Shown: in pieces, positions 1 through 64,000 of the stretch | How the letters are laid out: each line of letters opens with the position of its first letter | How positions within the stretch are numbered: position 1 is the stretch's first letter | Virus record (IMG/VR): IMGVR_UViG_3300022777_000088 | Strand: one strand, 5' to 3' | Origin: a virus | DNA: 64,000 bases | Program-made: the position numbers and the translations under genes | The notes under the pieces: generated by a model | What the model was told of the DNA's origin: nothing | Databases searched by the model: none | What the model saw: the letters and a program-made list of their open reading frames with translations, nothing else

Positions 1-1
1 G

Positions 2-1186
2 CGAGAGTATTCAATCGCTGATCTGGACACTGCCATTACCGCCAACTCCAACGAGAGGAAGCACGTGCTTCTGTATCCCGGTGACTACAAGGCGGAATGG
101 AATAACGCCGTCGAAATTGAAATCCCAACCAACGTGTCTGTGACGCTTCTGCCGGGAGCAATCGTGGAGTATTCTTCGGACTTTCGGACGCAAGACTACG
201 ACTACGACGGGCCGCCAATCGAAGCTGAAGACGGGCAGGGAGATCTCATTCACCCGCTCGCGACAGGAGCAGCGAACCGATATGAACGCCCAAACTTCAC
301 AGGACACGTTGAGAACATTACAGACTTGAACCTTGCCAGCGAGTGGGCATTCAAGCAAGAGTTCGAGCGAAGCCTGTGGTCTGTGCGAAACCAGACGACG
401 CAAAACGTGGTGAACATTCCACACAAGGGCGTCGTCGAGCTTCGGCCGCAAAACAAAATCGAAACCACAGTCGGCCCAATCACTGGCGTTGAAGAAGGCA
501 CTTTCATTGAACTCCGACACGAGGAAATCACCACTCAGGTCATCGGGCCGGGCGGATCGACGACGACGCAAGGCAACATCAACAACGAGGACACGTCTCA
601 TGTCATTCAGAACCTTACGGTGAACGACGGGCACATTACCGCAGGAGACACCGTGGAGGTTGTTAGCCAACTTGAAAGCACGTCTCAGTTTATTGAACTG
701 TCCGACACAAAGGGTGAAATCGATATTGACCACGGAAATGTCGGCACCGAAGTTGACCCGACACAAGTCGTTGACGTCGACGAGAAATCCGTAAGCAAGA
801 TTGAAACTGACGCTCGTGGCCACGTCGAAAACGTGGAGTTCACCGAAAACGTCAATCAAGTCGACGCCGGACTTTTGCTGGACGGAAACGATCTTGGACC
901 CGGAGAGCGTGAAATCAACCACCAGCCGATTGACATTCAAGGATCTCCCGAAAATAGTGGCGCCACGGTTGTTCGCAGCGTCCAACCTTTTCTTCCTCCA
1001 TCCAACGTCGAGACCGGTCACATCGATGAAGTTGAGGCCGTGGATCTCGTGGAGGGGAACAACGTGCTTATTGACGCAAGCGGAGGGTCAATCGAAATCT
1101 CGACAGTCCCAAGAGTCGAAACCCGAGCCCCGAACCAAAGCGAAGGTGAAAACGGCGATCTTTGGCTCGTAGAGGAAAATCCTTGA
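2..1186 (+). CDS. acidic virion/tail-associated protein, 5'-truncated by window edge
   Basis: Frame is open from position 2; beta-rich acidic sequence; C-terminal APNQSEGENGDLW resembles tail-fibre-type motifs. Confidence 0.65.
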   Translation, partial: REYSIADLDTAITANSNERKHVLLYPGDYKAEWNNAVEIEIPTNVSVTLLPGAIVEYSSDFRTQDYDYDGPPIEAEDGQGDLIHPLATGAANRYERPNFTGHVENITDLNLASEWAFKQEFERSLWSVRNQTTQNVVNIPHKGVVELRPQNKIETTVGPITGVEEGTFIELRHEEITTQVIGPGGSTTTQGNINNEDTSHVIQNLTVNDGHITAGDTVEVVSQLESTSQFIELSDTKGEIDIDHGNVGTEVDPTQVVDVDEKSVSKIETDARGHVENVEFTENVNQVDAGLLLDGNDLGPGEREINHQPIDIQGSPENSGATVVRSVQPFLPPSNVETGHIDEVEAVDLVEGNNVLIDASGGSIEISTVPRVETRAPNQSEGENGDLWLVEENP

Positions 1187-1193
1187 TCTCGCC

Positions 1194-1210
1194 TATACTT
1201 ATAGGTGGAA
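1194..1210 (+). promoter_or_regulatory. putative late-type phage promoter (nATAYHTAWRRGTGAA family)
   Basis: TATACTTATAGGTGGAA upstream of ATG 1243; similar 16-mers recur at about 8 intergenic sites. Confidence 0.55.
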
Positions 1211-1242
1211 AGAGAAAGCAAAAAAAGTCTATCAAACCAGTT

Positions 1243-2076
1243 ATGACTCAGATCCCAAATCACCAGATCATTGACGCGAAAGAGAGCATTGAAGAACTTC
1301 TCTCTGATTCGAAAAAAGCACCTGTCAAACTCGTTTATACGGCTCGAAAGAATCACGAGCTGATTTCCGAAGAGGCCGACGACTTGGAGCAGTTTCGAGT
1401 GGACCTTCTGTCGGACTTCGCGAAGACAGACGAGGAAGGCAATGTCGTCCGAAAAATGACCGAAGACGGCGAGCCCACCGATAAGGCAGACTTCGAGTCG
1501 GAAGAGGACTTGGAAGAGTTTCGGGAGCGGCTAAGCGAGATCTACGCGGACGAAGCGCAACTCGACACCCGCACCGTGGATATCAACTCCGTTGGAGACT
1601 ACGTCGCCCCTGCAAGTTGGGGGAAGAACCTTGACTTCATGTTCGAGGGTTTTGAGACTCGCGACGAGAAGCTTCGAGGCGGCGAAGTTCAAGCAAGCAC
1701 CGACTCGATTGAAACGATCCTCGGGCTCAAAGAGGACATTGACGAAGAGCCTCACCTTCCGCTCAAGTTCAGCGCGGCCCTCTACAAGACGTACCAAGAA
1801 CTGGCTCAAGCACAGACGACGATTGAAGAGTCTCGATTTGAGCTGCTCGCGAAGTACGCGAAGAAAGACGAGAATGGCGTCGTGTCAACCAAGGAAGGAT
1901 CAAGCCGTGCAGAGTTTCCAGACGACGAAAGTGAAGAGCTGTTCCATGAAGAGTTGAATGACGTGTATAATGACCACTATGACGTTGAGGCGTCACTTGT
2001 GGAGATTAAGTACACGGATGGCGTTGACCTTCATCCTCGCCACACGATCATTCTTGACTGGATGCTCACCGACTGA
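1243..2076 (+). CDS. DUF1617-like phage protein with internally duplicated domain
   Basis: Two repeats: FRVDLLSDFAKTDEEGNVV...DFESEED and SRFELLAKYAKKDENGVV...EFPDDES; start taken at ATG 1243. Confidence 0.6.
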   Translation: MTQIPNHQIIDAKESIEELLSDSKKAPVKLVYTARKNHELISEEADDLEQFRVDLLSDFAKTDEEGNVVRKMTEDGEPTDKADFESEEDLEEFRERLSEIYADEAQLDTRTVDINSVGDYVAPASWGKNLDFMFEGFETRDEKLRGGEVQASTDSIETILGLKEDIDEEPHLPLKFSAALYKTYQELAQAQTTIEESRFELLAKYAKKDENGVVSTKEGSSRAEFPDDESEELFHEELNDVYNDHYDVEASLVEIKYTDGVDLHPRHTIILDWMLTD

Positions 2077-2130
2077 GTAAAAGCCCCGTGTTGATCATTC
2101 GGTCAACTGCGGGAATATAATCAAATCAGT

Positions 2131-2613
2131 ATGGGACGCAAAAAGTTTCCACTTCTCGAAGAGGACATCGCGGAGGCGAACGCGAAAACGAAATCGTGTG
2201 CGCAAGCCGCCGATTATCTTGATGTGGCGTACAACACCTATAAGAAGTACGCGAAGATGTACGACCTCTTTGAAGAGCAAAAGAACCAAGCGGGAAAAGG
2301 TATATCAAATGGGTACAACCTACACAAAGGCAAATACGCCTTGGACGATATACTGGCGGGGAAGTATCCAGAGTATGATAGCCTCAAGCTCAAGCAGAGG
2401 CTGATCAAAAACGATTACAAAGAAGAGAAGTGCGAGATCTGCGGATTCGACGAGAAAAACCTGTCAAACGGAAAGGTGCCTCTCTACCTCAACTATAAGA
2501 ACGGCGATAAATCCGACCACCGTGAAGAGAACATTGAGCTTGTGTGCTGGAACTGTGCGGCGGTCGTCACCGGATTCGATGTTTTACAAGATAAACGGCT
2601 GCTCATTTACTGA
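2131..2613 (+). CDS. HTH + HNH-fold protein, catalytic His residues apparently substituted
   Basis: CEIC...PLYLNYKNGD...ENIELVCWNCAA; canonical pattern is LxxDHxxG...NLxxLCxxCH. Confidence 0.7.
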   Translation: MGRKKFPLLEEDIAEANAKTKSCAQAADYLDVAYNTYKKYAKMYDLFEEQKNQAGKGISNGYNLHKGKYALDDILAGKYPEYDSLKLKQRLIKNDYKEEKCEICGFDEKNLSNGKVPLYLNYKNGDKSDHREENIELVCWNCAAVVTGFDVLQDKRLLIY

Positions 2614-2780
2614 CTCCGCCACATGCGAGAGCGTACGTCATCGGTCATGCAGGTCAAGGCAATGTCTTCATCGAAGATGATGCTTACGTCGCCGTCCTTC
2701 GAGTTTATGAGAGCAGTTCCGCAACGGTATATACCGACACCGTTCGAGAGCATGTAGGCGACTTCATGACTCTTCAGCAT
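2607..2780 (-). CDS. HExxY-family small protein (MLKSHEVAYM), 57 aa
   Basis: Translated by hand, below ORF-track cutoff; motif overlaps the TGA of the upstream gene. Confidence 0.65.
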   Translation of the reverse strand: MLKSHEVAYMLSNGVGIYRCGTALINSKDGDVSIIFDEDIALTCMTDDVRSRMWRSQ

Positions 2781-3279
2781 CCTCAAACAGCTCTTGTGCT
2801 TCTTCGCGAATCGACTCGGTCACGGGAAGGTGATAGCCGGTGTTGCCCGTGAATTCCTCAAATGTTTCGTTGTGCCACGTACCGGCATCGAATCCGTGAG
2901 TGTGTTGTAGGCGAGCAAGCTCACGTGCCTTTCGGTCCCAAGCCTGATCCGACACCACGTTCTTTCCAAGGTTGTAATATATGTGCGAGTGAAGCGCTAC
3001 CCATTGGCGTTTCGAGTCAATCAGATTGGCGATGCCTCGATCGCCTTCAATGGCAAGCTCTGCTTGACGTTTCCGGTCTTCGGATTCGCAAAGCACGTAA
3101 GCGACACGGCCGTAGCCGTTATCCGGTGCACCTTCCGCGATCTTCGCACGGAACGGCATCGTCTCTTGTAGCCGCCGCATAGTGTCGGTCGTTGGAGCGA
3201 TCGCCTTATCGCAAACCACGCGAACGACGTGCTCGCCGTACTCTTCCTGTTCGTGCTTGTTTGGGCATTGAACGTTCAT
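2764..3279 (-). CDS. protein with NAD-dependent DNA ligase domain-Ia-like segment
   Basis: HSHIYYNLGKNVVSDQAWD resembles LigA Ia YY...(I/V)SDxxYD; ATGA-coupled to upstream gene. Confidence 0.55.
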   Translation of the reverse strand: MNVQCPNKHEQEEYGEHVVRVVCDKAIAPTTDTMRRLQETMPFRAKIAEGAPDNGYGRVAYVLCESEDRKRQAELAIEGDRGIANLIDSKRQWVALHSHIYYNLGKNVVSDQAWDRKARELARLQHTHGFDAGTWHNETFEEFTGNTGYHLPVTESIREEAQELFEDAEES

Positions 3280-3491
3280 TTGACGGAGAGTTCACGGCTT
3301 ACGACTTGAAATCCGGACCGCCCTTCGGGGTCGTAATGATCAACAACTCCCTCGGCGGTGCGCCGATGCATGTAAGCATACTCGTGGAAGTTGAACGGAG
3401 TGAGGTCGTCAAACGGAATGAAGTCCATTCCGTCTTTATCGCGAATACGGTCGCCCTGCTCGTTTGTGACGAAATAGCAAATCATGGGCAT
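3276..3491 (-). CDS. hypothetical protein with internal HEYAYM motif
   Basis: ORF in co-directional coupled run. Confidence 0.6.
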   Translation of the reverse strand: MPMICYFVTNEQGDRIRDKDGMDFIPFDDLTPFNFHEYAYMHRRTAEGVVDHYDPEGRSGFQVVSRELSVK

Positions 3492-3600
3492 GGCTTTTCT
3501 TTTTCAATGACTTCATGAACACGGTCCTTCGGGAACGTTCGGTATGAAACCGTAAAGACGCGTTCACCGACGATTTGACTGTCAATCGGAACAGGTGCAC

Positions 3601-3900
3601 TCATTGGTTGCAGGCGTTTTGTGATGTGCGAACGCTAGTGACTTTGACTTCGGGGATGGAGATCTCCTGTGATCCGTCAAACACTTGAACGAAACCGTCG
3701 TCGACCGTGTGCCGCATTCCATCGAAGCACTTGGTTTCTCCACTGTTGTAACGAACGAAGGTTTGGTCTTGTTTCGTGCTTTGCTGTTTCTTCGCGAGTA
3801 AAGCGACCCCGATGAAAACTACAAGCCCCAAAGCGGCTCCGAAAAGGTAAGGCCAGATTGCGTCGGTTCTGTTTCTCATAACATTGCTTTTGTTTCTCAT
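3601..3900 (-). CDS. small membrane-anchored protein
   Basis: TM segment WPYLFGAALGLVVFIGVALLA; 21-nt duplication at the start gives ATGs at 3900 and 3879. Confidence 0.6.
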   Translation of the reverse strand: MRNKSNVMRNRTDAIWPYLFGAALGLVVFIGVALLAKKQQSTKQDQTFVRYNSGETKCFDGMRHTVDDGFVQVFDGSQEISIPEVKVTSVRTSQNACNQ

Positions 3901-3966
3901 AACATTGCGGTTCGCTATTGGCGGACCCGCCCCGTCTCTATTGTGCAGAAAGAGGCGGGGCATTTT

Positions 3967-4284
3967 TTATAGGGTGTTGCATAGCGCTTCGATTACCTCT
4001 TCCGGGTCGTCAAAGTCAAGAGAACTGGCTTCTCTTGCCGCCCTGTAAATGTCTTCTCCCATCTTTCCCAAATCAAATTCGTATATCACCCGATCTTTTG
4101 TGACTTCAAGTGTTCCCTTGAAGTCAATTCGAAGATAAAATTTATCATCTACTGACGCATACAGCGGGGTGTCATACTGAACTTCATCTTGAAATCCAGA
4201 ATGGGACGCGTCCCAATCAATATTTCCGTTGTACGTTTGTCGTAGAAGCTTCTCGTGAAGCTCGTGTTCCACGTTGTTTGGCAT
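3967..4284 (-). CDS. hypothetical protein
   Basis: Acidic ORF in minus-strand run. Confidence 0.65.
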   Translation of the reverse strand: MPNNVEHELHEKLLRQTYNGNIDWDASHSGFQDEVQYDTPLYASVDDKFYLRIDFKGTLEVTKDRVIYEFDLGKMGEDIYRAAREASSLDFDDPEEVIEALCNTL

Positions 4285-4382
4285 TTTTGAAATGATTTAA
4301 GGGTTTTCCCTTGCAAAGATGAGATATCCGCTTAGAACCGAAATATAACGTTTCAGTCGTGTTCACCTTTGAAAACCGCAAT

Positions 4383-4625
4383 TCACAAAGATTCGGCCGA
4401 TGATGCGTCACGCATGTTCTGGATCTTCTTCTCCACTTTATATGTTGAATCTATCTGATTCCGTTTTTTTGGTTCAGCCACGACTCGAAATTTGCCGGGA
4501 TGCTTATACAATATCCAAATCAAGTCTTTTTGGGTGAGAGCGTCAAAGCTGCTACATACGTGTCGGCCACCGTCCGGACGGCTTGCAATATACTGGACTT
4601 CGTGAGGAAGAAGCAACTTCATCAC
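4383..4625 (-). CDS. HExxY-family small protein (MMKLLLPHEVQYI)
   Basis: Motif at N-terminus; VVAEP mid motif; ATGA coupling. Confidence 0.75.
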   Translation of the reverse strand: MMKLLLPHEVQYIASRPDGGRHVCSSFDALTQKDLIWILYKHPGKFRVVAEPKKRNQIDSTYKVEKKIQNMRDASSAESL

Positions 4626-4915
4626 ATTCGCATTTCACGGTTCATGTTCTCGTCGCGAACCTCGTCGGTGAAGACGTCACGAAACAGCTCTTTCTCGCTG
4701 TCAGTCGGCCGCCGATCCAGCTCTTCGGCAAGCGTCTTGAAGTGTGCCCCGATGACTTCCCGTGGGACGTACTCGCGAGAAGGGGTTGCCTTGATGGTTT
4801 TGTAGGCTTCTTCTTCCGCAGCGTTTTTCACGGTGAGTTCGTCTTCGGTGGGAGTACGACCGAGCCGATTTTCCAGCTCTTCCCGATTGCGTTCGCTGAG
4901 AGTTTTGGTTTTCAT
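4622..4915 (-). CDS. hypothetical protein with duplicated L(G/D)RxPTxxE motif
   Basis: LGRTPTEDE and LDRRPTDSE. Confidence 0.6.
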   Translation of the reverse strand: MKTKTLSERNREELENRLGRTPTEDELTVKNAAEEEAYKTIKATPSREYVPREVIGAHFKTLAEELDRRPTDSEKELFRDVFTDEVRDENMNREMRM

Positions 4916-4923
4916 AATGGTTG

Positions 4924-5298
4924 TTATCGCTTGGAGTTCGGAGTGCGAGATTTGTATTCGGAGCGGAACCAATCCGGAGCGAAACTAACGAGACTGCCGT
5001 TGTGGAAGGCGTCTCCAAGTCGCTCGCCCGTGGTGAAGATGGTTCCCTTCACGAACTTCGAGCCTCGCTTCGGAGTGTTGCCTTGAAGCTCAACAATGTC
5101 TCCAATGCGGGTGCGAATGTACCCTCTGGAAACCTTGGAGTCAAGGTCTTTGACGACGGCAGCGGTCTTCTGCCACTTGCCAAAAATCTTCTTCTCAATG
5201 TAGTCGTATTTGCGAGCCCGATTCAAGCGGTAGGGAACCGTTTTGGACTCTTCATTGAGAACGTCAACGAGTGCTTGAAGTTGCTTGTCGTAGTTCAT
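4924..5298 (-). CDS. hypothetical protein
   Basis: First gene downstream of promoter-like motif at 5343-5364. Confidence 0.65.
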   Translation of the reverse strand: MNYDKQLQALVDVLNEESKTVPYRLNRARKYDYIEKKIFGKWQKTAAVVKDLDSKVSRGYIRTRIGDIVELQGNTPKRGSKFVKGTIFTTGERLGDAFHNGSLVSFAPDWFRSEYKSRTPNSKR

Positions 5299-5342
5299 GG
5301 TTGGTTGGTTTGGTTGAGTGAGTGGGGGCTTCCCCCCTGTCG

Positions 5343-5364
5343 ATTATTGCAGATACTTACACGC
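5343..5364 (-). promoter_or_regulatory. putative early-type promoter GCGTGTAAG-N4-TGCAATAAT
   Basis: Same bipartite motif at 22962, 31087, 56649 and 59853, each just upstream of a gene. Confidence 0.65.
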
Positions 5365-5654
5365 GGCAAAGCAAAAAGAGTTTCGAGACGATTGACGATT
5401 CACACGCTCTTCACATATGAACTCTTCTTGAAGCGGGAACACTCGGCGACAGTGTTGCGTTATAACCACGCGCATATTTTGCAAAACGCCCCCAACCAAT
5501 ATAATGAAGCAAACTGCCGAAGAACTCCGAAACGCCTTTTTTGCGATCGCCGGAACAATGGGTGGCGGATGGATGTTATCTACAAGCCATCCTGAAATCA
5601 CGCTCATTCAGGGCGCCATTTACGTCGGCATTATCACCATTCTAGTACTCCAAA

Positions 5655-6023
5655 ATGCTAAATAAACGCCTACTTGATAAACCGCTTGAGACGAAGTTCT
5701 GCAGGGAGTGTGAGCAGTACCAAGAACACGTCGGCGGCACCCTCTGTGTGGGATGTTCTCTGGATGAAGAGGACGTGGAATGGTACATCCAGAACGTAGA
5801 AAGCCAAAAAGAAGACGTGGAAGAAAAGAAACAGCATCCACAAACCCCACAACCACTTACTCGCGTTGAAAGCGGTGATTCTCTCTACTTATCAAATGGA
5901 ACGACCACAAGAGTCACTGAAGTAACGAGCCGCTCGGTGAAGACCGAAGAATACTCGTTTGTCAAATCTGACGGCACCGGATGGGGATCGACCGACATTG
6001 ACGCAGCTCCAAACAACACATAA
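5655..6023 (+). CDS. hypothetical protein with two CxxC pairs
   Basis: CREC...CVGC. Confidence 0.6.
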   Translation: MLNKRLLDKPLETKFCRECEQYQEHVGGTLCVGCSLDEEDVEWYIQNVESQKEDVEEKKQHPQTPQPLTRVESGDSLYLSNGTTTRVTEVTSRSVKTEEYSFVKSDGTGWGSTDIDAAPNNT

Positions 6024-6027
6024 CAAT

Positions 6028-6501
6028 ATGCCAACTGAACAGGAACGCAAATGGCTTGTGCCGGATCTTCCCGACACCTTGGAAGACGGCAACAGCATTT
6101 ACCAAGCATACCTTATCGTCACCGAAGACAGAGAAGTGCGTGTCCGGCGAAAACAGAAACCGGATGGCGCAACCGAACGTACCCTTGCCATCAAGAAAGG
6201 GAAAGGTGAGGATCGGGGGGAGTACGACACCGAACTTGACCTTCACCAGTTTCTCGATCTTGAGGAAGCGAAGGAAGGGCACGTCGAGAAGACCCGCTAC
6301 GAAATCCAGAGCGGCGAGCACTTGATTGAAGTGGACGTGTACAAGGGGAAGCTTGAAGGACTCGCGACGGCAGAAGTTGAGGATCCGAATAGATTCGAGC
6401 CGCCAGAGTGGTTCGGCCGTGAGGTTACACACAACGAAGACTACAAGAACAAGTGGCTCTCTATAAACGGACTTCCGGACGATGCTCTTGAAGAAACATG
6501 A
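6028..6501 (+). CDS. CYTH-domain (triphosphate tunnel) protein
   Basis: N-terminal EQERKWLV (ExExK), IYQAYL, RVR, EVDVY...LATAEVE, WFGREVT. Confidence 0.85.
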   Translation: MPTEQERKWLVPDLPDTLEDGNSIYQAYLIVTEDREVRVRRKQKPDGATERTLAIKKGKGEDRGEYDTELDLHQFLDLEEAKEGHVEKTRYEIQSGEHLIEVDVYKGKLEGLATAEVEDPNRFEPPEWFGREVTHNEDYKNKWLSINGLPDDALEET

Positions 6502-6706
6502 ACTGGAGTATATTCGCCAAGAGGAAAACAGAACTCACTACGTTGAAAACTACGGCGTATACTTTTCACCCGAGAACAACGGAGTGTACATATCCACTCT
6601 TAGCAAAAACCCGCCGATCTTCTGTGTTTTAGTCGATCCGGACAAATCCCAAAACGTCAAGGAAGGTTGCCATTACACATGGGCACACACAAAGAAATGC
6701 TTCTGA
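6482..6706 (+). CDS. HExxY-family small protein (MLLKKHELEYI)
   Basis: Motif; LVDPD; C-terminal W. Confidence 0.8.
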   Translation: MLLKKHELEYIRQEENRTHYVENYGVYFSPENNGVYISTLSKNPPIFCVLVDPDKSQNVKEGCHYTWAHTKKCF

Positions 6707-6945
6707 AACATGAATACCGGTACCTGAAAGAAAACTTGGAGCGTCCGAAACGCGTTGAGGTTGGGGCGTGGGTATACCAAATCTGGACGAATGTGTGGCC
6801 ACGAAAAGACGGCGTGACGTTATCGACGGTTCGATTCGATGAACCTGCGATGAAGTTTCTCGGCCAACCGACTGACACCGATCATACAATGAACGACGAC
6901 GACAAATGGCGAACCAGTTATGAGTGGTTTTTTGAAGAGTCATGA
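6697..6945 (+). CDS. HExxY-family small protein (MLLKHEYRYL)
   Basis: Motif; C-terminal YEWFF. Confidence 0.8.
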   Translation: MLLKHEYRYLKENLERPKRVEVGAWVYQIWTNVWPRKDGVTLSTVRFDEPAMKFLGQPTDTDHTMNDDDKWRTSYEWFFEES

Positions 6946-7180
6946 AGTTCGGTACATCGGCGATCGGCGGCGGCACAGTCACGTCGTCGGGTTCAGCGGG
7001 AAGTACACGGTATGGAGCCTCGACAACAGAATGTGCATTGTGCTCGTGCCGAAAACCGAAAACGTGGACTTTGTGATGGATAGTTTTGAAAGAAAGAAAG
7101 ACGATCTCGCCGTGACATATGAGTGGGAAGAGTACTTCACACAATCTTCAGGGAACTTCGACCCGGGAATTCCCGTGTAA
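6920..7180 (+). CDS. HExxY-family small protein (MSGFLKSHEVRYI)
   Basis: Motif; VLVP; YEW. Confidence 0.8.
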   Translation: MSGFLKSHEVRYIGDRRRHSHVVGFSGKYTVWSLDNRMCIVLVPKTENVDFVMDSFERKKDDLAVTYEWEEYFTQSSGNFDPGIPV

Positions 7181-7219
7181 TATAGCGCAAAATCGGGACA
7201 ACCAAACACTGATAAGCTA

Positions 7220-7315
7220 ATGGGACTGATTAGCACACTCTGTTTCGCGATAGCACTGGCAGCGACCAAAATCATGATTGAACGAGAGCTTCGCCAGTGG
7301 GGGTGGATTTCGTGA
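7220..7315 (+). CDS. putative 31-aa hydrophobic peptide
   Basis: MGLISTLCFAIALAATKIMIERELRQWGWIS fills an intergenic gap. Confidence 0.4.
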   Translation: MGLISTLCFAIALAATKIMIERELRQWGWIS

Positions 7316-7740
7316 ACTCCCTGATCAAAAAGTATCGCGAAGACCTTTACGAACACACTGAACAGCTTACAGCCGATCAGCTCAAGCTGCTCTTTCGAGA
7401 CATCAATCGGTGGGCGTCGTCATATTGCGGCCGTGGTGCAGGGCGTACTGTATTTCACGTCAACAAAAGCCTTGTGCTCAAGGTGCCTCGCCACACCGGC
7501 GCAATCGAGCAGAACAAAACCGAACACCTAAGATACCAAAATCAACTTGACTTCCCGATGGCGCCGTGCAGGCTGATTCGGGACTCGAAATCACTTCTTA
7601 TGCAAAAGGTCGATCCGGTGAGCGTGGCAAACACGGCTCTTCCCGATTGGGCTTCAAAAGTAGACGGCGGGCAAGTCGGGCGCTTGAACGGAAAGTTGCT
7701 CGCGTTTGACTACGCGAATCGAGTCCCGACGTATACATAA
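7297..7740 (+). CDS. minimal protein-kinase-like protein
   Basis: GRGAGRTVF (Gly loop), VLKVP, EQNKTE, LLMQKV, VDGGQVG, FDYA (DFG-like); start uncertain. Confidence 0.6.
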   Translation: MGVDFVNSLIKKYREDLYEHTEQLTADQLKLLFRDINRWASSYCGRGAGRTVFHVNKSLVLKVPRHTGAIEQNKTEHLRYQNQLDFPMAPCRLIRDSKSLLMQKVDPVSVANTALPDWASKVDGGQVGRLNGKLLAFDYANRVPTYT

Positions 7741-7747
7741 GGGTGAA
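7732..7747 (+). promoter_or_regulatory. putative late-type promoter
   Basis: TATACATAAGGGTGAA upstream of patatin. Confidence 0.55.
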
Positions 7748-7772
7748 GTTATAACACACACAAGAAAACGAC

Positions 7773-8660
7773 ATGGAAAAGACAGCTCTTGTTCTCGGTG
7801 GTGGTGGCGCAAAAGGCGCATATCAAGCGGAGGTCGCGACCCGCATTATCGAAGATCTTGACCTTTGCGCAATCACAGGCATATCTGCTGGCGCTCTGAA
7901 CGGCTCGATTCTCTCACAAGGAAACTCGAAGCGGCTTCGGAAGGTTTGGAAAAGCACTCGCAAGTCCGACGTATGGAGCGGGGGCCACACCCTTTGGAGG
8001 TACTGGGACTTGATTTGGGGGAACAAACTTGGCTTGTATGACAGCGACCCGCTTTACAAACAGGTGCGAAAATACTTTGACCCGAACCAAGTTGAAGTTC
8101 CGTTTCGAGCAGGATCGGTGAGCTTGGAGACCGGCAACTACGTCCAATACCAAGTCAGCCCCGATCGTAGGTACAGTGAAGAGGCGATCGAAAAAGCACG
8201 ACGTTTCGTTTGCGCGTCTGCAGCGGTACCCGGCGCTGTCGAACCAATCAAGGTGGATGACAACTTGGATATGATGGTCGACGGCGGCGTGCGAAACATG
8301 GCACCGATAAGCGATGCCCTTGATTTTGAGCCAGAGCGTATTGTCGTCATTCTCAACACCGGCATTGAAGAGGACTTGCTTACCAAAAAACAAAAACCCG
8401 GACACATCTTCGAGGTCGGAGTGTCAGCACTTGAAATCCTGCTCAACGAAACGACCATCAATGACGTGCGAACGGCTCAAAAAATCAATGACGCCGTGCA
8501 GCAAGCGGGGGGCGAGATCGGCGATTATCGTTACGTTGAGATTGACGTTATCAACCCGTCCGCAAAGATTGGGAGCCCGCGGGACTTCTCAAAGGAAGCG
8601 TATAGAAAAAGAGTGGAGGTAGCAAAGCGAGATGCAAAGCGATTTCTTTCGTCCACATGA
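7773..8660 (+). CDS. patatin-like phospholipase
   Basis: GGGGAKG, GISAG (GxSxG) and DGG motifs. Confidence 0.92.
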   Translation: MEKTALVLGGGGAKGAYQAEVATRIIEDLDLCAITGISAGALNGSILSQGNSKRLRKVWKSTRKSDVWSGGHTLWRYWDLIWGNKLGLYDSDPLYKQVRKYFDPNQVEVPFRAGSVSLETGNYVQYQVSPDRRYSEEAIEKARRFVCASAAVPGAVEPIKVDDNLDMMVDGGVRNMAPISDALDFEPERIVVILNTGIEEDLLTKKQKPGHIFEVGVSALEILLNETTINDVRTAQKINDAVQQAGGEIGDYRYVEIDVINPSAKIGSPRDFSKEAYRKRVEVAKRDAKRFLSST

Positions 8661-8850
8661 ATGGGCGTATATGCAGAAGCGGCGGCTGCCGCCAAAGTTC
8701 CCTGTGCTTACTGGAACTACAAGCGGGTACATGATTGACCCCGAACAGGAGCAAGTTCGAACCACACCGTTTGACGAAGACGGCCGTCGCCGCGAACCCT
8801 TTACCGTACCTTTCAATGACCGAAAGCAAAACGTTCTCATTTGGCAATGA
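8632..8850 (+). CDS. HExxY-family small protein (FFRPHEWAYM)
   Basis: Motif overlaps patatin stop; MIDPE; C-terminal LIWQ. Confidence 0.75.
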   Translation: MQSDFFRPHEWAYMQKRRLPPKFPVLTGTTSGYMIDPEQEQVRTTPFDEDGRRREPFTVPFNDRKQNVLIWQ

Positions 8851-9109
8851 AGCTGCTTATGCGGCACGAGATACAGGCGATGCAGCACGTCGGATTCCTT
8901 CTCTCGATAGCGAAGAATCATACAAAGTAACGGTCAATATCGACGGAAGAACAGACCCGCCGGTTCGGCAAGTTGTTTTGGCACGAACCGTTGAGAACGT
9001 ACGCCGCTGCATTCGGGGACCGACAAACACAAAAACATTCGGTCGCACAGAGGATTCGTTGGTGATCGAAACAGAGTGGCGAATGCTCATCGATGACTTT
9101 GCTTTTTAG
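8847..9109 (+). pseudogene. HExxY-family copy with frameshift (MKLLMRHEIQAM)
   Basis: Motif frame stops at 8930; the apparent remainder continues in another frame after a CT run near 8900. Confidence 0.5.
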
Positions 9110-9329
9110 ACACGAGCGCCGGTACATCACAAAAAAGTGGGCACCGCTCATTCCGTCTTTGGATGGCGGCCGAAAGTACAGCTTCTCGGTCACACGGAAG
9201 GGTGACGGAACGACAGTTATTTCCATCAGTCGGCAAGTCGACAGAAGCGAGCACGGGCCGATGATCGTCGAACCCGACCGATTTACCGAATCTGCTTACT
9301 GCGTTGAGCTTCAATGGAACGAATACTAG
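9093..9329 (+). CDS. HExxY-family small protein (MTLLFRHERRYI)
   Basis: Motif; MIVEPD; LQW. Confidence 0.8.
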   Translation: MTLLFRHERRYITKKWAPLIPSLDGGRKYSFSVTRKGDGTTVISISRQVDRSEHGPMIVEPDRFTESAYCVELQWNEY

Positions 9330-9526
9330 TAGGGCATGAAATAAGATACATTCAAGCCAACACAGTTCCGTCTGGACCCGACCTTTCGGTGTGGCGGCAA
9401 GACGTCGCGAATCCATTTGGCGCTAACCTAATCGAAGAAGGTGGGAGCTTCAGGTCAGCAGTTCGAACGACGAGTTTTTTATCAACCCCGACATGTCAAT
9501 CAAATGGAGGACACAGGCACGTATGA
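9314..9526 (+). CDS. HExxY-family small protein (MERILVGHEIRYI)
   Basis: Motif. Confidence 0.75.
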   Translation: MERILVGHEIRYIQANTVPSGPDLSVWRQDVANPFGANLIEEGGSFRSAVRTTSFLSTPTCQSNGGHRHV

Positions 9527-9765
9527 GAGATTGCTTCTGAGTCATGAACTGGAGTATATTGACAGCCGCTTACATTCTGCGTGGCCACGGCGGCGGGATC
9601 CGGAGGTCGGAGTCCTCAGAAACTATTGGCATTCGCTACGCCGTGAATCGCAAAGACGCTAAATCAGTAATCATCCGTTGTGATGGATTCTACGAACCAG
9701 ACCGAGGAATCGCGAGGCAACGAATCGGCGGCAACTACGTCAAAATCTTTAATAAAGAGGCATGA
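9504..9765 (+). pseudogene. HExxY-family copy (RLLLSHELEYI), probably frameshifted
   Basis: Motif frame ends at 9662; family-like YEPD...YVKIF continues in the 9544-9765 frame. Confidence 0.5.
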
Positions 9766-9961
9766 AGTCGCGTATTTCGACAGCAACCCGGACTTGCCGA
9801 GTCGATTCGGCACCTTCATGAGAGAGAATTACCGCATTGATCCGGATGGCGATACCGTGACCATATATCGGCAAAACACGCCGGGCTCGCCACCGACTCC
9901 CTTTCTTATCGAACCCACAGAAGTTCAAGGCATATTTGTTTGGGATGCTCAAAAAACATGA
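9680..9961 (+). CDS. HExxY-family small protein (SLIKRHEVAYF), start uncertain
   Basis: Motif; FLIEP; GIFVW. Confidence 0.7.
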   Translation: MMDSTNQTEESRGNESAATTSKSLIKRHEVAYFDSNPDLPSRFGTFMRENYRIDPDGDTVTIYRQNTPGSPPTPFLIEPTEVQGIFVWDAQKT

Positions 9962-10178
9962 AGCGAAATACGTTTGGAAGAGGCGCCGACGGCCGGATGT
10001 GCCGAGAGTAGAAAAAACGTTCGGCCCGTATGTCGTGGAAACGTCGGGAGAGTCAAAGCAAATCACTCTTCGCTATGACGGCCGCTGCGAATACGACGGC
10101 GCGGTAAAGCCGCACGGAACAATAGCCGGTGAATACATGTGGAAATGGAACAATGACGGAAGCTGTTGGTACGAATGA
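9945..10178 (+). CDS. HExxY-family small protein (MLKKHEAKYV)
   Basis: Motif; AVKP; YMWKW. Confidence 0.8.
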   Translation: MLKKHEAKYVWKRRRRPDVPRVEKTFGPYVVETSGESKQITLRYDGRCEYDGAVKPHGTIAGEYMWKWNNDGSCWYE

Positions 10179-10486
10179 ACAAGTTGCTCGCCTATCACGA
10201 CATTGAATACATCCGAAACCGTCGATCGACGTCTCCACGTGGAGCGCCATACGGATTCGCGAATCGAAGAGACGGGACATTGCTTATCGAATCAAAGTGT
10301 TGGCTTGACGACTTAGATTGGGCAATCGCACAACCGCAAGCGACGGTCGGCGAATCGCAGGACTGGAAATACTGGAAGTTCGATCCAGAACCGTGTTCGA
10401 CGCTTCGAGCAGTAGGATACAACTTGGTACGACCAACAGACGACAACCCGAAGTATTATGAGAGAATGGCTGCCCGTATCAGATGA
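10175..10486 (+). CDS. HExxY-family variant (MNKLLAYHDIEYI)
   Basis: HD in place of HE. Confidence 0.75.
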   Translation: MNKLLAYHDIEYIRNRRSTSPRGAPYGFANRRDGTLLIESKCWLDDLDWAIAQPQATVGESQDWKYWKFDPEPCSTLRAVGYNLVRPTDDNPKYYERMAARIR

Positions 10487-10613
10487 GCCGCTTCAAGACT
10501 ACGAGCGGGAACACCTGATCTTCAACAGCGAGCAAAATAGGATTCTCGAAATCAAGAGAACAGATACCAACTCGAATTCGGTGGCAATCATTGGACTTGG
10601 ATACAACAAATGA
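10458..10613 (+). CDS. HExxY-family variant (PLQDYEREHL), 51 aa
   Basis: Translated by hand; coupled to neighbours on both sides. Confidence 0.5.
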   Translation: MREWLPVSDEPLQDYEREHLIFNSEQNRILEIKRTDTNSNSVAIIGLGYNK

Positions 10614-10855
10614 AACAACAACTACTCTACGGTCACGAAGGCAAATATATTCGCGAGAACACAGCGCCGGTTTTGCATCGGCCGATATGGAGGGAATCAA
10701 CTTCAACGGGTCGCGACCTTGGGAAGATAAAACCAAGAAAGAATGGGAAGTCGGAGTCAAAGAGTGGTTCGAGCCAATGCGATCGGACTTTCGAGAGCTA
10801 CGAAGATATAGCAAACTCATGGAGCTATTCGCGAAACACGAACAACGATATTTGA
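10610..10855 (+). CDS. HExxY-family small protein (MKQQLLYGHEGKYI)
   Basis: Motif. Confidence 0.7.
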   Translation: MKQQLLYGHEGKYIRENTAPVLHRPIWRESTSTGRDLGKIKPRKNGKSESKSGSSQCDRTFESYEDIANSWSYSRNTNNDI

Positions 10856-11097
10856 AAAAAGGACTCGGGCATCCGCCCGACGACTGCGAAGACGCGACCG
10901 AGTGGCACAGCCGAACAGGAAGAGACCCGGCGAAGCGCCTCTACCATTACACAGTGATGTGGCATCCAAAAAAAGAGCGGCTGCAAGCATTCGCCCCACC
11001 GAGTGACCTTTCTCGCACAACCGATTTTCCAATCATCCCTCCACAAGACAAAGTCGAAGGCTTCAACGAGGACATCTATTTGGTGTGGTCATTATGA
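10819..11097 (+). CDS. HExxY-family small protein (MELFAKHEQRYL)
   Basis: Motif; PIIPP; IYLVW. Confidence 0.8.
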   Translation: MELFAKHEQRYLKKGLGHPPDDCEDATEWHSRTGRDPAKRLYHYTVMWHPKKERLQAFAPPSDLSRTTDFPIIPPQDKVEGFNEDIYLVWSL

Positions 11098-11217
11098 AGC
11101 ACGAACGAGAGTACATCCGTCATACCCTCCAGGACTACAAACAAGTCGGCACAAACTGCAGAAACTGAAATGGACCTGTCAGACAAAGTCGACGAGCACT
11201 ACCGATGGACTTGCTAA
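11094..11217 (+). pseudogene. HExxY-family copy (MKHEREYI), truncated or frameshifted
   Basis: Motif frame stops at 11168; the +1 frame ends ...DEHYRWTC. Confidence 0.5.
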
Positions 11218-11402
11218 TGAAGCACGAGCTTCGCTTTCCGACACCGAAGGCGGCTCCATCAACTGGACGACACTGGACTCTGGCGGCTTCGGCTGAATCT
11301 TTTTTTTGGCAAAGACCCCGACCGCTTATACACGGCCGAGCCCCGACCGCTTATACACGGCCGAGCCCCGACCGCTTATACACGGCCCCTCACAAAACTT
11401 GA
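11205..11402 (+). pseudogene. degenerate HExxY copy (MDLLMKHELRF) running into the 25-bp repeats
   Basis: Motif present; 3' part consists of the tandem repeat. Confidence 0.45.
11316..11387. repeat. 25-bp tandem repeat, 2 full copies + 22 bp (CCCCGACCGCTTATACACGGCCGAG)
   Basis: Read directly from the sequence. Confidence 0.95.
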
Positions 11403-11599
11403 ACAAAAGGTAGAGAAGGGCAACTACGATCTATGAGCGGGGACGGCTTGACACACACTTTATGTGTGGGTATCAAACGGTAAGCCAAAACACGGATTTG
11501 ACAGGCTTTCTTGCTGTTTTGATGGCGCAGCGTGAAGCGAAAATAAGCAGTGTAACACTCTTCATAAAACTTCCGGTAAAATCACCGCGCGCGCGAACC

Positions 11600-11803
11600 A
11601 TGCTCTACAATCACGAAATTCGGTACATCACCGCCCGGGGCTCCGAGCCCTGGGGGCTGCACGACACCGCCACCGTGGACCTAAACGACCGGCGTCTGAC
11701 GCTGCGCTATCGAAATCACGAACCCGGCGGATGGCTGGTCGATCCGGACGCTGTGGCCGATACGTCGGCAGGCGGGGCGTTTGCGTTCTGGAACTTCACG
11801 TGA
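11600..11803 (+). CDS. HExxY-family small protein (MLYNHEIRYI)
   Basis: Motif; WLVDPD; FAFW. Confidence 0.8.
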   Translation: MLYNHEIRYITARGSEPWGLHDTATVDLNDRRLTLRYRNHEPGGWLVDPDAVADTSAGGAFAFWNFT

Positions 11804-11953
11804 ATGTATGCGTGCGGGCGCGCCCGCGTGTTGAGGGCACAGGCGGGCAACGTGACACCTTGAAGTGTATGCGCGCGCGTCGGCGCGCGTGTGACGGCCA
11901 CTGCCACCGATCGGACACCCTCAACCATATGCGTGCGGGCGCGCGCGTATGGT

Positions 11954-12057
11954 GTCACCGAGGGCGACAAGGGTGGATCAGTCACCGAGGGCGACAAGGG
12001 TGGATCAGTCACCGAGGGCGACAAGGGTGGATCAGTCACCGAGGGCGACAAGGGTGG
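11954..12057. repeat. 27-bp tandem repeat, 3 full copies + 23 bp (GTCACCGAGGGCGACAAGGGTGGATCA)
   Basis: Read directly; identical units, no spacers. Confidence 0.95.
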
Positions 12058-12242
12058 GGGTGATTTTGGACTGATTTCTTTTGGGGGTGGGGGTTGCATA
12101 TGAAGGGGGTGTGTGGTATGGTCTCGAAAGAGGGACCGATTTTTTCCGCACGCGACTTCGCACGGAATGATTCCCATACGCGACATATTCCCCCACTGAC
12201 AACTTTTTCTTGCTTCTAAACTTTTTCGCGACCGATTTACAT

Positions 12243-12461
12243 ATGGAACAGCTTTTGATGAAACATGAACGAAACTATATGCGGTGTCGGCTGACAAAAG
12301 TGATGGCCGGACCCTATCTTTTTGATAGCACTCGGGACAGCCTCGTGGTTTCGACAAAAGATTCGGAATTCCGGGGATGCATTGCAAATCCGAGTGAGAA
12401 AAATGTTCGCAGCGACTCAACTGGAACAAAGTTCGTGCAAAAGATATGGACATGCTCTTGA
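12243..12461 (+). CDS. HExxY-family small protein (MEQLLMKHERNYM)
   Basis: Motif; IANP; QKIW. Confidence 0.8.
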   Translation: MEQLLMKHERNYMRCRLTKVMAGPYLFDSTRDSLVVSTKDSEFRGCIANPSEKNVRSDSTGTKFVQKIWTCS

Positions 12462-12816
12462 AACACGAATGCCGGGATTGCAAAAGGCGCAAAAACTTGA
12501 TTACGCCATCCGTCCGATGAAAACGTACACCCGTCTCGCTGGATCAACTGTATTTTTGAATGGACGGTTTGACTACGTAGACGAAGACAGCTATTGGGTT
12601 TCTTGCAGACATCACCTTTCTTTTGCTGAGCCACCGAAGGCGTTTCGGCCGACGTCCGGCCCTGCGGTTGAAGATCTTTGGCGATGCTCAGTTCCAGACA
12701 AAATCAGCACGTCAAAAAAGCGAGAAGCCAAACCGTTCACTGCCCCAAAACTTCAAATCGAAGGTATATGGTATGTTGAAAGTTCACGAAAGAAAATACA
12801 TACTCACAAACAGTGA
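12446..12816 (+). pseudogene. degenerate HExxY copy or copies (MDMLLKHECR; LLLSHRRRF)
   Basis: Motif frame stops after 24 codons; family-like segments are spread over different frames. Confidence 0.45.
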
Positions 12817-13006
12817 AGGAAAATATCGGCGCTTTGTTCGGTCGTCAGATGGACTTGGAGAGTGGATTGTTCACGCGCACCCGAAGCGCAATGCCGTTGG
12901 CATCGAAAACAAGCACCTTTCGAAATACAACTCCCGGCGGATCGTCGATCCCGACGCTCTGCACGACGTCACAAGCGAAGGCGTGACCGGACAATGGATT
13001 TACTGA
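12773..13006 (+). CDS. HExxY-family small protein (MLKVHERKYI)
   Basis: Motif; IVDPD; GQWIY. Confidence 0.8.
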   Translation: MLKVHERKYILTNSEGKYRRFVRSSDGLGEWIVHAHPKRNAVGIENKHLSKYNSRRIVDPDALHDVTSEGVTGQWIY

Positions 13007-13161
13007 AAGAGTGAGAAGTGAGTTATCTCCGGTCTGCACTTCAGTTCGAGCCAAAACCTTGCGGCAAATGTCCGGACGGCCACACGTGGGAAGCGTGGGT
13101 TTTGACCGGCGGCAGTTTCGCGCTTATCGAAAACGGAAACCTAATAAAAATTCACAGGTGA
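12994..13161 (+). pseudogene. HExxY copy with in-frame TGA at the His position (MDLLKE*EVSYL)
   Basis: TGA at 13012-13014; frame otherwise open to 13161. Confidence 0.55.
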
Positions 13162-13613
13162 AACAGGGCGTCGAACCAGAGGCCGCAATCTTTCATTTTT
13201 TCTATTACGCTTTCGTCGTCCCCGAGCACGACAACGGCTTGAGCACCCGCCACTCGAACACCGTCTTCGGTGCACTTTCTTAGAGCAAGCCGAAGCCCCC
13301 GCCCCGAGTTCGCGAGATCTTCGACGAGAACGGCAGGCTTAGATTTGTCAATCGGCCCTTCCACGAGGCGATTGCGGTCATATCCCTTTCGGTGCTTTCG
13401 GATCATGCCGCCCCGAAGCCCTTCTGCAGTGATTGCTCCAACGACTGGGTAGGCGCCGAGTCCTTCCCCGACGACTTGCGTGTATCCTTTCTTTCGAATC
13501 GCCTCTGCCATGCGGCGGCCAACTCTTCGCGACACTTCTGGATTGCCCATTGGTTCCCGCAAATCAACGACTCCGTCTTGTACAGCCTCTTCAACTAAAA
13601 CTTCTCCGATCAT
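13152..13613 (-). CDS. type I phosphoribosyltransferase, orotate-PRT-like
   Basis: IRKHRKGYD...VEG, PRPP-binding loop VLVEDLANSG. Confidence 0.75.
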   Translation of the reverse strand: MIGEVLVEEAVQDGVVDLREPMGNPEVSRRVGRRMAEAIRKKGYTQVVGEGLGAYPVVGAITAEGLRGGMIRKHRKGYDRNRLVEGPIDKSKPAVLVEDLANSGRGLRLALRKCTEDGVRVAGAQAVVVLGDDESVIEKMKDCGLWFDALFHL

Positions 13614-13620
13614 CTTTTTT

Positions 13621-13636
13621 GATATATACAGGTGAA
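13621..13636 (+). promoter_or_regulatory. putative late-type promoter
   Basis: GATATATACAGGTGAA upstream of ATG 13655. Confidence 0.55.
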
Positions 13637-13654
13637 CCCAATCGATAAAGCATA

Positions 13655-14506
13655 ATGGCAATCTTCGGATCAAAAAGCAGTCCTCAAATCAATCCAGTTA
13701 CCGTTACGGAAACAGTTCACGACGTGGAAGCAGATAACGTCTCGATTGACGTTGTGCTTGCGGAAGTGGACAGCGGCTCCGGATTTACGGGAGTGAATGA
13801 GCCATCTTCAAACGTTTCGTGGCTTTCGGTGAGCACTTCTTCTTCGACCCCAATGGACGTGACAAACGTAGACATCGATATAACTGTGGATCCCGCTGAT
13901 ATCGATATTGGCAACAAGTACCGGATCGAGATCACCGCAGATGACGGGACGGACACGTTGACGAAGACAAAAACAATCGAAGTCCTCAACGAACTTCCAT
14001 TTCCCACTGTGGGATTCACGGTTGACGCGACTTGGGACGACGACTCCGACTACCAAGACTTGGCTAGTGCGACGGTAGCCAGTTCACAAGCCACCGTTTC
14101 AATCTCAAGTGGAGATGATGGCGTGATTATGGAAGCTGGAGCAAGCGGGTCTGGAATGGCTCTTTGGGCAGAAAGTGGAAACCTATTCTTCGCTTGTGGA
14201 GACGGAGGTTCCACCGGACCGACTGCCTCAACTGCCTGGATAAGCGGTTCCTTGCCCACAGGAAATGATTTGCTAATCACGTGGTCTGCTTCCACCGTTA
14301 CGGACAATGCCGCTCTGTATGTCGGCGATCAGCTTATTGGAACTGACACGTTCGATAACTCAAAGATTGCTGGTGAAAACGACGGGGGAATCGGCCGAAT
14401 ACACAACGGGATTCGAAACGGCGTGAATCCAAATACAGACGATTTTGACGGCACGGTAACGAAAGCCGAAATCTATCTCGACGAAGCAACTCCCGAGGTC
14501 CGATAG
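13655..14506 (+). CDS. acidic virion-type protein with Ig-like and LamG/concanavalin-like domains
   Basis: LITWSAST...AALYVGDQLIG, GGIGR, DFDGTV pattern of laminin-G-like lectins. Confidence 0.6.
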   Translation: MAIFGSKSSPQINPVTVTETVHDVEADNVSIDVVLAEVDSGSGFTGVNEPSSNVSWLSVSTSSSTPMDVTNVDIDITVDPADIDIGNKYRIEITADDGTDTLTKTKTIEVLNELPFPTVGFTVDATWDDDSDYQDLASATVASSQATVSISSGDDGVIMEAGASGSGMALWAESGNLFFACGDGGSTGPTASTAWISGSLPTGNDLLITWSASTVTDNAALYVGDQLIGTDTFDNSKIAGENDGGIGRIHNGIRNGVNPNTDDFDGTVTKAEIYLDEATPEVR

Positions 14507-14508
14507 AA

Positions 14509-14718
14509 ATGTTTGCCAAACACGAGCTTCACTACGCGTTCGATCGGCCGGATGGCACCGGATCCGTTCCTGCGAAATCTGGTCTCAACGGCGGCGTCCA
14601 AAACGGAGTTCTTCATTTTATCTTCATGAACCCCGGCGACCACTTCCTGTTTCGAGAGTCTGATCAGCAGCTTGAACAGACATGGGCGGAATACCAACTC
14701 ACAAAACCGTCGGGTTAG
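14509..14718 (+). CDS. HExxY-family small protein (MFAKHELHYA)
   Basis: Motif; FMNP; QTW. Confidence 0.8.
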   Translation: MFAKHELHYAFDRPDGTGSVPAKSGLNGGVQNGVLHFIFMNPGDHFLFRESDQQLEQTWAEYQLTKPSG

Positions 14719-14719
14719 A

Positions 14720-15427
14720 TTATTCCGTGTCAAAGTCAACGCCCTTCACTGTATTCAGGTACTCGGCGTAAACGAGAAAGATGAGAAATACGCCTACGAG
14801 CACGTTGATGACGTTGAAGTGCACGGCGCCGAACACGATCAAAGCCAACCCACCGAGGCTTCCAAGAAACGTTGCTGCTCGCGTCGCGTGTTTGACCCCA
14901 ATGGCTTGGGCTAGAAGTGACCGAAAAATGCGGCCGCCGTCCGAAGGATAAATCGGAAGCATGTTGAACGCGAAGAACACAAAGTTCAGAATCGCGAACA
15001 ACGCCCAAAACTCCGGTGTCCACGGGGCGTGAGCAAATGGGCTGCCGCCATTGGCAAGCATTTCAAAAGCGTTGCCTGAAAGCAGTAACGTTGTCCAAAT
15101 GAACAAAATCAGATTGACCATCGGCCCGGCAATCGATATCCGAAACTCGTCCCACGTGCCGGTCGGAATGTCCTCAAAGCCCGCGATTCCCCCGATGGCG
15201 ATTAGGTGAATGTCTTCGATGTCGTAGCCGAGCCGCAAACCTTCCCACATGTGAGCGTACTCGTGAATGGCGATAACGGTGAAGAGCGTCGTTGTCGTTA
15301 TTACGCCGTACCAAAACTGTGGCGTCCAAAACGCGAATGTGGGTACGATAATCGCGTAGAAAATGAGCATCGACCAGTGAGCGTAAAGAGGCACGCCCAT
15401 CCAGGTGCCAAGGTGAATCTTGTTCAT
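14720..15427 (-). CDS. site-2 protease (peptidase M50)
   Basis: HEYAH, AGPMVN, NMLPIYPSDGG, multiple TM segments. Confidence 0.92.
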   Translation of the reverse strand: MNKIHLGTWMGVPLYAHWSMLIFYAIIVPTFAFWTPQFWYGVITTTTLFTVIAIHEYAHMWEGLRLGYDIEDIHLIAIGGIAGFEDIPTGTWDEFRISIAGPMVNLILFIWTTLLLSGNAFEMLANGGSPFAHAPWTPEFWALFAILNFVFFAFNMLPIYPSDGGRIFRSLLAQAIGVKHATRAATFLGSLGGLALIVFGAVHFNVINVLVGVFLIFLVYAEYLNTVKGVDFDTE

Positions 15428-15636
15428 TGTTGCTCGGTGACTTTGTGAAGAGTGTTCATCCATTCTTCTGCGTACGGTCCCTCGACTTCAATGAAAAAGG
15501 TGGACGCGCAGAAACCTTCCACTTCCCTGTAACGAATGTCAAGCTCGTTCCGCTTGAACTTTTCGGTTTCCAAAAACCTCCGGAAACTGTTTCTTACCAA
15601 ACATCCAACATCTGCTGTTGTTTTTACTCGTGTCAT
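15424..15636 (-). CDS. hypothetical protein
   Basis: ATGA-coupled in minus-strand run. Confidence 0.55.
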   Translation of the reverse strand: MTRVKTTADVGCLVRNSFRRFLETEKFKRNELDIRYREVEGFCASTFFIEVEGPYAEEWMNTLHKVTEQQ

Positions 15637-16196
15637 ATCGCGGCCATAATGATTGAAAAGATCATGAGCATTCCGGCAGCAACCGTTCCCCAAAATATGA
15701 TCATCAGCGGATCGACTTGTTTCGTCATATCTGCAAATATCCGCCCAACCATTTCGGGAAAGTCTTCGTCTTCAATCGCAGACGGGGCGTTCTGAAACGG
15801 ATTGTTTCGGAGTGGATTGTTCTGCTGTTGGGGAACTCCACCATTATTGTATCCGTTCATGCCTATTTGTGACCGGTTTCGTGGGCCGTGAGCGGCGCCT
15901 TGTGTCATCAAAAACTCGATTTCTCCTCTCGACAAATGCCGGTGAAAGTGTTCCCGTTCCCACGGCTTCAGGTCAGCGGCAAGCATTCTCGTCAACCGTT
16001 CTTTGCGGTCGAAAATCTTCTTGCGAATTCCTTTTTCTCGCAAAAACTCGTCGAGTTCCCCCGCTTTGCCGCCACCGCTGCCAATTCTACCACCTTTCGC
16101 TATGGAACCGCCGAGCGGGCCGCCGGGTATTCCTTTTCCACTACCCGGAAGCTTCTGTCCAGTTGCCGATCCCGGTTTTCCAGTTGACATTCCCAT
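15633..16196 (-). CDS. Gly-rich protein with C-terminal TM anchor
   Basis: Gly/Lys-rich N-terminus, hydrophobic C-terminus; contains LKPWEREHF. Confidence 0.6.
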   Translation of the reverse strand: MGMSTGKPGSATGQKLPGSGKGIPGGPLGGSIAKGGRIGSGGGKAGELDEFLREKGIRKKIFDRKERLTRMLAADLKPWEREHFHRHLSRGEIEFLMTQGAAHGPRNRSQIGMNGYNNGGVPQQQNNPLRNNPFQNAPSAIEDEDFPEMVGRIFADMTKQVDPLMIIFWGTVAAGMLMIFSIIMAAI

Positions 16197-16200
16197 GTTG

Positions 16201-17497
16201 CTATACAGTTGATACGCGTTCAGCGACTTCTTGTGCTTTCTCTTGAAGCGAGTCCGACACGTTGGTTTCTCGCGACTTCAGCTCTTTGTAGCCACCGAAA
16301 AAGTCACGTGTTCTTGCCTGTTCAAGTGTCGGAAGCTCGGCGGTGACTTTGCCATCGGCCATAAGAAGACGCATGACCGGAGCAATGTTCTCACCCGCTG
16401 GAATCTCTTCAAATCCGGGGGTTTCGCGCCGCTCAGTCACAATCGTTTCGTTGTCCCCGTGCCACACTTGCTTTTTGCCGGGAAGATTCGATTTTCCACT
16501 TGACAGCTTCATTCGCCCCTTGCCGTCGTACTCGCAGAGCTTGTAAACAGCGTCTGCGTACGGTTGATCGGCAACCGTCGCCATCTTCGTGCCGACTCCG
16601 TAGCCATCGATTTCGGCTCCACGCTCTTGGAGGCCACGGATCTTGTTTTCGTCAAGCGAAGAGCTGGCGAAGATCTTCACGTCTTCGAATCCAGCGTCGT
16701 CAAGAATGCGCCGTGCCATCTTTGAAAGGTGCGCAAGGTCTCCGCTGTCAAGGCGAATGCCGCCGATGTCTGTGTCTGTGCGAACCATGAGGTCAATCAC
16801 GCTTTTCACGCCCTTCAACGTGTCGTACGTGTCAACCAAAACGACGGTGCCGGGATAAGTCTTCTCGAACTCTTCAAAAGCGCGCTGTTCATTGTCGTGC
16901 GCTTCAACGTAAAAGTGCGCCATCGTTCCGGTAATCGGAATGCCGTACTTCTGTCCAGCGACGACGTTGGACGTTGCATCCACTCCCGCTTGGTACATCG
17001 CCCGCGCCCCCTTCATCGCCGCGTCAAACCCTTGTGCGCGCCGCATACCGAAGTCAGCGACCGTTTGGCCGTTGGTTGCTCCAACGATGTGGCTTGCCTT
17101 TGTCGCTATGTTGGTTTGAAAGCCGATTTGATTGAGAAGCAGGGTTTCAACGAGCTGAGCTTCCCGAATATCACCAGAAACTTGAAGGATCGGTTGTCCC
17201 GACTTGCCCGTCGAGAACCCCAAATACGTCGGCGCCAAACTCCCAATCTCGAAGCCAGTGGATGAAGTCTTCGCTAAACTGCTCTTGCTGGCGAAGAAAG
17301 TAGGTTTCTTCATCCGAGAACTCCAAAGTCTCCAGCTTGCGCAGCGCTTCAGTCACGCCAGCAACCAGAAAGTAGTCTCGGTTTTTTTGGCGCCGAATGA
17401 AGAGGTCAAACGTCGCTTTCCCGTCCATGCCTTCCCGCCAATACGACTGCAGCATTGAAATTTGATATAAATCGCAGAATGTAGCCAAGTTTTCCAT
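16201..17497 (-). pseudogene. pncB: nicotinate phosphoribosyltransferase, frameshifted near 17200
   Basis: DLYQISM...ATFDLFIRR in one frame; PILQV...QLVETLLLN, DFGMRRAQG, GTMAH, LVDTYD, GIRLDSGD, GVGT in the next. Confidence 0.85.
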
Positions 17498-17498
17498 A

Positions 17499-17690
17499 TC
17501 AGAGTTCAGTAACTACATGTGCGATAGCGAAAATGAGCGCTCCGCCCAACGGAATGCCGATAAGCATCACGACCGGCAGGCTCAAGGCTCCGGTGATGCC
17601 TGCCCAAAGCGGAAATGCAACCACCGCTCCCAACAAGTTGAGGAAGAGAACAAAAACGATGAACGCCTTGAGAAACTGTTTCATGCCCAA
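17499..17690 (-). CDS. small two-TM membrane protein
   Basis: Hydrophobic ORF. Confidence 0.6.
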   Translation of the reverse strand: MGMKQFLKAFIVFVLFLNLLGAVVAFPLWAGITGALSLPVVMLIGIPLGGALIFAIAHVVTEL

Positions 17691-17959
17691 TCCTCAATGT
17701 ATACATTCCGAAAACGGTAGGTGACTTCCTCAATGTCTTCGCTCTCGCTTCCATTTGCCCGCGAGTTCGCCATGCGTTCGGCTTCACGTCTCGCATTTTC
17801 CTTTCTGCGAAAACCCGACAGTGACTGCTCAGTTTTTTTCGTCCCGTCTTTGTATTTCACAACCAAGTCATAGCTGTGAACAACAGGGACTTGATCTTCC
17901 GGCGCAAGAGCCCCGCTGAACTTGAAGTGTCCTTCCAGAAAGTGTGGCGTCCAACTCAT
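17681..17959 (-). CDS. hypothetical protein
   Basis: Coupled to the CCA enzyme gene. Confidence 0.6.
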   Translation of the reverse strand: MSWTPHFLEGHFKFSGALAPEDQVPVVHSYDLVVKYKDGTKKTEQSLSGFRRKENARREAERMANSRANGSESEDIEEVTYRFRNVYIEDWA

Positions 17960-19122
17960 CGGTTTTGGGATCTTTGAATGAGAGTGTCGCGGTCGGTGAT
18001 TGCCTCTTCAAGCTGAATGTCGTGCGCCTTTTGGACGAGATCGCCAATCTGCGGACCTTCCTCAAATCCTTCTTCAAGAAAGTCTTGACCCGTCACAATC
18101 GGCTCAAGAGGCACGTCTTCCGGCTTCGCAAAACGGCTTGAAGGAATGCCGATTTGATTTCCGATTCTTTGTGCAGTTTCCAAATGCTCTCTGTATGCCG
18201 CCAAAATTTTTCTCCGAATGGTTTCGCGAACAGGATTCCGAAGAAGAAAAATTGCGGTGCCAACGTTCTTCACTTTCTCAACGAGATCATTGGAAAGCTT
18301 CAGCTTCTGTTGAACTTCTTCAATGTCCATTCCCACGCTTCCGGAAAGTTCATCGATGAAAAGGATCATCCGATCTTTCGGATCACTGACTTTGTGAACG
18401 CGAGTTTCAAGTTTCCAGATTTTTCTCTCGATCAGATCCGAGAGAATGCCAAGATCAGTGATTCCAGTGAGAAACTGAGCAGGCTGGTCGTCCTTCATGG
18501 CTTTCTCAATCTCCATCATGACCCGCTCGACGGAAACGTTCTCGCTTACGCGACCTGAGAGACGACGCATTGCATCCACTTCCTCGTAATCGATGAGAAA
18601 GTCGTAGCGTGCCGCAAAACGAAGAGCCCGAACGATCCGAAGAAAGTCTTCGCGAAAACGGCGGTCAGCACTTCCAACCGTGCGAATGCGCTTGTCTTCA
18701 ATGTCGGAACGCCCACCGTACGGGTCGATAACTTCAAGATCTTCACCAGAAAGCCGTGCGGCCATAGCGTTGATTGTGAAGTCTCGCCGACTGAGATCGT
18801 CTTCAACTGTGTCGGCAAACTCCACGGTCGCATTGCGGCCGTCTGTGGATACGTCACGCCGAAAGGTGGTGACTTCGTATTCCAAATCATTCTTCAAAAG
18901 CGTCACGGTGCCATGGCCAATGCCTGTCTCCACGACGTTCCAGTTGCGCTTCTGCGCCTTTTGCTTGACGGTTTCGGGACGATCGGAAGTGGCGAGGTCA
19001 ATGTCGTCGGAGTCGCGGCCGATGATAGCGTCTCGAACCGCACCGCCAACGACGTGAAGATCCGACAGAAAAGAGAGCTGCCGAAGCGCCCGGTGAATGC
19101 GTTCTTCAGTGCTGTTCATCAT
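17956..19122 (-). CDS. class II tRNA nucleotidyltransferase (CCA-adding / poly(A) polymerase family)
   Basis: VGGAVRD, DIDLAT, EVTTFR, DLSRRDFTINAMA, RFREDFLRIVRALRF. Confidence 0.93.
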   Translation of the reverse strand: MMNSTEERIHRALRQLSFLSDLHVVGGAVRDAIIGRDSDDIDLATSDRPETVKQKAQKRNWNVVETGIGHGTVTLLKNDLEYEVTTFRRDVSTDGRNATVEFADTVEDDLSRRDFTINAMAARLSGEDLEVIDPYGGRSDIEDKRIRTVGSADRRFREDFLRIVRALRFAARYDFLIDYEEVDAMRRLSGRVSENVSVERVMMEIEKAMKDDQPAQFLTGITDLGILSDLIERKIWKLETRVHKVSDPKDRMILFIDELSGSVGMDIEEVQQKLKLSNDLVEKVKNVGTAIFLLRNPVRETIRRKILAAYREHLETAQRIGNQIGIPSSRFAKPEDVPLEPIVTGQDFLEEGFEEGPQIGDLVQKAHDIQLEEAITDRDTLIQRSQNR

Positions 19123-19367
19123 TGCGAAGAGTCTCTGTCAATATAACGCATCGACTTTCACGAGCACGCGTGTTCGGAGTTCCGGAATACAGAACGGTTT
19201 TATCGAGTCTTCATATTTCAATCTCACCTTTTATTTCTTCCAGCACCGAAACGGCACGAAACGAATAATGCGCTCGCCCTTTGACTGAAAAACGATTTCG
19301 TCGTTGCGAGCACGAACTTGCCGTCTTCGAAAACGACTTTCGCCGAAAGTCAAGATAGGTGTGTGAA

Positions 19368-19778
19368 TCATGCGTAAGACTCAGGATCCATTCGTTTGAG
19401 AGACTGAAAAATGTGAAGGGCTAGCCGCATGTACTGATCGGCTTGGTCTTCGGTTGGTTTCTCGGCTCTTCGCGGGCCTCCGCTAATGTTGAGAAGCGTG
19501 TCGCAGCCGCTGCAAGACCCGTATGCAACTCGCACGTAAAAGTAATCGCTCGGCTGATATGAGTTTTCGGCGATCACGTAAACCTGCGTACCTTGGTAGT
19601 GGCCGTCGTCAATAACGTGAATGTGTTCAGGGTCGGGGCCGCCGTGTTCCACTTCTTCGGAAATGAGTTGAATGACATCCGCGACGATTTCGGTATACGA
19701 CGTCGGGTGAACTTCGGCATACTTTTCTTCAAGTTCGGATTTGTTGTTTTCCCAAATGTCAACGAATTCGTCAATCAC
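19368..19778 (-). CDS. hypothetical protein
   Basis: Acidic ORF, YGSCSGCD motif. Confidence 0.65.
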   Translation of the reverse strand: MIDEFVDIWENNKSELEEKYAEVHPTSYTEIVADVIQLISEEVEHGGPDPEHIHVIDDGHYQGTQVYVIAENSYQPSDYFYVRVAYGSCSGCDTLLNISGGPRRAEKPTEDQADQYMRLALHIFQSLKRMDPESYA

Positions 19779-20092
19779 TGTCTTGAACTACCTCTTTTGC
19801 TTTTTGTTTCGACACTCCGTTCTTGTAAAAGTCTCTGTCGAAGTCCAGTCCCATACCGATTTCACGGGAGACGCGATAGGTTCCGTCCGGGTGAACTTCA
19901 ACCTCAACCGACACTGGAAATGTGAAGTATTCCAAAATCACCGACCCTTCCAGCCCGGGGAACACGTCCGACTGTCCGTCATGTGAGACTTCACGGTGAA
20001 ACTGTTTGGCTAGTTTCGCCGCTTTTTCAGATACGGGATCGCCTTCTCCGTAGTGCCAACCTTGATGGAAATCGGTAAGGCTGTCGATTTCT

Positions 20093-20569
20093 TCAAATAT
20101 CGAATCCGACGTTGTTTGACTCATTTGGTTTTTCAATGTTGTAAATTTCATCTGCGAAAGGATCTTCGACGTCTTGGGATTTTGCGGTTTCGAGCACTTG
20201 CCGCAAGCGGGTGCCCTCTCTGTACTCTTCCGGATCTTCAGGAACGCCAAAGTAGTTCACAAGGTTCAAGGCGATGAACGTCTTTTCCTTATCGGACATT
20301 ACCTCGAACCGTACAGTGTGAGCCGCATAGAGAGCGTCCCACCGCTTGTTTTCGCGGCGAAGGTTCAGCCGCCGTGAAAGCCCGTAAAGCGGCGATATGT
20401 CGAAAAACTCAAGCGGCCGATCCGCGTCCCCGCCAAATGATTTTTCAAGCTTGCGCTTGACTTGTTCTTCGGTGAGCTGGTTCATATCGCAAAAATCAGA
20501 ATAAGAAGAATGCTGATCCAGTACATGGCGTCGAACGACTTGGCAAGCGGCGTGCGCTTCTCTACCCAC
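20093..20569 (-). CDS. hypothetical protein (start probably MNQLTEEQ)
   Basis: ORF in minus-strand run. Confidence 0.55.
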   Translation of the reverse strand: MGREAHAACQVVRRHVLDQHSSYSDFCDMNQLTEEQVKRKLEKSFGGDADRPLEFFDISPLYGLSRRLNLRRENKRWDALYAAHTVRFEVMSDKEKTFIALNLVNYFGVPEDPEEYREGTRLRQVLETAKSQDVEDPFADEIYNIEKPNESNNVGFDI

Positions 20570-20927
20570 TCTTCAAAAGTCGGGTCTTCTCTCACCATCG
20601 GATGGTCGTTGGCCATCAACGGAAGAATGGCACGCACAGTAACCCAAGTCGGAAACGCGAATAACTTTCTAAAGCTCATAATCGTGCTCATCTACTTTGA
20701 TCGGATCGTCTCCACGCGCATACGCGATTGCTTTGAGCGCTTCCCGATACCCGCATGTGCAATCGGTTATATCTCTTCCTGGATCAAGGATTGCTTTGCA
20801 TCCCATGTTGTGCCCCGCTTTTGCGTTTTCTACACATGCTTCGTACAGGCCGGGAGCGGCATCGAAAAGTTGGGGAAGATCTTCCACTTGCTTGTGTTGT
20901 TGTTTATTAGTAATTAGTAGTTAGTAG

Positions 20928-21518
20928 TTAGTTTGGGTTGTATTGACGTTTGATTGACCCTTCGGGAACAATGATTTGTGTATACGGCCCATCCAACGAC
21001 TCCACCTTTTCTGGATCTGTCGGAAAATACCAGATATAGTTTGCTTCAGTTTCGTACCACACTCTCACAATTTTCGGCTGAACGGACTTGTCCGCTTCCT
21101 CAACGTATGTATCTGTTGCGGGAAGCCTTCGGTTGATTGCGCCTTTGTCGGTGTCGACGTAATAGTAGTACATCTTTCTTCCGTCAACCGATCCGGTGCC
21201 AAGGAAAAACTCGCCGGAAAGGGTCGTCGAATTCGAGAGTGAAATGATTTCCGTTTCGCCACGATACTTTTGCCAGTCGTCGGGCGTGGTCATAAACTCC
21301 CCGAGTCCAAGGGCGATTATAAATCCAATGACGCCGCCTATGAACCCTCCCATTACCGCAAAGAATGAAGTGGGTTCCCACGGATCGTTATACGAGTAGA
21401 GGAACCCGCCTCCACCTACGATAAGAGCGAAAAGAACAACGAAAAACATTAGAAGAAGAACAAGATTGTGATGATTGCGACAGTTATGTGAGCGCCGATT
21501 TCCTTTCCTGCTTGCCAA
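20928..21518 (-). CDS. membrane-anchored protein with two N-terminal TM segments
   Basis: Hydrophobic N-terminus, soluble C-terminal domain. Confidence 0.65.
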   Translation of the reverse strand: MASRKGNRRSHNCRNHHNLVLLLMFFVVLFALIVGGGGFLYSYNDPWEPTSFFAVMGGFIGGVIGFIIALGLGEFMTTPDDWQKYRGETEIISLSNSTTLSGEFFLGTGSVDGRKMYYYYVDTDKGAINRRLPATDTYVEEADKSVQPKIVRVWYETEANYIWYFPTDPEKVESLDGPYTQIIVPEGSIKRQYNPN

Positions 21519-21730
21519 CGAACTTCAGAGAAGTGTAGAAGTAAAAATCGACGTCGCCAGAGAGGGTTGTCATACGCTTGATGCGCGACTTCGTAGTCGT
21601 ATATCTCTTTCATGTATTCAATTTCATGCCGTTTGGGTTTGGACTTAACCACTTTCTGAACAAACGGCCGTAAAGAATGAAGCAGAGTTGGCCGGACATT
21701 TTCAGTTGGAGGGATGTCAGAGTTTGGCAT
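21449..21730 (-). CDS. HExxY-motif protein (KPKRHEIEYM)
   Basis: Motif after a ~30-aa leader. Confidence 0.6.
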   Translation of the reverse strand: MPNSDIPPTENVRPTLLHSLRPFVQKVVKSKPKRHEIEYMKEIYDYEVAHQAYDNPLWRRRFLLLHFSEVRWQAGKEIGAHITVAIITILFFF

Positions 21731-22179
21731 TACCTTTCGTAAACTCCTACGAGCCCTTGGTCGATAAGTTCCTTGGTTGAGTGGTTTTCAGTCGCTTTTG
21801 GCGGTCCCTTCACGACTTTTTTGCCTCCGAAGTTCGCGGGGCTATATGTCCGCTGTGACGTGTTGGCAAGCCACTTCTCTTCGGTTAGGTCAAAGCGGCT
21901 TTCATTGATTCGAAGTTGCCGTTCTGTGATTGGGTTCATTATTGTGTGGATCTGGACTGAACTTCTCCGAAGATTTCCGCCTCAGTGATGTACAGTTTCT
22001 TGATATTCTCCGGAAGATCTTCCCAGCTTTCGTACATGGAATACTGAGGATCGTTCTCGAAGTTCCGCTTGGCAATCTCTTCGATCTCGGTCATGGGAGC
22101 GTTTATTTTGCGTTTTCTTGAGAAGCGTCACAAGACGCTGTAAGAGGATGAAAAACGTTCCCCGCCCTTTCCCCCTCGG

Positions 22180-22554
22180 TTAGAACAAACCTGCCTTGCT
22201 CCAACGCTTGGCCGCCTCAAGGTCGCTCATTCCGAACTGTTCACGAAGAACATTTCCGATCACCACATTCAACTCGTCCATCACTTGTTTTCCGGCGTCG
22301 TCGTGGATTCCGGTTACAGAAGCGTCATAACCGTTTTCATCAAGCCAATCTTGTAACCACCAGTAGGCAGTTACAGGCATATGCATATCTTCACCGGAAA
22401 AAAACCTGCTCATGCGCCAGATGTACTGAATCAACCCGTTGTCATCAGGCTTGGACTTGCGAAGTCCACGATTCGTGTCGCCGTACGGAGAGAGCCGTTC
22501 AGCAATCTCTGAGTCGGAAGGAACGTCTTGCATGATTTCGTCGAGAAGCGTCAT
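22180..22554 (-). CDS. hypothetical protein (MTLLDEIM)
   Basis: Start inside the 56-bp repeat. Confidence 0.7.
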   Translation of the reverse strand: MTLLDEIMQDVPSDSEIAERLSPYGDTNRGLRKSKPDDNGLIQYIWRMSRFFSGEDMHMPVTAYWWLQDWLDENGYDASVTGIHDDAGKQVMDELNVVIGNVLREQFGMSDLEAAKRWSKAGLF

Positions 22555-22595
22555 TGGTTTCGGCTGGTCGGTTCCGTCTTGTAATGCAATGGCTT
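22540..22595. repeat. 56-bp direct repeat, copy 1 (promoter right half + leader + start codon)
   Basis: Identical to 22921-22976. Confidence 0.95.
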
Positions 22596-22691
22596 GTTGC
22601 CTCTTCAAAGGCAACAACTTACACGCGCACAAGCTGAAGCGGTTCCCGTGAAAATGTGAAAATTAGTTTAACTCAACGCGTTTTTAAGATT

Positions 22692-22853
22692 TTACTCCAC
22701 TTTCATTGTCTGGATTTTTTCAATATATCCTTCTTGTCCGGACTTTTTTTTTACTATGTACTTCTTTTCATGAAAAGTAAAAACGTTTTCTATTTTCTCA
22801 GTGAGAAAATGATCAAGCCTATCGATATTGTATTGAAGCCTAAAGTTGTTCAT
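22692..22853 (-). CDS. AT-rich HExxY-motif protein (VFTFHEKKYIV), 53 aa
   Basis: Translated by hand. Confidence 0.6.
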   Translation of the reverse strand: MNNFRLQYNIDRLDHFLTEKIENVFTFHEKKYIVKKKSGQEGYIEKIQTMKVE

Positions 22854-22920
22854 TCTCAAAAAATTTGGTTTCGGTAAAGCGAAATTCAGTCGTACCGGAG
22901 AAGGTGTCTTCGCTCGAACA

Positions 22921-22976
22921 GTCGAGAAGCGTCATTGGTTTCGGCTGGTCGGTTCCGTCTTGTAATGCAATGGCTT
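22921..22976. repeat. 56-bp direct repeat, copy 2
   Basis: Identical to 22540-22595. Confidence 0.95.
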
Positions 22977-22982
22977 ACACGC
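22962..22982 (-). promoter_or_regulatory. putative early-type promoter GCGTGTAAG-CCAT-TGCATTAC
   Basis: Matches the recurrent motif. Confidence 0.65.
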
Positions 22983-23414
22983 GCCAGGCGCCAATCCGTT
23001 CCCTTCGTTATATGAAGATTGGATAAACAAACCATCCAACCGCTGTGAGAACGATGATACCAACCCACGCCATTGTAAACGCTGCCGCCATGCCCGGAAT
23101 CTTTTTTGCCCACGACTGCCCGAACACAAAGAACGCGAAATCAAATGCTGGCATAAAGGCAGTAGAAAAAATACCAGGCGAAGAGATTCTGAAACCTCTC
23201 CCACAATAAAGAACGGAATGAACACTCCGATCACTGGAATGCACGTCATCAAATGGACGAAGCAAATCCAGTATAGTTCACCACATAAACGCGTGCAGTT
23301 GGCGAAAGTTCCCGGGTTCTGAAAAATTTTACATTGCTGCGGCCCGCTGGCGCCCGTCAGTTTTTGTCGAAAACAAAAAGCAAGGGACTACCATACCTTG
23401 ACGCTGAACTTCGG

Positions 23415-23744
23415 TTAGAGGCCATCTGAGCCGCTCTGAGCCTTGCGTTCAATATAAGAAATCTCGTGAGAAGAAAAAAGACTGCCGTCAAAAAGTTTTG
23501 TGAAGTCTTCGGCACTCGTCCACTTTGACAGATAGTGAACGCGAGTGCCGCCTCGCTCGACATCGGACACCGCTTCGGTGATGTGGTCGGAGTCTTCGAC
23601 GTCGAAACTCGCGATTCGGCGGCAAAGTTGTTCGGCCGCACTTTTGGAGACGGTTCGGCTCGCCTTTTTTACAAACTGCTGAACGGGAGTCTTGGGAAGT
23701 GCTGTCATAAACAACAAAAGGGCGAGAGCCAAAGCGGCCCTCAC
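23415..23744 (-). CDS. hypothetical protein with signal peptide
   Basis: MRAALALALLLFMTA. Confidence 0.6.
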   Translation of the reverse strand: MRAALALALLLFMTALPKTPVQQFVKKASRTVSKSAAEQLCRRIASFDVEDSDHITEAVSDVERGGTRVHYLSKWTSAEDFTKLFDGSLFSSHEISYIERKAQSGSDGL

Positions 23745-23774
23745 CCTTCGTTTTGGTTTGTGTGGGACCTTTTA

Positions 23775-24848
23775 TTAGACGTTGCCAGTGAGCTTGAGAA
23801 AGTAATGAGCGTCACCTGTTCGCTGCCCTCCTGCAAGCATCCAACGGTCTCCGCTGATATTGACAGTTGGGAAGTTTTGGTCTTCGGTGTCAATCGCTGT
23901 GCTTCTTCCAGACACTCGAAGCTCGGGAACGAAGTTGTCGAAGTGCCAAGTGTCTCCTGTACTTCCTCCGCGAGTTGCAAAAACTGGAGAAATGATTGCC
24001 CGGTCCTGAAAGTCTCGGCTTTTAGCGGCAATAAAGTGATCGAAGCGTCCGTTTGTGGTAAGGTCGCGACCTCCCGTTGCTGGAGAAACCAGATCCTGTT
24101 GCCCGCCCCAGCTGTTGAACATGGAACCGAAGTTCGCGTGCCAGATGAACGGGTGATCTTGCCTGCTGATCGTTCCATTGGCCGGTGGAGAAGGGTGCCA
24201 AAAAGCGCCGCCGCGACCTGCGCCGAAGTTGTTTGTTCGGTCAATGCCATAAAAGCCCATCCAAATGTAATCGGCCGTGAGATAGTAGTACCACTTGAAG
24301 TCTTGGTTTGCTCCCTGATCATTATACCGGAACTCATCGGAGTCTCTGGGATAGTCGCCGCCTCCACCTGGAAAATTCAAGAATGTGATTACTCTTTCCG
24401 GCTCCCCATTTACGTCATCATCATTCTTGATGCTATCCATTCCTCCGCGCTGCTTATTTGAAGCGTGCGCCCAGTTTGTGATGTCGCTAGGAGTGTCCTT
24501 GTGGACCTGGTCGATAGCAGAAACGATCATTCCTCCCTGATGGCGCCAGAAGCGAAGAAACCGTCCGGCGGGAGTCGAAAAGTTCAGCGACGGGTCATCG
24601 TCAAGATAAAGGGTCACGTGCTGATCAAACCCACGATTGTTGTTTCCAGCGTTTGTACTTGTAATTGTTGTCGCATACGGCTGAAGCTCGGAAGGCGTCG
24701 TAGATGAAGTCACTTTTGACCACCGAGATCCCGTAGCGTTCGCGATTTCTGTCGTAAAGTCAAGAATGGCCTGGCGAATGTTCGTTCCTTGGGAAACAAA
24801 AAGTCCTCCATTCGGTGGTCCGCCTGCGCCAATGTTTGTAATAGCCAT
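23775..24848 (-). CDS. putative virion protein, paralog of 24889-25926
   Basis: Shared GGxxxxxGT, SRWSxVT, FxQHVTLYLDDDP, YIWM, FIW. Confidence 0.7.
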   Translation of the reverse strand: MAITNIGAGGPPNGGLFVSQGTNIRQAILDFTTEIANATGSRWSKVTSSTTPSELQPYATTITSTNAGNNNRGFDQHVTLYLDDDPSLNFSTPAGRFLRFWRHQGGMIVSAIDQVHKDTPSDITNWAHASNKQRGGMDSIKNDDDVNGEPERVITFLNFPGGGGDYPRDSDEFRYNDQGANQDFKWYYYLTADYIWMGFYGIDRTNNFGAGRGGAFWHPSPPANGTISRQDHPFIWHANFGSMFNSWGGQQDLVSPATGGRDLTTNGRFDHFIAAKSRDFQDRAIISPVFATRGGSTGDTWHFDNFVPELRVSGRSTAIDTEDQNFPTVNISGDRWMLAGGQRTGDAHYFLKLTGNV

Positions 24849-24888
24849 CGGTTATAGTAGTTGTTGTCTTTTGTGTGTGTATAGAGTG

Positions 24889-25926
24889 TTACGCCAACTT
24901 GAGAAGAAAACGAAATCCGGAATCGTGTCCTCCAGCAACGAAGTACTTCGTTCCGTCAAGCGTTGTTGTCGGGAAGTTGTGTGCGGCGTCTGCATCTGGA
25001 AATGCATTCTTTCCAACCATTCGGGCGTCCGGCACAAACTTATCGAAGAACCAAGAAGGATCGTTGTTTCTGCTTTTTTTGGCCCACATCTCAGTGAAGA
25101 TGTGCCTGTCTTGGTAGTCCTGTGCTCCCGCAATCATAAAGGGTTCAAAGATCCCTCCTGTTTCTCGACCAAAAGTATCAGAAGCCGGTCGATAAAGAGT
25201 TCGGTTTGGACTGTATACGCTTCCTCCGCGAAAGTACCAAATGAATGGTTCGTGATCTCGTTTTACAGAACCGTTTGTCGGCTCTGAAGGGTGATAAATA
25301 TATGCTCCGTTGGACGCGAAGTTGTCCGTTCGCTCAATGTGATACGTGTTCATCCAAATGTACTCGTCGTTGAGCACATAGAAGAACTTGAGGTCCTGGT
25401 CGAGATTGTTCCCTTCATCTACGTCATTTCGTATGCTACTTGAGTCGTTGTAGTTGCTGATAAACTGGCCTTCCGCCCGCCAACTAGAATCGTTTTGCTC
25501 GTTGTTTACGCTGAACGGATTACTGTGGCAAAAAATCCACTTGTTGCTTTCAATCCGCGAGTTTGTAATGCGAGCTGTATCAAGAACCGCTACCTGAATT
25601 CCAACCCCTGTTTGATAGAAGCGCATAAGTCGAGCTCCAGGACTAGATCGGTTCAGTCCCGGATCGTCGTCGAGGTAAAGCGTGACGTGTTGATTGAATC
25701 CAGTGGATCCGTCAGAACTGTTTGACGCGTTTACCGTTGAAGCAAACTGTTGAAGATGTGATGGAGTTGGGCTAGATGCCGTTACTTCCGACCACCGAGA
25801 CTCTGAGTCTCCGATAATCGCGTCTCGAATGTCAAGCATCACCTCTTTGAGAGTCGTTCCTTCTGTTATCAAAACACCACCCTTTGGAATGCCTTGGCCT
25901 ACGTCGATGTTTGTGGAATATGCCAT
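24889..25926 (-). CDS. putative virion protein, paralog of 23775-24848
   Basis: Same shared motifs as 23775-24848. Confidence 0.7.
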   Translation of the reverse strand: MAYSTNIDVGQGIPKGGVLITEGTTLKEVMLDIRDAIIGDSESRWSEVTASSPTPSHLQQFASTVNASNSSDGSTGFNQHVTLYLDDDPGLNRSSPGARLMRFYQTGVGIQVAVLDTARITNSRIESNKWIFCHSNPFSVNNEQNDSSWRAEGQFISNYNDSSSIRNDVDEGNNLDQDLKFFYVLNDEYIWMNTYHIERTDNFASNGAYIYHPSEPTNGSVKRDHEPFIWYFRGGSVYSPNRTLYRPASDTFGRETGGIFEPFMIAGAQDYQDRHIFTEMWAKKSRNNDPSWFFDKFVPDARMVGKNAFPDADAAHNFPTTTLDGTKYFVAGGHDSGFRFLLKLA

Positions 25927-25971
25927 TTGTTGTATGTTTGGTTTTTTGCCTGTGTTTATATATACATCTAT

Positions 25972-28605
25972 TTACGAGATTACCGTGTACCAACCGTCCG
26001 GCTGATCGGTGTTCCAGTGCTCAGTTCGCAGCCAGTTTCCGTTTCTCGTGCCGATAAGAAAGCGAACTTCATCGATTTGTCCATCAATCGAAGTGTTTGG
26101 CCCAAACTTTCCGATGTTGAACGGCTCAGAGTTGTCCGGAGAATTCACCGCATTTCCTCCGGTTTGCGCGTCCTGGCTGATCCCGTCAGAAAACAGCTCG
26201 AAACTATCCACTGCAGACCGCACTGCCGCAAGCCGGTACCAAGGCGGATCTCCGGAAAGTGAGTCACCGGTGCTGAACTTGAGTACCACGTTGTCTCCAT
26301 CCGAATCTTCAATCTCAAACCGAAAGCTTTGCGCGCCGTCTGTTTTGAGTCCATAGTGAGCGCCCGCGTCCGACGTTGGATTTTGTTTTCCAGCAAGTCC
26401 ACGAACATTTGATGGTTGGTTATCAAAGTTCACGACGGCTTGAAGAGTGAAGTTGCTTTCTGCGGGATTGAGTCCTGCGCTGTCTGGAACTTCAATGCGG
26501 TCATCGTCTCCGCTCTGAAAGTCTGCAGCTCCACCGATTTGTCCGTTTGCTTGCATTGGAGTATTGAAAGCCGTTCCGTCGTGAGCATTTCCGGTGGCGT
26601 CGATATACTGTGGCGCTGAACCGGAAGGATCTTCGTGAAGGTGAAGAACCATTTCATAATCAGACCACGTGTTTGCTTCAGTTCCTGTAAAGGATCCCGC
26701 GCCTTCAATGTCAAACTTTGTGTCGCTTCCCGTTTTTAGTGTATTTGCCTTAAACCAAAGCTCCCCCTCTTGGTTTGTGTCATCATACGTAACGACTTCT
26801 CGTGGAACTTCTGTGCCAGTGTCGTCAAACACCTGGACTGAAGAGGCGCCCGTAGCGTTGCTCCACCACTCGTCGGTAAGGTCACTCAAGTCGACATATA
26901 CCGGAAAGTCCGATACGCTTGATGAAGTGTCGACGAGCGCACTGTTGATTTGAACGGTTTCGGTTGAAGCATTGTTCACGCTTTCGAGAAGCGCGATGTC
27001 GTCAATCTGCATGTGGCAGTTCGCGTTGCCCGCTCCGGAAAATCCGCTTGCGTAGTTTTGAAAGCGGATTTGTTCAACCCCTTGCCCAAATCCAAGGCTT
27101 CGAGTTCCTGTCGTTTCAGCTCCGTCAGAAAGGCGAGTCCACCTATAATCAAAGTCGCCGTTTGCCCAATCCATTTCAATCGCGACTTCGTGCCACTCTT
27201 GGTACACGTCAGTTCCCCCTCGCTCTCCATTGAAGACTTCGGTCGTTGTTCCATCTGCCGCTTCAAACTCCCACTCTGGATTATCTGTCGCGAACTGAAC
27301 TTCAGGATCGCCGTCGCTGTTCAGAAGGCGGAATCCACCTCCGGTTGAATCGGTCGTTTCCCAATAGCGAACTCGAAAGCGATCCGGCCGCCGTGGAGCA
27401 GGAAGCGTTTTGCTCAAAAGAATGGCGTCTGCAGAATTATCACGAAGTCCAGCTGAGCGGCGACCACTATATTCGGGTTGTGTGTTTTCTCCCATTGGGT
27501 TTCCAACTCCATCCCATTGCGTGAAGTCGGAAACATTTGTGTCTGCTTCAAAGCTATCGATCAGAATGTCTGCAGATGTCGTGATTTGTGTCGTAAAGGA
27601 CGGTACTGACTCATTGGAGTTGCCGTCGACAGACGTGACTTGGTAATAGTAGGTTGTATCTTTGTTTACGCCCGTATCCGTGTAAGACATTGACGTAACG
27701 TTCGACCCGCTAACCTCTGTGAATCCCGAATCCGGATTGGTAGATCGGTAAACGTTGTAGTGGCTGATATTCGGATCTGTCGTGATCCAGTTTAGCTCAA
27801 CAGCGGATCCGTTCCAATCCACAAATTCGATATTCGGAATGATGATATTTCTCGGCTGCGCCCCGACCGTCGAACCTATTTGGCTGGATACTGTCGGCGT
27901 AATAGGCGCCGCTGTCGGTGAAAAGGGAATCGATGTTCCAGAAATAATCGGGTCTGGATTTTTGAACGTTCCCAAAGACACAGGAATCGACATTTCGAAT
28001 CGCTCGAACTCCTCTACAAACAAAGTTTCCGAAAACGAAAACCCACTGGAATCTAGCTGTCTGTCGAACTCCTCTACAAACAAAGTTTCCGAAAACGAAA
28101 ACCCACTGGAATCTAGCTGTCTGTAACTAAAGTCCGTAAATGAAGTAACGCCAAAACCAGTTTGAGGGCCGCGAGTCGGAGTAAGATTCGCTATTGTGGA
28201 AGGAAGAAATGCGGTTACGACGTTTCTTTGAGAAGTTCGTTTGTCCCGAAACCGCTTGTAGTCAATGATAAACGGCAGCCGTGGAATTCCCGTGACACTC
28301 AGATCGACGCTTCGGGTTGTAGTTGACCGTCCGTTTGTCGCGATAATCTCAAAAGTGTATGTTCGAGGCGGAACAAGCTCGGCCGCCGTAGCAAATATCT
28401 GAACCGGCCGGACGCGAGTGCCGTCTTGTTGAAGAGTTGTGCTTTCGTTTTCAAAAGAAAGCCAAAACGGTTGATCCTCTATCGGCTGTGCGCCGTTGAC
28501 TGCAGCAAGGCGCACATTTTTCGCGAAAACGTTTCTGCCGCCGGGTTGCTCAATAAACTCTCGCCATTCGAGCTGACCGCTTACATTATCCGGAGTTCGT
28601 GCCAT
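25972..28605 (-). CDS. large acidic virion/receptor-binding-type protein (FN3 + DUF2341-like + LamG)
   Basis: LNW...YNVYRS...YTDTGV...YYYQVTSVD (FN3); FPVYVDL...WFKA; DGQIDEVRF...WLRTEH (LamG). Confidence 0.75.
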   Translation of the reverse strand: MARTPDNVSGQLEWREFIEQPGGRNVFAKNVRLAAVNGAQPIEDQPFWLSFENESTTLQQDGTRVRPVQIFATAAELVPPRTYTFEIIATNGRSTTTRSVDLSVTGIPRLPFIIDYKRFRDKRTSQRNVVTAFLPSTIANLTPTRGPQTGFGVTSFTDFSYRQLDSSGFSFSETLFVEEFDRQLDSSGFSFSETLFVEEFERFEMSIPVSLGTFKNPDPIISGTSIPFSPTAAPITPTVSSQIGSTVGAQPRNIIIPNIEFVDWNGSAVELNWITTDPNISHYNVYRSTNPDSGFTEVSGSNVTSMSYTDTGVNKDTTYYYQVTSVDGNSNESVPSFTTQITTSADILIDSFEADTNVSDFTQWDGVGNPMGENTQPEYSGRRSAGLRDNSADAILLSKTLPAPRRPDRFRVRYWETTDSTGGGFRLLNSDGDPEVQFATDNPEWEFEAADGTTTEVFNGERGGTDVYQEWHEVAIEMDWANGDFDYRWTRLSDGAETTGTRSLGFGQGVEQIRFQNYASGFSGAGNANCHMQIDDIALLESVNNASTETVQINSALVDTSSSVSDFPVYVDLSDLTDEWWSNATGASSVQVFDDTGTEVPREVVTYDDTNQEGELWFKANTLKTGSDTKFDIEGAGSFTGTEANTWSDYEMVLHLHEDPSGSAPQYIDATGNAHDGTAFNTPMQANGQIGGAADFQSGDDDRIEVPDSAGLNPAESNFTLQAVVNFDNQPSNVRGLAGKQNPTSDAGAHYGLKTDGAQSFRFEIEDSDGDNVVLKFSTGDSLSGDPPWYRLAAVRSAVDSFELFSDGISQDAQTGGNAVNSPDNSEPFNIGKFGPNTSIDGQIDEVRFLIGTRNGNWLRTEHWNTDQPDGWYTVIS
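28004..28124. repeat. perfect 60-bp in-frame tandem duplication (RQLDSSGFSFSETLFVEEF x2)
   Basis: Read directly. Confidence 0.95.
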
Positions 28606-28656
28606 AGAAAAGAGTTGGGCTGCTTACAGTCTTACATATCAACCCAACTCTTTTTT

Positions 28657-29334
28657 TCAGTCATACCGGAGAAGGTGCCTTCGCTCGAAAAGCCGCTGTT
28701 CTCGGCCTCGAATGCGTTCTTCTATGATCCAGTCAAGCCGCTCTGCGCGATCAGTGTAGTGGTCGAACCGTTCTTTTGCCTTTTCGCTGGCAAAAGTGAT
28801 GCCCTTTCCTTGCTCGATTGTAGGCGCAGGGGCTTTTTCCCAGTAGTAGTTGTGCCAGTTCGGGTACTCCCACTTCATCCAGTGGTAAATGCGAGCTAGC
28901 TCTTCGTAGTCGCCGTCGTCTCCGTGATGAGTATACTTGAGGTCTTCGTCTTCTGGAACGCATTTGCCGTCGTATTCTTCGGCAAGGTGAAGAAGAGTGC
29001 GGTATCCCCACTTTTCTCGCTTTTCTTGATCGATCGGCATCGGGTTCGGCGCGTCGTCAAGAAACCTGTGGGACACATTCGCAAGGTATCCTTCGACATA
29101 GATTTCTAGCTTGCGAAAGAGAGTGCTGCGGATTTCGCGAGCCGCTGAAGACGCGTCGGGCTCATGAAGGTACTTCTGGCGTCCGGCTTCACGAACACAT
29201 CGGCCAACGGGATTGAAGACGTCGTAAGCGATTTTTCGCTGAATGAAAGGAAGGAAACCTTCTTCGTCGTATCGAGGCGCGAGCTTTCTTGACAACTTGA
29301 TTAGCTTGCGCCCTGCATGTATGAGCGCGTTCAT
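28657..29334 (-). CDS. hypothetical protein
   Basis: 225-aa ORF ending LFERRHLLRYD. Confidence 0.7.
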   Translation of the reverse strand: MNALIHAGRKLIKLSRKLAPRYDEEGFLPFIQRKIAYDVFNPVGRCVREAGRQKYLHEPDASSAAREIRSTLFRKLEIYVEGYLANVSHRFLDDAPNPMPIDQEKREKWGYRTLLHLAEEYDGKCVPEDEDLKYTHHGDDGDYEELARIYHWMKWEYPNWHNYYWEKAPAPTIEQGKGITFASEKAKERFDHYTDRAERLDWIIEERIRGREQRLFERRHLLRYD

Positions 29335-29692
29335 GATTTTTTATTAGAGGTGCTGTGTGAAGAATATAAGCGCTTATCTAACGGACATAGCAAAAAAGTT
29401 GTTTCGTGAACTTTGTGTATAGATATACTGGAAGCAAATGGTATGCTCGCGCGCGTGTGCGCGTCAGAGCTTGTACAGCTTGAAGCACGCCGGACCGGCG
29501 GTTGGGTGATCCTACGAAGCGCTGCCATCGAAGATTTTGATCTGAAGTTCACCTTTTGGGTCGTCAAGAAAGTCGCTTTTGCATATACATAATAAAGGGT
29601 GGTTGGGTGGGGGCTTGCGGTCGTCTTTGCTGCATACAGTTTACAACACGTGATCCAAGCTGGACACATCTTATTCAACATGCACGCGCGCG

Positions 29693-30208
29693 ATGAAAAA
29701 ACCACTGAGTGAAGTCGTCGATTCCAACAAAATTTACAAAGACGTTCGGCAGCACGTCTTGGACTTGGCGGTTGGCGTTCCAGATTTCTTTGCTGGCCAC
29801 GAGCTTGATTACCTTTCGAGCCGGATTTCGTATGAAGACCGGGACCTCGCTATTGCGGCCGTGTATTGGGCGAAGCGTGTTGGGCACCGAGACGAGATGG
29901 CTCGGCTTTGCAAAAGGCACGGGGACCCCGAAGATCGTGCGGAGTTCGCTATGCTTCTCAACTCGTACCGAAAACAAATGAAAGCGACGATTGACAGTGC
30001 TCGTGGAGCGGTGGCTTGGGCCGAACGGTTTCCCGAAGACAGAGATGAAATGCGATCTTTGGTTGGCGGCGGCGAGTGGGCGTTCGAGTGGGCGAAGCGT
30101 GTCGGGGACAAAGAAGAGATGAAGTCTCGAATCTCAACGACGTACTGGAAAGTCCAGTTCGAGCGGGAGATCGAAGAAGACGAGAATGCCAGTTTTGTTT
30201 CACGATGA
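29693..30208 (+). CDS. helical repeat protein
   Basis: WAKRVGHRDEM / WAERFPEDRDEM / WAKRVGDKEEM. Confidence 0.65.
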   Translation: MKKPLSEVVDSNKIYKDVRQHVLDLAVGVPDFFAGHELDYLSSRISYEDRDLAIAAVYWAKRVGHRDEMARLCKRHGDPEDRAEFAMLLNSYRKQMKATIDSARGAVAWAERFPEDRDEMRSLVGGGEWAFEWAKRVGDKEEMKSRISTTYWKVQFEREIEEDENASFVSR

Positions 30209-30414
30209 ACTTGCTTGCTCGACATGAAGCTGATTACGTTCGGAACAAAGGGGCCTTGGAAAACAAGCTGACGTCGGACACGTACGTTCCCAAAGAGCTT
30301 TGGATCAAGGACAACAAGTATTTCTTCTATGTGCAGCAAAACTTAGTTCAGGTGATGTCCCGAATGGCGAATAAGTCCGAGTGCCTGCATGGAGCGGAAG
30401 ACTGGATCGTGTGA
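30205..30414 (+). CDS. HExxY-family small protein (MNLLARHEADYV)
   Basis: Motif; C-terminal DWIV. Confidence 0.8.
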   Translation: MNLLARHEADYVRNKGALENKLTSDTYVPKELWIKDNKYFFYVQQNLVQVMSRMANKSECLHGAEDWIV

Positions 30415-30448
30415 TATATAACGCTGCACGCCCACACACGATCGTTCA

Positions 30449-30658
30449 GTGCAGAAACACGTTGTCGTCAAACTCAGTCGATTTGCAAAGCACGAGAGGC
30501 GATACATGTTTCCTCGCCTCTGGAGCACCCGGCCGTGGGCGTTTGCGAAATATCTTTTTCCACGTCCCCCGCGGCAAACTCCGCATCCAATAATGCCGCC
30601 AACGGGCGACTTTCGAGTTGTTGCCCACAGGGACCTTGATTTCGAACCTCCAACATAA
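30449..30658 (+). CDS. HExxY-motif protein (RFAKHERRYM)
   Basis: Motif; start uncertain. Confidence 0.5.
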   Translation: MQKHVVVKLSRFAKHERRYMFPRLWSTRPWAFAKYLFPRPPRQTPHPIMPPTGDFRVVAHRDLDFEPPT

Positions 30659-30668
30659 AACAGTCTAC

Positions 30669-31025
30669 ATGGATACAAAAGTCTACGGACAAATCCCAAT
30701 CTTTTCACATGAGCAAGTGCGGAAGCTCTACGCACGAGCAGTTCAATCTCAGCTCGAAGACCTTGAGCGCATTGTTGAGGAAGGGGTGATGCCTTTTCCC
30801 AATGAGAGCGAAATGTCTCAGTACGATCAAAGTGTCGAGCAAGGGCTGAACATGGCATTCGATAAAGTCAAGCAGTCCGAGACCGTCGACATGCCGGACT
30901 TCTTCATGATTGACACGCAAAAGCGAGATCAGGCGGGGAAAGGGCTCGTGTGGGTAATCGCTGACGGAGAGGTTATTGATTTTACGAAAACTCCCGTCTT
31001 GAACGCCGAGAAGATCGAGGGTTGA
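30669..31025 (+). CDS. hypothetical protein
   Basis: Acidic ORF. Confidence 0.6.
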   Translation: MDTKVYGQIPIFSHEQVRKLYARAVQSQLEDLERIVEEGVMPFPNESEMSQYDQSVEQGLNMAFDKVKQSETVDMPDFFMIDTQKRDQAGKGLVWVIADGEVIDFTKTPVLNAEKIEG

Positions 31026-31086
31026 TTGAGGAAATCTGGCATCGGCTGTCTTCATAAACTCTTCACGAAACAAACTCTCGTCGCGC

Positions 31087-31108
31087 GCGTGTAAGACCCT
31101 GCGATATT
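31087..31108 (+). promoter_or_regulatory. putative early-type promoter GCGTGTAAG-ACCC-TGCGATATT
   Basis: Recurrent motif, 25 nt before ATG 31134. Confidence 0.6.
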
Positions 31109-31133
31109 ACCAGACACTCGACTCCATAAAACA

Positions 31134-31490
31134 ATGGACGAAGGCAGCCTCGACGAGATTGACGAAATCACTCGATACGCGACGCAGGAAAACGCTGACC
31201 TCACCCCGAGCGGCACCAGCCGCCAAGGCACCCTCAAGGATACGAGCCGCAATGAGCTTCGGCGGCACTTCGGAGAGCCCGAGGGACCGTTCGGCAAGAT
31301 TGGCAACATCTGGATCGTTCGCTTCAACGGCGGTTTGAAGGCAACCATCTACGACTATTACAAGTCCAACCAGCACGCCGCCGACGACGAGCCGGTTGAC
31401 TGGTCGATTGGTGGCCGCAGCGAAGAGGCGGTGGAGATGCTGAAGCTTCTTGGGCTCGACGTTGAGACCTACGAGCCTGCGATGGCGTAG
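31134..31490 (+). CDS. conserved-looking phage hypothetical protein
   Basis: TSRQG...FGEP...W...ATIYDY...WSIGG pattern recalled from other phage proteins. Confidence 0.65.
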   Translation: MDEGSLDEIDEITRYATQENADLTPSGTSRQGTLKDTSRNELRRHFGEPEGPFGKIGNIWIVRFNGGLKATIYDYYKSNQHAADDEPVDWSIGGRSEEAVEMLKLLGLDVETYEPAMA

Positions 31491-31548
31491 CGCCGATACA
31501 AAGAATGTGAGAAAGTCCCGGCGGTTTTTGCGAATCGTCGGGATTTCG

Positions 31549-31564
31549 TATACATATAGGTGAC
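31549..31564 (+). promoter_or_regulatory. putative late-type promoter
   Basis: TATACATATAGGTGAC upstream of ATG 31586. Confidence 0.55.
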
Positions 31565-31585
31565 GCCAACCCAACAAAAATCTCT

Positions 31586-33562
31586 ATGGCACTCTCTACA
31601 ATCGCAAACGGGACACGTGAAGTCAAAAGACCAGATAAGCAGACCGCAAACCTGGTTTTGACTCGCACGGCTCAATCCGACGTTTCTCAACCACAACTCG
31701 ACGATTGGAGCGTTGAAGGATACAGCTCCGCGTTCGGCGGGCAACTTCTTTCGAGTCCAGACGTTTCGGTTTCAACCACGGAACGGCAAGACGCAGGCTC
31801 GATGTATTACACCGACATTGAGTTTACGGTTGAAACGGACACCGAATCGGCGGGATCGGACTTTGTATTTGAGTACACCGTTTCTGACGACAATGCTATG
31901 GAGACCGCCAACTTCTTTTATCAGAACGGCGTGTATCCAGCGTCAATCGCAAGCGGGGACTTCAAGTTTCGAGTGTCCGCAGAGCTTGAGCGACTTTCCG
32001 ACACCTACGACGACGGGCAAGTTGCAGATAAACTCACTGACTTCTCCGACACTTCACGGTGGGGAGTTTCTGACCTCAAATACGTAAGGCAGTCCAGCCG
32101 ATTTACGAAGCATGGTGGAGAACCCATTCCTTACTTCGCTGGACCGGGAGAGATTGAACTTCCTGAGCAAGCGTTTTCTTCAAGAGACTGCTCAATCATT
32201 TTGGCGCTTTCGTGGGATCACAAGCAAGCAGAAGATTTTGACGTCGCGACCGTCGAACAAGGGGGAAATACATACCTGAACGTTCGCAATGCGCAAAGCG
32301 ACGTGGAGATCCAATCGGACTTCACAGCAAATGTCCTCTACCAGTCTGCTACGCATTCGGGGGAGCGGCTTGTGGCCGAAATCCGAATCAATACAGGGGA
32401 AAATGAAGCAAATGGTTCGGTGAATCGGGAAATCACCGACAGCGGTCAGTCGTTGCAGGGAACATTTTCTTCGGGAGACACTACAATAACACTACACGCT
32501 AATTCGGCAAAACTATTCGACGCTCTTGTATATTCGGAAGACGTTGGCTCTGAGTCGCTGGACAGGTTGGCGAAGCAACTCAGCTACTTCTACAAAATCG
32601 ACATGACCTCTCCGGAATTTCTTGGGAAAGGCAGTCGAGCGATTCAGAATCACCTCTTTTACGACGAAGAAATCCAGAAATATGATATGTATGTTGCTTC
32701 TAGCCCTGTAAAACGATTTGATGACGACGGCACGGAGGTATGGAGCTTTTCGGCAGACGCGACCGCGGTTGCCACAGACAGCCGGTTTATTCCTGCTGTT
32801 GGCACATCGGTAAACAACAATGTCCACAGGGTCACGTCAAAGGGAAATGTTATCTGGACGTTCGAAGGGCACAACGAATCCGTTGAAGCAGTGGAGACAG
32901 GAATCGAGAAGTTTACGTATTCGGCAAGCCTTGATGGAACCGTAAAGAAGCTCGGACCGGAAGGAACGCCTGTCTGGAACTTCGGAGATCACACCGACGA
33001 TGTGAATGACATTGCGGTGTACAAGAAACTCGCCGTATACACGGCAAGCGCAGACAAAACGGTTCGCCGGATCGTTGACAGCACAGGCGATGAAGATTGG
33101 AGTTTCAGTGGACACTTGGATGCTGTGACTTCCGTTGTGGTCGACTCTTCAGAAGAAGTTTACACGGCAGCGGTCAATGGAGAGCTTCGGAAGATTGACA
33201 ATGACGGAAACGAGACGTATCTTATCACTCCATTTTCCGCAGAGCTTTCCGGCGCTGCAATCAATGACCTCGCACTTCGCTCTGACACAGAGCTTTACGC
33301 AGTGGCGGGGGACATGATCAAGAAACTGGACGCGGTAAACGGAGACGAGATTTGGAAGTATCAAGTAGATCTTGCAAGCGACACCGCAAAACTTGAAGCG
33401 GTGGCAGTTTCTCCAAGCGGCTCCATTTTCGTTGCGGAAAACGAAGAAAACAACATCATTGAGTTCGACGACACTGGAAGCAAAGTCGACAAGTTTTCGA
33501 GTCCGGGCACAGTGAATGACATTTCTGTTCAGCCCGGAACATTTGAACCTCATAGAACATAA
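31586..33562 (+). CDS. acidic virion-type protein with C-terminal PQQ/WD40-like beta-propeller
   Basis: Repeats such as WTFEGHNESVEAV, WNFGDHTDDVNDI, WSFSGHLDAVTSV. Confidence 0.75.
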   Translation: MALSTIANGTREVKRPDKQTANLVLTRTAQSDVSQPQLDDWSVEGYSSAFGGQLLSSPDVSVSTTERQDAGSMYYTDIEFTVETDTESAGSDFVFEYTVSDDNAMETANFFYQNGVYPASIASGDFKFRVSAELERLSDTYDDGQVADKLTDFSDTSRWGVSDLKYVRQSSRFTKHGGEPIPYFAGPGEIELPEQAFSSRDCSIILALSWDHKQAEDFDVATVEQGGNTYLNVRNAQSDVEIQSDFTANVLYQSATHSGERLVAEIRINTGENEANGSVNREITDSGQSLQGTFSSGDTTITLHANSAKLFDALVYSEDVGSESLDRLAKQLSYFYKIDMTSPEFLGKGSRAIQNHLFYDEEIQKYDMYVASSPVKRFDDDGTEVWSFSADATAVATDSRFIPAVGTSVNNNVHRVTSKGNVIWTFEGHNESVEAVETGIEKFTYSASLDGTVKKLGPEGTPVWNFGDHTDDVNDIAVYKKLAVYTASADKTVRRIVDSTGDEDWSFSGHLDAVTSVVVDSSEEVYTAAVNGELRKIDNDGNETYLITPFSAELSGAAINDLALRSDTELYAVAGDMIKKLDAVNGDEIWKYQVDLASDTAKLEAVAVSPSGSIFVAENEENNIIEFDDTGSKVDKFSSPGTVNDISVQPGTFEPHRT

Positions 33563-33566
33563 AGTT

Positions 33567-33815
33567 ATGGCAGATTCACCACGACGACAGAAGCAACAGT
33601 TCGATCACGGACAGACCGTATACGTTCACTGGCGGGAAGCGATTTATCCTGCCGAGTACCGGGGCTACGACAACTTTGAAAGAGACGAGAGCCACATCGT
33701 CTACATTCCCGCTGCAGGTGGGGAACAAAATATCAGTGGCGACGACCTGTTTGCCAATCACAGGCTTGCGAAGCAAGCATATCCGCGAGCAACGGACCAT
33801 GTGAAAGGCATATAA
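33567..33815 (+). CDS. small SH3/Tudor-like beta protein
   Basis: FDHGQTVYVHW...YPAEY...ISGDDLF. Confidence 0.5.
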   Translation: MADSPRRQKQQFDHGQTVYVHWREAIYPAEYRGYDNFERDESHIVYIPAAGGEQNISGDDLFANHRLAKQAYPRATDHVKGI

Positions 33816-33909
33816 ATCCCGATGACTTCGGGAACTTCCCTTGCGTCCTTGCGTTGAAAGGGGTGCATTATCATAACTTCTCATACTTCTCAGAAAAAGC
33901 AAATCTCCC

Positions 33910-34899
33910 ATGCTTGATCGCGTAGGACACGCAGAGGTTGATACCTCTGAGATGGTCGAAACTCCCGAGAGTCCGCAAGAAATGCGGGACTTTCTTTCAA
34001 ACCGTGCCGTTGACTTGAAGCCGCCATACTTCAAGCTCAGCGACATGAAATGGAAACACGCAATCCGTTCCGCTCTTCGCGGAAAGAACCTCATGTTCAC
34101 CGGCCCTTCGGGTTGCGGAAAGACAATGGGCGTGATGGAGGTTCGCAAGGCGCTCAAGCGACCCTTCCACTACATGAACTTGGGTTCCACGCAGGACCCC
34201 CGGACCACACTCATTGGAACGCGTGAAGCAAACGAAGGCACCACGTACTTCAAGCCCGCGCCGTTCGTGAACGTGATTCAGAATGAGAATTCGATGGTGC
34301 TTCTTGACGAGATTTCTCGTGCGCACCCCGAGGCGTGGAACATTCTTCTCACCGTCCTCGACCCGAAGCAGCGGTACTTGCAGATTGACGAGGCCGCCGA
34401 GTCCGATAAGGTTCAGGTTGCCGATGGCGTCTGCTTTATGAGCACCGCCAACATCGGAACGCAGTACACGGCGACTCGACAGATGGACCGCGCACTTGAA
34501 GAGCGGTTCACGATCATCGAAATGGACATCCTTGAGGAAGATCAGGAGTTCGATCTTCTCTCCAAGCTGTTCCCTTCGGTACCGGACGAGAAGCTTCAAA
34601 CGCTTGCTCGAATCGCGGACGAAACCCGCATTGAGGTTCAGCAGGCACAGCCGAAGCTCAACCGGATCATCTCGACCCGACAGACGGTTCAGATGGCCGA
34701 ACAGCTTCGTGACGGCTACTCCATGATGGAGGCCATTCACGTTACCGTCTACCCGAACTACGACCAGGAAGGCGGCGACCAGAGCCCACGAAGCACCGTC
34801 CAGAAGATCGTTCAGAAGGAAGTCGACGAGCAGGACGTTGATTCGGTGCTCTTTGACCGTGACGACATGCGGTTCAGCCGTGAAATGAGCGGATCTTAA
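33910..34899 (+). CDS. MoxR/CobS/CbbQ-like AAA+ ATPase
   Basis: GPSGCGKT, VLLDEISRA, MSTANIG, MDRALEERF. Confidence 0.9.
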   Translation: MLDRVGHAEVDTSEMVETPESPQEMRDFLSNRAVDLKPPYFKLSDMKWKHAIRSALRGKNLMFTGPSGCGKTMGVMEVRKALKRPFHYMNLGSTQDPRTTLIGTREANEGTTYFKPAPFVNVIQNENSMVLLDEISRAHPEAWNILLTVLDPKQRYLQIDEAAESDKVQVADGVCFMSTANIGTQYTATRQMDRALEERFTIIEMDILEEDQEFDLLSKLFPSVPDEKLQTLARIADETRIEVQQAQPKLNRIISTRQTVQMAEQLRDGYSMMEAIHVTVYPNYDQEGGDQSPRSTVQKIVQKEVDEQDVDSVLFDRDDMRFSREMSGS

Positions 34900-34921
34900 T
34901 CACTCAACTCCCCAACACCTT

Positions 34922-36934
34922 ATGAACGTTTCAGACCGCTTTTCCGATTTTTGGCTGTCTGACCGTACGAAGGAAAAACTCGATGAAGAAAGAGAGCTTT
35001 CCGCGATTGAGCTTGCGCAAGCGAAGCGCTCAATTTCGGATTTCGTACGGATCATGACGAGAGAATCGATCCCCGTCGAGTATCAGACCGAAGATGAAGG
35101 TCAAGACCACAGCTACACGGACGGAGAAAAGGTGGTGATTGGCGCAGATGTTCGTGAGGGGTTTGACGCAACCGTTGGCGTCGCCCTTCACGAAGCCAGT
35201 CACATTGTCAACTCGGACTTTGAAATGCTTGAGAAGTTCGATGTCGACGGAAAGAGCGACCTTGTTCCACAGGAGTTCGTGGACAAGATCGAACCACTTC
35301 TGAAAAAGTCCGATGAGTACAAAGAGATTGAGCGCAAGCTGAAGAACGATCCGGACATTGACTACGACGAAAGTGAACTCGATCCGGCAGAGCAAGCCAA
35401 GCGTGCGCTTCATCACATTTGGAACGTGGTTGAAGACCGTTGGATTGACGATTGGGCATACACCGAGGCTCCGGGATATCGGGGATATTACCGAAAAATG
35501 TATCAGAAGTATTGGCACTCCGAAGACATTGCCGAGCAACTTCAATCCGACGAAGCCCGTGATTTGAACTGGTCGTCGTATTCGTTCCGTATCACGAACA
35601 TTTCCAATGAAGATTGGGATCCCGACGCTCTTCCCGGATTGCGGAAGATTTGGGATATCATGGATCTCAACAACATTGATCGTCACGAGTCCAGTGAAGA
35701 TTGCCTTGAAACGGCGAAAGATGTCATGCGGGTCGTGCTCGAACACGCCGAAGAGCTTTACGTTCATCCTCAGTTCGGGGTTGGCAATGGGGACGGGGAA
35801 GGCGTTCCGTATGAGGATCTTCCCGAAGAGCTTCAAGAAATGCTCGAAGATCAGCTTGAACAAATGAGTGGAAAGGCCGGATCCGAAATCGACGAAGAAA
35901 AGAAAGAGCAAGTCGAAACGCTTGAAGATGCTGGCGTGAACACCGAAGATGTCGGTAAAGGAATGACACAGGGAAGCGACAACGGCGATGACCCGCTCGG
36001 ATCCGACCGTCGTCCGGACGCCGACACAGCGAAGTCCGCTGGCGTTCCATGCGTGGTAATCGAAAGCATTTCGGAAGGCATGATCGAAGGGCGACGTGAC
36101 TTCCCGATTATCACCACATCGATAAACCGTCGTTCCAGCAAAGCGGTACAGAAAGGAATCCAGAAAGGGCGGGTTCTCGGAAACCGCTTGAAGATTCGCG
36201 ACGAACGACGCGAGACGAAGTTCACCCGCAAGCGTTCGGGTGCTCTTGACAGCCGACTTCTCGCTGAAATCGAGCACTCCAGCCGCCTCTTTTACACAGA
36301 GGAAATCGAGCAGTACAAAGACGGGTTCATTCACATTTCCGTTGATGCTTCGGGATCCATGAGTGGAACGAAGTTTGAAGAGGCAATGCAGACGTGTGTG
36401 GCGATTTGCCAGGCGGCGGATATGATCGAAAACATCCGTGCGCAGGTGAGTTTCCGTAGCACCGTGACGGTGGGTTCTGACGATCGGCCGCTCATTGTGC
36501 TGGCGTATGACTCAAAGCGTGAGCCGATTCAGAACATTCGCCGGTTCTTTCCTTACATCACGGCAACGGGAACGACTCCCGAAGGACTTTGCTTCGAGGC
36601 GATTCAGGACGAGATCCTTCCGTCCAATCAGAATCGCGAGTCGTACTTCGTGAACCTCTCGGACGGAAAGCCTCATTTCTACGGAGGCACCGGCGACAGT
36701 TCGATTGGGTACTCGGGTGGAGATGCCTTGGAACACACGTCCCGAGAAGTCCGTAAGATGAGGCGCAAGGGCGTTCACGTTCTCTCTTATTACATCGGTG
36801 GCAACAACCGTGACAGCGACTTCAAGCGCATGTACGGGAACGACGCCCGATTTATTGACGTGAACGACATCACTCGAATCAAACGAACGATGAATGAAAA
36901 GTTCCTCGAAGACGATGGAAAAGTCAGCGCTTGA
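34922..36934 (+). CDS. CobT-like VWA protein with N-terminal HExxH domain
   Basis: LHEASH, NVVEDRWID; C-terminal MIDAS DASGSMS...T...SDG. Confidence 0.85.
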   Translation: MNVSDRFSDFWLSDRTKEKLDEERELSAIELAQAKRSISDFVRIMTRESIPVEYQTEDEGQDHSYTDGEKVVIGADVREGFDATVGVALHEASHIVNSDFEMLEKFDVDGKSDLVPQEFVDKIEPLLKKSDEYKEIERKLKNDPDIDYDESELDPAEQAKRALHHIWNVVEDRWIDDWAYTEAPGYRGYYRKMYQKYWHSEDIAEQLQSDEARDLNWSSYSFRITNISNEDWDPDALPGLRKIWDIMDLNNIDRHESSEDCLETAKDVMRVVLEHAEELYVHPQFGVGNGDGEGVPYEDLPEELQEMLEDQLEQMSGKAGSEIDEEKKEQVETLEDAGVNTEDVGKGMTQGSDNGDDPLGSDRRPDADTAKSAGVPCVVIESISEGMIEGRRDFPIITTSINRRSSKAVQKGIQKGRVLGNRLKIRDERRETKFTRKRSGALDSRLLAEIEHSSRLFYTEEIEQYKDGFIHISVDASGSMSGTKFEEAMQTCVAICQAADMIENIRAQVSFRSTVTVGSDDRPLIVLAYDSKREPIQNIRRFFPYITATGTTPEGLCFEAIQDEILPSNQNRESYFVNLSDGKPHFYGGTGDSSIGYSGGDALEHTSREVRKMRRKGVHVLSYYIGGNNRDSDFKRMYGNDARFIDVNDITRIKRTMNEKFLEDDGKVSA

Positions 36935-37310
36935 CCTCGCCGAGAAAAAGGCGGTGCGAGAGCAACGGGAGATTTGCGTTCACCGCGAACGGCGCGATGA
37001 TCTTCCTTCCGACGTGTTCTATATAACCCCAAAGGAAAAAGTTGGGGACAACGTTTCTGAATACGAACACGTCGAAACCTTTGAACCAGACGATACTTCG
37101 GATTCCGACTACGAGCGGGTTCCCGTTCGCGATTCCGAAGAACTGGAGGAAGGTGATCGCGTCGTTGTCGGCGGGGACAGTGTTCACACAGTCACAAAAG
37201 TCTCGTCTCGCCAGATCGTCACGAACTTCGGAGACAAGTTTCGGAAGTCCGATGGCGTGGAGTGGGGCGGCGGCGAAAAACAAATAACACACAAACTTCA
37301 ATATGTTTGA
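36894..37310 (+). CDS. hypothetical protein with C-terminal SH3-like segment
   Basis: LEEGDRVVV...VTKV...FRKSDG. Confidence 0.55.
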   Translation: MKSSSKTMEKSALDLAEKKAVREQREICVHRERRDDLPSDVFYITPKEKVGDNVSEYEHVETFEPDDTSDSDYERVPVRDSEELEEGDRVVVGGDSVHTVTKVSSRQIVTNFGDKFRKSDGVEWGGGEKQITHKLQYV

Positions 37311-37779
37311 AACACTCGCAATCAACTTTCGAGACCAAGGGCAAGGCGGCCCGCCCTGGGATGAACCGGCCGATGGAGGTATGGGCGAAGATTATAACGG
37401 AGATGATCCAGAGGTTTGGGACGGCCAAGGAAAGGATGATCCGGAAGTTCCAATGACCGCTGAAGGACAGCCGGTTCCGCCGGAAGTTGAAGAAATGTTT
37501 GTTCCGGAAGAAGAGGCGCCGATTCAAGTTCGGGCTTCGGAAGAAGAGTTGCTATATGCTCACCTGCAAATCAAGACCGACTTCGAGAACGAGTTCATCG
37601 AAGAAATGCTTGAGTTTGAGCCGAACGAAGAAGAGTGGGAGCGCATCAATGAACTTCGGAAGAAGCGAATGAGTCTCCGCCAGCAGCCGAACCAAAATCC
37701 GTTTGGCCAAATGGGCGGTATGCCGCCACAAGGAATGGCACCACAAGGAAACGGAGGAATAACAACAATCTTGGTATGA
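37303..37779 (+). CDS. acidic low-complexity hypothetical protein
   Basis: Coupled ORF. Confidence 0.6.
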   Translation: MFETLAINFRDQGQGGPPWDEPADGGMGEDYNGDDPEVWDGQGKDDPEVPMTAEGQPVPPEVEEMFVPEEEAPIQVRASEEELLYAHLQIKTDFENEFIEEMLEFEPNEEEWERINELRKKRMSLRQQPNQNPFGQMGGMPPQGMAPQGNGGITTILV

Positions 37780-38147
37780 AACAGTCTGCACTCGTTGACG
37801 TCGTTCAAGACAACCCTGAGTCCACGATCCTTATTGAGTACAGAGGCTCAGATAAAGTTGTTCGAGTAGACATTGGCGAGCACTTGAACTTCGACGTCGA
37901 GGAAGGCGAGGGGCTTTCTGGCGTTGGCATTTCCGAAAGGGAACGTGAGCGCCGAAAGCGTCGAAAGGACTTGAAGCTCAAGCTCAAAAACGCTGGACTC
38001 GACGAAGTTCAAGAAGTGTACGCAATCAGTCGAATCAATGAAGACGATGAATCTCAAGAACTAGAGGTAAAAGATGTACAGGAGCAGCAAAGAAATCGTA
38101 GAAGCCCCGGAAGTCGAAAGCGTGGCTCAGAACGTGATTCAAAATAA
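37776..38147 (+). CDS. hypothetical protein
   Basis: Coupled ORF. Confidence 0.55.
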   Translation: MKQSALVDVVQDNPESTILIEYRGSDKVVRVDIGEHLNFDVEEGEGLSGVGISERERERRKRRKDLKLKLKNAGLDEVQEVYAISRINEDDESQELEVKDVQEQQRNRRSPGSRKRGSERDSK

Positions 38148-38535
38148 GGGTCTTGCGCTCGACGACATTTCCATTGCTTACATCAAGGTTTACCCGAATC
38201 TCTCAAAAACTAAAGTAGCTAACTGCCGCGTCGCGAATCACCGTGAGCACTTCTTCACGAACGGCGCGGATTATATTATTTCTGTCAGTGGCGACATTTG
38301 GGATCACCTTGACGACAAGCGAAAAAAGCTAGTCGTTTGGCACGAGCTGGAGCACGTCCATCCCGAGTACAACGAAGACAAAGGGGAGTATAACTACAAG
38401 GTCCGAAACCACGACGTCGAGGACTTCGAGGCGATTATCGAAGAGCATGGAACCGATTGGTTCACCGGCATGAAAGACATTGTGGCTTCGTTTCACGACA
38501 TGAGCCCCGAGCGAAAGCAAAAGATTCGATTGTAG
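38074..38535 (+). CDS. phage putative metallopeptidase-like protein
   Basis: HELEH and HDVEDF motifs. Confidence 0.75.
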   Translation: MYRSSKEIVEAPEVESVAQNVIQNKGLALDDISIAYIKVYPNLSKTKVANCRVANHREHFFTNGADYIISVSGDIWDHLDDKRKKLVVWHELEHVHPEYNEDKGEYNYKVRNHDVEDFEAIIEEHGTDWFTGMKDIVASFHDMSPERKQKIRL

Positions 38536-38632
38536 CGATGTCCGACGACAGAATCTATCAGCGAGTTTGCGAAAAGCGGAGAAGGGCGAAAACTTCTCAA
38601 ACGTTTTACTGAACAGATAGAGACAGAAACAG

Positions 38633-39223
38633 ATGCATATAGGAGTGGACGTAGACGGGGTGCTTCGGAAGCTCATGGAGAGCCTACGCCGTGAGTACCT
38701 GAAGGACTTTCCGGAGCGAAAAGACGATATCGTTGAGGCAAATGACCTTGACTATTGGGACATTCGCAAACTCGCTCCGGGCGACGAGTCTGGACTTGGG
38801 GAAGAGCTTGAAGTGTTCTGTCTTGAGCAGCCCGAAACTTCTTTTCGGTGTTTCCGAAACGCGGACACGATTGACGGCGAAATCGAAGCGATGGGGCGGC
38901 TTTATCACGACGCGAAGTTCAACGATCACGTCGTTTCGATCTGCACGTCTCAGTACCATTCGTGGCAAAAGGAAGCGACGATGGAGTGGCTGCATGAACA
39001 CAACGTGCCGTTCGACAACGTGATCATGACGGCAACTGGAAAGAGACACTTCGCGCTCGACATGCTTCTTGACGACAGGGTGAAGAACTGCAAAGCCGTG
39101 GAACAATCTGGCGGTGCAGGCGTTCTAAGACGTAGGAACTATAACAAGGACGGTCGCGGCCGAATTTCGGCTTCGGTCGGTTCAGTCGACAAGTATCGTG
39201 AAATCATGCTTCGCCTGTCATGA
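38633..39223 (+). CDS. HAD-family 5'(3')-deoxyribonucleotidase-like protein
   Basis: IGVDVDGVL, ICTS, LLDDRVKN. Confidence 0.85.
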   Translation: MHIGVDVDGVLRKLMESLRREYLKDFPERKDDIVEANDLDYWDIRKLAPGDESGLGEELEVFCLEQPETSFRCFRNADTIDGEIEAMGRLYHDAKFNDHVVSICTSQYHSWQKEATMEWLHEHNVPFDNVIMTATGKRHFALDMLLDDRVKNCKAVEQSGGAGVLRRRNYNKDGRGRISASVGSVDKYREIMLRLS

Positions 39224-39470
39224 AACACCTTCCCGGCAGCACGCTTTCAGAGCAAGAGGCTTTGGGTTGGGGAAAGTACGTTGGGATTGATGAAGACGGA
39301 ACCGCTCGTGTATTCAAGAAAGATCCCGTGAAAGCGGGGGACACGTGGATTCCCGATAAGTTCCCGTCGAAGATGTATCCTGCGTGCTACGAAATGGAAA
39401 CGGAGTACCCCGAGCATCTTCACGGAAAGAAACTTGTTCGCAAGTCCGGCGAGTACATTCCAAATCCAAA

Positions 39471-39674
39471 ATGAATCTGTTGTTGAATCATGAAAATGAG
39501 TACCTTCGAGAAAGAGAAGAAAAGGAAGTAAAAGTTTCTATCGGGGACGAAGGCGCCAAACTCTATTTTGTAGATTACGGAACTGTACATTATTACGATC
39601 ACTATCCGGATGAAATATCTCATTTGATTAGTCCGAATATACGTAAGGGTACTGTAAATTGGCCATATGGATAG
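39471..39674 (+). CDS. HExxY-family small protein (MNLLLNHENEYL)
   Basis: Motif; LISP; VNW. Confidence 0.8.
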   Translation: MNLLLNHENEYLREREEKEVKVSIGDEGAKLYFVDYGTVHYYDHYPDEISHLISPNIRKGTVNWPYG

Positions 39675-40176
39675 TCATCACTCTTCTCTTGCCGCAAAAA
39701 TCTTGGCACTCGGTTGTAATCCATACAACAATGAACTTGAGAGTAGAAGAAAGGTTCAAGCAGGCATCTTTCTCGCGAAGCTGTTGCGAATGAAAGAGAA
39801 AGGCGACGGAATCAGCATTCCCGAGCAAACCGGATACTTCTACAAGTGGTTTGATGGGCCGAAGTCCAAGGACCTTTCGAAGACTTGGAGTTCAATGCAA
39901 GATGACCTGAGCATATGGGGGTTGGAACATATCGAGCCACCGCACCGCCAAGAGTATTGCTTGCGAGTTTGCAGGCCGCTCCACATCGGTCCGGACAAAG
40001 ATCTTGCTCGAACAGGACTTTGGGCAAGGGGACTTTCGACAACCGCATATCTCAAAGCAGAAGATTGGAGCGACGACGGGGCGAGAGAAGAGATTCGCGA
40101 CGCGCTTGGCCCGGCCATCGAAGAGCTGTATGAGGAAATGCGAATCACACTTCACAACCTAAACCTTCCAGCATGA
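39667..40176 (+). CDS. hypothetical protein
   Basis: Coupled ORF. Confidence 0.55.
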   Translation: MDSHHSSLAAKILALGCNPYNNELESRRKVQAGIFLAKLLRMKEKGDGISIPEQTGYFYKWFDGPKSKDLSKTWSSMQDDLSIWGLEHIEPPHRQEYCLRVCRPLHIGPDKDLARTGLWARGLSTTAYLKAEDWSDDGAREEIRDALGPAIEELYEEMRITLHNLNLPA

Positions 40177-40655
40177 CCGATTACGCGAAGTCACATGTTA
40201 GTCAAGACAACTGGCCAGCGCCAAAGCGCAGCTCGTTTGTGTATTCAATGAGCCAGAAAGAGCGCATTGAAGCGCTTGCCTCGTCTGGATGGCCAAACTT
40301 CGATTGGTCGAACGAGTGGGTTGCCTTTTTCGAGCAGGAAGACTTTGATCGGCAAATCGATGTCGACGCACGGAGTGGCAAACTTCAAGAGGCGTTCAAC
40401 ATTCGCACGGCAGCCGACCTTCAAACGAAAGAAGACGGCAAGGCATACCTCAAAAAACTCAAAACTGAAAGAGAGCGGGACGATCGGTTCGGCACTCCAC
40501 TTTCTGCGATAGAGTGTCGAGAGGACGGCAAGTACATCAAAGGCACGGACGCAAGCTTGCGCACATGGCTTCGGTACGAAGACGAAGCAAGGGGGGAAGA
40601 GTTTTTCGACGAATACGACGTGCCACCTGAAGTTGAAGAGAAGTTTCGGCAATGA
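40173..40655 (+). CDS. hypothetical protein
   Basis: Coupled ORF. Confidence 0.65.
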   Translation: MTDYAKSHVSQDNWPAPKRSSFVYSMSQKERIEALASSGWPNFDWSNEWVAFFEQEDFDRQIDVDARSGKLQEAFNIRTAADLQTKEDGKAYLKKLKTERERDDRFGTPLSAIECREDGKYIKGTDASLRTWLRYEDEARGEEFFDEYDVPPEVEEKFRQ

Positions 40656-40825
40656 GATTCAATCTGAAAGAGCGAGGCATACTTTCTTCGGCGTTCTATA
40701 ATGAAGACGATAATGTACTTCTGAAACACGAGAAAAAATACATCAACGAAAACAATAGAGAGAAAGTTGAATTGGTAAGAGAATGGGGTGATGAGATCAA
40801 CTTTACTTTCTCCGTGGGAGATTGA
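40652..40825 (+). CDS. HExxY-motif protein (NVLLKHEKKYI), 57 aa
   Basis: Translated by hand. Confidence 0.7.
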   Translation: MRFNLKERGILSSAFYNEDDNVLLKHEKKYINENNREKVELVREWGDEINFTFSVGD

Positions 40826-40827
40826 TT

Positions 40828-40992
40828 ATGTTTCAACACGAAAAGAAAAAGAGCCTTTGCGTATCTACCGAAACGTTTGATTATGTCATCCAGAATAATG
40901 GTACAGTGTTCAACCACCGCTACCTTGTAGAAGACTGTGTGGTTGAACCAAAAAGCTTTGCTGGAAAAGGGACAAAACGAGTTTGGCGATGA
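40828..40992 (+). CDS. HExxY-family variant (MFQHEKKK...VVEP...RVW), 54 aa
   Basis: Translated by hand. Confidence 0.65.
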   Translation: MFQHEKKKSLCVSTETFDYVIQNNGTVFNHRYLVEDCVVEPKSFAGKGTKRVWR

Positions 40993-41198
40993 AGTTATTT
41001 TCCCGACATGAGATAGAGTACATAAGATCCTGTTCGGTGAATAAAGAACTCCTTCACAGTGAAGAACGGATACTTGATGTTTACAAGGATGGGAAAGTAG
41101 TCGAGTGGATTATTGGGCGGAGTGCACACGAAGAATATCGGATCGTATCTCCAAAGCGTGTTGAAACCGACACAAAAATTATTTGGCATGAGTTGTGA
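40989..41198 (+). CDS. HExxY-family small protein (MKLFSRHEIEYI)
   Basis: Motif; IVSP; IIW. Confidence 0.8.
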   Translation: MKLFSRHEIEYIRSCSVNKELLHSEERILDVYKDGKVVEWIIGRSAHEEYRIVSPKRVETDTKIIWHEL

Positions 41199-41511
41199 AT
41201 GTGAAGACGTAAAAATCGGCACTCACGAGGCGGCCGTCTCCGTGGAACTGTCGGAACACATGAGCTATTATCGCGATGCTCGCGTGGAGGACGGTCTTTC
41301 TCCAAATGTATCAATCGACAAGTGCTTGGTTGATGAAATCCACTATCTTTGGAGCATGCGCATCTCTACGAGGGGAAGTTGTTGTGGTCACAATCAAAAG
41401 AGAGGATATATCGCCGTGACGGAAGACGACGTTGAGAAAATGGAGCGGCTTGGGTATGAGCATTATCCGCACCCTGAGCAAGACACGTTTTTTTATGCCA
41501 AAACGGTTTGA
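41188..41511 (+). CDS. hypothetical protein
   Basis: IDKCLVDEI...T.GSCCGH pattern. Confidence 0.65.
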   Translation: MSCECEDVKIGTHEAAVSVELSEHMSYYRDARVEDGLSPNVSIDKCLVDEIHYLWSMRISTRGSCCGHNQKRGYIAVTEDDVEKMERLGYEHYPHPEQDTFFYAKTV

Positions 41512-41900
41512 AGTCAAGCATAAAGGGGCAGTCGTTATTGTCGGAGAGTACGACGAAGCAACCGGAGAGATCGGGATTGAAGATGTGGTGAATCCCGATA
41601 CAGGAGAAGTTCTGACCGACGAGTGGTTCGAGAGCGGGGATATTTATGAACGAGAGCTTCGCAAGAAAATCGAAGACGAAGCACGCACTTCTCAAATCGA
41701 TAACATTCTCGACTCATTATGAATCACAAACGCCCTTCTTCACTTTTTTGGCGATGGGTAGAGCGACTGGTGAATAAGTATTTGTGTCCACGTCCGGACG
41801 CGAAACCATTGTGGCTTTCGCAGTGGTGGTATAATGTGACCGGAGCTATCGAGAACTTTTGCCATCGCCAGTATTGTAATCATTGTAATCAAAGAAAGTT

Positions 41901-41975
41901 ATGACTGAACAAGAGCGACAAAATCTTCTCACTTCTCTCAATCAACTTCTGGCCGACACGGCAGTGTTCCTGTGA
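41901..41975 (+). pseudogene. dps: orphaned 5' stub of dps (MTEQERQNLLTSLNQLLADTAVFL*)
   Basis: Matches the first 23 codons of the dps gene at 42779. Confidence 0.85.
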
Positions 41976-42850
41976 GTTTGATTGATATATAAACACTGGA
42001 AGTGGTTGGGACACTTTCACTCATTGAAAAGATTATCCGAAGCCCCTGTTGGCGTGTCCCAACCACGTCGGCAAGGGCTTTATTATTTCATGATCATGAA
42101 TAATTTTTATGTGTATGGCATATACGATCCGAAAAAAGAATTGCCATTCTACATCGGCAAAGGGTGTGAATATAGAAAAGACGCACATTTTCAAGAATCT
42201 AAAAAGGGCAGAAACCCACACAGAGACAACAAAATAGACAAAATCAAACGAGAGGGTCGTCAGCCATATTCTAAAATTATCAAAGACAATTTGAGTGAAA
42301 AGAAAGCTTTTGATTTGGAGTATCTTCTGATCAACATTCACTTCGAAAATCTCACAAATTTGAGTAAAGGTTGGGGGAAGGGGCTTGGTAGTGGTGAAGA
42401 CCACCCTTTCTATGGCAAATCACATTCTAAAGAAACGCGACAAAAAATATCGGATAAAATATCGGGAAAAATGTTAGGAGAAGATCATCCTATGTATGGA
42501 AAGTCTCATTCTGAAGAAACACTACAAAAATTGTCTGGAAAAAATAATCCGAATTATGGAAAAGAATTTTCTGAAGAACATAAACGAAAGTTGGCTGAAT
42601 CAACTTCCAAACTTTCGGAACAAGAAGCAAAAGAAGTGAAATGGTTAGGTGTAAATTCTAAAAAAACTCAAAAAGATATTGGAGATGAATATAATATTTC
42701 AGATAGAACTGTTTCTGCTATCAAATTAGAAAAGATTTGGAATCATATTGAACCACAAAAACCGAATGCCAAAAAGTTATGACTGAAACACAAAGAGAGA
42801 ACTTGATCGTTTCGATGAATCAACTCCTTGCTGATACTGCTGTATTCAAG
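41970..42850 (+). mobile_element. AT-rich free-standing homing endonuclease cassette carrying a replacement dps 5' end
   Basis: Compositional shift; duplicated dps start on both sides; boundaries approximate. Confidence 0.75.
42090..42782 (+). CDS. GIY-YIG homing endonuclease with NUMOD3 repeats and C-terminal HTH
   Basis: YVYGIYDP...FYIGKG; HPFYGKSHSKET / HPMYGKSHSEET repeats. Confidence 0.9.
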   Translation: MIMNNFYVYGIYDPKKELPFYIGKGCEYRKDAHFQESKKGRNPHRDNKIDKIKREGRQPYSKIIKDNLSEKKAFDLEYLLINIHFENLTNLSKGWGKGLGSGEDHPFYGKSHSKETRQKISDKISGKMLGEDHPMYGKSHSEETLQKLSGKNNPNYGKEFSEEHKRKLAESTSKLSEQEAKEVKWLGVNSKKTQKDIGDEYNISDRTVSAIKLEKIWNHIEPQKPNAKKL

Positions 42851-43267
42851 CAACGGGCACAGGCATATCACTGGAACGTCACTGGACTTCTCTTTGGCGA
42901 GCTTCACGAGCAGTTCGGAGAAATCTACGACGACCTGCTTCGCGAAGACTACGACGCGACTGCCGAACAAGTTCGGGCGTTGGGGGGAAACCCGACCGTT
43001 GGACTTTCTTCTTACGCAGAAGAATCCATTCTTGAAGATCCACAAAACCCACCACCGGAAGACGCGGTTGAAATGATTCGTGAACTTTACGAGGACAACG
43101 AACGAATCATCAAGGTCATTCAAGAAACCGAAAAGATTGCAGAAGAGGCGGGCGCAGACGGCATACTTGACTTCATCAACGGACGCCACTCAACTCACAA
43201 CATGATCCGCTACAAGCTTGGCAGCTACCTTGGCGGGCCAACAAACCCTACTCAAAAAAATGGATAA
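42779..43267 (+). CDS. dps: Dps / ferritin-like protein
   Basis: HWNVTG...F.ELHEQF.E.Y. Confidence 0.9.
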   Translation: MTETQRENLIVSMNQLLADTAVFKQRAQAYHWNVTGLLFGELHEQFGEIYDDLLREDYDATAEQVRALGGNPTVGLSSYAEESILEDPQNPPPEDAVEMIRELYEDNERIIKVIQETEKIAEEAGADGILDFINGRHSTHNMIRYKLGSYLGGPTNPTQKNG

Positions 43268-43825
43268 ACAACTTCTCAACGAACTGGCGCGAACTCAAAA
43301 AGAGAATGAAGCGATGCGAGAGGCGATTCGCGACTTCCGCCAAAAACGAAAAGAGGTTGAAGAGAGTCATTCCGACGCCTTCAATCATCAAAGCAAGCGT
43401 GTTCAGCGGCGACAGCACGAACTCGAAGAGGCACGACAAAAACTATACAGCTTTCTCAATGAGTGAATCTTACGAAGAAACTATGGCGTTTCTTGAGAGG
43501 GTTATGGATAAATTACATAACTCTTCACCGGATCCTGTAATCATTCGTCACGAAACGCCTAGCCACACTTCTATTCGAATTCCTTCCGAACAAAAAGAGC
43601 TTGAAAAGAGACAAAAAAAGTACAATGAATCAAGACCTGTCATATGAAGAGTGGATGGAAGAGCTGAACCGTATCGCGACCGAAGAGCTGGATCAGTTCA
43701 AACGGGATCCTGAAAACTCAGTGTGGCGAACGCAATACTATGAGAATGGCGACACGCCACGGCAGGCGATTCACATCTCACTTGACCACGCCATGTAAAG
43801 ATTTGTCGAATACGGGAACAAGCAG

Positions 43826-43860
43826 GCGCTCGTGCGGTTTAAGCCCGTGCGAGCGTTTTT
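43826..43860 (+). terminator. putative intrinsic terminator
   Basis: Imperfect hairpin CGCTCGTGCGG...CCGTGCGAGCG followed by a T tract. Confidence 0.5.
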
Positions 43861-43973
43861 GAGTTGACACCGACATTCATTATGAGTTATCGGATTGTAG
43901 AGACCGAATCCGGATATACTTCAAAACCCGACAATGCTGTAATCGTTATTGAAGAACCAGAACGTGTTACGAT

Positions 43974-45131
43974 ATGATCATCGAAAAGCCACTTGACATT
44001 CAAAACTTTCTTCGCGACCCGGACAATGGGCTTGGAGATTTGAAGCAGGACCCGTATAAGTTGAGTATCAATGTGGGAGAAGACCGGAGGCGCGTATGTT
44101 TCAAGTACAACCAAATCAAGTCGGATATGAGTCTTCGAATTTGCAAAGAGGCTCGTGGCCTAATTTTGGATAAAGAAAACAACTGGAACGTGGTGAGCTA
44201 TGCCCTTCCACGATTTTTCAATGCCGCAGAGAACGAAGCCGCTGACATCGATTGGGAGTCCGCAGAAGTATTCACCAAATTTGATGGTTCGGCAGCAGTT
44301 CTCTACTTCTGGCAAGGTGAGTGGCGAATGCACACTCTTGGGACTGTTGAAGGTGAAGGAGAAGTTCGCATGTCCGACGCCATTATGCGCCAAAAGGATT
44401 GGGACGGCGAAACTTTCGCTGACCTGTTTTGGGACCGATTCGAAAAAATTTATGGGCTTGATCGTCTTGATGAGCTTGACAAAGACTGCTGCTACATGAC
44501 TGAGCTTTGCACGCCTTACAACCGTGTGGTCAAGCGGTACGACGAAGACCGAATCGTGCTTTTGGCGATTCGCAATCGGGAAACGCTTGAAGAGCGGGAC
44601 ATCTCCACGGCAGCCGAGTGGTGGGACCGGCCACAGCGGTTCAGTGTGGATGCATACGGCGATATTATGGATGCGATTGAAGATCTTGACCCGGACGACG
44701 AAGGCTTCGTGTGCGTCGACAAGCACTGGCGGCGAATCAAGATCAAGCAGGAGAGCTACGTTCTTCGCCACAAGATGAAAGATTCAATCGTTGAGCGAAA
44801 GAACGGCATTATTGAGGCAATCCAGAACGGCGACGCCGATGATTTCGTGGGCACGTTTCCTGAGTTCAAAGGCGTGTTTGAAGAGACGAAGGATGAAATG
44901 GACCAGCTCGTTGAGCGCATGGATGAGTATTATCGTGAACTTGGCGGAGACAATGTGGACCCAGATGACCACCAGGAGCGCAAGGAGTTCGCTCTGGCGG
45001 TTCAAGAGTTTCCCGTGGGGGAAGTGCAAGGTCTTTTTTTTCAGCGGCTTACAGGGGAAATTGAGGACTTCTGGGACGGACTGGAAGAAACAAAGACCGA
45101 GAACGTCGCCGCTGCTCTTTCCAAGTTGTAG
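43974..45131 (+). CDS. T4 Rnl1-like RNA ligase
   Basis: Nucleotidyltransferase motifs KFDGS, TELCTPYN, EGFV, IKIK; ARGLIL. Confidence 0.85.
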   Translation: MIIEKPLDIQNFLRDPDNGLGDLKQDPYKLSINVGEDRRRVCFKYNQIKSDMSLRICKEARGLILDKENNWNVVSYALPRFFNAAENEAADIDWESAEVFTKFDGSAAVLYFWQGEWRMHTLGTVEGEGEVRMSDAIMRQKDWDGETFADLFWDRFEKIYGLDRLDELDKDCCYMTELCTPYNRVVKRYDEDRIVLLAIRNRETLEERDISTAAEWWDRPQRFSVDAYGDIMDAIEDLDPDDEGFVCVDKHWRRIKIKQESYVLRHKMKDSIVERKNGIIEAIQNGDADDFVGTFPEFKGVFEETKDEMDQLVERMDEYYRELGGDNVDPDDHQERKEFALAVQEFPVGEVQGLFFQRLTGEIEDFWDGLEETKTENVAAALSKL

Positions 45132-45170
45132 CTAATATATATGGACGAACAAAAGTCCAAATGAAATCAA

Positions 45171-45464
45171 ATGAAAGAACAAAAGCTACGGCAAAAAGTT
45201 CGGTCGCTTATCAAAGAAGAGCTTTCGCCATCAAAGAAGAACCGAGTTCTTGAAGACCTCGAAGAAGAGGTTGAGAACATGATCAACTCTGTGCTCATTG
45301 ACTACGGGGTTCACAAAGACGGTCTTTCCGATCAGCAGGAAGCGAAGCTGTATCGCCGCCTTTGTGACGTGGTTGATGAAACACTTGATCAGTACAAGAC
45401 GACTCGCAAGCCTTCGGAGATTGAAGGCATTGAAGAGTATGAAGATTACATGGACTTGATGTAA
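45171..45464 (+). CDS. hypothetical protein with KLR..VRSLIKEEL leader
   Basis: N-terminus resembles capsid-targeting propeptides. Confidence 0.6.
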   Translation: MKEQKLRQKVRSLIKEELSPSKKNRVLEDLEEEVENMINSVLIDYGVHKDGLSDQQEAKLYRRLCDVVDETLDQYKTTRKPSEIEGIEEYEDYMDLM

Positions 45465-45468
45465 TAAG

Positions 45469-46365
45469 ATGGTAAAGCTGAAGAATCTTCTCATTGAACG
45501 AATGCTTCGAGAGAAGCAAATCTTGTTTCACGGCGGCGCCGACTACAGCCAAGCGGTATTCTTGGCCGGTGGGGCTGGCTCTGGAAAAGGGTTTGCGTCC
45601 AACCAGTTCATGCAGGGCGAGAAGTTTCGTCGCTTTGACGTTGATCGCTGGAAAGAAGACTTTCTTGAGCTTGCAGATAAAACCGAGAGGTATCCAGAGA
45701 TTTCCGATCTCGATCTGCAGAACCCCGACGATGTGAGCCGCCTTCACCATTTTGTGAAGGACAAAGGAATTCACAACCGCTTCGTCAATAACGTTCTTCG
45801 AAATAACGATCAAGGCCGCCTTCCGAACGTGATGTTTGACGTGACGCTCAAGGAAGTTGATAAGCTCAACACGTTCCTTCCGCTTCTTCAACAAAGTGGG
45901 TATCCGGCAAAGAACATTCACTTGGTTTGGGTTCTGACGGATTACCAGATTGCAGTGAAGCGAAACCGGGATCGGCCCCGAATCGTTCCCGAAGACATTT
46001 TGTTGCAAACGCATGAAGGCGCTGCAGGCACCGTGACTCGCCTTGTGGACAGGGGATTGCCTCAAGGAATGGACGGGGCGGTTCACGCCATTCTGAACAA
46101 TCCTGAGCACACCGTTGTTCACACAGACGAAGACGGCGAACCTATCGAGTCGCCAGGCGACTTCTCTGATGTTCTTCCAGATGAAGAATCGGAGAACGTC
46201 GAAACAAAAGTGACCATTGAAGACTTTAAGTACATCACGTTGAAACAAGCAGGGAAACCTTTTCGTAGCATACTTGAAATCAAAGAAACCTTGGCACAAT
46301 GGATTCGACGAAACGCTCCAAAGACGGTACAGACGTGGACAAATCTCAGCGCGACGGAACGCTAA
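45469..46365 (+). CDS. zeta-toxin-like / AAA_33 P-loop kinase
   Basis: FLAGGAGSGKG, FDVDRWK, FDVT, AVKRNRDR; N-terminal KLKNLLIE. Confidence 0.75.
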   Translation: MVKLKNLLIERMLREKQILFHGGADYSQAVFLAGGAGSGKGFASNQFMQGEKFRRFDVDRWKEDFLELADKTERYPEISDLDLQNPDDVSRLHHFVKDKGIHNRFVNNVLRNNDQGRLPNVMFDVTLKEVDKLNTFLPLLQQSGYPAKNIHLVWVLTDYQIAVKRNRDRPRIVPEDILLQTHEGAAGTVTRLVDRGLPQGMDGAVHAILNNPEHTVVHTDEDGEPIESPGDFSDVLPDEESENVETKVTIEDFKYITLKQAGKPFRSILEIKETLAQWIRRNAPKTVQTWTNLSATER

Positions 46366-46479
46366 CCGTTCAGCAGTGGATGGACTTGATGAACGACTAC
46401 GACAATTTAAGCCGGTACGCGAAGAAGCGGAATAAGGACGGAAAATGACGATTGCACGAATAACCAAAAAATAGTTACA

Positions 46480-47103
46480 ATGAAATATGTGAGCTTCGAC
46501 ATTGAAACCGCTGGACTTGAGGCGGGAACGCACTCCATCCTTGAGTTTGGCGCAGTCATTGACGACCTCGAATCTCCAGTCGACGAGCTTCCGACGTTTC
46601 GGCGGCTCATCAAACACGAGCAAATCGTTGGGCAGCATTACGCCTTGGGAATGCACGTTGACAGCGGCATCCTGAAAGAGTTGCAGACGGCCGATCCCGA
46701 AGACAACAAAGAGATCACGACGCCGGATCAAGTGGGAGAAGAGTTTGCTCGGTTTCTCTACCGCAACGGGTTCAATGCAGATGAAAAAGAAAAGCGTTAC
46801 CCGACAGTCAAAGAGGCGGTTGGAAGCTATCGGCTGACCGGCGCTGGAAAGAACCTCAACGCGTTTGACATTGACCATGTTGAGGCTTCGCTTCCGGGTT
46901 TCGGTGACTACCTCATTTTCCATCACAGGGTGCTTGATCCGGGGCCGATGTACTTTGATCCCGAAAAAGATGAAGTGGTTCCGAACCTCTCTACGTGCCT
47001 TGAACGTGCAGGGCTTGACGAAAACGTTGAGCACACGGCTGTCGCGGACAGCAAAGATGTCATCAAACTGATCCGACTCAGCAAAGACGTGCCACTTGAG
47101 TAA
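46480..47103 (+). CDS. DEDDh 3'-5' exonuclease (oligoribonuclease-like)
   Basis: FDIETAG, AFDIDH, HTAVAD. Confidence 0.85.
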   Translation: MKYVSFDIETAGLEAGTHSILEFGAVIDDLESPVDELPTFRRLIKHEQIVGQHYALGMHVDSGILKELQTADPEDNKEITTPDQVGEEFARFLYRNGFNADEKEKRYPTVKEAVGSYRLTGAGKNLNAFDIDHVEASLPGFGDYLIFHHRVLDPGPMYFDPEKDEVVPNLSTCLERAGLDENVEHTAVADSKDVIKLIRLSKDVPLE

Positions 47104-47143
47104 GACATTTTGGCAGTTTGTCATGGTTTGGTATATGGTTTGC

Positions 47144-47159
47144 TCTATCTGAGGGTGAA
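47144..47159 (+). promoter_or_regulatory. putative late-type promoter
   Basis: TCTATCTGAGGGTGAA upstream of Hsp20. Confidence 0.45.
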
Positions 47160-47205
47160 CACCTTCGGACACAAACACACGAACCAAAACCAAATCAAAC
47201 AAACC

Positions 47206-47637
47206 ATGACAAATCTTACACGCACTTCCAACAACGGCACGAAGACTGGACTTCCTGGATGGAGCACCATCGACAGGGACTTCGATCGAATGCTTGATGA
47301 AATGTTCCGACCATTTGGATCAAGCAAGTCAAAGGCTGGACAGACGAACATCGTCGAGCACGACGACAGCTTCGAGTGGCAAGTTGATATGCCCGGCGTC
47401 GGAGAAGATAATATCGACGTGAGCTACGACCGAAAGAGCAATACGCTTTCGGTTTCCACGAGCTACGAAGAGTCCAGTGAGAACGCTTCAATGCGTCGGG
47501 ACTTCCGTTACAGCGTACGGCTCGGTAGCGAGATTGACACGGAAGGAATCACTGCCGAGTACGAGCAAGGCGTTCTTCACGTGAACCTTCCAAAGACTGA
47601 ACGTGAAGAGAACGTCAAGCAAATCGAGGTTACGTAA
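47206..47637 (+). CDS. Hsp20 / alpha-crystallin small heat-shock protein
   Basis: DMPGV...IDV...AEYEQGVLHVNLPK. Confidence 0.92.
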   Translation: MTNLTRTSNNGTKTGLPGWSTIDRDFDRMLDEMFRPFGSSKSKAGQTNIVEHDDSFEWQVDMPGVGEDNIDVSYDRKSNTLSVSTSYEESSENASMRRDFRYSVRLGSEIDTEGITAEYEQGVLHVNLPKTEREENVKQIEVT

Positions 47638-47667
47638 CGACTGACCCGACATTGTGAACAGGCGATG

Positions 47668-47705
47668 AAAGCGTCCGGCGAGTGGGAACATTTGCCGGAC
47701 GCTTT
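47668..47705 (+). terminator. hairpin terminator after Hsp20
   Basis: AAAGCGTCCGGC...GCCGGACGCTTT. Confidence 0.65.
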
Positions 47706-47760
47706 CTATATTTACACTTGAACAGCACAGCATTCATTGTACACGCAACTTTTTCCTATT

Positions 47761-48147
47761 ATGGAACATTCTCCAGAAGAAATCAGCGTGAGCGATCCTG
47801 TGTATATCGTGCGCAAGCGGCTCGGTGAGCAGCTTGACGGCGACGCAGATCGTGAGCAGCAAATTCAAGACATGGCGGCCATCGGTGGTGAAGTCGACCA
47901 CAACGTAGCCACAAACATTCGCAGTGACTACGAGCAAGAAATCGGAGACGTTCTTTCCGACATGGGGGGCGGCCCAATGGGCGGCGGAATGGAAATGGAA
48001 AACCCTGTTGAGAACTTCAAGCAACAGAGTGACGAGGAAATGAGTGACGAAGAGGCGCGAGAACGCATGAAGAAGTTTATGCGGGTTTCGAGCCTTCAGA
48101 TTGCATACAGGGGATACACTGTATTCAAGTCAATCGTTATGAACTAG
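47761..48147 (+). CDS. hypothetical protein
   Basis: Acidic ORF. Confidence 0.55.
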   Translation: MEHSPEEISVSDPVYIVRKRLGEQLDGDADREQQIQDMAAIGGEVDHNVATNIRSDYEQEIGDVLSDMGGGPMGGGMEMENPVENFKQQSDEEMSDEEARERMKKFMRVSSLQIAYRGYTVFKSIVMN

Positions 48148-48162
48148 AAAAGAGGTTTCGCT

Positions 48163-48615
48163 ATGGACAAGACGTTCCAGAAGTTCGATGGCGACACGGT
48201 AGACAATCCGATCGAGTACGTCAAAGACTACATCAATGAGGATTCCGAGGTTTTCGTCGGCACCGACTCGCAGGTGTACGCTGACCACACGAAGTACGTG
48301 ACAGCAATCTGCATGTACGACGGAGATCGTGGAGCACACATTATTTACAGTCGGAACAAGATGTACAGAGACGAACGAGAGTTGTTCAATCGTCTCTGGG
48401 AAGAGGCTGAAGCGACAATCAATGTCGCCGGTGAGCTTTCCGAGGAGATCGGTATCGGAAAGGTCGTGATGCACTTTGACATCAATCCGGACGAGCAGTA
48501 CCGTAGCAACGTTGCCCACGAGGCTGCGGTGGGACTCGCAAAGTCTGCTGGCTTCAGCTTCGACGTGAAGCCGCAGGCATGGGCCGCTACGTGTGCAGCG
48601 GACCACTTGAACTAG
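48163..48615 (+). CDS. RNase H-like YkuK/DUF458 family protein
   Basis: VFVGTDSQ, RLWEE, MHFDIN, KPQAWAATCAAD. Confidence 0.85.
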   Translation: MDKTFQKFDGDTVDNPIEYVKDYINEDSEVFVGTDSQVYADHTKYVTAICMYDGDRGAHIIYSRNKMYRDERELFNRLWEEAEATINVAGELSEEIGIGKVVMHFDINPDEQYRSNVAHEAAVGLAKSAGFSFDVKPQAWAATCAADHLN

Positions 48616-48634
48616 AAACCAAAAAAGAACCACA

Positions 48635-49114
48635 GTGGCAAGTTTTGTCAAACTACTTGAGCAGGTAAGTCGAGACGACCCGTTTTCTCCATTTTTCGAT
48701 ACGGTCCGGCACATGAGTCCGGAGGAAATCGAGTTTCTGGAATCACATGAGTCGAACCCAAGTAAAAAGAACACAAAGACGCCGCCTGCCCAAGTGGAGT
48801 GGCAGTGGGACGAAGGAGATCTCGTGTACAACTGCCACCTCGTAAAAGAGGTGTATGATAACAGCCGCCGTGGGCTCGATCCGGAAGACACCGACAACCC
48901 GAAGCGATACAAGCTCATGGGGTTTGCGTATAACAACCGCAACAACCTCACAGGGCTTGTGGATGATTATACGTCGGTGTCCGAAGAGTTTGCGGAAGAA
49001 GCGCGAATAGATATTCTTAGGGAGTTTCTTGAAGAGCAAGACTTTCTCTACGAGAAGAATACGAGCGGGGACAAAATCTACTCGTTCTCGCGCCCTTCCG
49101 ACTTTGAATTCTAA
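48635..49114 (+). CDS. hypothetical protein
   Basis: ORF with MASFVKLLE leader. Confidence 0.6.
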   Translation: MASFVKLLEQVSRDDPFSPFFDTVRHMSPEEIEFLESHESNPSKKNTKTPPAQVEWQWDEGDLVYNCHLVKEVYDNSRRGLDPEDTDNPKRYKLMGFAYNNRNNLTGLVDDYTSVSEEFAEEARIDILREFLEEQDFLYEKNTSGDKIYSFSRPSDFEF

Positions 49115-49128
49115 GAAACGAAACAAGT

Positions 49129-49734
49129 ATGCCTTTTGGCGGCGCCTTTGTCACAAGTGGAAACGCGTATCTACCTGCCTACGTGCCAGCATATGTTGAT
49201 TGGCGGCACACAGGAGGTTACGGGGGAGCTGAACCGCAATACGATTTGGAGGACTTTCCCAATGCCTTGCAGAAGAAGGTCAATAAGACCATGCGCAAGC
49301 AAGCGGTTCGGGCACACGCAGAACGAATGAAGTATGCCAGCAAGTTCAAAAAGTTTCGAGAGAAGGTGTGCTCAGAAATGCAAGAGGAAGACTTGCGGCG
49401 GCCCGGCGTCGAGCTTGTAGGGAAAGAAAATGATCCCGACAAAGATCTGGTCTACGTCACTTACGTGATCGACGAAGACTCAAAGGGGAAGATGAAAGAA
49501 ATCCAAGACTTTATCGTTGACGCTTTCCACAAGTTCGGCCTTGGAGAGTATTTTCGAGCGGAACCGGAAGGCGCAGTTCCCGAAACCGATGAAGACGAAG
49601 AGCAACCGCAAGGCAAAGGCGATGTCGTTGTTTGGGTTTGGCCCCGACGCGACCACGACTATCCAGAGTTCGATAAGACTCCCGTTGATTACTTCGATCC
49701 GGAAGACGAAGATGACGGCGGCGGTGGATTTTAA
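49129..49734 (+). CDS. hypothetical protein
   Basis: ORF. Confidence 0.6.
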   Translation: MPFGGAFVTSGNAYLPAYVPAYVDWRHTGGYGGAEPQYDLEDFPNALQKKVNKTMRKQAVRAHAERMKYASKFKKFREKVCSEMQEEDLRRPGVELVGKENDPDKDLVYVTYVIDEDSKGKMKEIQDFIVDAFHKFGLGEYFRAEPEGAVPETDEDEEQPQGKGDVVVWVWPRRDHDYPEFDKTPVDYFDPEDEDDGGGGF

Positions 49735-49969
49735 TCTCAAATCTCAATCTACACATGGAGTCCACTTCACACAGATCTTACGCAGTTTACGACGACAGCG
49801 ACCAGCGGCCGGTTCTTGGCTGGGAGCGAACAGATCTTTCAGAAGACGAATACATTCCACTCGTTCCAAGTGGTGAAGGAAAACTTGTTTCCGCGAAACA
49901 GTTTGGCGAGTACACAATCAAAACAGTAGAGCCCGATTTCGAGACTCGAAAAATCCTTCATGGTTAGCC

Positions 49970-50647
49970 ATGCGAAAGGTACTTGTTATCGGTGACGTTC
50001 ACGGAAAGGTTGGCGAGTACTTTGACCTGCTCGACGACTTCGTGAAAAGCTACCGACACTTCGACCACGAGCTTTACAGCTTGCAGCTCGGTGACTTCGG
50101 TTTCAAAGACACGTACCGCCAGCGCAAGCGACACTTTGACCGCTCTGAGCGATACGACATCGAGCAGCACCCTTTCTTTGGCGGAAATCACGACGAGTAC
50201 CCGATTCCCGATTGGGCGGGATCTCTCAATCACTTCGGAGAAGTTCCGTTTGTCCCCAACAGCTTCTATGTGCGTGGGGCATATTCCATTGACAGGGACA
50301 GCCGTACCGTGGGGCGAGACTGGTGGCCCGAGGAAGAGCTTGATTGGAAACAGTCAAGAGAGGCGCTTGAAGAATACATAAAGGTGGAGCCGAAGCATGT
50401 ATTTTCGCATGACGCTCCACAAAGCATTCCAGAAAAAATGTTTCCAGAGAAAGTGAACCACTCCACGAACACCGGCAAGCTGCTCGAACAGATGTTCCAG
50501 GAGCACCAGCCAGAGACGTGGACGTTTGGCCACTGGCACATAAACCGGACCGTCAACGTTGGCGGCACGAAGTTTCAGTGCCTCGGCGAGCTGGAAACGT
50601 TGGAAATGGAGTTCCTTCCACACGAAATCAGCGAGCACGATGGATAA
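49970..50647 (+). CDS. calcineurin-like metallophosphoesterase
   Basis: GDVHG, GDFG, GNHD, SHDAP, FGHWH. Confidence 0.92.
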   Translation: MRKVLVIGDVHGKVGEYFDLLDDFVKSYRHFDHELYSLQLGDFGFKDTYRQRKRHFDRSERYDIEQHPFFGGNHDEYPIPDWAGSLNHFGEVPFVPNSFYVRGAYSIDRDSRTVGRDWWPEEELDWKQSREALEEYIKVEPKHVFSHDAPQSIPEKMFPEKVNHSTNTGKLLEQMFQEHQPETWTFGHWHINRTVNVGGTKFQCLGELETLEMEFLPHEISEHDG

Positions 50648-51533
50648 CATGTTAAGCAAAACGTGGTTTCACCTTTTGCTCGGCGGTGTCGGAATGTTTA
50701 CGCTTTCGGCGGTTATATTCGGAGGGTTTATTCACACTCTGATAATCAGCCCCGGAAGTTTGGCGTTTCTGACATTCCTCATATTCTCGGGCGCCTCTTC
50801 GATGGCATCTGGCATCTTGATGATGTTTGACTCAATGAAGTATAAAGTCCGTGAAGAAGTCGGACGTGCTATTCGCCGTAAAGAGAATTCAGATGATACG
50901 GTGGTGGTCAAAAAAGAGGATCAAGAACACATGGATAAGCTGCTCGACCGTTGTGAACGGCTTCGTCCAGAACATCTTGAGAGACCATGAGCACCACCGT
51001 TTCCGAACTTTCCGACGCGTGGAAAGACTATTTTGAATGGAAACGGCACGTGCGCGAAGAGCGCCGTAAAAGTGAAGACCCTGATCTCTTCTCAAGTCTT
51101 GAGGCGGCCGAGGTAGCCGCCAAGTCACTTCTTCAAGATTTCCAGAATGAGCCGAATTCTTCAGTCGTCACGATATTTATTACTGGCGACAGCAACTACA
51201 AAATCGACGCCATCTCCAACCACGACGAGTTTGAGCTTCACCGAAGCGAGTACAAAGGTGAAGACGTTGTGGCACTTTGTTTTTATCGGAACGGCGATCC
51301 TTTCATCAAATCAATGCGATAACGTTATGTCTATGCGATACAAGAGCGCAGTCGAACGCAAGCTGCGCCAAAGCGAAAATCAACTCGACAACCTCGAAAA
51401 GCAACTGAACGCTCTTGGACTTCCTGCAGAGCAAAAGGACGCTCTCGCGTCTATGGCGAAGTCCGCGCGGCGTCAAGTCAATGACGCCAGAAAGAAAGTT
51501 GAGCTGGAAGATGAATATCACGGCATGTAGATA

Positions 51534-51980
51534 ATGGATCCGCACGAAGACGGAACCAAACACCTCAACGTCTCACACAACGCGAAAACGCAACTTGGCC
51601 GGATGCTTTCACCTCCATATCCGGCCGAAGTCGAGCTTCCCAATGACGGCACATTTTCGAGCGTCGGGGGCTACTGGTGTTGGCTTTTGTGGGACTCCGA
51701 AAAGTTTCGCGACCTCTCCGGTGAAGATATGTTTGTCGAGAAGGAGTTTCCCAAAGCCCAAAAGCAAGTGGACTCTCGCGAGTTTCAGGAGAAGATTTTG
51801 AGGGCCACTTGGCACAAGATTCGCCAAAACTCTAACATTTTCTGGCGGTTCGAGCAAAACATTCTCCCGTTTCGTCGGTATTATGTAATGGAAGACCGTA
51901 TCTATAAACCGTCAGATGCAGAGTGGATCTGCGACGGCCTCGACACAATGCTTGGTTACGTTGACCACAACTTTTGGTAA
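51534..51980 (+). CDS. possible NADAR-like (T4 gp30.3-like) protein
   Basis: LNV...AKTQLGRMLS...GTFSSVGGYWCWL resembles this family from memory. Confidence 0.4.
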   Translation: MDPHEDGTKHLNVSHNAKTQLGRMLSPPYPAEVELPNDGTFSSVGGYWCWLLWDSEKFRDLSGEDMFVEKEFPKAQKQVDSREFQEKILRATWHKIRQNSNIFWRFEQNILPFRRYYVMEDRIYKPSDAEWICDGLDTMLGYVDHNFW

Positions 51981-51983
51981 GTT

Positions 51984-53234
51984 ATGACTTTTTACAAGTT
52001 CATCACTGGATTTGTTGCTCTCGGCACGGCGGCTTGTGCCGCTTTTTTCTCGGTGTTGGGAATCGCGACCTTTCTTGGCGGGAACTTCATCGAAGTCGCT
52101 ATCATGGCGGGGTTTCTTGAAGCGGGAAAGCTCGTTTGCGCTTCTGCCGCCTACAAGTTTCGTAAGGTAGCGGCCGGATGGATTCGGGGACTGCTTGTGA
52201 CGTTTACGATCATCATGATGTTGATAACGTCCACAGGCATCTTCGGATTTCTGTCCAGTTCATATCAGCAAGCCGCCTCTGAACGCGACATTTCTGAGCA
52301 GCAAATCGAAAATGTTCGGTCAAAGAAAGAGTCATTCAATCAGCGCATTGAGCGGCTTGAGCAAGACAGGCAGCGGCTTGTGAGCACGCAAGAGCGGCTT
52401 CAGAACCTTCAAGCCGAGCAGGGTTGGCTCTCCGAAAGGCAAGACCAACGGCTGTCAGAAGTTCCACCAGAGCTTCAAACTGTTGACTCTACGCTTTCCG
52501 CAACTCGCGATTCGGTTCTTGCGCTCAATCAGAAAATCACCGAGCTTGAAGCAAATCAATCTTCGGAAGCGAAGCTTGGGCCGATTATGTTTGTTGCCGA
52601 CACTGTTGGGCTCGATCCGGACAGGGCGGCGCTGTACTTCATCTTGCTTCTCATCTTTGTGTTTGACCCGATGGCTGTGACGCTTGTGGTTGCTCTGTCA
52701 ATGGCAACCGATCTTGAAGAGACGGTCACGGAAGAAGACACAAAGGAAGAGCAGTCGGTGGAAGAGCAAGTTGAAGTGAGCGCGACGGCGGGCAAAAAAT
52801 CAATGTCCCCTCTTGACGTGGCGAAAGATCTCGGCAAGCCGCTTCCCGACAGCGATAAGAAAGAGGAAAAGAGCATGAGCAACGAAGATCTTCGGGAACC
52901 AAACGAAGAAAGCAAGGAATCAATTGATCAAACCGAAAGTGGCGATCTCAATGAGTATGAAGACGTGAACGAGCTTCAAGACAAAGTGCTTGACGCTACG
53001 GAGCCGCTTTCTCCGGACGAGAGAGTTCAGCGAATGAAAGATTACGCAAGTGTTGGATCTTCGTCAGACCTTTATAAAAAGGAAGATTCACAGAACAAAG
53101 AGCAGGGGGAGTCCGTAGAAGAAGACGGTAACTACCAAGAGTGGCTGGACGAAGCAAAGTCTGAAGAAAATCCAGACACTGAAGAGAAACCTTGGAAAAA
53201 CCCATTCAAACCTCCATTCGGATCAGCTGAATAG
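51984..53234 (+). CDS. membrane protein with coiled coil and acidic tail
   Basis: Three N-terminal TMs (LEAGKLV), coiled coil, TM pair LGPIMF...FDP. Confidence 0.75.
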   Translation: MTFYKFITGFVALGTAACAAFFSVLGIATFLGGNFIEVAIMAGFLEAGKLVCASAAYKFRKVAAGWIRGLLVTFTIIMMLITSTGIFGFLSSSYQQAASERDISEQQIENVRSKKESFNQRIERLEQDRQRLVSTQERLQNLQAEQGWLSERQDQRLSEVPPELQTVDSTLSATRDSVLALNQKITELEANQSSEAKLGPIMFVADTVGLDPDRAALYFILLLIFVFDPMAVTLVVALSMATDLEETVTEEDTKEEQSVEEQVEVSATAGKKSMSPLDVAKDLGKPLPDSDKKEEKSMSNEDLREPNEESKESIDQTESGDLNEYEDVNELQDKVLDATEPLSPDERVQRMKDYASVGSSSDLYKKEDSQNKEQGESVEEDGNYQEWLDEAKSEENPDTEEKPWKNPFKPPFGSAE

Positions 53235-53260
53235 GCTATTTCACTATAAACCCTCCATTT

Positions 53261-54352
53261 ATGAGCGAAAACAAAAAGGTTATAGACGACGGCGGTGAAT
53301 ACCGCTTTGTTCCGGACTTCACGACGACGGAGCTTCCCGCTGGCGTGTATTATCCAGACTACAACTCCAACGGGGCGTTCATCCTCGTGGAGTCTGCAGA
53401 CTTTCCAGATGAAGCGGAAGTATCGGTTTCCGAAGACCCGCCGTTCGGTGAGATCATTGAGCACGAGAAGGACTTTTTCAGTGTTCATGAATCGAAACAG
53501 GCTTTGAATTCTGAGTATGGCGAGCCTGAGTCTGATCAAGAGGTAGCAGACAAAGATAAAACTCCAGACGGATCATCGGTCAAAACCGACAACGTTGAAG
53601 CGGAGTGGACGAACGACAGTTACTTTGACCTTCAGAACTTCAATGAAGGACTGCAAGAGGCCGAAGAGAACATCAACAAGTTCCTTCACTCTAAGCAGTA
53701 TTATGAGGACAATGACATAGCGTACAGGCGAAGCCTGCTTTTCTTTGGGCCGCCGGGTACGGGGAAGTCCCAATACGTCTCTAACAAGTGCTATGAGCTT
53801 GTGAAGAAGCTCAACGCTGTGGTCGTGAGGCTCGAAACACATGCGCAAGTGGAGATTTTCGCAGAAGACGGAATGCGAGAACTTGCTAACGGGTTGCCTC
53901 ACCGATTCAAGGTGATCGTGTTTGAAGAACTTTCCGAAGTCACGAAGCATGATCAAATCAAGCAGTATGTAGTCAACATCCTTGACAGCAGCCAGCTTCG
54001 GGAAAACGTGCTCTTCATGGCGACGACAAACGACCCGCAGCGGCTTCCCGACAACTTTGTTGATCGGCCAGGAAGGCTTGACTTTCTTCACGGCGTGTAT
54101 GCGAAAGATAACGATCCGGACTACATTCCTCTCTTTTACGAGCACCTTATTGGAGAAGAGTATCCGGTCGACGATCCGGAGTGGACAGGCAAGATCGCAA
54201 CCGAACTCACTCCCGCTTACGTCAAGGGACTCTTCATCACCGCCAAAGAGCGGAACGAAGGCTTGAAGAAGACCTACGAGCGCATCAAGAAACGCCGCCA
54301 GCTTGTGGACAACAACTTCAAGAGAAGCAAACCGGGATTCACTATGAATTAA
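53261..54352 (+). CDS. AAA+ ATPase
   Basis: GPPGTGKS, IVFEE, TTNDP, RPGRLD. Confidence 0.9.
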   Translation: MSENKKVIDDGGEYRFVPDFTTTELPAGVYYPDYNSNGAFILVESADFPDEAEVSVSEDPPFGEIIEHEKDFFSVHESKQALNSEYGEPESDQEVADKDKTPDGSSVKTDNVEAEWTNDSYFDLQNFNEGLQEAEENINKFLHSKQYYEDNDIAYRRSLLFFGPPGTGKSQYVSNKCYELVKKLNAVVVRLETHAQVEIFAEDGMRELANGLPHRFKVIVFEELSEVTKHDQIKQYVVNILDSSQLRENVLFMATTNDPQRLPDNFVDRPGRLDFLHGVYAKDNDPDYIPLFYEHLIGEEYPVDDPEWTGKIATELTPAYVKGLFITAKERNEGLKKTYERIKKRRQLVDNNFKRSKPGFTMN

Positions 54353-54362
54353 GATCCGGCTG

Positions 54363-54378
54363 TATATCTAAGGGTGAA
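54363..54378 (+). promoter_or_regulatory. putative late-type promoter
   Basis: TATATCTAAGGGTGAA upstream of ATG 54399. Confidence 0.55.
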
Positions 54379-54398
54379 CAGCCAAACGATATGCAGTT

Positions 54399-54959
54399 AT
54401 GGATATTACCGATCAGCAGCTCTACATTGACGACGACGATTTTGATTGGGAAATCGACACGGGTGCAATCACTCAAACGTCACAGCAGGTTCAAACTGAC
54501 AGTAGCGATAACGACTGGAAAATCACGACGACTGGAAGCACCACGATATCCGGTCAAAGTTCAAACAATTCCACCACGATCAAACAAGGTCAGATTTCAG
54601 GAGGAAGCGGCATTTCCGTCGGATCGGGCAGCGTTTCAACGGGAAGCATCTCCATCGGCCCCGACGAAGAGAAAGTAGAAAAGCTTCGTGAACTCGCCAA
54701 AGAGCAGCTTGACAAAGTCGAGAAGCTTCGTGATATTGTCATTGACTGGATTGTGGCGAAGACCCCGAGCCGAGAGAAAAAGATTCAGTGGAAACGAGAC
54801 CTTGACGTGATTGGAGAGTACAAGCGAGATCTCGAAGACGGCCTTTCCGAACCCGCAAACAGCGGCGGTATTGTTTGGGACGAAGCGATTCGGGAAGAGC
54901 AAACACTTGACCCTTCACAGCTTGATAAACTCAACGATATTTACCGCCGATGGACGTAG
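54399..54959 (+). CDS. hypothetical protein with T/S/G-rich segment
   Basis: ORF. Confidence 0.65.
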   Translation: MDITDQQLYIDDDDFDWEIDTGAITQTSQQVQTDSSDNDWKITTTGSTTISGQSSNNSTTIKQGQISGGSGISVGSGSVSTGSISIGPDEEKVEKLRELAKEQLDKVEKLRDIVIDWIVAKTPSREKKIQWKRDLDVIGEYKRDLEDGLSEPANSGGIVWDEAIREEQTLDPSQLDKLNDIYRRWT

Positions 54960-55471
54960 AGTGGTCGGGAGATTATTTGTCAATCATCAAAGCGAGTGAG
55001 TACGACTACGAGTCGGTTCACGAGCGAGATATGGTACTCGCTCTTCCGATCGTTGGCGGAAAGTATATTATCCGCAAAGAGCTGTGTCCGGCGTACACGG
55101 TGAAAGAAACCGAAGGCACAGAGAAGTTCTGGACAATGGTCTCCGGAACAGTCGACGAAGGCGAAGCGCCACTTGAAACAATTAAGCGGGAAATGGGAGA
55201 AGAAACGCCTGTTCGGCCAGAGCGAATCCGGATTATTGACCGTCGAGAAGAGATTCCGTTTATCAAACTCTCGACACAGCGGACGAGCATCTATCACTTT
55301 CGGGTGCTCGACTACGAGGAAACAGAAGCTGCAGGCGACGGCACTCCACTTGAAAGCCGAAGCACATACGAGTTTGTCACCTACGAAGAGTTGCAGGCGA
55401 TCGCAAATGAACCGAATGCAGACTTCACGATCCAGTTCGCTGCGGCTCTCGCAAATCCGAGTGATATATAA
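54950..55471 (+). CDS. Nudix hydrolase
   Basis: GTVDEGEAPLETIKREMGEET Nudix box. Confidence 0.85.
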   Translation: MDVEWSGDYLSIIKASEYDYESVHERDMVLALPIVGGKYIIRKELCPAYTVKETEGTEKFWTMVSGTVDEGEAPLETIKREMGEETPVRPERIRIIDRREEIPFIKLSTQRTSIYHFRVLDYEETEAAGDGTPLESRSTYEFVTYEELQAIANEPNADFTIQFAAALANPSDI

Positions 55472-56121
55472 GTATTGCATGGGAAGGGTCACACTCATAA
55501 TCAGTCCAAGTGGCGTGAATGTACTACTCTCTCTTTTTTGTGGCGGGCATGATCGGCCTCATCGCTGCAAGCTGTTACCTCATACACAAACTCAGTGACT
55601 GATCCACAACCTGGGACCGTTGTGGCTCGCAAGGGGCCGATCGGTACAGTCCGGTCGGCCCTTTTGCATTTTGTGTGAACTCGGAACAACTTGTGGACTG
55701 TGCCTATATAAGCAATGCAACATTATGGAGGGGGACGCTCGGTGGCTTCCGGGCCGCTGCCTCGAAAGCAGCTCGGCACCTGCAACACGGTGTGGGGATC
55801 GATACCTCCCCCCTCTGCTCTTTTTGTTTTATCGAAACATTGAATGCCATGAGCGCTCCAATGATGGAAGGCGGTGAACGTGCCGCTGTTCGCCAATCTA
55901 GCCGCTGTGAAGACGTGTGCGGCGTCATTGAGTATCTGAACTGGCGGGAGCAGTATGAAGAGTCCGGCAAGGAAGGGCAGCTCGGTTTTCTCTTCTGCAT
56001 GGCATTCGACGTCGACGACTCTGACATTCGAGATCTTGACGACGACCACATGGCAGACAGCCTCATTCGGGCGACGTACTGCTACGACGATTTTGTGTCA
56101 GAGTCCTAACAAAGTATCGAT

Positions 56122-56208
56122 AGAGGGCGTCCGGCTGGACGAGGAGCCTGTCTTGAAAACAGGTAGCACCTTCACAGGGTGTTAGGGGTTCGAGTCCCCT
56201 GCCCTCTG
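56122..56208 (+). tRNA. tRNA-Ser(TGA), no encoded CCA
   Basis: Acceptor AGAGGGC/GCCCTCT, anticodon stem CCTGT/ACAGG, long variable arm, TTCGAGT loop. Confidence 0.92.
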
Positions 56209-56648
56209 CATGATTCCGTTTCTTGTTCTCGCCGGTCTTGTTTTCGTTTTGATATACGCCCTTGCCTGTTGGCTAGCGAAGGACGCTCCGTATATCGGCA
56301 ACTCGAAGCGAATGAGAGAGATTGATAAGAAACTTCGTGAACTTGAAAACTGGCGCCAGTAGACTTGTATGGGTATTAACACAGACGAGGACCTGAAAGT
56401 TGAGGTTTCCGACTCAAAGCTGGTTAGCGTCGGACACGGCGACTCTGCAACAGAGTGGAAAGTGCGCATTGCGGGGGAAACGTACCGGCGGCAAAAGCAT
56501 TACGACATCAACTGGTACAGGGAAGGTGTCGACGCTGGCAACGGAAAGTATCCCGCGCCCGAAGTTCAAGATCTGTTGGAAGTGATTTTCCGACAGCACC
56601 AGGCAGTTGTGAAAGATCAATGAAGCGGGGAACACCTTTCGCACTGGG

Positions 56649-56670
56649 GCGTGTAAGCAACTGCATTATA
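56649..56670 (+). promoter_or_regulatory. putative early-type promoter GCGTGTAAG-CAAC-TGCATTATA
   Basis: Recurrent motif upstream of ATG 56697. Confidence 0.65.
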
Positions 56671-57192
56671 CTTCCGACCAACCGACATTTTTCATCATGC
56701 TTCGACGACTTGTTGAGTACCTGCTTTCCGCAGGCGTTTACATTAGCTCTTTGGTGCTCATTCTCGCGGGACTGAACGAGTACTCGACAGGAGATGTGAC
56801 GGGGACAGTTCCAATGCTTGTGATGCTTCTTTACGCAGGCGTTGCGGTAGCTTCCGCTCACCACCTTCTGGTTGAGTTTGGGGACGGTATACTTATACTT
56901 GAACCCCAAACCCAACAAAGTCCCAATGACTCGCGACAATCTTCGAGCACGACTTGAAAACGCGCTTCGAGCATCGATAGAAAGAAAGATTGAAGCATAC
57001 GAAGACATTTTGAAAACGGCTGACGTTTCGGCGGTTGAAACGTTTGACAGTCCAGAGGGTCAAATCGTGTTTGAAGTTCGGCGGCGCATTGGGCTTACCA
57101 AACGGCTTGCCGAAGATGCTGGCATGAAGAAGATCGCGAAAAGAGCTGGACGCCTGCTTGAAAGTTTCGAGTGAAAGGTGTATATATAACAT

Positions 57193-57285
57193 AGAGGGTA
57201 GGTGGATATCGGTTAGCCACACTGGCCTGCTAAGCCAGCGGTCACGTTTTGCCGTGGCCTGAGGGTTCGAGTCCCTTGCCCTCTG
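57193..57285 (+). tRNA. tRNA-Ser(GCT), no encoded CCA
   Basis: Acceptor AGAGGGT/GCCCTCT, CTGGC-CTGCTAA-GCCAG, long variable arm. Confidence 0.92.
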
Positions 57286-57751
57286 CTATTTCAAAAACAA
57301 CGCAATGAGAGAAAAAAAGGAAAACATTCGAGAGATTGTGTTGCCTCGAATAGACGGCAAGCTAACCAAACTTGCTGAACAAGAGGATTTGAGAAAGGAA
57401 GAAGATTATGTCAACCACCTTCTTCGTCGACGAAAAAACTTGATGAAGAAGCTCGATGAATATGAATAATTTTCATGTTTTTTATGTCCGAGGAACCAAA
57501 GTACGTACTTCGACTCCGAACTGGCGAAATCTCTTCCGAGAAGGAAATATCAACGGCTCAAGTTCAGTTTTGGCCGGAACTCGCAGAAGAGTTTATGAGT
57601 TCGATTCGGGAGAACTTGGGGAGAGAACCGACGCTTCATCGGGTCGATCTCATGACGAATGAATATCATTCTGAGCATGTCCGAAGACTTGATAACGAAA
57701 GCCACGGCCCGCTTATGAGAAAGGCACTCGACGTTCTCTCGTAAAGAAGAT

Positions 57752-57842
57752 GGAGGGGTGGCAGAGTCTGGTTTATCGCGCCGTCTTGGAAAGGCGGTTG
57801 TCATGAGATATTGGCACGGGGGTTCAAATCCCTCTCCCTCCG
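57752..57842 (+). tRNA. tRNA-Ser(GGA), no encoded CCA
   Basis: Acceptor GGAGGGG/TCCCTCC, CCGTC-TTGGAAA-GGCGG, long variable arm. Confidence 0.9.
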
Positions 57843-57987
57843 CTTTATGAAGATAATCATTCTGGCGAGTATTCTTATCGGCGTGCCGCTTTTCGTATTC
57901 GGGGCGGCATGGGCATATCCGATAGAAGTCCACGAAATGCCAGATAGCTATTCAGAGGCAGTAAATCAGTACAATGATGGTTGAATC

Positions 57988-58443
57988 GTGACTCACATTC
58001 TGGCGTTGCTCTTCTTTTTGAGCATTCTTGAAGAGCCGCCAGAAAGGAAGCAGAGAGAAACGGAAACGCTTCCAAAATACTTCCGAAGAGTCGACGATGG
58101 AAAGCCACTTCGAAAGCTCGTCAATCATAGCGGAAAAGGCCATTTCATTCGCGCAGTCCCTTTCAAAGCACACGCTTCAAATCCCGACACGCTTCAAATC
58201 TATGTTCAAGGGGTTGTCAAAGGTCAGGTCCGGCCAAACCGAAAAAAAGCTGCGAAGGCAGATCTTGTCATCTGGTGCTTTCCGACTCGCTATCCGCACC
58301 CTAACCACATTTTCCCAGAGGCAGAAGGGCGCATATACGTCAATGAAGATCAAAACAGAGAGGTATTTATTGTAGCGACTGAAGATTTTTTCAAACAGAC
58401 TATTCAACAACGAACAGATCTTCATGTCTTATCACCCCGTTGA
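57988..58443 (+). CDS. hypothetical exported protein
   Basis: Hydrophobic N-terminus. Confidence 0.55.
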   Translation: MTHILALLFFLSILEEPPERKQRETETLPKYFRRVDDGKPLRKLVNHSGKGHFIRAVPFKAHASNPDTLQIYVQGVVKGQVRPNRKKAAKADLVIWCFPTRYPHPNHIFPEAEGRIYVNEDQNREVFIVATEDFFKQTIQQRTDLHVLSPR

Positions 58444-58535
58444 CAGGCCGATGTCCGACGGAAAAATGTTGGGAATTCATACAATCTACGAAACTTCCTT
58501 GCTTCATAGCCGTTGCAGACTACGAAGGAAATTTT

Positions 58536-58757
58536 AAGTAGGCTGGTTCGTCGCACTATCGGTAGAGATATGTCGGTAGTGAGGAAGCTCCGGGCACCGC
58601 TGCTCTAATCCGGGAGACGCAAGTCGTTCCTAACCGGAGAGGGTGAAACTTCAAGCAGCCTTATGAACGGGCGGTGAGCAGGCCCAAAATAGGCGGGTAG
58701 AAGGCGATAAGATAGATGACGAACTTAGATGACAGGATCCGGGCTACAGGCTTACTT
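58536..58757 (+). ncRNA. rnpB: minimal RNase P RNA (~222 nt)
   Basis: CR-I GAGGAAGCTCCGGGC, CR-IV GAGCAGGCCCAAAATAGG, AGATAGATGAC, CR-V ACAGGATCCGGGCTAC; P1, P2, P3, P4 (bulged U) and P5 all pair. Confidence 0.85.
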
Positions 58758-58797
58758 AATTTTTGATATACGGGTATTGATCAATAATAAGACTGAT

Positions 58798-59112
58798 ATG
58801 AATTCATACATAAACCTCTTTCCACAAGAAGATAAGAACGTCTCGAAGCGGACCGAAGAAAGTGACTGGAGCCCCGAGTCTATGTCCGAAGTTGTTGTAC
58901 AGCTCAGTCAAGACTTTAAATTCGGACGGCCGACAACAGAGGAGTTTGAAAGTCATGAGGATTGGAAGATCACAAACCGAAGACAAATCGATATCATTGA
59001 TAAAAGTGACGGTTCAAGTGTACAGGGCGAGATTATAGAAGCGAAGTATCGGGGTGACAAAAACTTCGATCAAGAAACCGTTTCGGGTATTGTCCCACGA
59101 GAATATCAGTAA
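58798..59112 (+). CDS. hypothetical protein, paralog of 59146-59442
   Basis: Shared ESDWSP, DW.ITNRR, KYRGDK.F, VPREYQ. Confidence 0.75.
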   Translation: MNSYINLFPQEDKNVSKRTEESDWSPESMSEVVVQLSQDFKFGRPTTEEFESHEDWKITNRRQIDIIDKSDGSSVQGEIIEAKYRGDKNFDQETVSGIVPREYQ

Positions 59113-59145
59113 GCGTATAGGAACACTGAATTCAAAAACTAAACC

Positions 59146-59442
59146 ATGAGCCTCTTCACGAAAGAAGACAGAGAGTTTTCGCAGCGGGCCAAAGAAAGCG
59201 ATTGGAGTCCAACGCCTCCAGTGGTTGAGCAGCTTCGCGAAGACTTCCATAATGGGAACCCGTCGACAGAAGAGATTGAGAATCACAGTGATTGGGAAAT
59301 CACGAATCGGCGGCCAACGACGATATCAAGGGAAGATGCTCCTAGTGTTGAAGCTGAAATCTTCAAAATCAAGTATCGCGGAGATAAAGACTTTGAAACT
59401 GAAATCGTTCCAAATGAATTCGTTCCACGAGAGTACCAGTAA
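59146..59442 (+). CDS. hypothetical protein, paralog of 58798-59112
   Basis: Same shared motifs as 58798-59112. Confidence 0.75.
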   Translation: MSLFTKEDREFSQRAKESDWSPTPPVVEQLREDFHNGNPSTEEIENHSDWEITNRRPTTISREDAPSVEAEIFKIKYRGDKDFETEIVPNEFVPREYQ

Positions 59443-59444
59443 TA

Positions 59445-59810
59445 ATGTATCTTCCTCAAGAAAAGTTAGAAAACGTTGAGTACTACGAGTGTTACACGGG
59501 CGAGATGTCTTATCAAATGGACGGAAAGCCTGTGCAGAAAGACATCATCATTCTTCATTTTGGGGAGTGGACGAAACGGTGGAAGCTCTTTGGACTCACT
59601 GTGTGGTCGAAAACGATGGAAGACCGCACGAAGAAGTTTGTGTTCAAGCGAAACCGCAACGTCAAAGATATAGACGAAGGGCTTTACACTTTTAAGCTCG
59701 ACGAAGAGTTCAAAGAGCTTCGCGCACAACTCGAAGCGTATTTTGATAACGAGTTCTACGAAGTCTACAAAGAGTTGAAAGAGCATGAAATCAATTACGC
59801 GATCAGCTAA
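59445..59810 (+). CDS. hypothetical protein ending LKEHEINYAIS
   Basis: C-terminal HExxY motif. Confidence 0.7.
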   Translation: MYLPQEKLENVEYYECYTGEMSYQMDGKPVQKDIIILHFGEWTKRWKLFGLTVWSKTMEDRTKKFVFKRNRNVKDIDEGLYTFKLDEEFKELRAQLEAYFDNEFYEVYKELKEHEINYAIS

Positions 59811-59852
59811 ATATGAAGATTGGTTGAACGCCGAAACACTCTTCACTTTTGC

Positions 59853-59874
59853 GCGTGTAAGCCCTTGCATTATT
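59853..59874 (+). promoter_or_regulatory. putative early-type promoter GCGTGTAAG-CCCT-TGCATTATT
   Basis: Recurrent motif upstream of ATG 59898. Confidence 0.65.
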
Positions 59875-59897
59875 AATCAACTGACCCCGCAAAGTCA

Positions 59898-60164
59898 ATG
59901 GAACTCACCGAAGAAGATCGCGAAGCATTTCATAATCAAGCGGACAAAATCGCTGACGCGGTCGACGCGAAGGAAGTGAATCGCGAAGACCACGAGCGTT
60001 CCGTTGCGTCCGTGTTCTTTGCGCTTGACGAGAACGACGAAGCGATTATGGCAACGGTGAAGATTCTTCCTCGCCACCGTTTTTTCGTTCAGTCGCTTGA
60101 AGGACGCACACGCACCACACGGCGTGACGAAGCGGTTGAAGCGGTCAATAGTGCTCTTTCGTAA
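59898..60164 (+). CDS. hypothetical protein
   Basis: First gene after the promoter-like motif. Confidence 0.65.
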   Translation: MELTEEDREAFHNQADKIADAVDAKEVNREDHERSVASVFFALDENDEAIMATVKILPRHRFFVQSLEGRTRTTRRDEAVEAVNSALS

Positions 60165-60184
60165 CCAACAACTAACCCAAAGCT

Positions 60185-60652
60185 ATGTCTGGAACGTATA
60201 CGGAAATCACAGAGCGGGAAATGGACGAAGTGCTCGTTCAAGATCTTGGGTTTCGCAAGGCAGCCACCTTTGGCGAGGACGCTAAAGAGAAGGTGTATGA
60301 CTACCAGTTCGACACCAAGAGCGGCGAGCGGCTCGCTATTGTCGTGTACTCGTCCATTGACGAGCGCACGGGGGTTTCTCGCGACAGCGGGAACGACGCT
60401 ATTCGCGTCGTGCTTATGTGGCGGAACACGAAAGGTTTTGAGTGGAAGGCGATTGGATCCACGAAGCGTGTGAACCGCATTGACACGTGGCGCAAGAACC
60501 TTCGCAAACGTTTGTCCAACTGGACGGATATGTTTGAAGGCAAGTGCAAGTCGTGTGGCGCTCCGCTTACGGTTCGAAGGGGGCAGTACGGAAAGTTTCT
60601 TGGTTGCACCCGGCACAATTCGTCAGATTGCGGATACACTGAGAGCTACTGA
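60185..60652 (+). CDS. protein with C-terminal topoisomerase-type Zn ribbon
   Basis: CKSCGAPL..R.GQYGKFLGC...C. Confidence 0.8.
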   Translation: MSGTYTEITEREMDEVLVQDLGFRKAATFGEDAKEKVYDYQFDTKSGERLAIVVYSSIDERTGVSRDSGNDAIRVVLMWRNTKGFEWKAIGSTKRVNRIDTWRKNLRKRLSNWTDMFEGKCKSCGAPLTVRRGQYGKFLGCTRHNSSDCGYTESY

Positions 60653-60842
60653 GATGTCATACTTTCTTCTCGGCATCGGTTCAATCATGCTCGCTGACGA
60701 AGACAGCGTTGTTGTCGGTGGGGTTCTGATTTTACTCGGCCTGTTTCTCTTTCTTTTATGAAAATGTGAAGAAAGAGGTTTAGGAGAAGTCTCGAAACCG
60801 GCGGCTCTGAATACTTATAAGTAAACACAAACTCTCTATACC

Positions 60843-61283
60843 ATGCGACCAGCAGGCAACTTTCAGTATCAACCCGCTTTTGAGCTTGGCAACGACGACT
60901 CCGCAAAAGAGCTTTTGGAGTTTGAAGATGTTGCTGAAATCACCGACAGCAAAGAGATTTGCCGTACGATTATCGATTACGAGTTTGAAGACGAAGAAGC
61001 TCAAGTCCTGTACGGAGAGATTGGCGACACGGAAGGGACGGCAAAGTTTTTCATCCGAACGGTCTTCGACGACGAGGGGCTGCTTGAAGAAGCGAAGGTG
61101 TACGTTCCGGAAGACCAAGAGGAGTACCCAACGGCGAACGAGTTCTTTGCTGGACTAAATGCTCCAGAAGACTCTGACGCTGCGGAGAAAGCAAGCAGGG
61201 TTGAAGATATTGCCTACAACTTCAAGACGGGAACAATCATGATTCTCGACGTCGACGAACTGAAAAAGCAAGCTGAAGAATGA
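60843..61283 (+). CDS. acidic hypothetical protein, paralog of 61280-61663
   Basis: Y.P.FEL, VYVPEDQEEYP vs LFIPENQEDYP. Confidence 0.7.
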   Translation: MRPAGNFQYQPAFELGNDDSAKELLEFEDVAEITDSKEICRTIIDYEFEDEEAQVLYGEIGDTEGTAKFFIRTVFDDEGLLEEAKVYVPEDQEEYPTANEFFAGLNAPEDSDAAEKASRVEDIAYNFKTGTIMILDVDELKKQAEE

Positions 61284-61663
61284 AATACGCAGGACGAGTT
61301 ATTTACGATCCGTACTTCGAGCTTTCCGAAGAGGCGGCAAACGCTTTGACTGGAAAGCCTCAAATCGAAGAGGAAGTCGGTGAGATTGAAGATTGGGAGA
61401 CGATCGCCGACTTCATGGAACAGGACGCCGATCAAGTCGTGACCTTTATTCGGCTTGAAGGCACGGAAGGCAGCCTCAAGATGTTTCTCAAGTTCGACCC
61501 GGAAGACTTGAGTACGGTCAACTTGTTCATTCCCGAGAATCAAGAGGATTATCCGGCGTTTGAAGAGTTTCAGAGCGAGTTCTTTTCTGACGACCCGGAT
61601 CTCGATAATCTAAACGACACGGCCGAAACGTTCCTTCATGGACAACCAGCGACAGAGGATTGA
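61280..61663 (+). CDS. acidic hypothetical protein, paralog of 60843-61283
   Basis: Same shared motifs as 60843-61283. Confidence 0.7.
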   Translation: MKYAGRVIYDPYFELSEEAANALTGKPQIEEEVGEIEDWETIADFMEQDADQVVTFIRLEGTEGSLKMFLKFDPEDLSTVNLFIPENQEDYPAFEEFQSEFFSDDPDLDNLNDTAETFLHGQPATED

Positions 61664-61880
61664 GCAGATTGACAGTCTCATTGTTCAACTTCTCGAAGAA
61701 CGGGCTGAAGTCGGGGAAGAGATTGCTCGAATCAAACGGCGGCGAGGTCTTGACATCGAAGACTCCGGTCAAGAGCAAACCGTTATTGACAGGGCGCAAG
61801 AGCAAACCGACCTTGACGTGGAAGGGGTGTTTCGTGAAATCATTGAAATGACGAAAACCGAAATGCGAGACAATACATAA
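61638..61880 (+). CDS. AroQ-type chorismate mutase-like protein
   Basis: RQRIEQIDSLIVQLLEERAEV..EI..IK...G..IED..QE..VI...VFREII. Confidence 0.8.
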   Translation: MDNQRQRIEQIDSLIVQLLEERAEVGEEIARIKRRRGLDIEDSGQEQTVIDRAQEQTDLDVEGVFREIIEMTKTEMRDNT

Positions 61881-61994
61881 TGTATGAGAGGATGGAATGA
61901 CGATCACATGCGTAAAGCTGGAGAAGTGAACTACCAACTTCTTTCCTATGTCGTCATCTTTCTCATGGCGATCACACTTTTGATTTTGCTATAA

Positions 61995-62071
61995 GCCGCC
62001 GTAGCTCAACTTGGTAGAGCAGCCGACTTGTAATCGGCAGGTTGTAGGTTCAAGTCCTATCGGCGGCTCCA
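61995..62071 (+). tRNA. tRNA-Thr(TGT) with encoded CCA
   Basis: GCCGCCG/CGGCGGC acceptor, GCCGA-CTTGTAA-TCGGC. Confidence 0.95.
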
Positions 62072-62099
62072 TTTCTTTATCACAACTGTTTCCAGTAAG

Positions 62100-62561
62100 A
62101 TGGATAGAAAGTCATTTCTGAGGAAAGTGTCGGATGTTCTGTTTATCTCAGCGGTGGTTTTTTTCGTCTTGGCTATTATGTCAAGTGGCGTGAGCTGCAG
62201 CATAGAAATCGACACTTCGCAAGTCGACATTGAGCGGGTGAGGTTTGTCACTCCCGACACGTATTTTCCGTCAGAGGTTCAAGTCAAACACCGCAACGTT
62301 GGAGACAGTCCGATCCGATCAATCCGTCACACAGTTGAATACCATTCGCCAGTTGTAGATACGACCTACTGGACACGAGAAATCATCTGCCGGTACGGCG
62401 GCGACGGCCTCCAGCCCGGAGAACTAAGCCATAACACCCGTTGCGATTGGAAGGATGGAAACGTTCCTCCAGTTCGCGAGCGAGTCGATAGAGAGCCGAA
62501 CGCATCCCTTTTCTTTACCGATGTATCCATATCTCCAGTTGCCGATTCAACAGGAATGTGA
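62100..62561 (+). CDS. membrane-anchored, possibly lipoprotein-like protein
   Basis: Hydrophobic N-terminus ending SGVSC. Confidence 0.6.
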   Translation: MDRKSFLRKVSDVLFISAVVFFVLAIMSSGVSCSIEIDTSQVDIERVRFVTPDTYFPSEVQVKHRNVGDSPIRSIRHTVEYHSPVVDTTYWTREIICRYGGDGLQPGELSHNTRCDWKDGNVPPVRERVDREPNASLFFTDVSISPVADSTGM

Positions 62562-62692
62562 GGGCACAGTTTCCGGCCGCCACATGTTAGAATACGATGA
62601 AGACGGAACATTCTGGTGCGACGCCTGTGGAAGACAGTACCAATACGAAGACGAAAGTCTCGTTCCCTACGGGCAAAGCCAAAAGGCGGAAA

Positions 62693-63022
62693 ATGAATCA
62701 GATTCCGTATTACCATCGGGGTAACTATACGGAGTTTCCGGAAGATACGATCATCAAAGAGAAAGACCATGCCGGTGGGCACACGACTTATTATGTGTTC
62801 GTCGGCCGCACGCTTGTTCGGACAAAGCGAACTCACATGAACTCTCCACATTACAGTTTGGCGCGCCGACTGAAAGAGCAGTACGGTCAAGACTTGGCGG
62901 GACCGAAACATCACTGGAATCCGCTTGACCACCGCATTGACGATTACACGGGCGATAAATACAGCGTGGACACGCCAGCAGAGTTCGTTGAAATGCAATC
63001 TCATGAAGCCGAGTACGCGTAA
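62693..63022 (+). CDS. hypothetical protein ending MQSHEAEYA
   Basis: C-terminal HExxY motif. Confidence 0.65.
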   Translation: MNQIPYYHRGNYTEFPEDTIIKEKDHAGGHTTYYVFVGRTLVRTKRTHMNSPHYSLARRLKEQYGQDLAGPKHHWNPLDHRIDDYTGDKYSVDTPAEFVEMQSHEAEYA

Positions 63023-63023
63023 T

Positions 63024-63233
63024 ATGTTTTCTTCTTCATCCGAAAACACTTTTTTGGGGAACTACAACACTTCATCTTCAGCGACTCGTTCAGATATAAT
63101 CAACTACTTTCGCGTTCGTTGGCGAAAACAGGGGTTCAAAAGTTATGAGATAGATTACATGGTCGAAAGAAGACTAAAAAAAGTGAAATCTGTTGCAGAT
63201 GGACGAAGCAAATCGAGAATGTCTTTCATTTGA
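63024..63233 (+). CDS. hypothetical protein with FKSYEIDYM motif
   Basis: YExxY variant. Confidence 0.55.
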   Translation: MFSSSSENTFLGNYNTSSSATRSDIINYFRVRWRKQGFKSYEIDYMVERRLKKVKSVADGRSKSRMSFI

Positions 63234-63348
63234 AGAGAAGCTTGAGGCTTTTCCGTACACGATCGGAAATGATTATGAAGCGGGGACTGTCAAAAAGCAT
63301 GAAACCGAATACATGATGAACAACATGAGACTTCCAGCCAATGATTGA
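63199..63348 (+). CDS. 49-aa protein with VKKHETEYMM motif
   Basis: Translated by hand. Confidence 0.55.
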   Translation: MDEANRECLSFEEKLEAFPYTIGNDYEAGTVKKHETEYMMNNMRLPAND

Positions 63349-63655
63349 CCCGACCGACACAGTTATTTGGGCGACCCGGACAATGGGGCGCGACGACAAT
63401 CAAGACCATCCGGAGAACATCCAGACGGAGATCGAAGAGTTTTATCGCCGTGGACAGACGTATCTTGTGAAGCGGCGAAAAGAGGGCAGCGACCGGCAGA
63501 TGCTTACGGAAATCATTGAATACAGTCCGGATGGCGTGTCCCCGACAGTCATGAAGTATGCGGGAACTCGATTTTCCGATAACGTCGTGAGGCAGTTTAT
63601 CGCCTGCTATCAGCGAGGAAAGGCGGCACGATTTTCTGAGGAAGCGCTTCCGTAA
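63341..63655 (+). CDS. hypothetical protein
   Basis: ORF. Confidence 0.65.
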   Translation: MIDPTDTVIWATRTMGRDDNQDHPENIQTEIEEFYRRGQTYLVKRRKEGSDRQMLTEIIEYSPDGVSPTVMKYAGTRFSDNVVRQFIACYQRGKAARFSEEALP

Positions 63656-63658
63656 AGA

Positions 63659-63871
63659 ATGTACGTCACAAAGGACACTTTCAGGAGAGATCCATTGCCA
63701 CCGCCGAACAAGACTCGCGTTGAAGGGGGAACTCGATACAAATGCGGCCTTTGCGGAAGTGATATGAAGAAACGGTGGATATTCTTTGGCGACAAAACAT
63801 GTGTCAACAACGACTGTTTAAGCCACTACCTGAAAGGGCACGAGCTATCCTACTTGAAAGAGGCTCTGTGA
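63659..63871 (+). CDS. Zn-ribbon protein ending LKGHELSYLKEAL
   Basis: CGLC...CVNNDC plus C-terminal HExxY. Confidence 0.65.
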   Translation: MYVTKDTFRRDPLPPPNKTRVEGGTRYKCGLCGSDMKKRWIFFGDKTCVNNDCLSHYLKGHELSYLKEAL

Positions 63872-63949
63872 ACGGCTATGAGCGGTTCTAAGAGAGTCAC
63901 ATACGACAAGTACCCATTCACACCCCACTAAAATATCCATCTACTTCGT

Positions 63950-63965
63950 TATATTTATAAGTGAA
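63950..63965 (+). promoter_or_regulatory. putative late-type promoter
   Basis: TATATTTATAAGTGAA. Confidence 0.5.
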
Positions 63966-64000
63966 CGAACCAAAGTAAAAGTAGATGTATAAAGTATATG

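Follow-up and report, generated by a model that had tools for sequence, protein, structure and literature searches.

A family of small proteins headed by a portable helix motif in large uncultured myovirus-type phages

Short terminal peptides that mark diverse proteins are known from several systems. Encapsulation peptides of microcompartments, like the cargo peptides of encapsulins, occur at one end of the protein or the other, and the recognition signals of ClpX and Lon substrates also lie at the N- or C-terminus, on proteins with no other relation. In T4, the prohead protease follows a site rule of Leu/Ile-x-Glu at the tag end. The internal proteins of T-even phages are diverse, with only a conserved N-terminal capsid-targeting sequence in common (PMC3012670). 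Here we describe a set of small phage proteins, encoded in 64,000 nucleotides of viral DNA (the window), that invites comparison with these systems.

Six-frame translation of the window gave 26 matches to HE..Y[ILM], whereas 200 shuffles that preserve dinucleotide composition averaged 0.31 and never exceeded 3, and the start-proximal form M-x(1-8)-HE..Y[ILMV] was seen 19 times where the shuffles predict 0.02. The initial annotation's claim of a shared N-terminal motif above chance was thus borne out. The motif consensus is phi-phi-x-x-H-E-x-x-Y-phi-x-x-R/N (phi, hydrophobic). A profile search assigned about 18 ORFs (57-103 aa) to one family over its full length, and about ten further copies are partial, frameshifted or variant. 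The earlier figure of 'about 32' members therefore holds only in part: dozens of ORFs carry the motif, but the remainder consist of the N-terminal module alone, are truncated or frameshifted, or have the motif in another protein context. In each member the N-terminal motif helix is followed by a beta-rich body of very divergent sequence; a phi-phi-x-P element and, at the C-terminus, phi-x-W complete the protein. In a 40-sequence family alignment, the His and Tyr are invariant and the Glu, Pro and Trp are at least 90% conserved, which upholds the proline element and C-terminal tryptophan that had been proposed.

The ORF positions were also confirmed, as a plus-strand run at 6482-13006 with one more ORF at 14509-14718, plus scattered copies. 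The run opens with three full-length members: 6482-6706 (74 aa; profile E 2.8e-16; orthologue in the relative L008, dN/dS 0.37), which starts 20 nt ahead of the stop of the upstream CYTH gene, the TGA of which lies within the member's His-Glu codons; 6697-6945 (82 aa), which overlaps 6482-6706 by 10 nt (orthologue P0011/L008, dN/dS 0.26); and 6920-7180 (86 aa), with an L008 orthologue of 32% identity in which the termini are kept. Two non-family genes on the same strand (7297-8660), for a 147-aa protein (PHROG 4301, function unknown) and a patatin-like phospholipase, interrupt the array, and the phospholipase stop codon falls in the His-Glu codons of the next member. That member, at 8632-8850 (72 aa; orthologue P0010), and the one at 9093-9329 (78 aa) are full length by profile. 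The ORFs at 9314-9526 and 9531-9662 align only to profile positions 1-34 and 3-33, the N-terminal module, and are probably decayed or frameshifted members. In the member at 9683-9961 the ORF as defined by ATG reaches the motif only at codon 27, which leaves the true start uncertain. Further full-length members were found by profile at 9945-10178 (77 aa), 10819-11097 (92 aa), 11600-11803 (67 aa), 12243-12461 (72 aa) and 12773-13006 (77 aa; orthologues P0009, with 76% identity and dN/dS 0.27, and L001:1415-1642). Between them lie a 103-aa member with a C-terminal extension (10175-10486), joined to 9945-10178 by an ATGA start/stop overlap; an 81-aa ORF (10610-10855) with the N-terminal module and no recognizable body; and, by motif and profile, a truncated copy of 24 aa (11094-11168) and a variant copy that opens with the module but has Phe for Tyr (11205-11402). 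In the profile-detected member at 14509-14718 (69 aa), Ala follows the Tyr.

Outside the array, profile-detected members lie on the minus strand at 2607-2780 (57 aa; orthologue L004:4875-5054, dN/dS 0.24) and 4383-4622 (79 aa; orthologue L004:1298-1495). On the plus strand, three motif genes follow one another: 29765-30208 encodes a larger helical protein in which the motif lies close to the N-terminus, 30205-30414 is a full member by profile, and 30449-30658 is a variant. All three L001 orthologues keep the motif. A 67-aa member lies at 39471-39674, and one member is split across two frames (N-terminal module 40652-40825, body 40795-40989) directly ahead of an intact one (40989-41198), all on the plus strand and recognized by profile. 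A motif search also placed the motif in other contexts in three minus-strand ORFs (21449-21652, 22692-22853 and 23415-23570), near the C-terminus in the last two. A larger helical protein and membrane-anchored proteins also begin with the motif, both in L001 and in the window.

The family and motif ORFs are genuine coding genes, and the phage that carries them is large, uncultured and of myovirus type. Reading frames stay open in six orthologue pairs with a close relative; member dN/dS is 0.24-0.37 in the four of the six pairs for which dS could be estimated, compared with 0.02-0.45 for neighbouring genes; and independent gene callers predict the member ORFs on other contigs. The genes are packed head to tail, and most overlap the preceding gene by 1-26 nt, with no Shine-Dalgarno sequence. 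Translation would probably proceed by coupling, from long polycistronic transcripts. The sequence was absent from RNA runs; the runs that contained it were of metagenomic DNA only.

The gene junctions raise the question of whether the repeated element might be a nucleic-acid signal, for translation coupling, start-site choice or regulation, with the peptide motif as a by-product. The His codon is CAT in 55% of motifs compared with 16% in long genes, and in five cases the upstream gene's TGA lies inside CA-TGA-A, which indicates some nucleotide-level pressure at these junctions. However, at 29 motif sites, His is encoded by CAT in 16 and by CAC, without the TGA, in 13; Glu is GAA in 21 and GAG in 8; and Tyr is TAC in 20 and TAT in 9. 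The third positions of the His, Glu, Tyr and Leu/Ile codons all vary, synonymous divergence in the N-terminal module is saturated among orthologue pairs (dN/dS 0.10 at dS of about 1.9), and the motif is also conserved at C-termini, away from gene starts. Synonymous variation together with this low ratio indicates that the constraint acts on the peptide and not on the DNA, as had been suggested from codon usage. The nucleic-acid reading is largely refuted, and we regard it as very improbable.

The family has no described counterpart in the collections searched, in agreement with the initial annotation. Pfam-A, PHROGs v4, NCBIfam 20 and PDB sequences gave no profile match below E = 0.01 for the main family, and fold searches found no known fold (best Foldseek E 0.14-0.9, best VIA Z 3.7). 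Among 1.84 billion representative proteins there were only 24 matches, all small and all with the motif. Tandem arrays occur in the relatives L001, L004, L008 and L006 and in the IMG/VR contig G001, that is, in at least two divergent myovirus lineages. The main family is a single undescribed family of alpha+beta small proteins that does not extend beyond a few lineages of large, uncultured myoviruses.

One earlier proposal, that the motif heads a 'hypervariable payload', was not sustained. A body-only profile built from distant phages ranked the window bodies above control ORFs (p = 8e-8), the Pro and Trp are near-invariant, and a dN/dS of 0.35 for the middle (body) module points to purifying, not diversifying, selection. 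Each paralogue also has its own one-to-one orthologue in related metagenomic phages. With homologous bodies and paralogues conserved individually across phages, the array is not a payload library that turns over quickly or was recently amplified, but an old set of distinct, individually conserved genes.

AlphaFold2 models of 12773-13006 and 40989-41198 place a helix at residues 4-13 and 6-16, respectively (pLDDT about 80), followed by three to five strands; the models overall are of moderate confidence (pLDDT 65-69, pTM 0.31-0.49). The helix is amphipathic, with phi-phi-x-x-His-Glu-x-x-Tyr-phi-x-x-Arg/Asn on one face. As modelled, it could either belong to the fold, packed against the sheet, or be free to dock. 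It might also form an integral site of a single-domain protein, binding a metal, a nucleotide or another ligand or supplying catalytic His, Glu and Tyr, and completed by the Pro and Trp; the paralogues would then be variants of one activity, with no docking involved. His, Glu and Tyr typically act as ligands or in catalysis, their conservation and that of the Pro and Trp extends over 40 members from several phages, and the main-family body never occurs without the helix. We nevertheless consider an integral site unlikely: it would be unusual for a single genome to carry one small enzyme or binder as twenty or more paralogues, and a site built by the whole domain is hard to fit to the motif copies found at the extreme C-terminus of unrelated proteins that have no Pro/Trp body, sometimes with only one to four residues left before the stop.

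These C-terminal copies cluster at 59-64 kb, where at least four unrelated families of small proteins from this phage lineage keep the motif at or close to their C-terminus. All are on the plus strand. An unrelated 121-aa protein ends in the motif (59445-59810), which its L024 orthologue keeps with Phe for Tyr; another unrelated family has the motif as its C-terminus (62597-63022), and each of six homologues ends in it, with Glu and Tyr invariant and His replaced in one. Two small ORFs carry it C-proximally, one at 62925-63233, with Tyr for His here and His in the L024 orthologue, and one at 63193-63348. A Cys-rich 70-aa protein also ends in the motif (63659-63871), conserved in its L024 orthologue. 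L024 thus keeps the C-terminal motif in orthologues of four different window ORFs, and five more C-terminal-motif ORFs lie just past the window end. Several of these ORFs also have in common a basic-x-Gly-Phe-x-Lys stretch on the N-terminal side of the motif. On this sequence likeness, the ORFs that carry the stretch may form one further paralogous family, in which case the independent occurrences of the motif would be fewer.

A motif that opens the proteins of one family and closes several small proteins unrelated to it looks like a docking or address label. Our preferred reading, held tentatively, is that the helix, placed at a protein end, docks on one common partner or addresses the protein to it. 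The constant tag proposed at the outset survives in this portability, in C-termini of unrelated families and in their orthologues, although not as a tag on unrelated main-family bodies, which are homologous. The portable helix would gather a wide range of small proteins at a single partner or site, and each body would do a paralogue-specific job.

The T4 capsid-targeting sequence and the encapsulation and cargo peptides of microcompartments and encapsulins suggest, by analogy, an encapsulation or capsid-targeting type of signal as the most appealing specific form of a docking helix; a host-cell hub such as a protease, a polymerase or the ribosome is about equally possible. In its fullest form, the capsid version would have the helix direct proteins to the capsid or scaffold, to be packed into the head, injected with the DNA and used as early anti-defence or takeover factors in the manner of T4 internal proteins. 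The T-even precedent of diverse proteins united by one N-terminal targeting sequence (PMC3012670) speaks for it, as does the evolution of these small, numerous proteins, the genes of which change faster than neighbouring enzymes. The two placements of the motif also match the encapsulation peptides of compartments with related shells, which can be N- or C-terminal. The motif itself, however, is unlike the T4 targeting sequence, and it lacks a conserved Leu/Ile-x-Glu protease site, because the residue two ahead of the motif Glu varies (K, L, A, Y, M, S and others). The window holds no head, scaffold or prohead-protease gene, and the arrays sit among metabolic and early-type genes. Head packaging in this form is accordingly doubtful.

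A label read at either end could instead be a degron, recognized by an AAA+ protease or unfoldase of the host or the phage and giving the small early proteins a common, timed lifetime. Protease signals are known at both termini of unrelated proteins, and the phage encodes AAA+ ATPases (53261-54352 and 33910-34899). As a rule, degrons are degenerate, in contrast to the near-invariant His, Glu and Tyr here, and no protease domain adjoins the ATPases; we judge a degron improbable.

The docking helix can be taken a step further, to a speculative proposal that we would not expect to hold in full: a phage 'sorting code', read at either protein end by one receptor (the procapsid, another phage-built structure or a host hub), with which the phage would direct at least forty small proteins, of five unrelated families or more, to their destination. 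If so, no other repertoire of motif-addressed proteins known from a phage would come near it in size, and none before it would have a signal that works at both termini. An address label would also provide a simple sequence handle on 'dark matter' genes, by which dozens of small ORFs of large environmental phages could be grouped by destination; a 13-residue peptide could serve as bait for their common receptor, and the tag could deliver foreign proteins, as has been done with the T4 targeting sequence. Whether or not the docking idea is wrong, a new, well-delimited family with five near-invariant residues remains, kept as old, individually conserved paralogues and not as a fast-evolving library.

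Compared with known systems, the motif recalls zincin HExxH metalloproteases in placing His-Glu-x-x-(aromatic or His) on one helix face. Membership was rejected: the +4 residue is Tyr in 40 of 40 aligned members and Tyr or Phe in other contexts, and these proteins of 57-100 aa have neither a third ligand motif nor a protease fold. In their tens of paralogues per genome, tandem arrays, short conserved terminal motif and divergent remainder, the genes resemble multigene families of large viruses, such as ASFV MGF and poxvirus ankyrin/PRANC, and the motif-tagged RxLR and Y/F/WxC effector repertoires; those belong to eukaryotic viruses and pathogens and bear no sequence relation, whereas the paralogues here are old and individually conserved. 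Microcompartment and encapsulin cargo peptides are likewise short helices or peptides, carried at the N- or C-terminus by cargo proteins that have nothing else in common, and here too a predicted terminal helix (residues 4-13) occurs in both placements on diverse proteins. The known cargo peptides have a variable linker to the cargo and one shell protein as reader; the window proteins scanned for domains, which represent part of the genome, showed no shell, BMC or encapsulin gene. His-Glu-x-x-Tyr is moreover polar/aromatic and near-invariant, in contrast to their degenerate hydrophobic pattern, so the resemblance is functional only. With the T4 internal proteins IPI, IPII, IPIII and Alt, the family shares small size, one conserved short N-terminal peptide, faster evolution than neighbouring genes and a place in plastic regions of a large myovirus genome. 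The consensus here is unrelated to the T4-type tag of about ten residues, and no prohead-protease consensus stands at the tag. The T4 bodies are mutually unrelated, whereas those here are homologous, with the conserved Pro and Trp and a weak signal over the whole body in common, and unrelated payloads occur only among the C-terminal-motif proteins. Finally, the motif described here also occurs at C-termini, and it is present in far more copies, with at least 28 in the 64-kb window and more beyond.

The HE..Y[ILM] motif was found 26 times in a six-frame translation of the window, against a mean of 0.31 and a maximum of 3 in 200 dinucleotide-preserving shuffles, and its start-proximal form, M-x(1-8)-HE..Y[ILMV], 19 times against 0.02 expected; its frequency is thus well above that of shuffled controls. 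The motif ORFs lie where the initial annotation had placed them: a main run from 6482 to 13006 and a further ORF at 14509-14718, both on the plus strand, with scattered copies at 2607, 4383, 21449 and 22692 on the minus strand and at 30205, 30449, 39471, 40652 and 40989. The motif extends beyond the version first recognised and reads phi-phi-x-x-H-E-x-x-Y-phi-x-x-(R/N/K), where phi is hydrophobic; 23 of the 29 cases have R, N or K at the final position. Judging by their spacing, the conserved positions would all point to the same side of a helix. Codon usage bears on whether the repeated element could instead be a nucleic-acid signal. Across 29 motif sites, codons are mixed at His (CAT 16, CAC 13), Glu (GAA 21, GAG 8) and Tyr (TAC 20, TAT 9) and highly varied at the Leu and Ile positions, as the claim of synonymous variation had held. 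The motif DNA itself is not conserved, which largely refutes a signal in the nucleic acid and leaves that reading barely credible.

When 40 members, drawn from the window and from five further contigs, were aligned, His and Tyr proved invariant, and Glu, the Pro of a phi-phi-x-P element and a Trp were each at least 90% conserved; in most members this Trp lies 0-10 residues before the C terminus. A 45-member alignment gave the same pattern. To avoid circularity, we removed the N-terminal module (the motif helix) and built a profile of the remaining body from distant phages only (contigs L005, L006, L007 and L013 and the homologous sequences P0021 and P0022). With this body-only profile, the bodies of window members ranked far higher than ORFs of matched length used as controls (Mann-Whitney p = 8e-8), and the top scorer among 1,530 ORFs was a family member from the window. 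Within the window, paralogue bodies can no longer be recognised from one another in pairwise comparison (best E 0.003), and orthologues between phages remain recognisable (E 1e-9 to 1e-31). It follows that the paralogues are old and that each has been kept individually. On the same grounds, recent tandem duplication was not seen. A full-length profile identified around 18 complete members in the window, and around 10 more ORFs are broken or match it in the N-terminal module alone. Among these are a 24-codon stump at 11094-11168 and a member halved over two frames, with the N-terminal module and a body-like part in different frames (40652-40825 and 40795-40989). The frame-split members at 40652-40989 and 9531-9765 could reflect decay, assembly error or frameshifting. 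The array is interrupted at 11800-12110, a G+C-rich region with no family member, by about four 27-bp direct repeats; on the minus strand, these lie within ORF 11716-12492 and encode a Pro/Ser-rich peptide of nine residues over and over.

Each of the six members tested had an intact orthologue in a closely related phage from a different sample (loci L004, L008 and L009), in which the flanks share 72-87% DNA identity with the window and the orthologue pairs 32-76% amino-acid identity. The four pairs with estimable dS gave dN/dS of 0.24-0.37; neighbouring genes, including those for CYTH and patatin proteins, mostly gave 0.02-0.18, with one small ORF at 0.45. By module, dN/dS was lowest in the N-terminal part (0.10), highest in the middle (0.35) and intermediate in the C-terminal part (0.22), values that are rough because dS (1.2-1.9) is near saturation. 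By the same crude measure, diversifying selection on the body was not seen (dN/dS 0.35). Independent gene callers also predicted family ORFs in other assemblies, and the window sequence occurred in none of the RNA data sets. Comparative sequence evidence thus indicates that the family ORFs are real genes. The initial annotation had envisaged a hypervariable payload library, a proposal that these comparisons do not support, because the bodies are homologous and constrained and belong to old paralogues, each with its own orthologue in related phages.

The genes are tightly packed. Most members begin 1-26 nt upstream of the stop codon of the preceding gene, also where that gene is the unrelated CYTH or patatin gene, and in five cases (6499, 6943, 8658, 9763 and 9959) the upstream TGA lies within the CA-TGA-A of the member's His-Glu codons. 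This overlap explains the excess of CAT at the motif His (55% of motifs versus 16% in long genes). None of 23 long genes and 19 family genes in the window is preceded by a Shine-Dalgarno sequence, the regions upstream of window genes are A/C-rich, and scans of 5.5-15.5 kb returned no more sigma-70 promoters or terminators than shuffled sequences did. Coupled translation from long transcripts is therefore likely.

The window is part of a large phage, on a contig of around 134 kb; besides tRNAs and a MoxR/VWA pair, it encodes NAPRTase, an Rnl1-type ligase and a CCA-adding enzyme. By its CCA-adding enzyme and MoxR-type ATPase it is closest to the uncultured 484-kb phage LR756508 and to Microcystis phage Mel-JY01; profile searches found no family member in either, an empty result that proves little. 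The 29 larger window ORFs have a median pI of 4.7, compared with 6.7 for the family. This acidic proteome and the missing Shine-Dalgarno sequences raised the idea of a haloarchaeal virus, which is unsupported given that the best relatives are bacterial phages; they hint at a host that initiates translation independently of Shine-Dalgarno sequences, such as a cyanobacterium or a member of the Bacteroidota, and the phage is perhaps from a saline habitat.

Tandem family arrays are present in the close relatives L004 and L008, in the more distant relative L001 and in a second lineage comprising L006 and an 86-kb IMG/VR contig, G001. The latter is a myovirus with a tail sheath, a family-A polymerase, RecA and inteins, and over the parts available its lineage shares with the window, besides the family, only a GIY-YIG homing endonuclease. 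Homing endonucleases of the GIY-YIG and LAGLIDADG types are frequent in these phages, as are Hint/intein pieces (window 41982-42782; G001 12912-13598; contig L026 2700-3861 and 5568-6218). No match came from comparing 6400-14800 at near identity with the DNA of 50,697 phage records, from running one member by tblastn against phages or from searching IMG/VR for related loci through the CCA enzyme. A degenerate DNA pattern for M-K-L/F-L/F-x-x-H-E-x-x-Y-I/M recovered one true relative among seven matches. A 97-aa ORF on an IMG/VR contig of 37% G+C (L016:10854-11147) has the motif at its start, three Cys-x-x-Cys pairs and a terminal Trp. Either the ORF is related to the family and carries a zinc ribbon (profile E 1e-6), or the DNA pattern matched it by chance.

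Searched with a family profile, 1.84 billion representative proteins yielded only 24 at E below 0.001, all motif-bearing and all 57-136 aa. In line with the earlier statement that no described family corresponds, Pfam, PHROGs, NCBIfam and PDB sequences gave no family match, and nothing rose above noise with Foldseek against the PDB, AFDB clusters and BFVD or with exhaustive VIA-align against 48,161 chains (best Z 3.7). ESM Atlas look-alikes were all under 0.85, the Atlas's own model was poor, and a literature search turned up no paper connecting HExxY with phages. The family and the motif are undescribed. Two AlphaFold2 models from family alignments, moderate overall (pLDDT 69 and 65; pTM 0.49 and 0.31), predicted an N-terminal helix at residues 4-13 or 6-16 (pLDDT about 80) and, after it, three to five strands. 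A homodimer prediction for one member scored 0.04, which speaks neither for nor against self-association. These proteins constitute a new small-protein family, under purifying selection in several phage lineages.

The motif is also found outside this family. The 141-aa product of 62597-63022 carries it at the C-terminal end, as do all five homologues from other samples (49-73% identity), with Glu and Tyr invariant and His replaced once. Contig L024 shares synteny with the 52-64 kb part of the window (amino-acid identity about 40-80%) and keeps a C-terminal HE..[YF] in the orthologues of four different ORFs (59445-59810, 62597-63022, 62925-63233 and 63659-63871). Contig L026 prolongs the window by 6.6 kb and encodes, at 6100-7350 (about 3.4-4.7 kb past the window's 3' end), five small ORFs of about 50-80 aa with the motif 9-29 residues ahead of the stop. 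Several C-terminal-motif ORFs have a common basic-x-Gly-Phe-x-Lys stretch preceding it and may form a second paralogous family, tagged at the C terminus. N-terminal copies of the motif occur in a larger helical protein conserved in L001 (29765-30208) and in proteins with a hydrophobic C-terminal anchor. There are at least four independent motif-bearing families, the exact number being uncertain because several C-terminal-motif ORFs may be paralogues. In both the window phage and L024, the acidic N-terminal region of an AAA+ ATPase (window 53261-54352; L024:1097-2194) contains a weak variant of the motif, a conserved Glu-His-Glu-x-Asp-Phe-Phe stretch.

The family shares its short terminal helix motif with unrelated small proteins, and the motif too is under purifying selection in several phage lineages. 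The constant tag originally proposed thereby gains partial support and is strengthened: the motif is portable, since C-terminal copies are kept in orthologues of unrelated proteins. A tag on unrelated payloads does not describe the main family. The reverse case was not seen, the family body never occurring without the helix save in one frameshifted copy. We tentatively suggest, at a little under an even chance, that the helix serves as a docking or address module, which would direct its carrier proteins to one common partner. It is rather unlikely that the helix is instead an intrinsic His/Glu/Tyr ligand or catalytic site, despite the invariant His and Tyr of the family, and highly improbable that it is a degron.

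In microcompartments and encapsulins, encapsulation and cargo peptides can lie at either the N or the C terminus. Cargo peptides of compartments and the T4 capsid-targeting sequence are the closest functional analogies to such a docking helix. The T4 sequence is borne by otherwise diverse internal proteins (PMC3012670). A capsid-targeting signal would be a specific version of docking, and we consider it unlikely. The family departs from the T4 class in sequence, in the cleavage-site rule and in the unrelatedness of payloads; the helix and the T4 capsid-targeting sequence may have only their working principle in common.

Follow-up and report, generated by a model that had tools for sequence, protein, structure and literature searches.

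A 64,000-nucleotide stretch of viral DNA (IMG/VR record IMGVR_UViG_3300022777_000088; hereafter the window), which comes from a large phage of salty water, carries a gene for a strongly reduced relative of bacterial RNase P RNA. We consider it likely that this RNA is a working, phage-encoded RNase P RNA that consists of the catalytic domain only and matures the 5' ends of phage pre-tRNAs. This reading adds inferred transcription, cleavage activity, protein partner and benefit to the phage to the observed homology, conserved fold, conserved core nucleotides and genomic context. RNase P RNA counts as a universal housekeeping ribozyme of cells. In the full-text literature, we found no paper that describes one encoded by a phage or another virus, an absence that is no proof.

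When positions 58300-59000 were searched with cmscan in E-value mode, the sole match was RF00010, the bacterial type A RNase P RNA, at 58535-58762 on the plus strand (78.0 bits, E-value 6.9e-24, model positions 1-367, not truncated). The initial annotation, which had proposed a structured RNA with the landmarks of the RNase P catalytic domain at this place, is thus supported by a covariance-model match that runs from end to end. The score lies below the curated RF00010 gathering cut-off of 100 bits, which is explained by the lack of the specificity domain and of P18. The relatives described below, with RF00010 scores of 49-64 bits, are also under this threshold; the E-values are still 1e-15 to 1e-24. 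A scan of the entire window at Rfam gathering thresholds returned two tRNAs only and no RNase P, for no other reason than that 78 bits is less than 100. Statistically, the homology to bacterial type A RNase P RNA is clear.

The Rfam alignment of the window RNA keeps P1, P2, P3, the CR-I string GAGGAA..UCCGGGC, P5, J5/15, P15, the L15 motif GGGUAG, the J18/2 AUG and the CR-V string ACAG.A.CCGG..UACA. Absent from it is the specificity domain P7-P14 with CR-II and CR-III, where about 140 model positions are represented by about 40 nt; the two P5 strands of the window RNA are about 43 nt apart. P18, which the initial annotation had also taken to be absent, is deleted in the Rfam alignments of both the window and the related contig L071. 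No open reading frame of at least 40 amino acids spans 58557-58728. The minimum free energy of the single sequence was no better than that of shuffles (z = -0.09) and is uninformative, so that the case rests on homology and on comparison, including covariation. The features discussed here are listed in Table 1.

Table 1. Positions of the reduced RNase P RNA, its structural elements and the genes discussed in the text, counted from the first nucleotide of the window.
Feature	Position	Strand	Remarks
Class II CCA-adding enzyme	17956..19122	-	PHROG 2244; Pfam PF01743
T4 Rnl1-type RNA ligase	43974..45131	+	PHROG 562; PF09511
tRNA-Ser(UGA)	56122..56209	+	ARAGORN; A1-U72; no encoded CCA
tRNA-Ser(GCU)	57193..57286	+	A1-U72; no encoded CCA
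tRNA-Ser(GGA)	57752..57843	+	Ortholog abuts the RNA in L077/L080; no encoded CCA
Leader homologous to the 3' end of the L070 GIY-YIG/NUMOD3 homing-endonuclease gene	58461..58532	+	Alignment to L070 1286-1357; Pfam
Mini RNase P RNA gene	58535..58759	+	~222-225 nt; RF00010 end to end; 233 bits with its own covariance model R1
P1	58536-58544 / 58749-58757	+	9/9 pairs changed on both sides among relatives
P2	58546-58552 / 58718-58724	+	98.6% of cells paired; 6/7 pairs covary
P3 hairpin	58554-58562 / 58573-58581 (58554..58581)	+	95.6% of cells paired; 6/9 pairs covary
CR-I: J3/4 GAGGAA and P4 5' strand AGC-U-CCGGG	58581..58594 (P4 58586-58594)	+	
P5	58595-58598 / 58642-58645	+	CACC / GGUG; 100% paired; 3/4 pairs covary
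P6 pseudoknot	58600-58605 / 58676-58681	+	CUGCUC / GAGCAG, the latter in the P17 loop
Specificity-domain remnant	58609..58638	+	P7-like helix 58610-58613 / 58634-58637 around GCAA-capped hairpin 58616-58625
J5/15 AAA, P15, P16, P17, L15 GGU	58646..58703	+	Comparison of ten sequences
P15	58649-58652 / 58700-58703	+	97% paired; covariation
P16	58658-58661 / 58691-58694	+	100% paired; covariation
P17	58669-58672 / 58682-58685	+	
L15 GGU	58696-58698	+	Within GGGUAG 58695-58700; GGGUA invariant in 10/10 sequences
J15/2 (no P18), P2 3' strand, J2/4 ACAGGA, CR-V / P4 3' strand	58704..58748	+	
P4 3' strand	58738-58745	+	UCCGGGCU (CR-V); partner of 58586-58594
T-run directly 3' of P1	58760..58764	+	Read from sequence
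tRNA-Thr(UGU)	61995..62071	+	Encoded CCA

Several helices agree with those drawn in the initial annotation. P1, P2 and P3 form as it had described, with a different P1 register in L077 and L080, and the L15-like GGU that it read in GGGTAG is present. Its P4, in which AGC-U-CCGGG pairs with UCCGGGCU, also holds, including the compensatory changes: relative to the Rfam consensus AAG-U-CCGGG / CCCGGCUU, an A-U pair has become G-C and a G-C pair has become C-G, both at positions that are near-universal in cellular RNase P RNAs. P4 starts with AGC/GCU in 10/10 sequences versus AAG/CUU in the consensus. It is paired throughout the ten sequences, with two covarying pairs and inner pairs that read CCGG/CCGG, CUUG/CGAG or CUAG/CUAG, and its bulged U, at 58589, is invariant. 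Across 58704..58748, the Rfam consensus AUG...ACAG.A.CCGG..UACA is kept.

Other parts of that first model had to be redrawn in view of the covariation in relatives. The extended P5 it contained, CACCGC with GCGGTG, can pair in the window sequence alone and has not been conserved; among relatives the four-pair helix reads CACC/GGUG, CUCC/GGAG, CACA/UGUG or UACC/GGUA. The GAGCAG that had been taken for CR-IV is actually the 3' strand of P6. One of the two hairpins assigned to a reduced specificity domain, GACGCAAGUC, is present, and the other, GAGGGTGAAACTTC, dissolves into the 3' strand of P5, J5/15 and the 5' strand of P15. The P7-like helix and its hairpin covary, and the length of the hairpin is variable among relatives. 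A T-rich tract follows P1 in the relatives that we read as well, and a terminator scan found no classical terminator hairpin.

The P6 pseudoknot was tested sequence by sequence since its register shifts between subgroups. A complement of 5-8 bp lies at the homologous place in 10/10 sequences and in at least five sequence versions, among them CUGCUC/GAGCAG, CCGCGC/GCGCGG, ACAGCGC/GCGCUGU, UCUCGC/GCGAGA and CCGCUCGC/GUGAGCGG. In all ten, the best complement of J5/7 is the apical loop of P16/17, with a combined shuffle p of about 1e-3.

For the comparison as a whole, we derived a nested structure by hand and built a covariance model (R1) from it and seven sequences. Among 40 sources, R1 matched members of the family only, and it matched none of 30 unrelated viral loci that had been fetched by a chance 15-mer match. 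Adding L094, L095 and LR756508.1 to the seven gave an alignment (A7) of ten distinct full-length sequences, in which we counted 58 pairs from P1, P2, P3, P5, the P7-like helix, its hairpin, P15, P16 and the P4 and P6 pseudoknots. Standard pairs fill 91.7% of the pair cells, compared with 30.6-46.3% after a shift of the 3' partners by 1-3 columns, and none of 500 column shuffles reached any of the five measures used. Both sides have changed in 37 of the 58 pairs, and the covariation among related phages that the initial annotation had named as a check is therefore present. Helix by helix (P1, P2, P3, P5, P15 and P16/17), 74-100% of the cells are paired and most pairs have changed on both sides.

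The core motifs that do not vary in the ten aligned sequences are GAGGA..AGCUC, GGGUA, AUG and ACA..AUC..GGCUA, with a 4-nt insertion inside GAGGAAGCUC in L094 as the exception; the bulged U, the adenosines of J3/4 and J5/15, the GGU of L15 and J2/4 are all retained across these diverged sequences. The exception, at L094:490-722, is a UGUA inserted into CR-I (GAGGA-UGUA-AGCUCC), and it may be a real variant of an active-site junction or an assembly error. The reduced architecture, a catalytic domain with P4 and P6, a P7-like helix with a hairpin and no P18, is conserved in ten phage sequences.

The nine further full-length copies all lie in related phage DNA. A protein search with the 121-aa gene 3' of the RNA (59445-59810) gave 14 homologues, on contigs that are syntenic with the window: an AAA ATPase, a NUDIX protein, tRNA-Ser genes, the RNA and the 121-aa gene are followed by genes for a Zn-ribbon protein, a chorismate mutase, an RNA ligase and a dCMP deaminase. 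The same reduced RNA occupies the same place in L071/L076 (RF00010 in E-value mode, 63.9 bits, 226 nt) and in L077/L078 (RF00373, 29 bits, 224 nt). Within the clan, bacterial type A scores best for the window, L071, G001, LR756508.1 and DLP6, and RF00373 for L077/L078 only. L080, a metagenome contig from ENA, was the single locus obtained from a metagenome pattern scan. Sequencing runs with parts of the locus include hypersaline-lake metagenomes, and the contigs aligned to the locus are diverged relatives.

The complete relative is UViG_3300005193_000001 (G001), a genome of 263,015 bp that CheckV rates as 100% complete and in which L088 lies, the only relative to come from an IMG/VR pattern search. 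Its RNA, at 164270-164491 on the minus strand (RF00010, 63.2 bits), sits inside a cluster of 43 (Rfam) or 46 (ARAGORN) tRNA genes for all 20 amino acids, all on the strand of the RNA. One of the 46, at L096:1425-1500, is a tRNA with a CUA anticodon (an amber suppressor, called 'Pyl' by ARAGORN), a hint that phages of this group may recode TAG or read through it. An unannotated copy at 76010-76235 (RF00010, 49 bits) was also found in LR756508.1, a published 484-kb uncultured huge phage; the paper describing that genome does not mention RNase P. Both G001 and LR756508.1 carry terminase genes. About 355 nt upstream of the RNA in LR756508.1 ends an open reading frame that resembles TnpB/OrfB of IS200/IS605-type elements (L092:1-1146, corresponding to ~74510-75655), with motifs identified by eye. 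A further unannotated copy is found in a cultured phage, Stenotrophomonas phage DLP6 (KU682439.2, 105774-106022; RF00010 54.7 bits, R1 62.9 bits).

Five other cultured, tRNA-rich phages (RpAliso, CcrBL9, CcrColossus, Myrna and Atu_ph07; 1.4 Mb together) contain no RF00010-like RNA at E <= 0.01, which shows that the element is not universal and is no generic false positive either. Plain sequence searches recovered little. A blastn comparison of the window RNA region with the INPHARED phages gave no match, the 69 IMG/VR loci found with the pattern GAGGAAGCTCCGGGC were all chance matches, other IMG/VR sequence patterns had 0 matches, a sequence-pattern search of genome contigs gave nothing and protein-based searches of IMG/VR produced no relatives.

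As the initial annotation had noted, the RNA lies among phage tRNA genes: four of them share its strand in the window, between 56122 and 62071. In four relatives, the gap between RNA and tRNA is only 0-6 nt. The RNA starts 0-4 nt 3' of tRNA-Ser(GGA) in L077 and L080, and it ends about 6 nt before tRNA-Ser(CGA) in LR756508.1 and 3 nt before tRNA-Arg(CCG) in DLP6. An encoded CCA is absent from most G001 tRNAs and from the three tRNA-Ser of the window; among the 26 phage tRNAs that we listed (22 from G001 and the four of the window), only the tRNA-Thr of the window has one. In eleven of these 26, the first nucleotide is A1 or U1 rather than G1; position -1 is usually U or A, and tRNA-His has an encoded G-1 opposite C73. 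Besides the CCA-adding enzyme, whose best phage match is in LR756508.1 (42.7% identity) and whose nearest Atlas clusters are bacterial, and the RNA ligase, the window encodes a NUDIX protein, AAA ATPases and genes resembling those of homing endonucleases. A peptidyl-tRNA hydrolase of the PTH2 type, which is the archaeal/eukaryotic type, is encoded near the tRNA/RNase P locus in L077 (2936-3286) and L078 (628-978).

The protein subunit of bacterial RNase P, RnpA (PF00825), was not found in the complete genome G001 by a search that was positive in 10 bacterial control genomes. The 121-aa neighbour was considered as an RnpA-like cofactor and found no support: its AlphaFold model (pLDDT 75) has a beta-meander and a long helix, and Foldseek against the PDB gave nothing at E <= 0.001 and nothing RnpA-like.

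These observations would fit the following course of events. Transcription of the RNA would follow the direction of the phage tRNA genes and probably include them, since the RNA abuts tRNA genes in relatives; there is no transcript evidence. In the several relatives in which it is fused to a tRNA gene, processing of the tRNA ends would also free the ribozyme, and where a tRNA follows, an RNase P cut at the 5' end of that tRNA would make the 3' end of the ribozyme itself. The predicted fold of the transcript comprises P1-P5 and P15-P17, with the P4 and P6 pseudoknots as locks, and presents the J3/4 adenosines, the bulged U of P4, the J5/15 adenosines and J2/4 as elements of the active site. The GGU of L15 would pair with the 3' RCCA of the tRNA, for which there are no binding data, and the ribozyme would remove the 5' leaders of the phage's own pre-tRNAs. 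Because P7-P14 have shrunk to a P7-like helix and a hairpin and P18 is absent, substrate affinity would most likely come from a protein. This is probably host RnpA; the host is unknown, and such a dependence is therefore a guess. The phage CCA-adding enzyme would supply CCA to the tRNAs that do not encode it and, given this enzyme and the invariant GGU, CCA addition may precede 5' cleavage. The benefit would possibly be extra or host-independent capacity to process 40 or more unusual tRNAs.

The missing S-domain, the alteration of two conserved P4 pairs and the lack of a phage RnpA in the complete relative could also be expected of a non-catalytic decoy that mimics the RnpA-binding face of the host's RNase P RNA and titrates host RnpA, or some other factor that binds RNase P, thereby reprogramming or shutting down host tRNA maturation. 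We think this improbable, as elements that serve only substrate binding or chemistry (the bulged U, J3/4, J5/15, GGU and J2/4) are invariant in ten diverged sequences, the gene lies among, or is fused to, tRNA genes whose products require 5' processing, and RNAs consisting of the C-domain only are known to be active (PMC5839562). There is likewise only a slim chance that an RNase P-derived ribozyme or scaffold has been retargeted to substrates other than tRNA, be it polycistronic phage mRNAs, tRNA-like structures or its own release from transcripts. Loss of the S-domain, which recognises the T-loop, relaxes the substrate specificity of engineered RNase P. Hairpin substrates were used by Mao et al. 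2018 (PMC5839562), but a retargeted enzyme would account poorly for the consistent association with tRNA clusters and for the retained CCA-binding GGU. That the RNA is a functionless, decaying fragment of a host rnpB picked up by a phage, as its sub-threshold Rfam score and large deletions might suggest, deserves next to no credence and is already contradicted by the covariation in the alignment, since at least ten diverged phage sequences share the reduced architecture with 37 covarying pairs and intact pseudoknots, the position is syntenic, and the homing-endonuclease insertion in L070 carries a second intact copy.

All three readings are less likely than a working ribozyme, against which some points nevertheless count. 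The elements of the S-domain that recognise the tRNA T-loop are absent, which lowers the efficiency of engineered RNAs; the CCA to which the conserved GGU would bind is missing from most of the phage tRNAs; and the Rfam score is below threshold, with two near-universal P4 pairs changed, though compensated.

In contig L070 (from Logan, ERR14693531), the syntenic RNA gene, at 435-1729, is split by an AT-rich insertion of 1.09 kb into a 5' part (~437-499) and a 3' part (1593-1729). The insertion holds a GIY-YIG/NUMOD3-like open reading frame (614-1363) and a complete, diverged second RNase P-like copy (1359-1580). It gave no match to an Rfam intron at E <= 0.01, and an interpretation as a group I intron was dropped. 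Just upstream of the window RNA lies a 72-nt remnant of the 3' end of an L070-type endonuclease gene. We had considered that the RNA might be more conserved than its flanks, which was not borne out (74-87% identity for the RNA and 73-83% for the flanks). Between the window and L081, the flanks are 81-83% identical and the RNA 74%; between the window and L094, the RNA is 87% identical and the flanks 75%. Such discordant identities indicate a mosaic exchange of RNA alleles and, together with the upstream endonuclease homology, suggest that this putative exchange is driven by an endonuclease. Directly 3' of the RNA, the window has two paralogous small open reading frames (58798-59112 and 59146-59442, within 58752-59444) that are absent in relatives, and in contigs of the sequencing runs X2 and X3, 58751 is followed directly by 59146 or 59445. 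The 3' boundary of the RNA is an insertion or recombination point.

With bacterial type A RNAs (RF00010; E. coli M1 RNA, rnpB), the phage RNA shares the order and topology of P1-P5 and P15-P17, the P4 and P6 pseudoknots, the CR-I, CR-IV and CR-V motifs, the bulged U and the L15 GGU. It differs from them in being phage-encoded, in its length of ~222 nt versus ~330-400, in having a short helix and a hairpin in place of P7-P14, in lacking P18, in a P4 that starts with AGC/GCU instead of AAG/CUU, and in its sub-threshold score. The initial annotation had held this shortness to be confined to archaeal type T RNAs, which overlooked a counterexample, the mitochondrial RNase P RNAs. Type T RNAs, found in Pyrobaculum and relatives, resemble the phage RNA in being natural RNAs of ~200 nt that have lost the specificity domain almost wholly (Lai et al. 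2010, PMC3012483, cited in PMC8172020). Type T RNAs are archaeal and act together with archaeal proteins, whereas the phage RNA, which lies in phage genomes, has a bacterial-type model as its best Rfam match and keeps P6, P16, P17 and the L15 GGU. It would not qualify as type T by that match or by the accompanying CCA-adding enzyme, which is of bacterial class II.

The RNase P RNA of Mycoplasma fermentans is reportedly reduced as well, to 276 nt; in contrast to the phage RNA, it and the RNAs of CPR bacteria are cellular, essential and single-copy, with the S-domain present. The RNAs of CPR bacteria are comparable in keeping the core while scoring under Rfam thresholds or missing peripheral helices (Lui et al. 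2021, PMC8172020). Experimental precedents are engineered C-domain RNAs (Eco CP RPR and Pfu C-domain), which have no S-domain, depend on a P6-type interaction and can dispense with P18. The E. coli C-domain alone cleaves substrates and needs the P6-like interaction but not P18, and the P18-less Pyrococcus C-domain is active without S-domain or protein (Mao et al. 2018, PMC5839562). Those RNAs are laboratory deletions, whereas the phage RNA is natural and conserved and has a true P6 and a remnant of P7 and a hairpin. The DLP6 copy is likewise a C-domain-only RNA in a phage tRNA cluster; the subfamily of the window is set apart from it by the P4 signature AGC-U-CC/UU/UA-G and by a fixed neighbourhood in halophilic and huge-phage relatives.

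It is possible, although we regard it as rather doubtful, that large phages go further and run an orthogonal tRNA maturation, with their own tRNAs, CCA-adding enzyme, RNA ligases and C-domain-only RNase P, in which the ribozyme has no need of host RnpA and acts by itself or together with a phage protein not yet recognised. That would make phage translation independent of host shut-off and of defences that target tRNAs, or resistant to them, and the ribozyme gene would matter enough to serve as the target of a homing endonuclease that travels with its own variant copy, as in L070. The working catalytic-domain-only RNase P RNA that we favour can be put to the test with the DLP6 copy, for which phage and host are in culture, and a compact natural RNase P RNA of ~222 nt may be of engineering interest. 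Its retention of P6 and loss of P18 and the S-domain agree with laboratory deletion studies. If the reading is true, the needs of a minimal ribozyme in vivo would be revealed by a natural enzyme of bacterial type that has no S-domain, and the missing 5'-end step would be added to the known tRNA toolkits of phages.
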